DNA from: Dickeya solani IPO 2222
GTDB taxonomy: Bacteria > Pseudomonadota > Gammaproteobacteria > Enterobacterales > Enterobacteriaceae
DNA length: 32,000 nt
Direction: 5' to 3'
Assembly: GCF_001644705.1 (NCBI RefSeq)
Contig: NZ_CP015137.1
Location: 2,610,001-2,642,000 of the forward strand
Positions within the stretch are counted from its first letter, which is position 1. The number at the start of each line of letters is the position of its first letter. The notes under the pieces were generated by a model. That model saw only the letters and a list, made by a program, of their open reading frames with translations. It searched no databases and had not been told where the DNA came from. The position numbers and the translations under genes were made by a program. Shown one piece after another: positions 1 through 32,000 of this stretch.

Positions 1-2
1 TT

Positions 3-839
3 GCCGACCTGAAAACCAAAGACCTGCTGGAGCCGCTGAAAGTCGTCGAACAAAACGGCCATCTTGATTTAGCGTCACGACTGCGCCAGCGCGTCACCGA
101 TATTATGCGTTACGCGGTGCAGAATGACCTGATAGAGCGCAACCCCGCGCAAGACCTCTCCGGCGCGATAGCCGCGCCAAAAGCTACCCATCGGCCAGCC
201 CTGAAGCTGAATAAACTGCCGGATTTTCTGGCACGGATAGAACGCCACAAAGGGCGAGCGTTAACCAAACTGGCCTTAAAACTCACGCTGTGCGTTTTTA
301 TCCGCTCCAGTGAGCTACGTTTTACCCGCTGGCCGGAAATCGATTTTAAACGTGCCATGTGGACGATACCGGCTGAACGTGAAGCCATTCCCGACGTGAA
401 GCATTCGCAGCGCGGCGCAAAGATGCGCTCTGAACATCTGGTGCCGTTATCCCGACAGGCTTTAGCGCTGCTGGAAGAGATTAAGGCCATCAGCGGTGCT
501 CATGAGCTGATTTTCCCCGGCGATCGTCGGCCAACTAAACCGATGAGTGAAAACACCGTCAACAACGCATTACGAACCATGGGCTATGACACCACTACCG
601 AAGTGTGCGGACACGGCTTCCGCACCATGGCCTGTAGCGCACTGGTGGAGTCCGGCCAGTGGTCGCGGGATGCGGTAGAGCGCCAGATGAGTCATCAGGA
701 ACGTAATGGCGTTCGTGCTGCCTACATCCACAAAGCGGAGCATCTGGATGAGCGTAGGCTAATGCTGCAATGGTGGGCGGATTATCTGGATGCGAACAGG
801 GAAGCGTATGTGGTGGCGTATGAGTATAACCCCATTTGA
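3..839 (+). CDS. int: P4-type tyrosine integrase, C-terminal part (gene begins upstream of the window)
   Basis: Frame 3 is open from nt 3 (ADLKTKDLLEPLKVVEQNGHLDLASRL...) and runs into track ORF 105..839. It carries FIRSSELRF (Arg box), HGFRT (H-x-x-R) and VRAAYIH (catalytic Tyr region). It is clearly paralogous to the integrase at 12932..14193. Confidence 0.9.
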   Translation, partial: ADLKTKDLLEPLKVVEQNGHLDLASRLRQRVTDIMRYAVQNDLIERNPAQDLSGAIAAPKATHRPALKLNKLPDFLARIERHKGRALTKLALKLTLCVFIRSSELRFTRWPEIDFKRAMWTIPAEREAIPDVKHSQRGAKMRSEHLVPLSRQALALLEEIKAISGAHELIFPGDRRPTKPMSENTVNNALRTMGYDTTTEVCGHGFRTMACSALVESGQWSRDAVERQMSHQERNGVRAAYIHKAEHLDERRLMLQWWADYLDANREAYVVAYEYNPI

Positions 840-930
840 TTGTGTTACCTATCGGGAGGTCTATCATTCCTTGCTGTAGATTAGAATAGAATAATGATAA
901 ACTGTAAAAAATAATGCATCATGTAACTAT

Positions 931-2163
931 ATGAAAATATTGGTAATAAGTGATTTGCATGTTGGAAAAACTGCCCGCGCTAAAGATTTCTGCACTCTGA
1001 GCAGTGACGCTACGTCTGCGATTACAGAGAATTTTATTGAAGATTTCAGAGAATTGGTTCAGTCAGAAAATCTCAGCGCAACACATTTATTAATCGCCGG
1101 TGATATGACGAATAGTGGGGAAATACCTGAATTTGAAATGGCAGCTGAGAGGATACAAGACATAATAAATATTTTGAGTATTGATCTCAAGAACGTTTAT
1201 TTTGTTCCTGGCAATCATGATGGAAATTGGGGGCATGAGAAAGAATCCTCAAAAAGAGGAGATAAGATAGAAAAAACTAGAGAAGCAAAATATCTTAATA
1301 TAAAAAGCAATGATTTTTTTTCGAGTGTTTTAAATAACACAAGTTTTTCTTCATATTATAAGGACCCATTCTCAGCTATTTGGGAAAGTGATAACATTAT
1401 TGTCGTTGGTGTAAACTCTTCAGCATATGATAGCTGTGATAAAGAGGTTAAGTTTGGAGAAGTCGATTTAAAATGCCTTGATGCATTACAGAAGAAGCTT
1501 CTCGAAATGAAAAAAAAGAAAGATAGACGCCTTAAAATTCTACTAACACATCATCATCCAAAAATTTATACGGATAGAACTTTTGCTGATGCAGATTTAA
1601 GTCAAATGAAGAATGCAGAGGACTTCTTACATTTTGCCAGTAAGAATGAGTTTGACTTTATCGTACATGGTCACAAACACATTCCTCGCTTTAACTTTCA
1701 AGTTGATTCAGATGGTTATGCGGTAAATATTCTTAGTGCAGGAAGTTTTAGTGCCCAATTAAAAGATTGGCATAATGGAGTTGCTAATTTTATTCATTTA
1801 ATTGAACATCATGACTTTTGTCCGGAAAATAATTATTCAAGAGGTAGGGTAATATCATGGTCATATTTTACAAATCATAAATGGAAACATTCTCAATATG
1901 ATAGAGATATGATTAACCATGAGGAGTATTTTGGAAGTGTGCTATCTAAAAATAAACTTAAAGCTATCTTGAAAAGAGAAATTTCCGAGTGGAAGGCTAC
2001 TAAAAAATATGTGAAATGGACTGATGTTGTATTGAAAGAGGATAGCTTGAAGTATTGTAACAGGATGCTATTGTCAAGTGTAATTGATGATTTGTCACAA
2101 GAGTTACAATATGAAGTAATGCCAAGTAGAAATGATGATTTTGTTTTGTTATGGGCGGAATAG
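931..2163 (+). CDS. Calcineurin-like metallophosphoesterase with an uncharacterised C-terminal extension (410 aa)
   Basis: All five MPE motifs are present: D8-L-H10, G57-D58, G94-N-H-D97, H207-H-H209, G247-H-K-H250. The DNA is AT-rich. This is the first gene of a tightly packed three-gene operon 92 nt downstream of int. Confidence 0.85.
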   Translation: MKILVISDLHVGKTARAKDFCTLSSDATSAITENFIEDFRELVQSENLSATHLLIAGDMTNSGEIPEFEMAAERIQDIINILSIDLKNVYFVPGNHDGNWGHEKESSKRGDKIEKTREAKYLNIKSNDFFSSVLNNTSFSSYYKDPFSAIWESDNIIVVGVNSSAYDSCDKEVKFGEVDLKCLDALQKKLLEMKKKKDRRLKILLTHHHPKIYTDRTFADADLSQMKNAEDFLHFASKNEFDFIVHGHKHIPRFNFQVDSDGYAVNILSAGSFSAQLKDWHNGVANFIHLIEHHDFCPENNYSRGRVISWSYFTNHKWKHSQYDRDMINHEEYFGSVLSKNKLKAILKREISEWKATKKYVKWTDVVLKEDSLKYCNRMLLSSVIDDLSQELQYEVMPSRNDDFVLLWAE

Positions 2164-2167
2164 CATT

Positions 2168-3934
2168 ATGAATTATAATGACATTAGTACACTATTCGAA
2201 AGTTCAAACGCAAGAAGCCTGAACTCAAATCAGCTTACAAGTGAATTTATCTGGACAGAATCATTTGATTTGCTTTTTTCAAGTCAAAATCAAGTTATTT
2301 TGGGATCTAGAGGGTCTGGGAAGACTGCCTTAATTAAAATGCTTTCACATGATAACCTTAGTAAATTGGCAACTCATTATCCTAAGGCTAAAGAAATAAT
2401 TGACTCAAGGAAATTTATAGCTACATACGTTCCTTTAAGAGTTGAATGGGTAAACTCTTTGAATAACTTCGAAGAGAAAAAGGAAGAGTATTTTGTTTGG
2501 AGTCTAAATTTATCTTTATGCGCTAAGCTGTTAGACACAATAAGAAGTTGCATTGATTTTTATCTATATGATGAGTTTGAACAATTTACAATCGAAAAAA
2601 ATATTTGCAAGGAAATATCAGGAATATGGTTTTCAGATAATATTTTTAATAATTTAAATTCAATCCGAGACGAGCTAGAAAGAACTGAGTATAGAAAAAA
2701 CTTAGCCTTTAATAAAGAGTCAATGAATATTGAACTATCAAATGATGAGAAAATAATCGGCGAAAGTTTTCATACTACTTTATTTAAGCCATTTGAGTAT
2801 GCGGCTAGAATTACAAAACGATTATTGAGTCTTCCGGAAGAGAGTAAATGGATTATTTGTATTGACGAAGCTGAGTTTCTAACTAAATCACATCATAAAA
2901 CGCTGAATACATTTATGCGTTCAGCAAGTGAGCTTGTTTTTAAAATTACGACTATGCCATATAGACATCATACTTTAAATACTGATGTTAATGCCAATAT
3001 TAATATTGGACATGATTTAGAGTATGTTTATATTGATAAGCTTGGGACATCACAATTAAATCAGCAAACATCGGATAAAGTAATTCAGGAGTTTGCAGAA
3101 AAGCTTTTTTTAAATCGTTTGAAATTTCATGGGGAAAATGAAATTTCATTTGAAGATCTAGTTGGAAAATCTGTTCTGACTCAATCAACACCAGATATCG
3201 CTGAGTTAAATTATGTAATTGAATTAATAAATAAGCATTGTAACGAAGAAACTGTAAAAAGGGCTGAAGTATTGTTCTCAACTAATATAGGAAGTTTTGA
3301 TGATGCGATCGTAAGAAAATTACGAGGGTTACTATTGTTAAGGGAGGAGTATAATAACAAGTCAGGAAATTCTTCATCCTCACTGTACTCGGGTGTCGCA
3401 ATTATTTCTAGATGCTCTGATGGCAATCCAAGACGGCTCTTTAGATTATTTAACCATCTTTTAAGTAATTTGAAAGAACAAAAGAATAGAATATCTAATA
3501 CTAGTCAAAGTGAGCGGTTGAAAAGTTATTCATACAGGGAGTTAGAAGTTATAAAATTTGAAAAAGATGGTGTGAATGCATTTAATTTTATAAATAAAAT
3601 AGGTGGGTATTTTAGAGATAAAAGCCTTGTGGAAAAAATAGGCACAGATACACCTCAGTCTTTCGTTATTGATGGTACGATTTCTGATGAACATTGGAAT
3701 AGCATAAAAACAGCTGTTGATTTAGGGTTGATTTACCCTTATATAAAAAAGGATAGAAATGCTAAGTCATTATTTCCATCAAGAGAGGGGCGATTTATCA
3801 TAGCTAACTGCTTGGCACCCAATTTTAACCTTTTCCCCAGAGTTGGCAGACCTGTTAGATTTCATAATATATTTCGCAATACTAATACCTCTAATGAAGA
3901 AGATCAATTGGAGCTTTTTTCTGATGAAGATTAA
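2168..3934 (+). CDS. P-loop NTPase (588 aa), family unassigned
   Basis: Walker A is ILGSRGSGKT (G46..T53). Walker B is WIICIDEAEF (D233-E234), about 180 aa later. A distal GNPRRLFRLFN motif is reminiscent of KAP/ORC-type NTPases. The ATG at 2168 lies 4 nt after the upstream stop, and the track start at 2132 would overlap gene 1. Confidence 0.8.
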   Translation: MNYNDISTLFESSNARSLNSNQLTSEFIWTESFDLLFSSQNQVILGSRGSGKTALIKMLSHDNLSKLATHYPKAKEIIDSRKFIATYVPLRVEWVNSLNNFEEKKEEYFVWSLNLSLCAKLLDTIRSCIDFYLYDEFEQFTIEKNICKEISGIWFSDNIFNNLNSIRDELERTEYRKNLAFNKESMNIELSNDEKIIGESFHTTLFKPFEYAARITKRLLSLPEESKWIICIDEAEFLTKSHHKTLNTFMRSASELVFKITTMPYRHHTLNTDVNANINIGHDLEYVYIDKLGTSQLNQQTSDKVIQEFAEKLFLNRLKFHGENEISFEDLVGKSVLTQSTPDIAELNYVIELINKHCNEETVKRAEVLFSTNIGSFDDAIVRKLRGLLLLREEYNNKSGNSSSSLYSGVAIISRCSDGNPRRLFRLFNHLLSNLKEQKNRISNTSQSERLKSYSYRELEVIKFEKDGVNAFNFINKIGGYFRDKSLVEKIGTDTPQSFVIDGTISDEHWNSIKTAVDLGLIYPYIKKDRNAKSLFPSREGRFIIANCLAPNFNLFPRVGRPVRFHNIFRNTNTSNEEDQLELFSDED

Positions 3935-4874
3935 AATACTAGATATATCTCGAACTGAATTATTAAGTTCAAAATATGACATTGCCTTTATTGGATTAGG
4001 ATATGAACCTCGTTGCACATATATCTCAAAAATACTGGATATTGATGCAGTAGGAAAAGTTGTTGCTTTTTCTTTTGTTGAGAGTAAAGAAAATTCGAAT
4101 AAAATCAAAAGCCACGAATACCTTTTAAAAAAATGGTCTAACAAAATGAATATGATAGAGTTAGAACATTCTAATGTAAAAGAAGTTTATAGTACCCTTA
4201 ATAAATATCTTTGTACGATAGAAAAAGATATTATACATATACTAATCGATTATAGCTCGATGTCCAGGAATTGGTATTCTGCTATATTGAATTATGTCAT
4301 TCGGTTCTTTCCAAAAAAAATTATTATTGACTTGGTCTATTCGTCAGCAGAATACCCAAAGAATGATGAATTTTATGATTTTGAATTAGGTGATATAAAA
4401 ATTTTACCTGGATGTGAAGGATCATCAATAACAAAGAAAAAGAAATGTGCTATTTTTATGTTGGGGTTTGATAATGTTGGCCCACAAAGTTTTTTTAACC
4501 TTTTAGAACCAGAATTAAGTTTTGGTGTTATTGCATCTCCTGGAGCATTGCCTGATTATGAAAAAATTGCTTTCACCCGTAATCAGTATTTTATAGATCA
4601 TCAGTTGTTAGAAGGTAAAAACTTACTTAAATTACCCATTTCAAGTTTAGCTGTCACATTTGAAAATTTATGCCAATTAATTCAGCCTCTTAGGGTGGAC
4701 TATAACATATCTATTATCCAGTTTGGACCAAAGCCACATATTGTTGCATCTACTTTAGCCGGTATATTTTTTGAAAATGTGAGCTGTATTTATAGTGAGT
4801 ATAATAGATCAAAACCTTTTGATGTTGTACATAATGGTGAGCTGGTTATATCAAGAATATTCTCTGATAAGTGA
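3924..4874 (+). CDS. Hypothetical protein (316 aa), third gene of the MPE/NTPase operon
   Basis: It is a long ORF in the same AT-rich codon style. The ATG at 3924 (MKIKILDISR...) follows GGAG at 3910..3913 and overlaps the NTPase stop by 11 nt. I recognise no motif. The alternating hydrophobic/helical pattern suggests an alpha/beta fold. Confidence 0.65.
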   Translation: MKIKILDISRTELLSSKYDIAFIGLGYEPRCTYISKILDIDAVGKVVAFSFVESKENSNKIKSHEYLLKKWSNKMNMIELEHSNVKEVYSTLNKYLCTIEKDIIHILIDYSSMSRNWYSAILNYVIRFFPKKIIIDLVYSSAEYPKNDEFYDFELGDIKILPGCEGSSITKKKKCAIFMLGFDNVGPQSFFNLLEPELSFGVIASPGALPDYEKIAFTRNQYFIDHQLLEGKNLLKLPISSLAVTFENLCQLIQPLRVDYNISIIQFGPKPHIVASTLAGIFFENVSCIYSEYNRSKPFDVVHNGELVISRIFSDK

Positions 4875-5278
4875 TACGGAAGTGTTTTATTTAAAACGCA
4901 CGATGTCAATGGTGTGTATTTACTGATGAATAACTAGGTTATCATTTTATTCTTAGATGAGAAAATAAATTTTTTAGAATGAGTCTATACAGGTTGATTA
5001 CTATTATTTAAACTTTTTTTGGAAAATAATTATGATTTTTAGATTGTAAATTTTAATGGCTAAAATAAATTTGCTGGTTTTTATTGAAAAGGGTGAAGTA
5101 CAATGCGCGATGTGAAATCACTGATGATAATTATTAAATACCATAACAAAAAAATTACAACCCACTTTCATGTTGCTATTTAGAATCATTGCCATGAAAT
5201 TTTCAAGCCATTCAATAGCTATTATTGATTTCTATACCGCGCCAGCTTTTTTTTAGGAGGGGCTGACGCTCATTTTTC

Positions 5279-5542
5279 TTATGTGGATGATTTTTCCTGC
5301 GACTCATAATACCCACGTATCATTTCTGCCAGATCGTCTTCCACCGTATAAAAATAGCAAGCCGGAACCCGTAACACCGATGCTAACCGGCAGGCGAGTT
5401 CAAAATCCGGTGTGTGGATGCCGCGCTCATATTGATTCATGCGAGCGCTGGCCGTCGCTTCATCAATTCCGGCAAGAATACCTAAGCGTTCCTGTGACAG
5501 ACCGGCTTTTACACGTGCGGCTTTTAAGCGATGAGGTAGCAT
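5279..5542 (-). CDS. XRE-family helix-turn-helix repressor (87 aa)
   Basis: The sequence LKAARVKAGLSQERLGILAGIDEATASARMNQYERG is a typical HTH_3. The start at 5542 is preferred because GGGGA lies 6 nt upstream, and the track start at 5581 has no SD. Confidence 0.8.
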   Translation of the reverse strand: MLPHRLKAARVKAGLSQERLGILAGIDEATASARMNQYERGIHTPDFELACRLASVLRVPACYFYTVEDDLAEMIRGYYESQEKSST

Positions 5543-5590
5543 GAGAATCCCCGTTTTTGACTGACTTGCCGCGATTCTCATCTGTGCGTC

Positions 5591-5619
5591 TTGAAATTAT
5601 ACTAAGTAATACTTAGTAT
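5591..5619. promoter_or_regulatory. Divergent promoter/operator: 21-bp perfect palindrome overlapping a sigma70-like promoter
   Basis: ATACTAAGTA-A-TACTTAGTAT (5599..5619) is a perfect 10+1+10 inverted repeat. TTGAAA (5591..5596) and TAGTAT (5614..5619), 17 nt apart, resemble -35/-10 boxes for the + strand Ner-like gene. Confidence 0.5.
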
Positions 5620-5659
5620 TTAGTGTGTCTGTTTACATGAGGTCTTAACGGGGGAAGAT

Positions 5660-5947
5660 ATGACACCACATAATGACTGGCATCCAGCGGATATTGTTGC
5701 TGCTTTACGAAAACGAGGTACTAACGTGTCGGCGCTGTCACGCTCGGCAGGACTCAGTTCATCAACGCTTGCCAATGTATTTTCCCGTCCGTGGCCGAAA
5801 GGGGAATGGCTTGTGGCAACGGCGCTGGACGTGCATCCTGCTGAAATCTGGCCCAGCCGCTATTTTGATGCTTCTGGTATGCTACAGGACAGGAAACCGC
5901 GAAGAGGAAAAGGGCCAGATGGAGAGAGTGAAAAATCTGTTATCTGA
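5660..5947 (+). CDS. Ner/Nlp-family DNA-binding protein (95 aa)
   Basis: DWHPADIVAALRKRGTNVSALSRSAGLSSSTLANVFSRPWPKGEWLVATALDVHPAEIWPSRY matches the Mu Ner / E. coli Nlp (SfsB) pattern as I remember it. A strong SD (GGGGGAAG) precedes the ATG. Confidence 0.85.
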   Translation: MTPHNDWHPADIVAALRKRGTNVSALSRSAGLSSSTLANVFSRPWPKGEWLVATALDVHPAEIWPSRYFDASGMLQDRKPRRGKGPDGESEKSVI

Positions 5948-6179
5948 TGAATCATCAGTAACTATCTATTTTTCAAATGAATACCTGCATATACAGGCTG
6001 CGGGGAAAGCGCTGTTAACTATTCCACTCAAAAACTTCCCACGTCTTGAACGTGCTACGGTCGAGCAGCGGAATAATTTCAGGTTGAGTTATCGCGGTGT
6101 ACATTGGGAAACGCTTGATGAAGATATAAATATTGGGGCGCTTTATGCTGGCGCAATCAAGGATATGACCAACCAATAA
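5919..6179 (+). CDS. DUF2442-like small protein (86 aa)
   Basis: This is the C-terminal part of track ORF 5673..6179. It has the DUF2442-type pattern IPLKNFPRLERATVEQRNNFRLSYRGVHWETLDEDINIGAL. The ATG at 5919 follows GAGGAAAAGGG. The N-terminal 82 codons of the track ORF overlap the Ner-like gene out of frame. Confidence 0.55.
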   Translation: MERVKNLLSDESSVTIYFSNEYLHIQAAGKALLTIPLKNFPRLERATVEQRNNFRLSYRGVHWETLDEDINIGALYAGAIKDMTNQ

Positions 6180-6197
6180 TGTGTTAGTCATCTGGGG

Positions 6198-6400
6198 TTT
6201 CCCCCACATTGTCCCCACTTCGTGAGGGATCATTTCTTCCCCCACCTGATTTTTATGATTACGCTAAAAATGATTATTTATTATATAGTTAAATTATTCC
6301 CCCACTTTGCGCCTATATACCGCCGGGAAGTGGGGGAGTGTTCAGGACATTATGGGCAGAGACACAATCACTCCCTCTTTTCCCCCGATTAATCCCCCAC
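6198..6400. repeat. Iteron cluster (TCCCCCAC-type) flanking an AT-rich block; putative replication origin
   Basis: CCCCCAC or near-copies occur at 6201..6207, 6213..6218, 6239..6245, 6299..6305, 6382..6386 (degenerate) and 6394..6400. One inverted copy, GTGGGGG, lies at 6330..6336. An AT-rich stretch at 6250..6298 sits between them. The cluster is immediately 3' of the RepA-like gene. Confidence 0.55.
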
Positions 6401-7467
6401 TTTATTGCGTTGCGATAAGGGCATAATGCGTTCACCGTCAAAGGCGATCAGGCCATCCTTTTCCAGCTTGTCCAGCCAGCGGGTGAATTTCTTGTTCACA
6501 TCAAACCCCATTGCTCTCATATCATCTCGCACGAGTGAACGAGTGCAGCCTTCACCGTTGGCCGTGCGTGAGCGAATAGCCTGCCATAGGGCGAAATGAT
6601 TTTCCGTCAGCCGCGAAATACCCGCTAAATCGGGGTCGCTGGCAACATCAACTTCTTTGACCTCACGGCCTTCATCGTTCAGCACCAGTGAAGTAATCTG
6701 GTCACCATCATCATCCACGTACAGATCGACGACATTCAAGTCATAGGCGCGACGTAGCGGCTCTTCCGCATCCTTCATCTTGGTGCAACTGAGAATCAAC
6801 GCACCACCTTCACCTTCACGCCTTACGTTAAATTCCACGTCCAGCGCGGCACGAAAGGCGCTGGAGCCTCGCGCCCCTTTGTCCTGTCTTTACCGGAATG
6901 ATGGATAATCAGCACGGTAGCCTGTGTCGCTGCTTTGATCGCATCGCATCCCTGAATGAAAGCGCCCATATCTTTAGCCGCATTCTCATCCGAACCGCCA
7001 AAACAGCGGGCGAGCGTATCCAGAATAATCAGACGAACCGGCATACCGGAGGCGACTTTTACATCCTGGGCGGCGTGTATTACCTGCTGTACGCTCTCCG
7101 GGCTGGCCGGAAAAATCGGGCAATCGACGCGATAAAGCGCATCAATCGGGCTACCGCCGTTAAGCGTCTGCTCCCATGCCCGGATACGGCGGGGAACACC
7201 GATCCCGCCTTCTCCGACCACATAAATCACTGCGCCCTGTGTTACGGGCTTGCCTGCCCAGGGTTTGCCGGTGGCGATATGGCATCCCCACGATACCGCC
7301 AGAAAAGACTTATACGAACCGCTGGCACCGTAGGCACTGGCAACAGATGAACTCGGCAGAAAGCCTTTAATCAGGTAGTCCTGGCGGGTATCAAAACCGT
7401 CAGATCCTTTGCGCAGGGGGAGAGAGGTTCTGAATTCTGCTTCGGTATCCGTTACGAATTTACTCAT
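6389..7467 (-). pseudogene. RepA-like (AAA_25 / RecA-fold) replication ATPase, split by a frameshift
   Basis: Track ORFs 6823..7467 and 6389..6838 are two halves of one protein. The upstream half ends HHSGKDRTKGREAPAPFVPRWTWNLT. An alternative frame of the same DNA reads KGARGSSAFRAALDVEFNVRREGEG and joins the downstream half. The Walker A-like sequence is GASGSYKS and the Walker B-like sequence is LIILD. Confidence 0.7.
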
Positions 7468-7681
7468 CGATTAGCTTCCCCGCTTGCTGTACTCCATCGC
7501 GTTTGCCGATACGCTCAGCAATCCAGTCATTCACTTCGCTTTCCAGCCATGCCACAGAGCGGGAGCCGATTTTAACCGTCTGAGGAAACTCTCTCTGCTT
7601 CATCAGCAGGTAAATCCATGACTTTTTCAGTCCGGTTTTTTTCATCACACCCGATAAGCGAATTAACGTAATATCCGTCAT
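7460..7681 (-). CDS. alpA: AlpA-family prophage/island transcriptional regulator (73 aa)
   Basis: LIRLSGVMKKTGLKKSWIYLLMKQREFPQTVKIGSRSVAWLESEVNDWI is typical of AlpA (MerR-like HTH). The ATG at 7681 follows AGGAGG with a 7-nt spacer, and the track start at 7687 is a TTG. Confidence 0.85.
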   Translation of the reverse strand: MTDITLIRLSGVMKKTGLKKSWIYLLMKQREFPQTVKIGSRSVAWLESEVNDWIAERIGKRDGVQQAGKLIDE

Positions 7682-7683
7682 GA

Positions 7684-8562
7684 TCAATCCTCCTTCCGGG
7701 TGTAAACCCGCTCAACATACCGTCCCCGGCCATCACCATGCCCGAGATCCATGGATGTTAATGCTCTGGCTTCACTGCGGGAAAAACCCTGTGACAGGTA
7801 ATAACGAGTGGCATCCTGTGCCCATGCGTAGCGCAGGCTGTGCGGGGAATAGTGGCCGGTCAGCCCCAAGCGTGTGGTATGCGTGCGCCAGAAGTTCATG
7901 GCGGTTTTCAGGTCGGGTTTATCTATCAGCCTGCCGTTACGCGCCTCAGCCACCTTTAGCGCCTCTTTCACTGCTCGTTGAATCGCTTCGCGATTGATAA
8001 TCCGGGTTTCGCGTGGCCTGCCGCCTTTGGTGCCAAATACCACGGTAAGTGTCTGTTGATGGTGCTCAAGCTGTTTTTCCCATGTTTCTAGCGAGCTGGC
8101 GCATTGCACCGCTTCCTGAGAACGCAGCCCCAGCAATCGGGCAAGCTGAATTGCGCAGGCAAGCCCTTTATCATGCTGTTGCGCCGCGAGCAGAACGGCC
8201 TGATAGCGTTCATCCGGGATGGCAAATTTTGTCCCGGCACGGTTTGCACCGCTCAGCCCCAGCGCGTTATTGGTCAGGCGGTCGGACGCTGCGAGCTTTT
8301 CCCTTCCTCCCTGTTTAAACACCGTGCGCAGCGCTGCCATTTCGTTGTGAAGGGTACGAATGGCAATGCGTTGTGACAGGCGTTCGGTGACATAACTTTC
8401 GATATGTCTGGCTTTGAGGTACTTAACGTCACGCACCTGAATATTCATTGCCAGTAGATGACGGCAAAGCCTGTCCATGATGCGGATACGATCATGAACC
8501 GTCTTGTAGCTCCCGCCAGCTTGTTTCGCCAGCGTGGTCATTTCACGACTTAATTTACTCAT
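7684..8562 (-). CDS. Tyrosine-recombinase-like (phage integrase family) protein (292 aa)
   Basis: The sequence has ARLLGLRSQEA (Arg), HSLRYAWA (H-x-x-R) and GHGDGRGRYVERVY (Tyr region). The stop lies 2 nt before the alpA ATG, which makes an operon int-like > alpA > repA-like. Confidence 0.75.
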   Translation of the reverse strand: MSKLSREMTTLAKQAGGSYKTVHDRIRIMDRLCRHLLAMNIQVRDVKYLKARHIESYVTERLSQRIAIRTLHNEMAALRTVFKQGGREKLAASDRLTNNALGLSGANRAGTKFAIPDERYQAVLLAAQQHDKGLACAIQLARLLGLRSQEAVQCASSLETWEKQLEHHQQTLTVVFGTKGGRPRETRIINREAIQRAVKEALKVAEARNGRLIDKPDLKTAMNFWRTHTTRLGLTGHYSPHSLRYAWAQDATRYYLSQGFSRSEARALTSMDLGHGDGRGRYVERVYTRKED

Positions 8563-8876
8563 GCAACTTCCCCCTAATATTCAACTGGATGCTTTTCTCT
8601 GGCGCGTGGGAAAAGGCAGACACAATCAAATTGACCTGCCTTGAACGATACCTGTGCGCCAGAGCGGAAAGCAGTTGAGGTCTTGGGAGGTGTCGGCTAT
8701 GCACTCGGTGCGGCCGCCCGCAGTTGCAGGTTTTCCTCTCAGGCTGTTAGGCCTGCCTCGGTATCGGTTTAATCTCCTGTAAAAAAAGCGATCAGTCCGG
8801 CACAAACGGGTGTGTCAGATTCATGACGCATGGGTTGACGTGGCTTATCTCGGGGGTTGATGCAGTCTCAGGCTGC

Positions 8877-8915
8877 GGCGTCACTTTCATCCGTTGGCAC
8901 GGAAAAAGTGACGCC
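8877..8915. other. Strong extended hairpin in non-coding leader DNA
   Basis: GGCGTCACTTT (8877..8887) pairs perfectly with AAAGTGACGCC (8905..8915). Inner CCGT (8891..8894) pairs with ACGG (8899..8902). No T-run follows on either strand, so this is not a classical terminator. Confidence 0.6.
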
Positions 8916-9570
8916 GGTGCAGACGTTGCAGGCAGGCGCATAGCAGATGCCTGACGGCATAGCAGCGCGCAGCCAGCACGTTCACACGTGCAGACGCTAA
9001 TCATTGAGACGAAAAAGTCGAAGTTGCACGATAACGTGAACTTACAAGAATAAGCGCTGTTTAAGTCGCCTATGAGGTGAAATCACCACAACGATAAATA
9101 TTGCAGCTACAGGCCAGATCCTACGGTATGGAGGCCGCTCTCTGGCTAGGTATAATGAAGCCCACGGCATTGTTGGGCTTATAGTTAAGTCAAACGGACC
9201 TTAATCACCACGCTCGCAACGGCGTTCAAACGACCCGGTGATCTCTGCTTCCAAAGGCTGGCAGATTTATCACAACGCAACTGTGCGTGTTCTTCCTTGC
9301 AGGCTACGGAAGTGTTTGTGGTCACCCGCAGGCGTCAGTCTCAGACCACGCTCCATTCCCTATGACTTTGGCGTTGTGACCACCCGAAGGCGTTTCTCAC
9401 GGGTCACTCGTATCATCCTGATACTGGAAACATTGGCGGCTGTCATCGACAGCGGTGTTGCGTGGATAAAATTACGACAGAATTTTGCAGACTTCAAGTA
9501 GTTTGAATATTCATCAAAAGGGAGTAATCTAGCACTAAGTGCTATAGTTAAGGGATGGAATGCTGGCCTG

Positions 9571-9930
9571 ATGCGTGTATTCAAAACCAAATGGTTCACT
9601 AAGGCGGCTAAATCCCACGCTATCAAGGATAGCGAGTTATGTCAGGCCATTGAGGCGGTGACTCAGGGGAAAGCTGATGATCTCGGCGGCGGCGTTTACA
9701 AGAAACGTTTTAACCAAAACCGCGATCGCGCCATCATACTGGCGAAAGGTGGGGAACATTGGTTTTACACGTTCCTGTATGCCAAGCAGGATATGGCGAA
9801 CATTGATGATCGTGAACTGGCAGGGTTCCGCGAACTGGCGAAGCACTATGCCAACCTTGCCGATGAAAAGATTACAGCACTGATTAAGCGTAAAGAACTG
9901 GTGGAGATTTGCCATGACTGCAAAAAGTAG
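9571..9930 (+). CDS. RelE/ParE-superfamily toxin (COG4737/DUF1044-like, 119 aa)
   Basis: The pattern FKTKWFTKAAK...DDLGGGVYKKRF...FLYAKQDMANIDDRELAGFRELAKHY matches this toxin family as I remember it. The gene overlaps the downstream HTH gene by 17 nt. Confidence 0.8.
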   Translation: MRVFKTKWFTKAAKSHAIKDSELCQAIEAVTQGKADDLGGGVYKKRFNQNRDRAIILAKGGEHWFYTFLYAKQDMANIDDRELAGFRELAKHYANLADEKITALIKRKELVEICHDCKK

Positions 9931-10237
9931 ATTCAAAAGCCCGGCATTTGAGGCGATTCACAGCGCCGCGTCTGGCTTATTCAGCGTTGATGCCATCCCA
10001 CAAGAAACGATGCGCAATTTTGACAAAGCGTGTCTTAACAGTGTCGAGTCTCTTCAGCCACTGGAAATTAAAGCGCTGCGTGAGAAGTTAAACGTCAGCC
10101 AGCCGGTTTTTGCCCGTTACCTGAACACCAGTGTTTCGACGGTGCAGAAATGGGAAAGCGGCGTAAAACGCCCTAGCGGGTTATCGCTGAAACTGCTTAC
10201 GGTAGTGCAGAAGCATGGGTTGAAGGTGTTGGTTTGA
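9914..10237 (+). CDS. HTH (XRE/COG2944, NadS/MqsA-C-terminal-like) antitoxin (107 aa)
   Basis: LREKLNVSQPVFARYLNTSVSTVQKWESGVKRPSGLSLKLLTVVQKHG is the typical C-terminal HTH of the cognate antitoxins. The gene is coupled to the toxin gene. Confidence 0.8.
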   Translation: MTAKSRFKSPAFEAIHSAASGLFSVDAIPQETMRNFDKACLNSVESLQPLEIKALREKLNVSQPVFARYLNTSVSTVQKWESGVKRPSGLSLKLLTVVQKHGLKVLV

Positions 10238-10628
10238 TTGTGTTGTATTGGCTTATCTTCGGATTGGTCATTTGGGGGGATAAGTTTCGAACTAATTTGA
10301 TTGGCTGTTTAGAGCCAGTAGCAGATGTTGCTAACATCTATGTTTCTTAATAAATAGGGGCATGTTAGTAATATCGTTTTGATAGCTTTGTCGGTTTAAA
10401 AGAAAATAATAGTCTTTTTGAAAAATATAAGATTGTATGTAATGCGCATCCCTTAAATCGCCTGAATGTGCATGTTATTGGTGATCACACACCTGATAAA
10501 ATTCCAGTATTGTCTGCAGTTGTGCTCGGCGTATTATTCTTTTGAGCAAAAAATCTCAGTACAAATCTATATTTGTATGGTAAATGATTTAATGCCTAAT
10601 AATTAGCTAGAGACCTAAAAGGGGAAAG

Positions 10629-11360
10629 ATGTTAAATTATACAGTAATACCTGAGCAGCCCCCTATTGGTTCAGGTACTTATGGATTAGTTGAAAAAGTT
10701 CATTTAAAGAATGGGCACGGCGGTTTATGCAATGAATATGGCTACGCACGTAAAACGCTAATTAATACAAATAATGATCCTGACCTTGTTCAGCGCTTTA
10801 TTAGAGAAATCCGTGCTCAAGATGATTGTTTGCATAAGCATGTTGCACAGATTTTCATATGCGACTTACAGTCCAATCCCCCTTGGTTTATCATGGAGCT
10901 TGCTGAAAGCAGTCTTGAAGAAGAGATTTCAAACAGTGCACTCTCAACGCAAAAAAAAATTGAAATCATAAAGATGATTCTAAAAGGACTAGCATTCATT
11001 CATTCTAAAGGATTTTTGCATAGGGACATTAAACCCCAGAATATTTTGAGATTCCCCGGTGGTATATATAAGCTAACTGATTTTGGACTAGCGAAAAATA
11101 TAAACCCTACAAGAACACAATTTGCTACTAAAGTTGGTGTTTTCTTGGGTACACCAAAATATTTTGATTATGAAATATTTGTTAATGGCTATTCGAATCA
11201 ATCAGACATATACTCAATTGGTGTCCTTCTTGAAGACTTATACTTTGAAGGTCTTGATGATATAATCGCGAGATGTAAACATAGACGTCTTAACAAACGC
11301 TATATAAACGTTAATCAAGTATTGAATGCTATCGAGGAATTAGAGGTGAAGATTAAATGA
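10629..11360 (+). CDS. Minimal Hanks-type Ser/Thr protein kinase (243 aa, kinase domain only)
   Basis: The G-loop is IGSGTYGLV (13..21) and the conserved Lys is in YARK (K42). The catalytic loop is HRDIKPQN (131..138), followed by DFG (151..153) and GTPKYFDYE (174..182). An SD (AAAGGGGAAAG) precedes the ATG. The DNA is AT-rich. Confidence 0.9.
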   Translation: MLNYTVIPEQPPIGSGTYGLVEKVHLKNGHGGLCNEYGYARKTLINTNNDPDLVQRFIREIRAQDDCLHKHVAQIFICDLQSNPPWFIMELAESSLEEEISNSALSTQKKIEIIKMILKGLAFIHSKGFLHRDIKPQNILRFPGGIYKLTDFGLAKNINPTRTQFATKVGVFLGTPKYFDYEIFVNGYSNQSDIYSIGVLLEDLYFEGLDDIIARCKHRRLNKRYINVNQVLNAIEELEVKIK

Positions 11361-12100
11361 TAAAACTACTAGGCTCTTCATCATTTACTTACTCTAAAAA
11401 TGGAATTGATGAAAACCAAGATTGCATTCTTCCTTTTAAAAGGGTGAATGACGGTTTCATGATAGCAGTTGCTGATGGTGTTGGCGGTTACGAAGGGGGG
11501 CTTGACGCTTCATCTTTAGCAGTATCTCAGCTTGAAAAAGTTTATTTTTCATTTAATCGCTCTGATGTCGATAATTTCTTCCATAATTTAAAGGGAAGGC
11601 TGAAAGAGCTATCCAAAAATAATCCAATATTTTTTTCTGCCGCAACCACACTAACATTTTGCTATATTGATAAGAAAGGATTGATGGTTGGGCATTGTGG
11701 AGATTCCAGGCTTTATATTAAGGCCGAAAATAAGCTCGTACAAATAACGAAGGATCAAACCCAGCATCAGATTTTAATTGACAAAGGATTATACACATCG
11801 AGGCAACTCCGTAATCTTATGGGCGGCAATGTTTTAACAAGTGCAATTTCAGCCAAATTAGATTTAGAGTATCAGGTTATAGAAATTCCTACTGAAAACC
11901 TCCCTCTTCAAAATGGAAGCCTAAATATTTTCATTATGTCTGATGGCGCACATTATTATTGGGAAGAACGCCCCCGATTTTCAGAAAAAACTATGGATAA
12001 TCCAGCAAAGTTTGCTGCCAGCTTGCAAAAAAGGATTGAAACCAAAGGACCTCATGATGATTTTTCTTTAGTCTGTCTTAAAGTTAGCTATAAACAATGA
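11357..12100 (+). CDS. PP2C-family Ser/Thr phosphatase (247 aa)
   Basis: The PP2C motifs are AVADGVGG (D40-G41), GHCGDSRLY (D116), IMSDGAHY (D196-G197) and HDDFSLV (D234-D235). The start overlaps the kinase stop (ATGA). Confidence 0.85.
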   Translation: MIKLLGSSSFTYSKNGIDENQDCILPFKRVNDGFMIAVADGVGGYEGGLDASSLAVSQLEKVYFSFNRSDVDNFFHNLKGRLKELSKNNPIFFSAATTLTFCYIDKKGLMVGHCGDSRLYIKAENKLVQITKDQTQHQILIDKGLYTSRQLRNLMGGNVLTSAISAKLDLEYQVIEIPTENLPLQNGSLNIFIMSDGAHYYWEERPRFSEKTMDNPAKFAASLQKRIETKGPHDDFSLVCLKVSYKQ

Positions 12101-12158
12101 ATACTGTAAAGGGGCAGGGTGAAGGTTAAAACTCTCTCATGCCGACCAATAAATGCCT

Positions 12159-12188
12159 AAAAAACCAACCCGTTGCGATTGGTTTTTT
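12159..12188 (+). terminator. Possible weak intrinsic terminator after the PP2C gene
   Basis: In AAAAAACCAA-cccgttgcga-TTGGTTTTTT the A/U-rich stem ends in a T6 run, 59 nt after the stop. Confidence 0.4.
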
Positions 12189-12651
12189 AGGCTTGCTATT
12201 CGGCGATGGCAAAATGATTGTAAAACCCCTGCCATTCTGAGCAGTGATCGGTTCGGCACTTTGCTGCATGAATGTAACATGCAGAACTATTTTTTATAAT
12301 CGTTAAAGTTCGTTTGGGAACGCCACGCAGCTTCATGTTCACTTCAGCCACCGACTATTACGAAAAAATGTTTATCGACATTCAGCAAGTGTGAGAAAAA
12401 ACAAGCCTATATCAGATATGGTCCTTTCTTTCTAAGGGTAGTTTTTGCTACGAGACTGGTTCCGGGTTGTGCCCGAATGTGAATTGCTCCAACTCATCTG
12501 GACATTATACTGTTGCCGTTGAAGCACAACATCTGCTTTTCGCTCTTAACAGAGCATGTCAGATTTACTGGCCTCGTTCGATAAGAAATGGATTAAATTT
12601 CTTCATTTTTTGATTAAAAATAAACCAAAATAGTGTCGTATAAAATATGAA

Positions 12652-12672
12652 GGGGTCAAAATGGTGGTCAAT
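12652..12672 (+). repeat. GGGGTCAA-N5-GGTCAAT motif near the island A right end (candidate integrase arm-type site)
   Basis: GGGGTCAAAATGGTGGTCAAT has an 18/21 match at 23303..23323. A single GGGTCAA also occurs at 12834..12840 upstream of the second integrase. Confidence 0.4.
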
Positions 12673-12723
12673 AAAACTATTTATAAAATTAAATTTATTT
12701 AAAATCAATAAATTAAAAATTAT

Positions 12724-12745
12724 CCCGAGTCCGGCCTTCGCACCA
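12724..12745 (+). other. 3'-terminal tRNA fragment (T-loop half, T-stem, acceptor 3' strand and CCA): att-type direct repeat at the island junction
   Basis: CCCGAGTCCGGCCTTCGCACCA resembles the 3' end of E. coli tRNA-Leu leuX (..TTCGAGTCCGGCCTTCGGCACCA, from memory) with one G missing. tRNA-Phe is a weaker alternative. The upstream DNA is AT-rich and cannot supply the rest of a tRNA. Confidence 0.65.
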
Positions 12746-12758
12746 ACAGTATATAAAT

Positions 12759-12782
12759 AGACGTCAACCGACGTCTTTTTTT
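12759..12782 (+). terminator. Intrinsic terminator just downstream of the tRNA fragment
   Basis: AGACGTC-aacc-GACGTCT is a perfect 7-bp stem followed by T6. Confidence 0.7.
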
Positions 12783-12931
12783 ATGCCTGAAATCCAGTAT
12801 TTACCCGCCTTTCCCGCTATATTCATTCTCTCAGGGTCAACAGACATCCATGTGCATCTACCAATAGTTGTTGGTACAGACGATGGTATTTTCGGTTCGA
12901 TAATGCTTGTACCAACGGGGAGGAGATAAAT

Positions 12932-14193
12932 ATGGCGCTTACTGATATCAAAGTCAGAACAGCCAAGCCTTCGGATAAGCAATACAAGCTGACCGACGGC
13001 AGTGGTATGTATCTGCTGGTTCACCCCAATGGCTCAAAGTATTGGCGCTTACAGTACCGTTTTGGCGGTAAACAGAAGATGCTGGCACTGGGGGTTTATC
13101 CTGATGTCTCTCTGGCTGATGCCAGAGCGCGTCGTGATGAAGCGCGTAAGTTATTGGCAAACGGCACTGACCCCGGCGACAAAAAGAAATCCGATAAGAT
13201 TGAACAAAGTGAAGCGTTAACCTTTAAAGAGGTGGCAATAGAATGGCACGCCACCAATAAGAAATGGTCGCAAGAGCACAGTCATCGTGTGCTGAAAAGC
13301 CTGGAAGATAACCTTTTCTCAGCAATAGGCAAACGCAACATCGCCGAGCTTAAAACCCGTGACCTGCTAGCGCCCATCAAAGCGGTAGAGCAGTCAGGCC
13401 GCCTTGAAGTCGCCTCACGGCTCCAGCAACGCACAACCGCGATAATGCACTACGCCGTACAAAGCGGATTAATCGACTACAACCCGGCGCAGGAAATGGC
13501 AGGGGCGGTGGCGTCCAGCAATCGGCAGCATCGCCCGGCACTGGATCTAAAGCGCACGCCCGAACTGCTCCGGCGTATCGATAACTACACCGGCAGACCA
13601 TTAACCCGTCTGGCGGTCGAACTGACGCTATTGATTTTTATCCGCTCCAGCGAACTGCGCTTTGCACGCTGGTCAGAGATAGATTTTGATACCGCCATGT
13701 GGACGATTCCCCCGGAACGCGAATCCATCGACGGTGTAAAACACTCTCACCGTGGCTCAAAAATGCGTACTCCGCATCTGGTGCCGCTTTCCCGGCAGGC
13801 GCTGGCGACGTTGAAACAAATCCAGCAATTTAGCGGCGACCATGAGCTTATCTTTATTGGCGATCACGACCCGCGTAAACCGATGAGTGAGAACACGGTG
13901 AACAAAGCGCTGCGGGTGATGGGATATGACACCAAGGTTGAAGTCTGCGGCCACGGTTTTCGCACCATGGCCTGTAGCTCGTGATCGAGTCGGGCTTATG
14001 GTCGCGTGACGCTGTACAGCGCCAGATGAGCCATATGGAGCGTAACTCGGTACGTGCGGCCTACATCCACAAAGCCGAGCACCTGGATGAACGCAAACTG
14101 ATGCTGCAATGGTGGGCGGATTATCTCGATGCGAATCGGGAGAGGGCAGTGAGTGCGTTTGATTTTGGGAAAGTTAGTAATCAACTAAAATAG
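12932..14193 (+). pseudogene. int: P4-type tyrosine integrase disrupted by a 1-nt frameshift before the catalytic Tyr region
   Basis: Track ORFs 12932..13984 and 13981..14193 are contiguous halves. The first ends ...GHGFRTMACSS-stop and the second begins IESGLWSRDAVQRQMSH..VRAAYIH. Integrase 1 reads through the equivalent position (ACSALVESGQWSRDAVERQMSH). The N-terminus MALTDIKVRTAKP...YWRLQYRFGGKQK is the typical DUF4102 arm-binding domain. Confidence 0.85.
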
Positions 14194-14519
14194 AAACTTT
14201 TATTTTCCTACATCTGTTCTGAAAAATTTCACATAAATGGCATTCTCTACTGATTTTTTTGGTTCGGACAGGCTCCTTTTATAAGTGTGAACTGGTGATA
14301 GTGCTTAGCAACTAGGGGGCGGGATTTTAGAGATATCCGGCCAAACAGTCGAATGCCTAGCGCTGGTTAAGTCATTGTCCAACCTCAGTGTTCATTTCGT
14401 TGCCCTGTATCGTTTGCGATAACCTTCGTTGCGGGTATTATTTTGTGAATTACATTCTAAAACTGAATTTATGCTTGAGCATCTTTGCGCTATGGCAGTG
14501 ATCTCTTCTAAGGATTTTC

Positions 14520-16883
14520 ATGGCTAACACTAACTTTTCTCAAACTGCTGCCTTTATCTGGTCAGTTGCTGACCTGCTTCGTGGCGATTTTAAGCAATCT
14601 CAGTATGGGCGCGTGATTCTGCCTTTTACCCTGCTGCGTCGGCTTGAGTGCGTGTTAGCCGCGAGTAAAGAAGCGGTGGTAGCGGAAGCTGAAAAACTAA
14701 AGGCCAGCCCTTTGCCGGAAGAAGGGAGAGAGAAGTTTTTGTTACGCGCCACTCATGGCCTGTCGTTCTTCAATACCTCGCCAATGGATCTTGGCAAGAT
14801 GGGGCAGAACGATATTAAGGCGAATCTGGAGAATTACGTTCAGTGTTTCTCGAAGGATGCGCGTGAAATCTTTGAACACTTCAAGTTTAGTGAGTTTGTT
14901 GGCCTGCTGGATGACGCCAATTTACTGTTCAAAATCGTTAAAAAGTTCGCCACTACGGACCTGAGCCCGAAGGCCATTTCCAACCATGAAATGGGGTTGG
15001 TGTTTGAAGAGCTGATTCGTCGTTTTGCGGAAAGCTCGAATGAAACGGCGGGGGAGCACTTTACTCCACGCGATATCGTACGTTTAACGACCTCTCTGGT
15101 GTTTATGGAAGATGATGCTGCGTTATCTAAAGACGGTATCATTCGCACTATTTACGACCCCACTGCCGGTACGGGCGGCTTCCTCTCTTCGGGTATGGAA
15201 TATGTGCACGAGCTTAACCCGAATGCGGTGATGCGTGCGTTTGGTCAGGAACTGAACCCCGAGTCTTACGCCATCTGTAAAGCCGATATGCTGATTAAAG
15301 GGCAAGATGTTAGCCGTATCAAACTGGGCAACACCCTTTCTAACGATCAACTACCGCAAGACCAGTTCGACTATATGCTGTCGAATCCACCGTTTGGTGT
15401 GGACTGGAAAAAGATTGAAGGTGAAATTAACGATGAGCATCAACTGAAAGGCTTTAACGGCCGTTTTGGTCCGGGCTTGCCTCGCGTCTCTGATGGTTCT
15501 CTGTTGTTCCTTCTGCATCTGATCAGCAAGATGCGTGATACCCATAATCCAGATGGTTCAATCAATGGTGGTGGGCGCATCGGTATTATCCTTAACGGCT
15601 CTCCGCTGTTTACCGGTGGTGCGGGTAGCGGTGAGAGCGAAATCCGTCGCTATATTCTGGAAGCTGATTTGCTGGAAGGCATTGTCGCGCTGCCGACGGA
15701 TATGTTCTACAACACCGGGATTGCGACTTACGTTTGGATTCTGTCGAATAAGAAAGCACCAGAGCGTAAAGGTAAGGTCCAACTGATTGATGGCACTAGC
15801 TTGTGCGGCAAGATGCGTAAGTCTCTGGGTTCCAAGCGCAATCTGATGGGTGAAGAGGACATCAAACTTATCACCCGCACGTTTGGTGATTTTGAGGCGG
15901 TTGATGCGATTTCTCTTGAAGCGTTAGGCCTTGAAAAAGCAGCGGAGCAAAAATCCAACCGTGGGCGCCAATCTGCAACGGCAAAAACGGAAGCCCCGAA
16001 AACCTTCGCCAGCAAAATCTTCAACAGTACCGATTTTGGGTATCGCCGCCTGACCATTGAGCGTCCGCTGCGCCTGTCTGCACAGATTACCGATGAAGCG
16101 ATTGCCAGCCTGCGCTTTGCGCCGAAGCCATTTAATGCCCCGATGGAGCGCCTGTTTGACGAATTCGCTTCGCAGTGGCAGGAAGCTCACTACGGTGACT
16201 TTACAGAAATTGAAGCGGAAGCTCGCGCGATTATCAAAGCGGAATTTGAGGAGTTGAAAGAGAAGCAAATTAAAGATCTGCTAGACAGAAAACAGTGGCT
16301 GGCACAGCACGCGTTAATGGAAAAAGCGCATCAGATTCAAGCGGCGTTAGGCACACAAGCCGGTGGGAAAACGCAGGTCAGCGACGATTTTAACCAGTTT
16401 CAGCTTACCCTGAAAGGGGCGATCAAAATCGCAGGCGTTAAGCTCGATACCAAAGAGAACAAACAGTTTATCGACGCGATTACCACGAAAAACCCGGCTG
16501 CCGAACCGGTGATAAAAAAAGTGTTGAAGGAAGACGTTCAGCCGCTATACGGCGCGTTTGAGTACCAAGGGAAAGTGGTGGAATTCGAGCAGGATGGCGA
16601 TTTGCGGGATAACGAGAACGTGCCGTTGAATCCAGCGGTTTCCATCAGCGAACTCATTGAAAGCTACTTCAAAGCGGAAGTTCTGCCGCACGTGGCCGAT
16701 GCCTGGATTAATGCCGATAAGCGCGATGCTAAAGATAATGACGTGGGAATCGTGGGCTATGAGATTCCGTTTAACCGCCATTTCTACGTTTATCAGCCAC
16801 CGCGCCCGCTGGAAGAAATTGATGCTGATTTGGATGCGGTAAGCGCCGAAATAATGAAGCTGTTGCAGGAGGTACATTCCTGA
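14520..16883 (+). CDS. hsdM: Type I restriction-modification methyltransferase subunit M (long form, 787 aa)
   Basis: The HsdM N-terminal pattern is [32 protein letters not shown]. The SAM motif is DPTAGTGGF and the catalytic motif is NPPF ([10 protein letters not shown]). The C-terminal sequence is [23 protein letters not shown]. Confidence 0.95.
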
Positions 16884-18310
16884 TGGCTGGATTAAATAAA
16901 TATCGGGTTTATCCAGAGTATAATTGCACTGATACTGAAGGGCTAGTGAAATTACCTTCCCAATGGGAGCTAAAGCAAGTTAGATACATACTCAAAGGGG
17001 GATCCGAAGGTACAAAAATAGGGCCTTTTGGTAGTGCCCTGAAATTAGAGGATATGGTTGACGATGGTGTACAAGTGTATGGTCAAGAGAATGTTATAAA
17101 ACGTGATTTTTCTCTAGGAAAAAGAAGGATCAGTTTTAATAAATTTAAAGAAATGAGAGTCTATGAAGTATTTCATGGTGATATATTAATCACCATGATG
17201 GGAACTAGCGGGAAATGTGAGATTGTCCCTCATGACGCTGAAAAAGGGATTATTGACTCACACTTAATCCGTGTACGGGTTAACAATGATTTAATTATCC
17301 CTGCGTTTTTTAAGTTATTAGTTGATGAGTCGCCTGAAATTAAACATCAAATTAGCATTCAGGGAAAAGGATCTATAATGCTTGGTTTAAACTCAGGTAT
17401 TATTAAGAGCTTGTACTTGCCTTTGCCAAGTATTGCTGAACAGAGAATTATCTTAATATTCCTTGATTACGAAGTCACAAAAATCGATAGTCTGATCGAA
17501 AAGCAGCAGCAACTCATTGAACTGCTGAAAGAAAAACGTCAGGCCGTGATTAGCCATGCTGTAACCAAAGGGCTAAACCCTGATGTGCCGATGAAAGACT
17601 CTGGCGTTGAGTGGTTGGGGGAGGTGCCAAAGCATTGGTCCGTAACTAGGCTGGGTTACCATGCGATAAAAATAGGGAGCGGCAAAACTCCAAGAGGAGG
17701 TTCAGAAATATATCTTGATGAAGGAGTGCTCTTCTTGAGGAGTCAAAATGTCTACGACGATGGACTGAGAGTAGGATCTTCTGAGTGTGTTTTTATCGAC
17801 TATAACATACATAATGAAATGAAAGGAACTCGTGTTCTTGAAGGTGATATTTTACTTAACATTACCGGCGGTTCGATTGGGCGTAGTTGTTTAGTTCCCA
17901 CCCCGTTTGTTGAAGCAAATGTTAATCAGCATGTATGTATATTGCGCTTCAGGAAAAATATTCGTGAGTTTATTGCATATGCTATGAAATCTTTCTCAAC
18001 CAAGGAACAGATCGAAGCATGTCAGGTTGGTGGAAACAGAGATGGGCTCAATTTTGAGCAGACCTCAAAAATTAATATATGTTTACCACCAAAGGAAGAA
18101 ATTAACGCAATCTTAGAGTATCTAAAAATTAGATTACCACAATTAGATACCCTTGAAAAAAATTCGTCAAACATGATTCAGCTTCTCCAAGAGCGCCGCA
18201 CCGCCCTTATCTCTGCTGCCGTCACTGGCAAAATTGATGTACGCGACTGGGTCGCGCCAGATAGAAGCGAAATGGCAAACATTGAGGGATCACCGGAGGT
18301 GAACGCATGA
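16883..18310 (+). CDS. hsdS: Type I R-M specificity subunit S (475 aa)
   Basis: Two AT-rich variable target-recognition regions are separated and followed by conserved coiled-coil repeats (LIEKQQQLIELLKEKRQAVISHAVTKGL and MIQLLQERRTALISAAVTGKIDVRDW). TGATG overlaps with hsdM and ATGA overlaps with hsdR. Confidence 0.9.
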   Translation: MAGLNKYRVYPEYNCTDTEGLVKLPSQWELKQVRYILKGGSEGTKIGPFGSALKLEDMVDDGVQVYGQENVIKRDFSLGKRRISFNKFKEMRVYEVFHGDILITMMGTSGKCEIVPHDAEKGIIDSHLIRVRVNNDLIIPAFFKLLVDESPEIKHQISIQGKGSIMLGLNSGIIKSLYLPLPSIAEQRIILIFLDYEVTKIDSLIEKQQQLIELLKEKRQAVISHAVTKGLNPDVPMKDSGVEWLGEVPKHWSVTRLGYHAIKIGSGKTPRGGSEIYLDEGVLFLRSQNVYDDGLRVGSSECVFIDYNIHNEMKGTRVLEGDILLNITGGSIGRSCLVPTPFVEANVNQHVCILRFRKNIREFIAYAMKSFSTKEQIEACQVGGNRDGLNFEQTSKINICLPPKEEINAILEYLKIRLPQLDTLEKNSSNMIQLLQERRTALISAAVTGKIDVRDWVAPDRSEMANIEGSPEVNA

Positions 18311-21300
18311 GCATGGACGCTACCAAAGAAGCGATCTTCCAGAATGAAATGATTGCACGGATGGTTGAACATGGCTGGTTTGTCGGCAAAGGTGATGGCT
18401 ACGATCGTGAACGTGCGCTGTATTCGCAAGATGTGCTGACTTTTGTTAAAACAACTCAGCCACAGGAATGGGAAAAGCTGGTTAAGGTTTTCCCTACTGA
18501 TACCGAGCGCCATTTCCTCGATGCGCTGGTTGTACAGCTTAAGAAAGCCGATGTTAACGCCACCGATAAACTCTCACGCACCTACGGTACGCTGGGCGTA
18601 TTGCGCAATGCGCTGAAGATCCGCAATGCCCGTTTTACGCTATGCCAGTTTAAACCCGAACATAATTTAAACCCGGAAACGCTGGCGCGTTATCAGCAGA
18701 ATATCTGCCGTATTGTGCCGGAACTGGTTTATAGCCCGTATGCGTCGAACGCTGTGTTTGAAGAAACCGGTTCAAAGGCCAAAAAGTGGCGTATCGATCT
18801 GGTGCTGTTTGTTAACGGCCTGCCGGTGGCGACGCTGGAGTTGAAATCCGAGTTTAAGCAGGCGGTACAAAACGCGATTAAACAATATAAGAAAACGCGT
18901 TTGCCGAAAGACCCGGTAACCAATAAGCCTGAACCGCTGCTGACCTTCAAACGCGGGGCGTTGGTGCACTTTGCCGTCAGCCAATATGACGTGTTTATGA
19001 CCACGAAATTGGCCGGTGATGACACCTTCTTCCTGCCTTTTAATAAAGGCACTACAGACGGCGGAGCAGGGAACGATATTCCCGAAGATAAAAGCGAGTA
19101 CGCCACCAGCTACTTGTGGAATGAAGTCCTGCTGCCAGACAATTTGCTGAAAATTCTCGCCAGTTTTGTGCATCTGCAAATTGAAGAGAAAGAAGACTGG
19201 AACGGATTAAAGGTTAAAAAAGAGAGTTTAATTTTCCCGCGTTATCACCAGTGGGATGTGGTGAATAAACTGATTCACGCTGCCACGAAAGAGGGCACCG
19301 GTAATAAATACCTTATTCAGCACAGCGCAGGTTCCGGTAAGTCCAATTCTATTGCCTGGACTGCCCATCAGCTTTCTACGCTCTATGATGAGAAAGGCGA
19401 AAAACAGTTCCACTCGATTATTGTTGTCACCGACCGAACGGTATTAGACGATCAGCTTCAGGATACGATTTACCAGTTTGAACATGCGGATGGTGTCGTC
19501 GGGCGCATTAATAATAAAGAAGGCGACGGCTCTAAATCAGAAAAACTCGCCAGTGCGCTGGAAAACTCCCAGCCGATTATTATCGTTACCATCCAGACTT
19601 TCCCGTTTGTGCTCAAAGCCATCGAAAACAGCGTCAGCCTCAAGCAGCGCAAATATGCGGTGATTGCTGACGAAGCGCACTCTTCTCAAAGCGGTTCCAC
19701 GGCGCGCCAGTTAAAAGAAGTGCTGATGACCGAAGAAGCGGATGATGATGTGGTGTTGTCGTCAGAAGATATTCTGGACGAGACAATCGCCGCGCGAAAA
19801 GGCAGTAATAATCTTAACTTCTATGCGTTTACCGCCACGCCAAAAGCCAAAACGCTGGAGCTGTTTGGTCGTCGTCCTAATCCACTTGAACCTGCATCCA
19901 AGACTAATAAGCCGGAAGCATTCCACGTTTATTCAATGCGCCAGGCTATTGAAGAAGGCTTTATTCTTGATGTTCTGAAGAACTACACCAACTACAAAGT
20001 GGCGTATAAGTTGCTGCAAAAGCTGGATGACCCTGACAGGGAAGTGGACAGTAAAAAGGCCAAAATTAAGCTGAACCAGTGGGTGACGTTGCACGAACAT
20101 AACGTCTCGCAAAAAGTAAAAGTGATTGTCGAGCACTACCGAAAAAACGTCATGCATTTACTCGGCGGACAGGCGAAGGCCATGGTCGTGACCAGTTCGC
20201 GCAAAGCGGCAGTGCGCTACAAGCTGGCGTTTGATCAGTATATTACCGAGAATCACTACCTGAAAATTAACGCCATAGTGGCGTTTTCAGGCGAAGTGGA
20301 ATTTGTTGAAAGCGATCACAATAGTTTCGCGCTGTTAAATAAAAAATTCACTGAAACCAATATGAATCCCGGTCTTAAAGGACGGGATATGCGCAACGCT
20401 TTTGATAGTGATGATTATCAAGTGATGCTAGTCGCAAATAAATTTCAGACGGGTTTTGATCAGCCCAAACTGTGCGCGATGTATGTGGATAAACCCCTCG
20501 GCGGTGTGGAGTGCGTACAAACACTCTCACGCCTGAACCGTATTTATCCGAGTAAAGCGCAGTCTGGCACCTTTGTTCTCGATTTTTACAACGAACCGGA
20601 TGATATTCTGGGGGCCTTCCAGCCTTATTATCAGACCGCCGAGCTGACAGATGTCAGCGACCCGCAGTTAGTCTTCGAGCTATTCGAGAAGCTCCGCACC
20701 AGCGGTATTTTCTTATGGAATGAAGTTGAGCAATTCTGCGACGCATTCTTTACCAAAAATAAATCCAACGCGGCAATTAGCAATATTTTCAAACCTGCCG
20801 TTGAGCGCTGGAAAAAGCGATATACCTCGGCTATTGATGCCTATTTGTTGGCAAAGGAAATTTTTGAGCGTACGAAGAAAACCAACGATGTGGTGCTGAT
20901 TACCAATGCCGAAAACAGTTTTAAAGACTGTAAGTTGGAAAAAGACAAGTTGGATATCTTCAAGAAAGATCTCGGTAGTTTTGTCCGTTTCTACGAGTTT
21001 ATGTCACAAATCGTGGAGTACGATGATAAGGAACTGGAAAAGCTCAGCCTATTTGCCCGCCATCTACGGCCATTGTTGCATGAACAGAATGTTGAAGAAG
21101 ATGAGGTTGATTTAAGCAATGTGGAGATGAGCCATTACCGCTTGTCGAAAATTCACGAGCAACATCTGAAACTTCAGGAAGATGCCGAAGAATACAAAAT
21201 AAAGCCGGGCAATGACATTGGCACCGCCAAGCCGAAGGATAAGAAAGAAGAATTTCTGTCGCATATTCTGGCACGCCTTAACGAGCTGTTCATTACTGAC

Positions 21301-21555
21301 AATCTGACTGATAAAGACATGATTAATTATGCTTTTAGCGTGCGAGACAAGTTGTCAGAAAATCAGGCGGTGATGACACAGATTGCGAATAACACGCGCG
21401 AACAGGCCATGCTCGGTGATTTCCCTAAAGCCATTGATGATGCGGTGTTGGACAGCAATGACGCACAGCAGGAGATGATGATGCAATATTTGTCTAACCC
21501 TGAACTGGCAAAAGGGTTTGCCCGAGTGGTGTTTGATATGTTGAAAGGGGCTTGA
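18307..21555 (+). CDS. hsdR: Type I R-M restriction subunit R (SF2 helicase/nuclease, 1082 aa)
   Basis: The N-terminal nuclease-type region is RIDLVLFVNGLPVATLELK. Helicase motif I is HSAGSGKSNS and motif II is ADEAHSSQSG. Motifs TATP and QTGFDQP are also present. Confidence 0.95.
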   Translation: MSMDATKEAIFQNEMIARMVEHGWFVGKGDGYDRERALYSQDVLTFVKTTQPQEWEKLVKVFPTDTERHFLDALVVQLKKADVNATDKLSRTYGTLGVLRNALKIRNARFTLCQFKPEHNLNPETLARYQQNICRIVPELVYSPYASNAVFEETGSKAKKWRIDLVLFVNGLPVATLELKSEFKQAVQNAIKQYKKTRLPKDPVTNKPEPLLTFKRGALVHFAVSQYDVFMTTKLAGDDTFFLPFNKGTTDGGAGNDIPEDKSEYATSYLWNEVLLPDNLLKILASFVHLQIEEKEDWNGLKVKKESLIFPRYHQWDVVNKLIHAATKEGTGNKYLIQHSAGSGKSNSIAWTAHQLSTLYDEKGEKQFHSIIVVTDRTVLDDQLQDTIYQFEHADGVVGRINNKEGDGSKSEKLASALENSQPIIIVTIQTFPFVLKAIENSVSLKQRKYAVIADEAHSSQSGSTARQLKEVLMTEEADDDVVLSSEDILDETIAARKGSNNLNFYAFTATPKAKTLELFGRRPNPLEPASKTNKPEAFHVYSMRQAIEEGFILDVLKNYTNYKVAYKLLQKLDDPDREVDSKKAKIKLNQWVTLHEHNVSQKVKVIVEHYRKNVMHLLGGQAKAMVVTSSRKAAVRYKLAFDQYITENHYLKINAIVAFSGEVEFVESDHNSFALLNKKFTETNMNPGLKGRDMRNAFDSDDYQVMLVANKFQTGFDQPKLCAMYVDKPLGGVECVQTLSRLNRIYPSKAQSGTFVLDFYNEPDDILGAFQPYYQTAELTDVSDPQLVFELFEKLRTSGIFLWNEVEQFCDAFFTKNKSNAAISNIFKPAVERWKKRYTSAIDAYLLAKEIFERTKKTNDVVLITNAENSFKDCKLEKDKLDIFKKDLGSFVRFYEFMSQIVEYDDKELEKLSLFARHLRPLLHEQNVEEDEVDLSNVEMSHYRLSKIHEQHLKLQEDAEEYKIKPGNDIGTAKPKDKKEEFLSHILARLNELFITDNLTDKDMINYAFSVRDKLSENQAVMTQIANNTREQAMLGDFPKAIDDAVLDSNDAQQEMMMQYLSNPELAKGFARVVFDMLKGA

Positions 21556-21611
21556 GTTTTTCACTGACCGAGTATCACCATTCGGCTTATGGACCATAAA
21601 ACGGAGGCATC

Positions 21612-22652
21612 ATGACAGATAAACACTTACCTCAAGCCCCAGTCGGTGAATTCATCATGTTTACCAGCCAGGATGGCAAAATACGTATTGAATGTCGTTT
21701 TGACAACGATACGTTATGGCTATCGCAGGCGATGATCGGTGAACTATATGGTAAAGCCAAAGCGACTATCAGCGAGCATATCAAAAACATCTTTGAAGAC
21801 GGTGAATTGGATGAAAATTCAGTTGTTCGGTTTTACCGAACAACTGCCAGCGATGGAAAAAATTATCAGGTTCAATACTTTAATCTGTCATTGGTACTAG
21901 CCGTCGGTTACCGTGTCCGTTCAACCCGAGGCATCCAGTTCCGTCAATGGGCCACGCAGACCTTGCAGGAATATCTGATTAAAGGTTTCGTAATGGATGA
22001 TGAGAGGCTGAAAAATCCGCCTGTCGGCCCGTCAGTGGTGCCCGATTACTTTGGTGAGATGCTGGAGCGTATCCGCGATATTCGCGCCAGCGAACGGCGT
22101 GTCTATCTACGGGTACGGGAAATCTTTGCTCTCGCAGCGGATTATCAACCTTCGCTGAAAGAGACTACGCTCTTTTTCCAGACCATCCAGAATAAACTGC
22201 ATTTTGCCTGTACCGGGAAAACGGCTGCTGAGCTTATTCACCAACGTGCCGATGCCAGCTTACCGCATATGGGGTTGACCAGCTTTAAGGGTGACGAAGT
22301 GCGTAAAGGGGATGTCACTGTCGCTAAAAATTATCTTAACCAAAGAGAAGTTGACGAACTGAACCGCGTAGTCAATATGTGGCTGGATTTTGCTGAAGAT
22401 CAGGCCAGACGTCGGCAGCAGATATTTCTACGCGACTGGCAGGAAAAATTAGATCAATTCCTGCAATTCAACGATCGTGATGTATTAAAAGGTGCAGGTA
22501 CGATCAGCAAGAAAATGGCAGATGATAAGGCTCAGGCCGAATATGAACAGTTTGCCGAGCAACAGCGTAGTTTAAAAGAAGCAGAGGGCGAGCGGGATAT
22601 CACTGAGCTATTACAGTGGCAAGCCAGCCCGAAAGCTAAGGATGTGCCATGA
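21612..22652 (+). CDS. RhuM-family protein (346 aa) appended to the type I R-M operon
   Basis: FTSQDGKIRIECRFDNDTLWLSQAMIGELYGKAKATISEHIKNIFEDGELDE...VGYRVRSTRGIQFRQWATQTLQEYLIKGF matches the Virulence_RhuM pattern from memory. Confidence 0.8.
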   Translation: MTDKHLPQAPVGEFIMFTSQDGKIRIECRFDNDTLWLSQAMIGELYGKAKATISEHIKNIFEDGELDENSVVRFYRTTASDGKNYQVQYFNLSLVLAVGYRVRSTRGIQFRQWATQTLQEYLIKGFVMDDERLKNPPVGPSVVPDYFGEMLERIRDIRASERRVYLRVREIFALAADYQPSLKETTLFFQTIQNKLHFACTGKTAAELIHQRADASLPHMGLTSFKGDEVRKGDVTVAKNYLNQREVDELNRVVNMWLDFAEDQARRRQQIFLRDWQEKLDQFLQFNDRDVLKGAGTISKKMADDKAQAEYEQFAEQQRSLKEAEGERDITELLQWQASPKAKDVP

Positions 22653-22776
22653 GTATGCAACATGCGCAAATTCCAGGAAGAATACAGCACTGAGATTCCT
22701 GCACTGACATGACTCACCAGCCTAGCATTTCCGAACCCCGGGGGGCCGGCAAATAGCCTCCGAGGGCGGTCACTCG

Positions 22777-23211
22777 ATGCATCCAGATGCAGTCGGTGAT
22801 CGGGGTACTGACCCGCATTGGATAAGTGACCGCATGGCTATTAACGCCAGGAGTTATGAGCAATACATAACTATTTTGTCCGGGTTATATCAGGGGGAAG
22901 ATCACCAGTACACAAGCCATGAATGGCAGTCGTTCCTGAAATCACACAGTCTGGAAGGAAGCATGAGCCGTCGCGGTAACTACCACGACAACGCGGTAGC
23001 TGAAAGTTTTTTCCAGCTACTGAAGCGTGAGCGGATAAAGAAAAAGGTCTATAGAACAGGTGAAGAAGCCCGCAGCGATATTTTTGATTACATCGAAATG
23101 TTTTATAACAGTAGGCGTCGGCATGGCTCAAGTGCCAATATGGCACCGGCAGAATATGAACATCAGTATTATCAACGGCTCGGAAGTGTCTAGATTATCA
23201 GTGGCGATTCA
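22777..23211 (+). mobile_element. Decayed IS3-family element remnant (3' part of orfB transposase plus right end)
   Basis: QYTSHEWQSFLKSHSLEGSMSRRGNYHDNAVAESFFQLLKRERIKKKVY...MFYNSRRRHGSSANMAPAEYE is the C-terminal DDE region (the E in DNAVAESFF). The upstream part is degenerate (GLYQGEDHQ where ..HSDxGxQ is expected). No orfA or left end is present. The sequence after the stop ends ...GTGGCGATTCA (23211), which is typical of IS3-family termini (..CA). Confidence 0.8.
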
Positions 23212-23302
23212 ATAAAGATTTAATTGTTATCTCCTTCCTTGGAGTTTTGCCCGTTTTTTCCGCAGTGGTCTTTTTGTTGTCCGTTATCATCCAGATGATA
23301 TT

Positions 23303-23323
23303 GGGGTCAAGATGAGGGTCAAT
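23303..23323 (+). repeat. Second copy of the GGGGTCAA-N5-GGTCAAT motif (candidate arm-type site at the island B right end)
   Basis: GGGGTCAAGATGAGGGTCAAT matches 12652..12672 at 18/21 positions. It is followed by ATTATGAGTTGGCC, which loosely resembles ATTATCCCGAGTCCGGCC at the first junction. Confidence 0.35.
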
Positions 23324-23367
23324 TCGCTTCGATTATGAGTTGGCCCGTGACTGACGTTGCTGTGTAG

Positions 23368-23402
23368 ATATTCTCCCCACCGCTTCCGGGTGGGGAGAAT
23401 AT
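23368..23402. terminator. 14-bp perfect hairpin between the IS remnant and the methyltransferase gene (terminator-like)
   Basis: ATATTCTCCCCACC-gcttccg-GGTGGGGAGAATAT lies 16 nt past the stop of the minus-strand gene 23418..24137. Only the A/T-rich stem ends could act as a U-tract. Confidence 0.5.
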
Positions 23403-23417
23403 TAGGTGCAGCCTACC

Positions 23418-24137
23418 TCAAACTTTCCGTCCCACGATTTGAATCATGTTGAAGTATTCTCCGGCCCCCGCTTCCATAATTGGGACCATCATTTCCTGAG
23501 CAAGAGAGCATTCCATAAAGTCATCCCATGCCTGCTGGCATGAATCCATTTCGCGCAGCAGGGTTATTTCTATGCCGGGTTCTTTTTCCCATAGCGCTTT
23601 CCACCAGCTACAGGAATAAAAATACCAGTCTGGTGTCCAGAAAGGTTTGACGACTTCGGGCAGGTTGCCTTCAGAGTAGTCCTGTATAAATCCGGGTACG
23701 GCAACCGCTATCAGCCCGTCTTTTTTCACAAACGGCAGCAGTTTCGTCAGCATGCCGTCGTTGCTGCCAAAGTACTGCCAGGCATCCACGCTGATGATCA
23801 TGTCGAAGTATTCGTGAGCAAAGGGGATCTCCTTCGTTGCGTCTGCCCGCAGGGGAAAAATTTTAGAATCAACGCCCAAAGTTGCGAACCGCTCTGCGTT
23901 TTCGGTAGGGGAGATCCATAAATCGGCGGCAAATACCGTTACGTCGTATTTTCCCGCCAGCAGGATGGACGAAATGCCTTTCCCGCAACCAAGGTCCAGG
24001 ATACGCATGCCCGGCGAAATGGGGAGCATAATGGCCATTTCTTCCGTGATGCGCATGGCATTCGGCCCCATCATGGTGTCCAGAAGAAACGCGTTGTCAT
24101 AGCCATCGGTAAAAGGGGTATTAATAACCATATTCAT
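23418..24137 (-). CDS. Class I SAM-dependent methyltransferase (~238 aa)
   Basis: Motif I is ILDLGCGKGISS. VFAADL follows as the post-I acidic residue, and DMIISVDAWQYF is also present. The start is ambiguous (GTG 24140, ATG 24137, ATG 24131). It lies 8-17 nt downstream of the yjhX-like stop, depending on which start is used, so the two are probably co-transcribed. Confidence 0.85.
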   Translation of the reverse strand: MNMVINTPFTDGYDNAFLLDTMMGPNAMRITEEMAIMLPISPGMRILDLGCGKGISSILLAGKYDVTVFAADLWISPTENAERFATLGVDSKIFPLRADATKEIPFAHEYFDMIISVDAWQYFGSNDGMLTKLLPFVKKDGLIAVAVPGFIQDYSEGNLPEVVKPFWTPDWYFYSCSWWKALWEKEPGIEITLLREMDSCQQAWDDFMECSLAQEMMVPIMEAGAGEYFNMIQIVGRKV

Positions 24138-24147
24138 CACCTGTACC

Positions 24148-24417
<270 letters not shown>

Positions 24418-24516
24418 TTAATCATCATGTGCAAAAACGAGCCAACACCCGCAGATGTTTGCGTAAAGTTTAAGCGCAGCGATAATCAGTCCGGCCTGAG
24501 AAGGTCGGGAAGCTGA

Positions 24517-24543
24517 TTATCTGATGATTACATTCTCCAGCAT
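24517..24543 (-). promoter_or_regulatory. 8-codon leader uORF (MLENVIIR) in the yjhX 5' leader, overlapping a 9-bp stem
   Basis: On the minus strand, GAGG-ctttg-ATG CTG GAG AAT GTA ATC ATC AGA TAA. The last sense codon and the stop lie in the 5' arm of the hairpin GATAATCAG(24521..24513)/CTGATTATC(24489..24481). Confidence 0.45.
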
Positions 24544-24850
24544 CAAAGCCTCGGTACGAGTTGAAAGGTCGTTACGCTGTCGAAGCTAACACGCTTAGAT
24601 TTTTTAAAAATGCTCCCACAGCACAGAAATGTGATTTCAGATGAGGTTACCCAGTGCGGTGTAAAGTCCCGCCTGTCAGAGCGGGGATATCAGACGCGGT
24701 TTTATCTCTCACCGTCCATGTGGTGGGCCGGGGTAAGTAATGGGCTTGTTCATGGCAGCATTGTCACTATATACAATGCTGCATCATTCTCCGGCGTATC
24801 TGGCGCTCGTCACTGTGTGCCGTCAGCGGCCATCAACCATGCGGCTGAAC

Positions 24851-25204
24851 TTAAATCACGTAGCGCGGTATCAGTTCGCTCGCATGCGGCACGGTCCGTG
24901 TGCAGCGTTCCGCCTGCTCGCAAATTTCCAGCAGCGCCGGGATCAGGTGCGCGGCGGCATTCAGGCTGGCGCCAAGATGGCGGCGCTGTTCGGGGCCGAT
25001 GTCGGCGCCGTTTTGCAACCGGTCGCCGAGTTCGCTGAGCCCGTGGCACAGCCCGGCGACGGATTCAGCGGCGATAGCGCCCAGATCGCACAGTTGAGCA
25101 TCATCAAGCTGGTAGAACGGCAGGCTGGCGATCAGGTCACGAAAAATGGTGATGCTGCTGTCAGCGGGAGTGGTGTGGGTGTCCGTCATAGTTAAATCTT
25201 CCAT
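24851..25204 (-). CDS. Hypothetical acidic protein (112-117 aa)
   Basis: Of three mutually overlapping ORFs, only this one has a normal amino-acid composition. The plus-strand alternatives are Arg/Ala/Pro-rich, as expected for antisense frames in GC-rich DNA. The start may be M6 (25189). Confidence 0.5.
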   Translation of the reverse strand: MEDLTMTDTHTTPADSSITIFRDLIASLPFYQLDDAQLCDLGAIAAESVAGLCHGLSELGDRLQNGADIGPEQRRHLGASLNAAAHLIPALLEICEQAERCTRTVPHASELIPRYVI

Positions 25205-25659
25205 TGCTAGATAGTTATGCCATCGCGCCTTCAGGTTCCAAGCTAAAGGTGTGACCCAGACAGGGTTGGAACACCGGATCTAGCGACCGGCCAACCTTAC
25301 GGTTGCCCTGCCTGAGCCACGGATTAGAGTGTGCACGTAGCCCCTGAAAAAACAAAGCGTTTTCCAGTTCCAGATGTTCGGGGTTCCACGCCCGGCTGCG
25401 GATGTAGCCGCAGCACAGACACTCTATGCCAGCCGCTAACCGGGTGAAAGGTTCTGGATGGATTTACAGTGGATTGCGAAGCATTTTGGAATGCCGCTCG
25501 CAAAACGGGCCAGAATTGCTCCCTAAAAACTGTCGCTGGCAGGTCGCGCTAGCCCTCTGCAACTCCCCATTCCCCACCCGCTTTTCCCTATTTGCCGCCG
25601 GGGGAGTTTGCCTGCGCCGGATTATGGTGTGAAGACATTTATCTGTCGGGAGATACACC

Positions 25660-26463
25660 ATGAAAGGCTACCACTTGAAAGAACAACATCGCCGGAAATC
25701 CTGGGTGCGTGATACGAATACGGATGCAGAGGCGGCGTTGCTGAACTACCTGCCCGAACTACTGAACATGCTGAGGCTGACAATGCCGGTGCCGCCGTCG
25801 GTGATTACCCGTGACATTGAGGGCGAAACCTTTTTCGATATTCTCTACCGGTGTGATTTTAACGCCCGGCAAAATATCCACCAGATTGAGAAGATCTTTT
25901 CCGTGAAAGAAGAGTTTACGCCGGAGTGGGTGCCCGGCGCCGATCTGGCGCTGCCGGTAATCGCTCAGGAAGACCACGTATTACCGGACAAACACTACCT
26001 GCTGTTGGGGCTGGATTTGTTTGACGCCGTTGAGCAAGGGGATATCTGCATCTCGCCGCATGGCTGGGGAGACAATCATCTGACCGGTAAAGACATGTCG
26101 GCAAGCGAGTTTCTGGAACTGAAACCCCGGCCTGCTTGCCTCTATGCCGGCGTGTTGCATGGACATGCAGGACAGCCGTTGTCGCCGCCGCAGCTGTTAG
26201 GCTGGCTTGAGCGGATGCGGCAGGCCCACGGTCATCCGTCTTCTACCGTGGTGCTGCTGGCGCCGGTGGCTGAATTGTCCGGCTTTGCCGGCTGGTTCGG
26301 TCTGTATCAGCGCAAAGACGCTGCGGGGAGCGCGTTGCAGTGGCAAAGCCTGTCGGTGCTGGTGAAAGACGTTCATTTCTGGGAAGCGATGAAGGAAACC
26401 GGGCTGGCGCATAATGTGTATGTCAGCGGTATGGGCGCGAATACGACTTCTCGGGGGAACTAG
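25660..26463 (+). CDS. Hypothetical protein (267 aa)
   Basis: This is a long ORF with plausible composition, and GGGAGA lies upstream of the ATG. The overlapping antisense ORFs are Arg/Pro-rich. I recognise no motif. Confidence 0.6.
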   Translation: MKGYHLKEQHRRKSWVRDTNTDAEAALLNYLPELLNMLRLTMPVPPSVITRDIEGETFFDILYRCDFNARQNIHQIEKIFSVKEEFTPEWVPGADLALPVIAQEDHVLPDKHYLLLGLDLFDAVEQGDICISPHGWGDNHLTGKDMSASEFLELKPRPACLYAGVLHGHAGQPLSPPQLLGWLERMRQAHGHPSSTVVLLAPVAELSGFAGWFGLYQRKDAAGSALQWQSLSVLVKDVHFWEAMKETGLAHNVYVSGMGANTTSRGN

Positions 26464-26536
26464 TTTCTCTGCTTTGCCGGTTCTTTTTGGTTGCTGGCGT
26501 ATTTCAGGCTGGCGCCACCTCCTCAGTTATAAGGCT

Positions 26537-26571
26537 ATCTCTTGGTCTGGATGCCTGATCAAGAGATTTTT
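26537..26571 (+). terminator. Possible intrinsic terminator after 25660..26463
   Basis: ATCTCTTGgTC ... GAtCAAGAGAT forms an 11-bp stem with one mismatch, followed by TTTT. Confidence 0.45.
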
Positions 26572-26654
26572 CCTGTTGATAAATATCCAACCTACCTTAA
26601 CGCTAAACGTGCCTGTCCTTCACTATTATTCAGGGCGCGCGGCTCATGGCTTGG

Positions 26655-27137
26655 CTACTGGGGTGTTTTGAGCGGTTTCTTGATAGGAAATGTCGCGAAG
26701 GGTTTGATTTCTTTGAGGACAAACATGCTTTGCATCTCTTTGATGCCAGGCAGGCGTCTGATGACGGACATAGCGAATTCCGCATAGGAATCCAGATCGC
26801 GTGAAACCACCTGCAACAGGAAGTCGGCGTCGCCACCCATGCTGTAGCAGGCCACCACGTCTTCCAGGTCTGTCACTTCCTGCTCGAATTTACGCGCCTG
26901 AGCTTCACTGTGGCTATCAATCGTGACACGAACGAACACCATGACGCCAAGGCCAATTTTCCGGCGGTCCAGCACGGCGCGGTAGCTTTGGATGACATCT
27001 TCTTCTTCCAGCTTGCGGACTTTGCGCCAGCATGGAGAGGGAGACATACCTATTTGTTCTGCTAATGTCTGGTTAGTGATTCGGGCATCTTTCTGTAACA
27101 GGGTCAGAATCTTAATGTCTGTTAGGTTTAGTTTCAT
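26655..27137 (-). CDS. Lrp/AsnC-family transcriptional regulator (160 aa)
   Basis: LTDIKILTLLQKDARITNQTLAEQIGMSPSPCWRKVRKLEEEDVIQSY is the HTH_AsnC domain, followed by a RAM/AsnC_trans_reg-type C-terminus. Confidence 0.9.
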   Translation of the reverse strand: MKLNLTDIKILTLLQKDARITNQTLAEQIGMSPSPCWRKVRKLEEEDVIQSYRAVLDRRKIGLGVMVFVRVTIDSHSEAQARKFEQEVTDLEDVVACYSMGGDADFLLQVVSRDLDSYAEFAMSVIRRLPGIKEMQSMFVLKEIKPFATFPIKKPLKTPQ

Positions 27138-27300
27138 TCTGGTAATTTTCTTTCTTTTTGATGTCTTATATAGGTTAATCTTACCCTTATTGGTTGTATT
27201 CTCAACGGTTATAGATAGAAAATTTCCTTTTTAATGACTCATAATACTTTTACAAATCTAATGGGTAATGCGGTCAGTAAAGGGAGCGGTAAGGAAAAGT

Positions 27301-27674
27301 ATGATCCTGCATATTGTGCTGTTCACATTCAAAACCCTTATAACTGGTCATCGCCAGCTGCGCTGGAAACGGAAGAAATTACACGGAGTCATCCGCTTCA
27401 TATCAGTGAGATTCGTGGTTGGGGATGTGGACGAAATATTACTGATAGAGCGGTGGCTGCCGATTTCGTTGTGTTAGGTATGTTCGATACCCAGCAGGAT
27501 GTTGCTGCTTATCTTGTCCACTCAAATCATCAGGTTGGGGTGGAAAAGTGGAAAGCTATCGCTGAATGGAACGTAGTGGATATCGATTTGAATAGCGATT
27601 TATCGCATACCTATGGCCTGTTACGGTCGCTGGGAATGGCGGGAAATAATTGCCTTGAGGTCGTTGGGGATTAA
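27301..27674 (+). pseudogene. Dabb (stress-responsive alpha/beta-barrel) protein, apparently frameshifted in an A-run
   Basis: The ATG at 27301 follows AAGGAAAAG and encodes MILHIVLFTFK, the canonical Dabb first strand. After A4 (27331..27334) the Dabb-like sequence continues one frame over: NPYNW...HPLHISEIRGWGCGRN...FVVLGMFDTQQDVAAYLVHSNHQ. The track ORF starting at 27234 has no SD. Confidence 0.6.
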
Positions 27675-27676
27675 TC

Positions 27677-28099
27677 ATGAAATTTGATGCAGCTTCTCAT
27701 AAATGTACGATTGTTATCGATAAAGATTTAGGTGCGGGCCTTTCGATCAACGCGGCCAGCGTCATTGGTATCAGTTTTGGGCGGACGGTGGAGAACCTGG
27801 TCGGTCCGGATATGCAAAGTCAGGATGCCGTGAACTACCCTGGTGTGATTTATGCTCCGTTGCCGGTGTTGCTGGCGCCGGGGGGATACGTGCAGGAGTT
27901 GCTTCGACATGCCGAAAATGATGAAGAAGTTTACGCCATGCCTTTCAGCGCACTAGCGCAGTCCTGCCGAACCTATGATGAATATGGTGAGCGAATATCT
28001 GCGGTAAGTAGCGATAATATCGAACTGGTGGCGATTGGATTAATTGGTCCGAAAAAGAAAATTACGCGGCTAACGGGTAATCTCCCACTCTTTAAATAA
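27677..28099 (+). CDS. DUF2000-family protein (140 aa)
   Basis: KCTIVIDKDLGAGLSINAASVIGISFG...IGLIGPKKKITRLTGNLPLFK matches the DUF2000 pattern from memory. The gene starts 3 nt after the upstream stop. Confidence 0.7.
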   Translation: MKFDAASHKCTIVIDKDLGAGLSINAASVIGISFGRTVENLVGPDMQSQDAVNYPGVIYAPLPVLLAPGGYVQELLRHAENDEEVYAMPFSALAQSCRTYDEYGERISAVSSDNIELVAIGLIGPKKKITRLTGNLPLFK

Positions 28100-28171
28100 T
28101 ATATGAGTTATTTGTTAATTCACGCAGGTTTTATTAGTAATGGCGACTCTTGCTAATAAATATTGTGTGGA

Positions 28172-28504
28172 ATGCAATCGTGCTTTTCTGCTCTACGCGA
28201 GCATCAGAAAATACAATTAATATCAACGTTGGGTTATGTCACCAACCATTCTTTATTTTATAAAAAACATTTGGCAGGATTGACTGCTAATGATGTGAGT
28301 CAATTCAGCCTTGAGCAGATATCTTCATTACCTTTTACTACAAAAGAGGATTTGCGTAAAAACGGCGGATTATTGCCTTCGGCAGCTTTGCATGACTGTT
28401 GGGTTTATTATGAAACAACAGGCACAACCGGTTCTCCCACTCCGTGCCCACGTAATGAAATTGATTCATTACATAACAATACGCCTTTGATTATTCGCTT
28501 ATGA
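28172..28504 (+). pseudogene. N-terminal fragment (~110 aa) of a PaaK/F390-synthetase-like adenylate-forming enzyme
   Basis: SSLPFTTKEDLRKN...YYETTGTTGSPTPCP is the ANL P-loop region. The ORF stops about 25 codons later, whereas I remember full-length members being several hundred aa. Confidence 0.55.
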
Positions 28505-28853
28505 AGAGGCTAGAGAACAATTAAATCAGAGTAATGGTTTATTGATTGTGGCAAATGCATATCCTCAGATTAACGATTTCTATATGGATCTCCGACTGAA
28601 ATTAACGGGAACCTTTGTGTTTGATACACCGCTTTATGGACTGGCGATTAAGGAAACGCTACCCAATCGTCCAGTGATCGTTGCCTCTCATCCTGCGCCT
28701 GTCCCACTTATTCAGGAACTCTTGCCGGACGGTTTAAGTGTGGATCGCGTGGTTACGATGTCATCCACCAGCGCGGCGGCCCAGGCGGTAGCCAACCATG
28801 AAGTTGATATGGCATTGACGACGGAAGTGGCTGTCAACAGGAAACTGGTTTAG
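28491..28853 (+). pseudogene. Prephenate-dehydratase-like (PBP-fold) domain fragment
   Basis: The frame is open from 28491 without an ATG (the track uses TTG at 28542). The pattern is LLIVANAYPQINDFYMD...VIVASHPAPVPLIQELL...SSTSAAAQAVANHEVDMALTTEVAV. This parallels PDT motifs (ENS..G, SHPQA..QC, STAxAA, AAI) but lacks the N-terminal and C-terminal parts. Confidence 0.4.
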
Positions 28854-28901
28854 ACATGTGACTGGAATATAACCACAACGTTGAATGAGGAAAGAGACAC
28901 A

Positions 28902-29528
28902 ATGCTGGAACCCGCACAAATCCTGGCTTATATCACCGCATTGGGGTTGGCGGCTGCCATTCCCGGCCCGGGGATGACGGCGCTGGTGGCGCGTAGTGTC
29001 AGTGGCGGCGCGATCACTGGCTTTACTATGCTGGCTGGCTTGATTATCGGCGATTTGATTTACCTGTCATTTGCTGTTTTCGGATTGGCGGTCGTGGCGC
29101 ACAGCTACGGTGCGCTGTTTACCCTGATCAGTTGGGGGGCTGCAGTTTACCTTGGCTGGCTTTCCTGGCAGTTCTGGAGCCATAACCCGCAGGCTATCGC
29201 TATCGATCAAAGAATCAGCCGGCGTGAGCTGGCTTCCGCCTGGTTCTCTGGCCTGACTATTACGTTGGGTAATCCCAAAACCATTGCTTTCTATCTGGCG
29301 TTATTGCCGCTGGTAATCACTCTGGATACTGTGTCATTGCAGACTTGGGCATTGATGCTGGTGCCACTGACCATTAGCGTTTTGCTGGCGGTAGGTGCGG
29401 TATTTATTCTCGGTGCATTGAGAATTCGGCATTTGCTAGCCAGCACTCGCGCGCAGCTCTGGCTTTTCAGAAGTGCGGCGATGATTATGCTGGCCGCCTC
29501 ACTGGGAATGGTGTGGAAGACACTGTAG
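28902..29528 (+). CDS. LysE/RhtB-family amino-acid efflux protein (208 aa)
   Basis: The protein is multi-TM, with AAIPGPGMTALVARS and LGNPKTIAFYLALLP signature regions. The ATG at 28902 follows GAGGAAAGAG, and the track start at 28881 is a TTG. Confidence 0.85.
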   Translation: MLEPAQILAYITALGLAAAIPGPGMTALVARSVSGGAITGFTMLAGLIIGDLIYLSFAVFGLAVVAHSYGALFTLISWGAAVYLGWLSWQFWSHNPQAIAIDQRISRRELASAWFSGLTITLGNPKTIAFYLALLPLVITLDTVSLQTWALMLVPLTISVLLAVGAVFILGALRIRHLLASTRAQLWLFRSAAMIMLAASLGMVWKTL

Positions 29529-29613
29529 GCGGCGCCACGCATAGCCACAGGAGGAACTACGGTCGCGTTTTCGGAGGAGCAGGAGGACTGGCGTTGTCTC
29601 CCGCCTGCGGTTC

Positions 29614-30240
29614 TTATCCCTGATACAAAAAACGACACAGCTGAAACGCCATAAAAATCATGTAGCAGCCGATCAGGCTGTCGATGACGCGCCAGGTGAT
29701 CGGGTTGGCGAAATAGCGCGAGCAGGCGGCGGCCGTGTAGCCGATGGTGTAAAACCAGATAAACGACGCGCTGATAGAGCCGGCCAGATAAAACAGTTTC
29801 AGGTCGGGGGCGATGCCGGAGGAAATGCCGCCGATGATCGCCACCGTGTCCAGATAGACATGCGGATTGAGCAGGCTGACCGCCAGACAGGTGCCGATCA
29901 CCGTACGCCGGCGGCGTAGGCCGTCGCCCTGCGTGGTGAGCGTCAGCTGGTTGTTGCCGCGCCAGGCGCTTTTCAGCGCGTTGTAACCGTACCACAGCAG
30001 AAACAGCACCCCGGCCAGCGTCAGCGTGGTGATCGCCGGTTTGCTGTCGTTGATGATTTTGCCAAGCCCCAGCACGCCGAGCGTCATCAGCGCCATATCG
30101 CATAAAAAGCACACCGAACTGACCCAGAACACATGTTCCCGGCGCATCCCCTGACGCAACACGAACGAATTCTGCGCGCCGATCGCGACGATCAAACCGG
30201 CACTGGTCATAAAGCCGGTGATAAAAACAGGTAGTGGCAT
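29614..30240 (-). CDS. LysE/ArgO-family amino-acid exporter (208 aa)
   Basis: IGAQNSFVLRQGMRREH...LLWYGYNALKSAW...LLNPHVYLDTVAIIGG...SISASFIWFY is collinear with E. coli ArgO as I remember it. Confidence 0.85.
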   Translation of the reverse strand: MPLPVFITGFMTSAGLIVAIGAQNSFVLRQGMRREHVFWVSSVCFLCDMALMTLGVLGLGKIINDSKPAITTLTLAGVLFLLWYGYNALKSAWRGNNQLTLTTQGDGLRRRRTVIGTCLAVSLLNPHVYLDTVAIIGGISSGIAPDLKLFYLAGSISASFIWFYTIGYTAAACSRYFANPITWRVIDSLIGCYMIFMAFQLCRFLYQG

Positions 30241-30385
30241 GGTTTCTCTTGAATCCCGAGTGAATCAATAACGTGAAGAATTACGCCGGGGCGGGGCGTT
30301 ATCCCCCGCTCCGGCGTTCGGCGTGCATCATTGATAAATTACGGCGATAAGGCCAATGAATAGATTTAATCGGTAATCAGGCCGG

Positions 30386-31162
30386 CTAATGCTTTGAAAA
30401 GATATTCTCCCGGTGGTGCTGAATATGCGCGAGCTTCGGCGCATATTTCTCCTCTTTGGGCAGATGCAGCGGCTTGCCTTCATATTGTTCAAACTGACTT
30501 TGCACAATATCGCTGGTCAGGACTTTGATGCGCGGCGACAGCAGTAATTCCAGGTGATCGTTAAAACCAATTAGCCCTTGGTCAAAGGCTTTGTCGTGCA
30601 ACGCGGACAGACATAATCCGTTGCTGGGATCCAACCGGTGCTCGGCGATGTCTTTCCACGGGCGAATATGGCTGGCAATCAATAAGATCGGCTCTTCCAA
30701 CCCAGTAATACAGCAGCGTTCGTCGTACGCATTCAATACCCGTTTGCGAAACTGTTGTTGGCCAACGCGCGCTTTGGTGGCGGTCAGGCGTTCGTGGCCG
30801 TAATAATCGGGCGGGTTTTCTTCTTGCGCGTGCGGCGGTGTTGCATTGGGTGCCGCCAGCGCGGCTATCGCCTGTTGGCATTGCAGATCGAAGGCTTCCG
30901 GGTCTTGCTCCAGTTCTTGCCACAGTTCGCGGTCGGCTTTGGAGGCCTGACTTAATCCGGTACGCCCAGAGTCGATGATCACCGGGTCTAGACTGGCGAT
31001 ATTCACCAGCTTCATCGCCAGCGCGGAAGGGGTTCTGCCAATCAGCTTGGCGTAGTGGATAATATCGGGATTGCGGGAGTGGAGCTTGCCGAAGGGCAAT
31101 TGGCTGTACAACGTAAATGCCACCAATAATTGGTCGCGTGTCCAGAGCGTGGTGGCTGCCAT
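30386..31162 (-). CDS. HNH endonuclease (HNH_2-type, 258 aa) with an uncharacterised N-terminal domain
   Basis: FRKRVLNAYDERCCITGLEEPILLIASHIRPWKD...SNGLCLSALHDKAFDQGLI is the HNH_2 (PF13391-like) core. Confidence 0.8.
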   Translation of the reverse strand: MAATTLWTRDQLLVAFTLYSQLPFGKLHSRNPDIIHYAKLIGRTPSALAMKLVNIASLDPVIIDSGRTGLSQASKADRELWQELEQDPEAFDLQCQQAIAALAAPNATPPHAQEENPPDYYGHERLTATKARVGQQQFRKRVLNAYDERCCITGLEEPILLIASHIRPWKDIAEHRLDPSNGLCLSALHDKAFDQGLIGFNDHLELLLSPRIKVLTSDIVQSQFEQYEGKPLHLPKEEKYAPKLAHIQHHRENIFSKH

Positions 31163-31369
31163 GTGTGTTCCTGCGAGTTAACGTATCGCGTTAGTCGATG
31201 CGTTAACTATGCCAGGCGGCGGTGCAAAAATCATGGTGTTCATCAACGGGATGAAGCACGAATTGCCGGGCGCATCAATTGCACCCCTTTGCCAAACCCA
31301 GTAGGGTTACGGGTACAAAAAACGTGTGGCGGCGACCTGCCGCGCACTCCACGCCTTTCATCTTCGGAC

Positions 31370-32000
31370 ATGACTTTGAACGCTGCTGTTACCTCTCAGG
31401 ACGCGGGATCCGCCGTCGACGGATTACCGATGCCGGCGCGTATCGGCGCTATTTTCGCTATTGCGTTCGGCATTGCCATGGCGGTGCTGGACGGGTCGCT
31501 CGTCAACGTGGCGCTGCCCACCATCGCCGCGGATTTCAACATCAGCCCAGCGTCGTCGATCTGGATCGTCAACGCCTATCAGCTGGCGATCACCATGACG
31601 TTGCTGTCGCTGTCGTCGCTGGGCGATATCGTCGGTTATCGCCGCGTCTATCTGGTGGGGTTGGTGCTGTTTACGCTGATGTCGGTGGTGTGCGCGCTGG
31701 CGGATTCGCTGCCGATGCTGACGCTGGCGCGCATCCTGCAGGGGCTGGCGGCTGCGGCGTTGATGAGCGTCAACACCGCGCTGATCCGGCTGATTTACCC
31801 CAGAGATAAGCTCGGGCGCGGCATGGCGATCAACTCGCTGGTGGTGGCGGTGTCCACCGCCGCCGGGCCGACCGTCGCGGCGGGGATTCTGGGCGTGGCG
31901 TCGTGGCAGTGGCTGTTTGCCATCAACGTGCCGTTCGGTATTGTGGCGCTGCTGCTGGGCTGGCGTTTTCTACCGCGTAACGACGGGGTGAGGGCGCAGC
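31370..32000 (+). CDS. MFS transporter (DHA2/EmrB-QacA-like), N-terminal ~210 aa; continues beyond the window
   Basis: The frame from ATG 31370 is open to nt 32000: MTLNAAVTSQ...IFAIAFGIAMAVLDGSLVNVALPTIAADF...LGDIVGYRRVYLVGLVLFTLMSVVCALA...ARILQGLAAAALMS. It is absent from the ORF track, presumably because no stop lies in the window. Confidence 0.85.
   Translation, partial: MTLNAAVTSQDAGSAVDGLPMPARIGAIFAIAFGIAMAVLDGSLVNVALPTIAADFNISPASSIWIVNAYQLAITMTLLSLSSLGDIVGYRRVYLVGLVLFTLMSVVCALADSLPMLTLARILQGLAAAALMSVNTALIRLIYPRDKLGRGMAINSLVVAVSTAAGPTVAAGILGVASWQWLFAINVPFGIVALLLGWRFLPRNDGVRAQ

Follow-up and report, generated by a model that had tools for sequence, protein, structure and literature searches.

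A conserved phosphoesterase–ATPase–CARF cassette in Dickeya solani with a possible link to adenine methylation

Several characterised defence systems share components with a three-gene operon found in the window, by which we mean the 32,000-nucleotide stretch of the Dickeya solani IPO 2222 genome that was analysed. The nearest relative of its phosphoesterase, the product of gene A, is found in the PUA-Cal-HAD system of E. coli ECOR28, where PUA-Cal cleaves dNDPs to dNMPs and also cleaves NAD+ (preprint PMC12871103). In that study Dam-derived m6-dAMP was shown to act as a trigger for a Calcineurin-CE system, and such systems have been linked to N6-adenine methylases in the absence of restriction enzymes (PMC12871103). 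The best NCBIfam match of A is DS9_1 'anti-phage phosphoesterase' (NF053862, 1.6e-30), confined to the catalytic domain, with equal motif spacing and a fitting domain position; in addition, the invariant N162 of A may match the substrate asparagine N367 of PUA-Cal. However, A is not a PUA-Cal orthologue, as its 106 bits fall far short of the equivalog cutoff of 420. Both systems have a Dam-type N6-adenine link, through host Dam in the one and through an in-cis gene or, as we propose, host Dam in the other, and in both the output is probably abortive infection through hydrolysis of nucleotides or NAD+. In contrast to PUA-Cal, A lacks a PUA-like sensor domain, begins at the phosphoesterase and has a C-terminal winged helix, and in place of the HAD protein there are an ORC/Cdc6 AAA+ ATPase (B) and a separate CARF/SAVED-like protein (C).

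The fold and ligand signature of C recall CBASS SAVED (Cap4) and the CARF effectors of type III CRISPR (Csm6, Can2, Cam1, Csa3) and, as in SAVED, the CARF fold occurs twice per chain. Unlike in those systems, no conserved cyclase (CD-NTase, Cas10 or other) lies beside the cassette in the neighbourhoods compared, and C is a sensor that carries no effector domain of its own. In RADAR (RdrA/RdrB), a ring of AAA+ ATPases works together with an enzyme acting on free adenine nucleotides, and RdrA is the best structural match of B, with a similarity at fold level only (E 3e-3, prob 0.96-0.98, TM about 0.25); the cassette, however, has no RdrB deaminase, whilst RADAR has neither a CARF-type sensor nor a methylase. 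Relatives of the cassette exist in a four-gene form whose methylase is nearest DpnM/Dam and keeps the DNA-contact residues, as in DpnII-type (GATC) type II restriction-modification (R-M), but there is no recognisable restriction endonuclease and the operon in the window has no methylase. Finally, type 1 BREX also combines an N6-adenine methylase with an ORC/Cdc6-clade AAA+ ATPase bearing a winged helix and a phosphatase-superfamily protein (PMC12839542). It differs in having PglX rather than a Dam/D12 methylase, the 1200-1300-aa BrxC rather than a 588-aa ATPase and the alkaline-phosphatase-like PglZ rather than a calcineurin-like fold, and its BrxA, BrxB and BrxL are missing from the cassette.

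An initial annotation of the operon could not assign it to Lamassu, Gabija, Septu, PARIS, Ppl, Wadjet, Hachiman or Shango, and PADLOC likewise gave no system match; nor was an NCBIfam equivalog found for the operon proteins. To call it 'undescribed' was too strong, since the component families already have names and thus figure in computational surveys, as the operon itself probably does. The evidence supports a cassette that is experimentally uncharacterised and unnamed, no named or tested system having been found. Overall, the observation behind that annotation is confirmed and its interpretation is partly supported.

An integrase-adjacent operon of three genes

The features of the locus are collected in Table 1. 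The reported coordinates of the three co-directional, coupled genes were reproduced, with a gap of 4 nt between the stop codon of A and the ATG of B and an 11-nt overlap between B and C. An earlier in-frame ATG is available to B at 2132, but a D. solani protein (P0078) that is identical over 588 aa backs the start at 2168. C may begin at a TTG at 3921, one codon earlier than shown, as its deposited counterpart (P0001) is 317 aa long. G+C content is 0.317 over 931-4874 compared with 0.554 (1-840) and 0.515 (5601-10000), so that the description of an AT-rich segment between flanks of ~50% holds, whilst the spacer ahead of A is 91 nt long rather than 92. A consensus promoter scan of 700-5700 gave 27 sites against 23.5±5.2 in shuffled sequence and listed no plus-strand site in the spacer, leaving the gene A promoter unlocated, and an intrinsic terminator scan of the tail yielded no convincing candidate.

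Table 1 Features of the operon and its surroundings (window coordinates)
Feature	Position	Strand	Detail or basis
Tyrosine (P4-type) integrase, 3' part, cut by window start	105..839	+	Pfam Phage_integrase 4.7e-20
AT-rich spacer, 91 nt, presumed promoter and RBS region of gene A	840..930	+	sequence read
Gene A	931-2163	+	410 aa ORF
Gene B	2168-3934	+	588 aa; ORF open from 2132
Walker A of B (GSRGSGKT)	2303..2326	+	translation, conservation
Walker B of B (CIDE)	2858..2869	+	translation, conservation
GNPRRLFRLFN of B, read as sensor-2/lid motif	3422..3454	+	invariant or nearly so in family
Gene C	3924-4874	+	316 aa; ORF open from 3843
CARF signature of C, D109-Y-S-S-M-S-R115	4248..4268	+	translation, conservation
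Invariant loop of C, G268-P-K270-P-H272	4725..4739	+	conservation, model, translation
AT-rich non-coding tail of acquired segment	4875..5278	.	ORF, composition and Pfam data
XRE-type HTH gene, convergent, bounds AT-rich tail	5279-5581	-	annotation of window

The integrase is a marker of the island and stands outside the system; in a Serratia island, a complete integrase of 418 aa immediately precedes the triad. Elsewhere in the window are a type I R-M system, a RhuM/PDC-S05 gene and an Stk2/PD-T4-6-like kinase, and the neighbours of related cassettes include type I R-M, GmrSD, AbiH, HipA and HNH_2/ScoMcrA-like genes and mobilisable elements. These data support the original view of the operon as horizontally acquired, integrase-adjacent and in a defence-island setting.

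Residues ~1-285 of A comprise a calcineurin-like metallophosphoesterase domain of Calcineurin-CE type (Pfam Metallophos, 1e-17). Its motifs (SDLH, GD, GNHD, HHH and GHKH) translate as reported, and D8, H10, D58, N95, H96, D97, N162, H207-209, H246, H248 and H250 are invariant in 28 homologues. When a profile was compared with PDB sequences, Lmo2642 scored best (2e-12), ahead of Rv0805, GpdQ and Icc (about 1e-5); nucleases were weaker, with Mre11/SbcD at 0.007-0.03 and MPE also among the weak matches. The nearest solved relatives are thus nucleotide and cyclic-nucleotide phosphodiesterases rather than Mre11/SbcD, Lmo2642 and Rv0805 being of the cyclic-nucleotide kind. A had been described as a nuclease/phosphodiesterase-type enzyme; judged by its profile, it is more likely a nucleotide phosphodiesterase or phosphohydrolase, and less likely a nuclease. 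The C-terminal extension, originally said to lack any familiar motif, corresponds to a described Pfam family, PF24408 'wHTH-Calcineurin_assc' (residues ~330-400). This was matched by 9 of 28 members of the A family (best E 5.5e-14), from which we infer a winged helix in the window's own A, whose score is weak (E 0.05). A is the predicted effector.

B was annotated as a P-loop NTPase with an unexplained GNPRR motif and an unknown C-terminal half, but it is in fact a full-length match to Pfam PF24389 'ORC-CDC6-like' (6e-98; residues 9-564, model positions 2-570/571), and its homologues carry the NCBI name 'ORC-CDC6 family AAA ATPase'. GSRGSGKT, CIDE and GNPRRLFRLFN all translate as reported; like the motifs of A, they show little or no variation among 28-32 homologues, with G46, G49, G51, K52, T53, D233, E234, D418, N420 and R422 invariant across the family. 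The AF2 model of B (pLDDT 82.9) combines an AAA+ ATPase fold, a helical lid and, at the C-terminal end, a region resembling a winged helix; after RdrA, Foldseek matched it to Orc1/Cdc6, MalT and MuB. GNPRRLFRLFN falls in helix 421-432 of this model, and we take GNPRR to be sensor 2, the counterpart of GDAR(R/K) in Orc1/Cdc6. B is predicted to act as an ATP-dependent switch or oligomeric scaffold.

C, previously an unrecognisable orphan partner, matches the PADLOC profile PDLC01912 'CARF6' over its full length (7e-165; residues 1-314, model positions 1-311/312). Its AF2 model (pLDDT 93.5, pTM 0.91) has two tandem CARF-like Rossmann domains (1-143 and 158-314), and Foldseek matched it to the CARF domains of Csm6 (1.9e-5), Cam1, Csa3 and Can2 and to Cap4 SAVED over its full length (304 columns, 2e-3); Rossmann-fold methyltransferases were also matched, more weakly and with poor superposition. 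D109-Y-S-S-M-S-R115, directly after core strand 4 (103-109) of the first domain, fits the CARF signature [DN]x[ST]xxx[RK] (PMC4012209), and G268-P-K270-P-H272, with a conserved basic residue, follows the equivalent strand of the second. The pocket residues are invariant in methylase-bearing and methylase-less lineages alike. The C family numbers 344 clusters (50% identity) at E<=1e-30, the top 150 of which are stand-alone proteins in every case (150/150), and one UniRef homologue is named as a SAVED domain protein. C is thus predicted to be a nucleotide-ligand sensor of stand-alone SAVED-like architecture. The known CARF/SAVED ligands are, to our knowledge, cyclase products, and we know of no methylated nucleotide among them.

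Distribution of the cassette and a fourth gene

Co-occurrence of the three genes outside Dickeya, which had been proposed as a check, was found across phyla: 28 complete loci, drawn from no fewer than eight phyla, carry A, B and C collinearly on a single strand, and they span Gamma- and Betaproteobacteria, Acidobacteriota, Verrucomicrobiota, Planctomycetota, Chloroflexota, Nitrospirota, Bacteroidota, Gemmatimonadota and Desulfobacterota. Between A and B the gap has a median of 4.5 nt, and 22 of the 28 loci show an overlap of B with C. Flanking sequences are unrelated (103 neighbouring proteins, 135 Pfam families, maximum recurrence 3), and across the cassette loci there is no conserved partner beyond the methylase described below. 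Decay is sporadic: A is split in two loci, B is split in locus L023 and truncated in another, and in one further locus C is interrupted by an IS. The cassette is a real, widely conserved and self-contained unit.

In 23 loci A or C is adjoined by a methylase of the D12 class (Pfam 1e-43 to 1e-53). These loci are every complete cassette outside a methylase-less clade, together with L023; in three of them (L025, L028 and L031) it has been relocated to the opposite end of the operon. The methylase matches DpnM at 1e-44 and E. coli Dam at 8e-28; among solved structures it is closest to the DpnII R-M methylase, and its top PADLOC score is to a type II R-M methylase (5.9e-68). It retains the Dam residues N120, L122, R124, N126, N132 and P134 and the DPPY motif, and is a Dam/DpnM-like N6-adenine methylase, probably specific for GATC.

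The methylase-less loci, that of the window included, form one monophyletic clade. No complete locus outside Enterobacterales, Vibrionales and Alteromonadales lacks the methylase, and Gammaproteobacteria outside the orders of the clade (Methylobacter, Motiliproteus) have kept it. Matches to B or C of at least 41% identity with an organism name come from Enterobacterales, Vibrionales, Alteromonadales and Aeromonadales, the one exception being a MAG named no more precisely than 'Pseudomonadota bacterium'. The orders hosting the methylase-less clade encode Dam. The ancestral cassette had four genes and the lineage of the window lost the methylase, which is why the initial annotation could not have seen it. 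This loss, together with the restriction of the clade to Dam-encoding orders, suggests that the Dickeya cassette uses host Dam methylation in trans, although the correlation between loss and Dam-encoding hosts has n=1, as the loss was a single evolutionary event.

Possible functions of the cassette

Whilst its function is inferred, the cassette is almost certainly an anti-phage defence system. That it should instead quench signals or counter defence, or serve nucleotide metabolism in housekeeping or island maintenance, is very unlikely. In a quencher, C would be a ring nuclease or a sponge for cyclic oligonucleotides, with the A phosphodiesterase finishing the products; stand-alone CARF proteins such as Crn1 are ring nucleases, A groups with cyclic-nucleotide phosphodiesterases and there is no linked cyclase. 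A viral SAVED ring nuclease has also been reported (PMC12751052). Against this, a quencher would not be expected to have an obligatory AAA+ ATPase and a DNA methylase, tblastn searches of 50,697 phage and 72,556 plasmid records recovered no homologue of B and the C model had no phage look-alike in BFVD, whilst a housekeeping role fits poorly with the scattered distribution, changing flanks, AT-rich island site and frequent decay.

Among defence mechanisms, the main rival to the one we favour, though itself unlikely, is a restriction-modification-like or minimal BREX-like system. Dam-type methylation, in cis or from host Dam, would mark self; B and the winged helix of A would read unmethylated (GATC) DNA, for example of a fast-replicating phage outrunning Dam; and A would attack as an Mre11/SbcD-type nuclease, or B by blocking replication, with C only tuning the response. 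The Dam/DpnM-like methylase inside the operon of the four-gene loci, with its R-M affinities, is consistent with this, as are the winged helices in A and B, the match to the core logic of BREX (PMC12839542) and the existence of calcineurin-fold DNA nucleases, three of which (Mre11, SbcD and MPE) are weak matches of A. However, A is nearer to nucleotide phosphodiesterases and the Calcineurin-CE hydrolase than to nucleases by 5-10 orders of magnitude, a dedicated and highly conserved CARF/SAVED sensor would have no obvious job, and PADLOC profiles for BREX (Brx/Pgl), R-M nucleases and other restriction proteins gave no match to A, B or C. A GATC barrier would also be weak in Dam-encoding orders, because the phages that reach such cells have usually grown in Dam+ hosts, so that their DNA arrives methylated. 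Rather less probable still is a three-gene form triggered independently of methylation, with A as effector and C binding 2',3'-cyclic-phosphate RNA fragments, a phage product or a cyclic oligonucleotide whose cyclase is encoded elsewhere, or with B, like a STAND NTPase, detecting a phage protein or DNA. A large clade does keep the triad as a unit without the methylase, B resembles STAND/ORC-type sensors (MalT, RdrA) and the nearest solved relatives of A, as noted, include the cyclic-nucleotide phosphodiesterases Lmo2642 and Rv0805. The CARF domain of RtcR provides a precedent for a non-cyclase ligand, as it reportedly responds to damaged tRNAs (PMC7790460). Such a trigger leaves unexplained both the coupling of a Dam-like methylase to every complete cassette outside the methylase-less clade, even where the gene has been relocated, and the confinement of that clade to Dam-encoding orders.

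The explanation we tentatively prefer is a methylation-linked, nucleotide-sensing defence cassette with an effector of the Calcineurin-CE class. The winged helices in A and B would suit direct DNA recognition, which favours the restriction-like alternative, and the HAD partner that PUA-Cal needs to deplete dNTPs is absent here. In the cassette as we envisage it, infection would give rise to a methylation-linked nucleotide cue, most likely m6A-bearing mono- or oligonucleotides freed by degradation of methylated DNA. C would bind this cue as a small-ligand sensor, B would then assemble or activate A, and A would probably hydrolyse nucleotides or NAD+, leading to abortive infection; in Dickeya, the methylation itself would be supplied in trans by host Dam.

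The three proteins of the operon

The operon next to the integrase consists of three genes, A, B and C, which encode a calcineurin-like phosphoesterase, an ORC/Cdc6-like AAA+ ATPase and a predicted tandem CARF protein, respectively. The ORF list and its translation bear out the initial annotation of a three-gene unit: A and B are separated by 4 nt, B and C overlap by 11 nt, the G+C content is 0.317 (against 0.554 upstream and 0.515 downstream) and every motif quoted there translates as stated. The operon does lie close to the integrase, although the spacer between the integrase ORF and gene A is 91 nt rather than the 92 nt first given. The sequences of B and C agree exactly with deposited proteins of Dickeya solani, supporting the start codons chosen here. 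A scan of the operon region for promoters and terminators gave the same result as shuffled sequence and transcript boundaries are therefore not claimed. What needs correcting is the description of the operon as undescribed, since all three families have curated models.

Features of the window (positions are those of the window)
Feature	Position	Strand	Remarks
P4-type integrase, first of two paralogous copies	105-839		
Gene A, phosphoesterase	931-2163	+	410 aa; ORF list
Gene B, ORC/Cdc6-like ATPase	2132-3934	+	588 aa; ATG used by homologues at 2168
Gene C, predicted tandem CARF protein	3843-4874	+	316 aa; ATG at 3924
AAA_25 gene	6389-7467	-	apparently split: ORFs 6823-7467 and 6389-6838
Ser/Thr kinase + PP2C-type phosphatase	10629-12100		AT-rich; 4-nt overlap
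P4-type integrase, second copy	12932-14193		12932-13984, going on in other frame at 13981-14193
Direct repeat	643-823 and 13982-14162		181 nt, 78% identity
hsdM (complete type I R-M)	14520-16883		
hsdS	16883-18310		
hsdR	18307-21555		
RhuM-family / PADLOC PDC-S05 gene	21612-22652		
IS integrase-core fragment	22777-23193		
HNH_2-domain protein	30386-31162	-	9.5e-14; higher-G+C far end of window

Gene A belongs to the calcineurin-like metallophosphoesterase superfamily (Pfam PF00149, 1e-17, above the cutoff), with the metal-binding motifs DxH, GD, GNH[DE], H and GHxH all present and invariant in 28 homologues. Its top NCBIfam match, ahead of SbcD (5e-7), is NF053862, 'DS9_1 anti-phage phosphoesterase' (1.6e-30), which covers the catalytic domain only, aligning model positions 196-445 of 486 from residue 3 of A. 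At 106 bits the score lies far under the equivalog cutoff of 420, so that A is, judged by sequence, a protein with the same effector domain as PUA-Cal, the phosphoesterase of the PUA-Cal-HAD (DS-9) system, and not its orthologue. The layout of the NF053862 model fits that of PUA-Cal, in which the catalytic residues are D207/H209, D255, N367, H420 and H462/H464 (PMC12871103). The spacing of D8/H10, D58, N162, H209 and H248/H250 in A appears consistent with this layout, the comparison being one of spacing and not of an alignment to PUA-Cal itself.

When a profile of 28 A orthologues was compared with solved structures, Lmo2642 scored best (2e-12), followed by Rv0805, GpdQ and Icc (~1e-5), with the Mre11, SbcD and MPE nucleases scoring only 0.007-0.07. 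An Mre11/SbcD-type nuclease is demoted from first choice on these E-values to a lesser possibility. The C-terminal extension of A, in which no familiar motif had initially been seen, corresponds by way of its orthologues to the Pfam domain PF24408, 'wHTH-Calcineurin_assc', which is found in 9 of the 28 (best E 5.5e-14) and has an E-value of 0.05 in the window copy. PADLOC matches to A were limited to the CBASS 'Effector' model (1e-8) and PDC-S10 (1e-6). By context A is probably a Calcineurin-CE protein, occupying the effector position of a conserved operon with an ATPase, a sensor and an associated wHTH.

Gene B matches Pfam PF24389, 'ORC-CDC6-like', with an E-value of 6e-98 and a score of 329 bits (cutoff 27) over model positions 2-570 of 571; being full-length and over the gathering score, the match makes B a member of this family, and many of its homologues are already labelled 'ORC-CDC6 family AAA ATPase' in NCBI and UniRef. 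Foldseek searches with the AF2 model (pLDDT 82.9) ranked the RdrA ring ATPase of RADAR first (3e-3, prob 0.96-0.98), then archaeal Orc1/Cdc6 (2qby, 1fnn), MalT and MuB, whilst searches by sequence found no solved relatives of B or of C. Walker A (G46-T53) and Walker B (D233/E234) are invariant in the family, as is the G419-N-P-R422 motif bar G419 and P421; the GNPRR sequence we take, by analogy with Cdc6 and Orc1, to be the sensor-2 motif. With all three motifs intact in an ORC/Cdc6-like fold, B is predicted to be catalytically competent. Residues 440-570 have a winged-helix-like secondary-structure pattern in the AF2 model. All PADLOC matches to B had E > 0.01 and were discounted.

Gene C, at first regarded as an unknown protein, has no match in Pfam or NCBIfam and is matched end to end by the PADLOC model PDLC01912, 'CARF6--CARF_CARF_CARF' (7e-165). 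Its AF2 model, built with 30 homologues (pLDDT 93.5, pTM 0.91), comprises two α/β halves. One half resembles the CARF domains of Csm6 (1.9e-5, rmsd ~4 Å), Cam1, Csa3 and Can2 in Foldseek, and the whole chain the SAVED domain of Cap4 over 304 columns. The CARF ligand signature is [DN]x[ST]xxx[RK], with a basic residue after core strand 4 (PMC4012209). In C this is matched by D109-Y-S-S-M-S-R115, directly after strand 103-109, and an invariant GPKPH loop takes the equivalent place in the second half. Because of the fold, the CARF6 match, the signature and the equivalent loop, we assign C, from sequence and model, as a stand-alone tandem CARF protein of SAVED-like architecture. In known systems, proteins of this type are ligand sensors and, by analogy, C is a predicted sensor; its pocket residues are conserved, and it may bind a (cyclic) oligonucleotide.

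At 50% identity the C family falls into 344 clusters at E<=1e-30 and 1,375 at E<=1e-10; the top 150 are all stand-alone proteins of ~310 aa. A SAM-dependent methyltransferase was considered for C and rejected, as the fold matches superpose poorly (rmsd 13-20 Å full length) and C carries the CARF signature; a viral fold library returned only generic Rossmann and methyltransferase matches to the C model.

Distribution of the cassette and its linked methylase

Scanning one genome from each species for the pattern identified 43 loci, to which tblastn and ORF clustering were then applied. Co-occurrence in other genomes had been proposed as a check on the operon, and indeed 28 complete loci have all three genes together, collinear and on one strand. 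Their hosts are Gamma- and Betaproteobacteria, Acidobacteriota, Verrucomicrobiota, Planctomycetota, Dehalococcoidia, Nitrospirota, Bacteroidota, Gemmatimonadota and Desulfobacterota. Between A and B the gap has a median of 4.5 nt, and an overlap of B with C is seen in 22 of the 28. Loci without A or without B are contig ends or decayed copies. The A gene is split in Shewanella atlantica (L004:3975-5209) and Pseudoalteromonas maricaloris (L005:3977-5214), and B in a Korobacteraceae MAG (L023:2419-4340). Another B is down to its last 162 aa and adjoins an N6_N4 methylase (L022:6510-6998), an IS30-like transposase truncates C at L040:6018-7516, with a type I R-M system adjacent, and the cassette at L041 adjoins a GmrSD gene.

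The flanks differ between loci: a Pfam scan of 103 flanking proteins gave 135 families, the commonest being integrase (3), HipA (2) and transposase (2). As the flanks are unrelated, the cassette is self-contained and mobile. All-against-all clustering of 1,510 ORFs from the 43 loci plus the window yielded one extra conserved gene, a methylase, all other multi-locus clusters being short antisense ORFs inside B or C. No linked cyclase was present among the conserved families of the 43 loci or the recurrent flank families.

The methylase gene (~275 aa) is present in 23 loci and absent from the window. Its usual place is immediately 5' of A; in two Bacteroidota loci and one Longimicrobiales (Gemmatimonadota) locus it is instead found just 3' of C, still tightly coupled (L025:7915-8748, L028:7916-8743 and L031:5472-6305). 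That it has moved and kept its coupling argues for a functional linkage over chance adjacency. The protein is a D12-class N6-adenine DNA methylase (Pfam 1e-43 to 1e-53) for which DpnM (1e-44) and E. coli Dam (8e-28) are the nearest proteins of solved structure. Alignment with E. coli Dam shows that N120, G121, L122, R124, N126, N132, P134 and the DPPY motif are kept, residues that include the GATC-contacting ones of the Dam-DNA structure, and it is reasonable to infer that the cassette methylase would be GATC-specific.

Every complete cassette outside one clade has the methylase. In a neighbour-joining tree of B, the loci without it (the window, L001, L002 and L004-L009) form a single clade. 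All named organisms with B or C matches of at least 41% identity are Enterobacterales, Vibrionales, Alteromonadales or Aeromonadales, the sole exception being a MAG named 'Pseudomonadota bacterium'. As a general feature of the orders rather than of each genome, these four carry chromosomal dam. Gammaproteobacteria outside them, Methylobacter (L037) and Motiliproteus (L034), retain the methylase. The pattern amounts to one loss event and is suggestive, not statistical; most simply, the lost gene would be replaced in function by host Dam. Neither the pattern nor the host-Dam dependence that it would imply was found in the searchable literature, and both came from the present analysis.

Island context

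Of the cargo that follows the first P4-type integrase of the window, the cassette comes first; after it come an XRE regulator, the AAA_25 gene, an Integrase_1 gene and an AT-rich Ser/Thr kinase and PP2C phosphatase pair, beyond which lie a second integrase, a type I R-M system, the RhuM/PDC-S05 gene and an IS fragment. The two P4-type integrases are paralogous and their homologous 3' ends form a direct repeat, which together suggest the tandem accretion of two islands at a single attachment site. The window contains no tRNA gene. The second integrase, which changes frame, is probably frameshifted. So too, probably, is the split AAA_25 gene, a putative replication or primase-type island gene, both ORFs of which match a single 678-aa ORF (L001:9207-11243) in a Serratia island that has its backbone in common with the window. 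The window kinase has PADLOC matches to mad6 (3.6e-40), PD-T4-6 (5e-33) and Stk2 (1e-22), and the first island may thus have, in the kinase/PP2C pair, another small defence module.

A clade at 46% identity (Klebsiella, Enterobacter and Citrobacter) has the cassette at the variable end of a CP4-57-like island, with AlpA, an anti-restriction gene, RadC and CbeA/CbtA upstream and HNH_2 and ScoMcrA-like genes downstream. A DUF4942 gene (7654-8487) is always immediately upstream of the triad in L045-L048, after the CbeA/CbtA toxin-antitoxin pair, and HNH_2 genes, a type also represented in the window, lie 3' of the cassette in these Klebsiella/Enterobacter islands. The Vibrio cholerae copy borders a mobilisable element. 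A tblastn search with B found no copy in phage and plasmid collections. Among 5,426 complete E. coli genomes there was no DNA match to the window operon by megablast or blastn, nor to the Klebsiella-clade operon by megablast.

Relation to known systems and a possible mechanism

No system-level assignment was obtained from PADLOC-DB v2, NCBIfam release 20 (no equivalog) or PHROGs, and the initial exclusion of Lamassu, Gabija, Septu, PARIS, Ppl, Wadjet, Hachiman and Shango agrees with the lack of any PADLOC-DB v2 match to these at E<=1. In PUA-Cal-HAD an N-terminal PUA-like sensor is fused to the phosphoesterase and a HAD phosphatase gene is adjacent, whereas A has no N-terminal extension and its sole conserved partners are B, C and the methylase. 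CBASS has a CD-NTase (SMODS) cyclase but the cassette has none in 43 loci, and no CBASS cyclase model matched. Type III CRISPR-Cas is marked by linkage to cas10 or CRISPR; there are no cas genes among the scanned window ORFs and no cas family recurs in the cassette's flanks, a result that concerns recurrent families and leaves room for singleton cas genes. Type II R-M pairs a methylase with a REase, whereas the window operon has no methylase and that of its relatives has a methylase but no REase. The BREX core is PglZ, BrxC and PglX, yet no REase, Brx or Pgl model in PADLOC matched A, B or C.

The cassette is not categorically new but of a known kind, that of the Calcineurin-CE effector systems or, in a wider sense, of systems with a CARF/SAVED sensor. 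The operon has very probably been seen before in computational surveys, because the names 'ORC-CDC6-like', 'wHTH-Calcineurin_assc' and 'CARF6' stem from such work. The searchable literature yielded a PUA-Cal-HAD preprint and a BREX survey only, with no experimental work on the cassette or name for it as a system.

The three genes are obligatorily coupled, the active site, ATPase motifs and CARF/SAVED-type pocket are intact, and there is an ancestral, tightly linked Dam-like methylase and no conserved cyclase. A defence or conflict function of some kind is likely, and the original reading of the operon as a defence-type system is in that sense well supported; a methylation-linked, nucleotide-sensing mechanism is the explanation that we prefer, but a far more tentative proposal. 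C would act as sensor, B as switch or scaffold and A as effector. In PUA-Cal-HAD, m6-dAMP released as phage degrades Dam-methylated host DNA activates the Calcineurin-CE effector, and its authors note related systems linked to N6-adenine methylases without restriction enzymes (PMC12871103). Of the ideas on what triggers the cassette, one modelled on this system has the best support: a CARF/SAVED-type nucleotide sensor would take the PUA domain's part, the barcode would be written by the cassette methylase or by host Dam, and the response would be to hydrolyse dNDP, NAD+ or related nucleotides. As no HAD is present, we speculate that this would call either for NAD+-type substrates or for B to hydrolyse NTP beforehand. 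In its fullest form, which we consider rather unlikely as it stands, the cassette would add a second reader, of unrelated structure, for a 'methylome-derived danger signal': m6A-bearing nucleotides or short oligonucleotides from degraded Dam-marked DNA would be bound by a cyclase-independent CARF/SAVED-type sensor, and the ORC/Cdc6 ATPase would then activate a Calcineurin-CE effector that destroys nucleotides or NAD+. Lineages in Dam-less hosts would supply their own Dam-like methylase, whilst the enterobacterial lineage, including that in Dickeya, would borrow Dam from the host.

The main rival is a restriction-like or minimal BREX-like scheme, with a parallel in BREX (PMC12839542), in which methylation would mark self and the winged helices of A and B would read unmethylated DNA. 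This accounts for the methylase as well as nucleotide sensing does, but less well for the presence of a sensor and for the affinities of A. For a Δdam host the two predict opposite outcomes, loss of defence if nucleotides are sensed and self-toxicity if the cassette is restriction-like, and are readily tested, as the E. coli genomes have no match to the cassette and isogenic dam+ and dam- hosts exist.

CARF/SAVED sensors are understood nearly wholly as receptors for second messengers made by cyclases. The C family, large and spread across phyla, has no cyclase; its fixed partners are an ORC/Cdc6 ATPase, a Calcineurin-CE phosphoesterase and, in the ancestral state, a Dam-like methylase. At stake are the ligands of these sensors, whether methylation-derived nucleotides are a general alarm beyond PUA-Cal-HAD, and the way in which a defence system can come to rely on host Dam. 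The cassette's presence in Klebsiella, Enterobacter, Serratia, Vibrio cholerae, Proteus and the plant-pathogenic Dickeya and Pectobacterium also makes it of interest for phage therapy and biocontrol. If the reading of m6A-bearing nucleotides by C proves true, it would be the first demonstration that a CARF/SAVED protein recognises a modified ligand not made by a cyclase, and the cassette would be a defence system that outsources one of its components to a housekeeping enzyme.

What the first reader, a model, noticed from the sequence alone, without database searches (positions are those of the whole stretch)
10629..12100. Stand-alone minimal Ser/Thr kinase translationally coupled to a PP2C phosphatase in the second AT-rich cargo slot
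- **Kinase:** the 243-aa protein is only a Hanks kinase domain with all catalytic motifs intact and no sensor, TM or repeat domain.
- **Coupling:** its stop overlaps the start of a complete PP2C phosphatase (ATGA).
- **Context:** the pair sits in AT-rich DNA between a toxin-antitoxin module and the island attR, followed by about 530 nt with no convincing gene.
- **Related known systems:** kinase-based anti-phage systems exist (Stk2-type kinases, and the TerY-P triad of TerY/vWA + PP2C + kinase). No TerY/vWA, FHA or other third gene is present here.
- **Hypothesis:** a kinase (toxic effector) held in check by a cognate phosphatase would work like a toxin-antitoxin or abortive-infection switch.
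Basis: partly seen in the sequence, partly recalled or inferred. Interest (0 to 1): 0.68.

Follow-up and report, generated by a model that had tools for sequence, protein, structure and literature searches.

The report
Mobile two-gene kinase–phosphatase cassette
A bare protein kinase and its matching phosphatase form a small two-gene cassette that moves between phages, phage satellites and genomic islands and usually sits where those elements keep anti-phage genes, so it is probably a stripped-down relative of the known kinase-kinase-phosphatase (KKP) defence system, though nobody has tested it.

Summary
Window 10629-11360 encodes a 243-aa kinase that is only a Hanks catalytic domain. Window 11357-12100 encodes a 247-aa PP2C phosphatase, and the two genes overlap by ATGA. 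Catalytic residues are invariant in both protein families.

The host is Dickeya solani. The pair lies at the far end of a tRNA-Leu island, after a RelE/HTH toxin-antitoxin pair and about 625 nt before the attR copy at 12726-12740.

The same kinase-then-PP2C pair was found in 15 genomic settings:
- It is always two genes, tightly joined and more AT-rich than its flanks.
- No vWA/TerY, FHA or other conserved third gene appears in any of them.
- Twelve settings are phages, satellites or integrase islands, including the P2 gpA-gpQ defence hotspot and the lambda rexAB and stx positions.

An 1.86-kb block, made of leader, both genes and a hairpin, is 82% identical to the cassette in a Klebsiella P2 hotspot.

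It is not TerY-P, KKP or PD-T4-6 by their defining features. It most likely works like KKP, with a toxic kinase restrained by a phosphatase antitoxin.

Function is inferred, not shown. I rate it a new variant of a known kind, of moderate interest.

The parts
10328..12185 (+). Mobile cassette unit: about 300 nt of leader, the kinase gene, the PP2C gene and a 3' hairpin.
   Evidence: One blastn segment of 1873 columns is 82% identical to L107 6977-8825, the cassette in the gpA-gpQ hotspot of a Klebsiella P2-like prophage. Homology stops at both ends.
10510..10537 (+). Promoter-like site, TTGTCT-16 nt-TATTAT. It lies in the best-conserved part of the leader.
   Evidence: The consensus scan finds it. 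Both hexamers, and the upstream block CCTGATAAAAT-CCAGTATTG, are conserved in L107, while the rest of the leader diverges and carries no conserved ORF. This is a consensus match only and is unproven.
10629..11360 (+). Minimal Hanks-type Ser/Thr kinase of 243 aa. It is the proposed toxic effector.
   Evidence: Pfam Pkinase at 4.6e-33. Catalytic residues are invariant, and so is the activation-loop T167. The AF2 model has pLDDT 88 and its nearest PDB matches are PknB kinase domains. The catalytic loop HRDIKPQN is of the Ser/Thr type (sequence).
10951..10959 (+). A9 homopolymer inside the kinase gene, where some D. solani assemblies carry a frameshift.
   Evidence: The tract was located. Cluster members P0247 (113 aa, ending ...STQKKLKS) and P0249 (128 aa) lie on one D. 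solani chromosome and split exactly at this tract. The tract is absent from the Klebsiella copy. The frameshifts could be sequencing errors.
11343..11360 (+). Coupling junction: GAGG Shine-Dalgarno inside the kinase 3' end, then the ATGA start/stop overlap.
   Evidence: Read directly from the sequence. All ten loci printed show a GAGG/GGAG-like motif upstream of the PP2C start. In all 12 loci measured the junction is a 1-13 nt overlap or a gap of at most 2 nt.
11357..12100 (+). PP2C (PPM) Ser/Thr phosphatase of 247 aa. It is the proposed antagonist or antitoxin.
   Evidence: Pfam PP2C_2 at 2e-8. Metal-binding Asp residues are invariant. The AF2 model has pLDDT 92 and matches PstP, Stp1 and tPphA. 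A profile search against PDB gives PstP and Stp1 at 5e-20.
12155..12192 (.). Hairpin with 16 pairs and flanking A/T runs. It is probably a bidirectional terminator closing the operon, and the cassette homology ends here.
   Evidence: The terminator scan finds it. A CCAAC...GTTGG stem is kept in L107. Homology with L107 ends at 12185.
12726..12740 (+). attR: a direct-repeat copy of the tRNA-Leu(CAA) 3' end, marking the island boundary. This is context, not part of the cassette.
   Evidence: The tRNA-Leu lies at L111 2349-2433, upstream of the first integrase. There is one exact 15-nt match in the window, against 0 expected by chance.

Best explanation
I propose that this is a self-contained, horizontally mobile kinase-phosphatase ('KP') cassette acting as a phosphorylation-based toxin-antitoxin or abortive-infection/exclusion switch. 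It would be a one-kinase, minimal counterpart of the KKP system.

**Proposed mechanism**
1. One promoter drives a bicistronic mRNA, and translational coupling fixes the ratio of kinase to phosphatase.
2. The kinase is a bare Hanks catalytic domain with an invariant activation-loop Thr (T167). It would activate itself by autophosphorylation and then phosphorylate host and/or phage proteins broadly.
3. In uninfected cells the PP2C strips the activation-loop phosphate and the substrate phosphates, keeping the system silent.
4. Infection tips the balance, most plausibly because a phage protein blocks the phosphatase, as T4 Gp59 does to PfpC in KKP. Unchecked kinase activity then arrests the cell or the phage.

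**Shown here**
- Domains and intact catalytic residues in both proteins.
- A conserved two-gene architecture with tight coupling.
- Mobility at the level of the cassette.
- Accessory, AT-rich status and recurrent placement in phage and satellite cargo slots.

**Inferred**
- Kinase toxicity.
- Antagonism by dephosphorylation.
- The trigger.
- The defence phenotype.
For: **Two coherent, small families**
- The kinase family is about 65 clusters of 240-260 aa. Scores then drop sharply to generic kinases.
- The PP2C family has about 21 representatives above 200 bits among 1.84 billion proteins.
- Catalytic residues are invariant in both.

**The pair behaves as one unit**
- The kinase-to-PP2C order and a junction of at most 13 nt overlap or 2 nt gap hold in all 12 loci measured.
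- Kinase and PP2C identities co-vary across loci (r=0.85).
- The cassette is 6-19 GC points below its flanks everywhere.
- An 1.86-kb block is shared at 82% between the Dickeya island and a Klebsiella P2 prophage.

**Location**
- P2 gpA-gpQ hotspot, the site of old/tin (Rousset 2022, PMC9122126).
- Directly downstream of the cI-like repressor in two different E. coli prophages, which is the rexAB position.
- Between Q and the lysis genes, which is the stx position, in phage phiES15 and in E. coli E24377A.
- Between Rz and terS in phage Flotzy and a Morganella prophage.
- In the variable slot of satellite-like elements carrying AlpA and primase genes in Klebsiella and Raoultella.
- At a satellite edge next to YafO or Abi_2 in Pasteurella.
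- In an integrase island in Aeromonas.
- In this window it lies beside a RelE toxin-antitoxin pair, and a type I restriction-modification system begins about 2.4 kb downstream in the adjacent second island.

**Other points**
- It is rare: 35 of 5426 complete E. coli genomes carry it.
- Mechanistic precedent exists. KKP is a PP2C-antitoxin/kinase-toxin defence system triggered when a phage protein inhibits the phosphatase (PMC11341870).
Against: - There are no experimental data for any member of this family. Toxicity and defence are inferred from context and analogy.
- In KKP neither kinase is toxic alone, and toxicity needs the CSD and FHA domains. This kinase has neither, so the analogy may fail exactly at the effector step.
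- Three of the 15 settings are small chromosomal islets with no mobile-element or defence gene within 7 kb.
- In four phage or prophage genomes the cassette lies in the late-operon direction, which also fits a role in the phage's own lytic cycle.
- No orphan-gene statistics could be gathered to test whether the kinase is ever tolerated without the phosphatase.
Confidence: 0.55

Rival explanations
1. The pair is a regulatory or maintenance module of the mobile element rather than an immune system. It would tune host physiology or the element's own lysogeny and excision by phosphorylating a host regulator such as an H-NS-like silencer, or it would simply act as an addiction module that stabilises the element.
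For: - KKP itself controls Pf prophage induction through phosphorylation of MvaU (PMC11341870).
- The cassette sits right next to the immunity repressor in two E. coli prophages.
- It is AT-rich DNA of the kind H-NS silences.
- In the window it lies at the island end beside another toxin-antitoxin pair.
Against: - The same cassette occurs in elements with unrelated regulation: P2-like and lambdoid phages, satellites, integrase islands and bare chromosomal islets. It is hard to see one shared regulatory target for all of them.
- Its positions coincide with slots known to hold exclusion or defence genes.
- This rival is not exclusive of defence, since KKP does both.
Confidence: 0.2
2. The pair is a host-takeover module used by the phage itself. 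The kinase would be made during lytic growth to reprogramme host proteins, as the T7 Gp0.7 kinase does (my own knowledge, not tested here), and the phosphatase would limit or time that activity.
For: In phiES15, E24377A, Flotzy and the Morganella prophage the cassette lies downstream of Q or of the lysis genes. It is on the late-gene strand there, so late transcription would read through it.
Against: - The cassette carries its own conserved promoter-like site and a terminator hairpin, the layout of an independently expressed accessory gene.
- In other prophages it is on the repressor's strand at the rexAB position.
- It persists in non-phage islands and chromosomal islets, such as the Dickeya window and Acinetobacter, where there is no lytic cycle.
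Confidence: 0.12
3. The pair is an ordinary cellular signalling pair, like PrkC/PrpC (Stk1/Stp1) or PknB/PstP, that merely happens to lie in an island.
For: - The nearest curated families and structures are Stk1/PknB for the kinase and Stp1/PstP for the phosphatase.
- Three chromosomal islets have no neighbouring mobile-element genes.
Against: - There is no sensor, transmembrane or PASTA domain.
- All NCBIfam scores fall far below the family cut-offs, 104 against 450 and 92 against 230.
- The housekeeping operon has the opposite gene order and a conserved rlmN...rsgA neighbourhood.
- The cassette is rare, patchy, AT-rich and moves between phages.
Confidence: 0.05
4. The pair is a decayed remnant of a larger known system, either a TerY-P triad that lost its vWA gene or a KKP that lost one kinase.
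For: Both systems combine Hanks kinases with a PP2C, and KKP is found in P2/P4 prophages.
Against: - The two-gene form is intact and identical in layout in 15 settings across Enterobacterales, Pasteurellaceae, Aeromonas and Acinetobacter.
- No vWA, FHA or CSD domain was found in or near any of them.
- The 487-aa neighbour in the Klebsiella hotspot has no remnant in the window.
- The gene order, kinase then PP2C, is the opposite of the one described for KKP.
Confidence: 0.03

Closest known systems
KKP (PfpC PP2C phosphatase with the PfkA and PfkB kinases) of Pf6, P2, P4 and Mu-like prophages (Guo et al. 2024, PMC11341870).
   Same: - Hanks-type Ser/Thr kinase(s) are encoded next to a PF13672 PP2C.
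- It is carried mostly by prophages and satellites, including P2/P4.
- KKP has been shown to be a kinase-toxin/phosphatase-antitoxin system that defends against lytic phages, with a phage protein inhibiting the phosphatase as the trigger.
- The likely logic here is the same.
   Different: - Here there is one kinase, not two.
- The kinase is a bare 243-aa catalytic domain, without the CSD (PfkA) or FHA (PfkB) domains that KKP toxicity requires.
- The PP2C is a 247-aa single domain.
- Gene order is kinase then PP2C, with overlapping codons.
PD-T4-6 (Vassallo et al. 2022, PMC9519451).
   Same: It is a Hanks-type Ser/Thr kinase from an accessory region that defends E. coli. PADLOC's PD-T4-6 models hit the window kinase at up to 5e-33.
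   Different: - PD-T4-6 is a single 436-aa protein with the kinase domain at about residues 9-284 and a C-terminal extension. It was cloned and is active without a phosphatase.
- The models are not specific: a housekeeping PASTA kinase scores 5e-132 on them.
- The window kinase matches only the catalytic core, positions 38-202 of 292.
TerY-P triad (TerY/vWA + PP2C + kinase; Gao et al. 2020, from my own knowledge).
   Same: It combines a Ser/Thr kinase and a PP2C phosphatase in a defence context.
   Different: - No vWA/TerY gene is present in the window or in any related locus.
- The PP2C hits no PADLOC model other than a weak PDC-M21C match at 1.5e-3.
Stk2 of Staphylococcus, and Stk of phage 933W (Depardieu 2016 and Friedman 2011; both are cited in PMC9122126, and the functional details are from my own knowledge).
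   Same: - Each is a lone eukaryote-like kinase causing abortive infection when a phage protein activates it.
- 933W stk lies in the immunity region, as the E. coli copies of this cassette do.
   Different: - Neither has a partner phosphatase.
- Similarity is only generic: Stk2 model 1e-22, and 933W-type stk 52 bits over 90 residues.
Housekeeping PrkC/PrpC (Stk1/Stp1) and PknB/PstP pairs.
   Same: - These are the best structural and profile matches for both proteins.
- PstP-type dephosphorylation of the kinase activation loop is the model for how the PP2C would silence this kinase (established knowledge, not tested here).
   Different: - Those kinases carry transmembrane and PASTA sensor domains.
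- Their genes are core, in phosphatase-then-kinase order, inside a conserved operon.

Membership tests
KKP (kinase-kinase-phosphatase) | Two adjacent Ser/Thr kinase genes. | tested here: not met
   There is one kinase ORF in the window, and one in all 15 related settings.
KKP (kinase-kinase-phosphatase) | A PfkA-like kinase fused to a cold-shock domain and a PfkB-like kinase fused to an FHA domain (PMC11341870). | tested here: not met
   Pfam finds only Pkinase/PK_Tyr_Ser-Thr in the 243-aa protein. The AF2 model is a single kinase fold.
KKP (kinase-kinase-phosphatase) | An adjacent PF13672 PP2C phosphatase. | tested here: met
   PP2C_2 at E=2e-8, above Pfam's gathering score (34.5 against 24 bits).
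KKP (kinase-kinase-phosphatase) | Kinase toxicity neutralised by the phosphatase, and defence against lytic phages. | not testable with these tools
   This needs expression and phage-challenge experiments.
TerY-P | A TerY/vWA-domain gene next to the kinase and the PP2C. | tested here: not met
   No vWA domain appears among the genes within 5 kb or more on either side in the window, or in any related locus.
TerY-P | The phosphatase matches the system's own profile. | tested here: not met
   The PADLOC scan of the PP2C returns only PDC-M21C at 1.5e-3.
PD-T4-6 | A single-gene system: a roughly 436-aa kinase with a C-terminal extension that is active alone. | tested here: not met
   The reference protein RRM76169.1 is 1311 nt and was cloned alone. 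The window kinase is 243 aa and always paired with a PP2C.
PD-T4-6 | A specific match to the PD-T4-6 profiles. | tested here: inconclusive
   The hit is 5e-33 but covers only profile positions 38-202 of 292. In a control, housekeeping PrkC scores 5e-132 on the same models, so a hit is not diagnostic.
MADS (mad6 kinase) | A multi-gene methylation-associated system, with full-length mad6 of about 610-660 aa. | tested here: not met
   The hit covers only the kinase core, positions 58-246 of 659. The NCBIfam MAD6 score is 75 bits against a cut-off of 460. No other mad genes are adjacent.
Stk1/Stp1 (PrkC/PrpC) housekeeping pair | A PASTA-domain membrane kinase and an Stp1 phosphatase scoring above the NCBIfam cut-offs. 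| tested here: not met
   Scores are 103.9 against 450 bits and 92.5 against 230 bits. No PASTA or transmembrane region is present.
Hanks-type (eukaryote-like) Ser/Thr protein kinase superfamily | Gly-rich loop, VAIK Lys, helix-C Glu, HRDxKxxN, DFG, and an APE-like Glu. | tested here: met
   G14-x-G16-x-x-G19, K42, E60, H131-R-D-I-K-P-Q-N138, D151-F-G153 and ...DYE are present and invariant or nearly so.
PPM/PP2C phosphatase superfamily | Conserved metal-binding aspartates in the motifs NxD, DGxGG, GDS/CR, DG and DD/DN. | tested here: met
   D22, D40-G41, G115-D116, D196-G197 and D234-D235 are invariant in 26-30 relatives. The fold matches PstP with TM 0.80.

The most novel reading that the evidence does not exclude
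The cassette is the minimal form of a phosphorylation-based immune switch: one sensor-less kinase catalytic domain plus one PP2C.

- The phosphatase, not the kinase, would be the phage sensor. It would act as a guarded antitoxin that phage proteins inhibit.
- The released kinase alone would be enough to abort infection.

If true, this would show that the CSD and FHA domains and the second kinase of KKP are dispensable elaborations. It would also define a separate, widely mobile two-gene defence family found in the P2 hotspot and at the lambda rex and stx positions. In D. solani the A9 tract in the kinase might additionally switch the system on and off.
Probability: 0.3. Interest if true: 0.65.

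Novelty: new variant of a known kind. Interest (0 to 1): 0.5.

Why it matters
- **Simplest case of its kind.** If the cassette defends against phages, it would be the simplest known kinase/phosphatase immune module, about 1.9 kb with two single-domain enzymes. That would make it a tractable system for asking how phosphorylation-based toxin-antitoxin defences sense infection and which substrates matter.
- **Annotation.** Current tools would probably label the kinase 'PD-T4-6'. I show that this label is non-specific, because housekeeping PrkC scores far higher on the same models, so such calls should be treated with caution.
- **Dickeya solani.** This is a potato pathogen for which phage biocontrol is pursued (my own knowledge). 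The tRNA-Leu island carries several candidate defence loads, and a type I restriction-modification system follows in the adjacent island. Together these could limit the host range of therapeutic phages.

Tried and rejected
- **Genome-collection scan.** I did the neighbourhood work through exact-protein look-ups instead.
- **E. coli megablast.** A search with the window cassette found nothing. A 'distant' search with an E. coli homologue was needed.
- **Candidate KKP comparators.** The weak phosphatase-then-kinase hits in 'Bacteriophage sp.' records looked usable. The one I checked, MT835604, turned out to be a Firmicutes rlmN-prpC-prkC-rsgA chromosomal fragment. I used it as a housekeeping control, and I obtained no KKP sequence.
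- **Third-gene hypotheses.** The 487-aa PNP_UDP-like neighbour in the Klebsiella P2 hotspot has no remnant in the window. The 46-aa leader ORF at 10466-10606 is not conserved.
- **933W Stk relationship.** The match is only generic, 52 bits.
- **Fold searches.** These returned only generic kinase and PP2C neighbours and gave no functional lead.
- **Rfam.** It found nothing inside the cassette or the gap at 12101-12725.
- **Literature.** Searches found KKP but no paper on this two-gene family. The library lacks most subscription journals, so a prior description cannot be excluded.
Full report
**1. Observation**

The junction reads GAGGTGAAGATTAAATGATAAAA. The PP2C start codon ATG (11357-11359) and the kinase stop codon TGA (11358-11360) share ATGA, and a GAGG Shine-Dalgarno sequence sits 10 nt upstream.

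Pfam assigns the first protein only to Pkinase (4.6e-33, residues 12-206) and the second to PP2C_2 (2e-8, above the gathering score).

I aligned 33 members of the kinase family. The following are invariant:
- the Gly-loop residues G16 and G19;
- K42 and E60;
- H131-R132-D133, K135 and N138;
- D151-F152-G153;
- the activation-loop T167;
- D193 and G198.

R224 is nearly invariant. The catalytic loop HRDIKPQN is of the Ser/Thr type.

In the phosphatase family the metal-binding residues D22, D40-G41, G115-D116, D196-G197 and D234-D235 are invariant.

The AlphaFold models are confident:
- The kinase has pLDDT 88 and pTM 0.86. It is a single compact kinase fold with only the activation loop 155-172 disordered. 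Its best PDB neighbours are PknB kinase domains.
- The PP2C has pLDDT 92. Its best neighbours are PstP, Stp1 and tPphA, and a profile search against PDB sequences agrees.

So the protein really is a minimal kinase with nothing attached, coupled to a complete PP2C.

**2. Where it sits**

The exact kinase sequence occurs in chromosomes of about 4.92 Mb. The neighbouring LptG is an exact Dickeya solani protein.

The gene order across the locus is as follows:
1. lptG, then tRNA-Leu(CAA).
2. A P4-type integrase, whose end lies at window 1..839.
3. Metallophos, ORC/CDC6-like and a third gene, at 931-4874.
4. An element core with HTH, DUF2442, AAA_25, AlpA and Integrase_1 genes, running to 8562.
5. 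A RelE-family toxin (9571-9930) and an HTH antitoxin (9914-10237).
6. The kinase and the PP2C.
7. A second, frameshifted P4-type integrase (12932-13984 plus 13981-14193).
8. hsdMSR, from 14520.

A 15-nt exact copy of the tRNA-Leu 3' end lies at 12726-12740, with none expected by chance. The pair is the last cargo of a tRNA-Leu island of about 13.5 kb, and a second, older island follows in tandem.

The stretch 12101-12725 has no convincing ORF and no Rfam match. Cassette GC is 35.7% against 49% in its flanks.

**3. The pair is a mobile two-gene cassette**

Both proteins belong to small, sharply bounded families.
- The kinase family has about 65 clusters of 240-260 aa at E<=1e-29. Scores then fall abruptly to generic kinases.
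- A PP2C profile finds about 21 representatives above 200 bits among 1.84 billion proteins, followed by a looser tier of 235-240-aa PP2Cs.

I examined 15 independent genomic settings.

| # | Host or phage | Position of the pair |
|---|---|---|
| 1 | D. solani | End of the tRNA-Leu island |
| 2 | Klebsiella, P2-like prophages | Between gpA and portal gpQ |
| 3 | Raoultella | Satellite-like element |
| 4 | Klebsiella | Satellite-like elements with AlpA and primase genes, varying flanks |
| 5 | E. coli, Rac-like prophage | Directly after the HTH repressor |
| 6 | E. coli SCU-113, lambda-like prophage at icd | S24 repressor, kinase, PP2C, then kil-gam-bet-exo |
| 7 | E. coli E24377A | Q, kinase, PP2C, then methylase, tRNAs and holin |
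| 8 | Cronobacter phage phiES15 | Q, kinase, PP2C, then lysis genes |
| 9 | E. coli phage Flotzy | Rz, kinase, PP2C, then terS |
| 10 | Morganella prophage | Same slot as Flotzy |
| 11 | Pasteurella multocida | Satellite edge beside YafO or Abi_2 |
| 12 | Aeromonas | Integrase island |
| 13 | Acinetobacter | Chromosomal islet |
| 14 | Metagenome contigs (a source labels the kinase 'Bacilli bacterium'; the neighbours look Gram-negative to me) | Chromosomal islet |
| 15 | Pectobacterium | Chromosomal islet |

In every setting the unit is kinase followed by PP2C and nothing else is conserved. No vWA/TerY, FHA or CSD domain and no second kinase appears.

Across the 12 loci I measured:
- the gene junction is a 1-13 nt overlap or a gap of at most 2 nt;
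- the cassette is 6-19 GC points below its flanks;
- kinase-kinase and PP2C-PP2C identities co-vary (Pearson r=0.85 over 66 non-independent pairs).

A GAGG/GGAG motif precedes the PP2C start in each of the ten loci printed.

At the DNA level, window 10328-12185 aligns as one block, 82% identical, to the Klebsiella P2-hotspot cassette, and the flanks are unrelated. The block contains a roughly 300-nt leader. Its only strongly conserved part includes a promoter-like TTGTCT-16 nt-TATTAT at 10510-10537. The block ends in a hairpin at 12155-12192 whose stem is maintained in Klebsiella. This is the layout of an independently expressed accessory gene carried by a phage: its own promoter, two genes and a terminator.

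**4. What the locations say**

Rousset et al. identify the interval between gpA and gpQ in P2-like phages, where P2 carries old and tin, as a hotspot of anti-phage systems (PMC9122126). The closest relatives of the window pair (kinase 91%, PP2C 89%) sit exactly there.

The position directly downstream of the cI-type repressor is where lambda carries rexAB. The position between Q and the lysis genes is where Stx phages carry stx. Both of these statements rest on established phage genetics and were not tested here.

The cassette is rare, found in 35 of 5426 complete E. coli genomes. Relatives are not mainly core or non-defence genes, and a TerY-like gene is not routinely adjacent.

**5. Comparison with known systems**

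*PADLOC profiles.* These hit the kinase strongly: mad6 at 3.6e-40, PD-T4-6 at up to 5e-33 and Stk2 at 1e-22. The PP2C gets only PDC-M21C at 1.5e-3. The kinase hits are not diagnostic:
- They cover just the catalytic core.
- A housekeeping PASTA kinase from a Firmicutes rlmN-prpC-prkC-rsgA operon scores 5e-132 on the same PD-T4-6 models.

*PD-T4-6.* The real PD-T4-6 is a single 436-aa kinase cloned without any phosphatase.

*NCBIfam.* It has no model that either protein passes. The best are Stk1 at 104 bits against a cut-off of 450 and Stp1 at 92 against 230.

*KKP.* This is the closest characterised system and has these properties (PMC11341870):
- a PF13672 PP2C (PfpC) plus two kinases, PfkA with a CSD domain and PfkB with an FHA domain;
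- more than 1200 clusters, about 90% of them in prophages including P2 and P4;
- shown to be a tripartite toxin-antitoxin system in which the phosphatase is the antitoxin;
- shown to defend against T4 and T-odd phages, with T4 Gp59 inhibiting the phosphatase.

The window pair fails KKP's defining features. It has one kinase, no CSD or FHA domain, and the opposite gene order. It is not a member, but KKP is the best model for how it works.

*A looser tier.* PP2Cs of the looser tier can also follow a kinase. In L122 a 443-aa kinase overlaps a 235-aa PP2C next to HNH and HATPase genes. This suggests that 'kinase then PP2C' is a wider architecture of which this family is the minimal form.

**6. Mechanism: committed view**

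I consider the following most likely (probability about 0.55).
1. The cassette is transcribed from its own promoter.
2. Coupled translation sets the ratio of kinase to phosphatase.
3. The kinase autophosphorylates on the invariant T167 and would phosphorylate many targets.
4. The PP2C reverses this, in the way PstP acts on PknB (established biochemistry for those proteins, inferred here).
5. Infection disables or outpaces the phosphatase, and kinase activity stops the cell or the phage.

The weak point is the effector step. KKP toxicity needs both kinases and their accessory domains, and this kinase lacks them.

The rivals, in order of weight:
- a regulatory or addiction role for the mobile element (0.2);
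- a role in the phage's own lytic programme, suggested by the late-operon orientation in four phage or prophage genomes (0.12);
- ordinary signalling (0.05);
- a decayed larger system (0.03).

**7. Verdict**

I rate it a new variant of a known kind, with interest about 0.5. It is a clean, small and widely mobile candidate that is cheap to test.

The literature search covered only the held library, so an existing description in a subscription journal cannot be excluded.

Noticed in passing
window 931-4874: The first cargo slot of the same island holds three overlapping genes: Metallophos, ORC/CDC6-like (PF24389, 6.5e-98) and a 343-aa protein. The 343-aa protein has no Pfam hit, but it matches PADLOC's CARF6 model end to end at 9.4e-165. 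This looks like a separate candidate defence operon.
   Followed up: partly
window 10951-10959: The kinase gene contains an A9 run. At least one D. solani chromosome encodes the kinase as two fragments (113 aa and 128 aa) broken exactly there, and a Logan assembly shows another frame change at the same tract. The tract is absent from the Klebsiella copy. This could be a real on/off switch or inactivation, or a homopolymer sequencing error.
   Followed up: partly
window 8642-8772 (-) and 9269-9454 (-): Rfam finds an EFASI RNA (108 bits) and a STAXI RNA (53 bits) in the gap between the Integrase_1 gene and the RelE toxin. Both motifs are described from mobile elements.
   Followed up: no
window 25245-25328 (-): Rfam finds a C4 antisense RNA (55 bits, above the gathering score). 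This hints at a P1/P7- or P4-type immunity region further along the window.
   Followed up: no
window 12932-14193; 643-823 vs 13982-14162: The second P4-type integrase is split by a frameshift (350 aa plus 70 aa). Its 3' end is a 78%-identical repeat of the first integrase's 3' end. This fits two tandem islands at one tRNA-Leu site, the second of them immobilised.
   Followed up: partly
L107 9253-10716: In the Klebsiella P2 hotspot the cassette is followed by a 487-aa protein. It has a weak PNP_UDP_1 (nucleoside phosphorylase) N-terminal match and no counterpart in the window. It may be a separate hotspot gene.
   Followed up: partly
L122 5670-7708: A more distant PP2C of 235 aa is overlapped by a 443-aa kinase with a C-terminal extension, next to HNH and HATPase_c_3 genes. 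The kinase-then-PP2C layout therefore extends beyond the minimal family, and this kinase is about the size of PD-T4-6.
   Followed up: no
L113 (MT835604.1 18500-26500): A record filed as 'Bacteriophage sp.' carries rlmN, prpC, a PASTA kinase (prkC) and rsgA. That is a conserved Firmicutes chromosomal operon, so this part of the record looks bacterial rather than phage. PADLOC's PD-T4-6 models score its PrkC at 5e-132, which shows those models are generic.
   Followed up: yes
L090 vs L089/L091: In Pasteurella multocida the pair keeps the same right-hand core neighbours (MFS, mobB, rseABC). On the left the neighbours are either a satellite-like element or core selA/selB genes. The cassette can therefore remain when the adjacent element is absent or different.
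   Followed up: no
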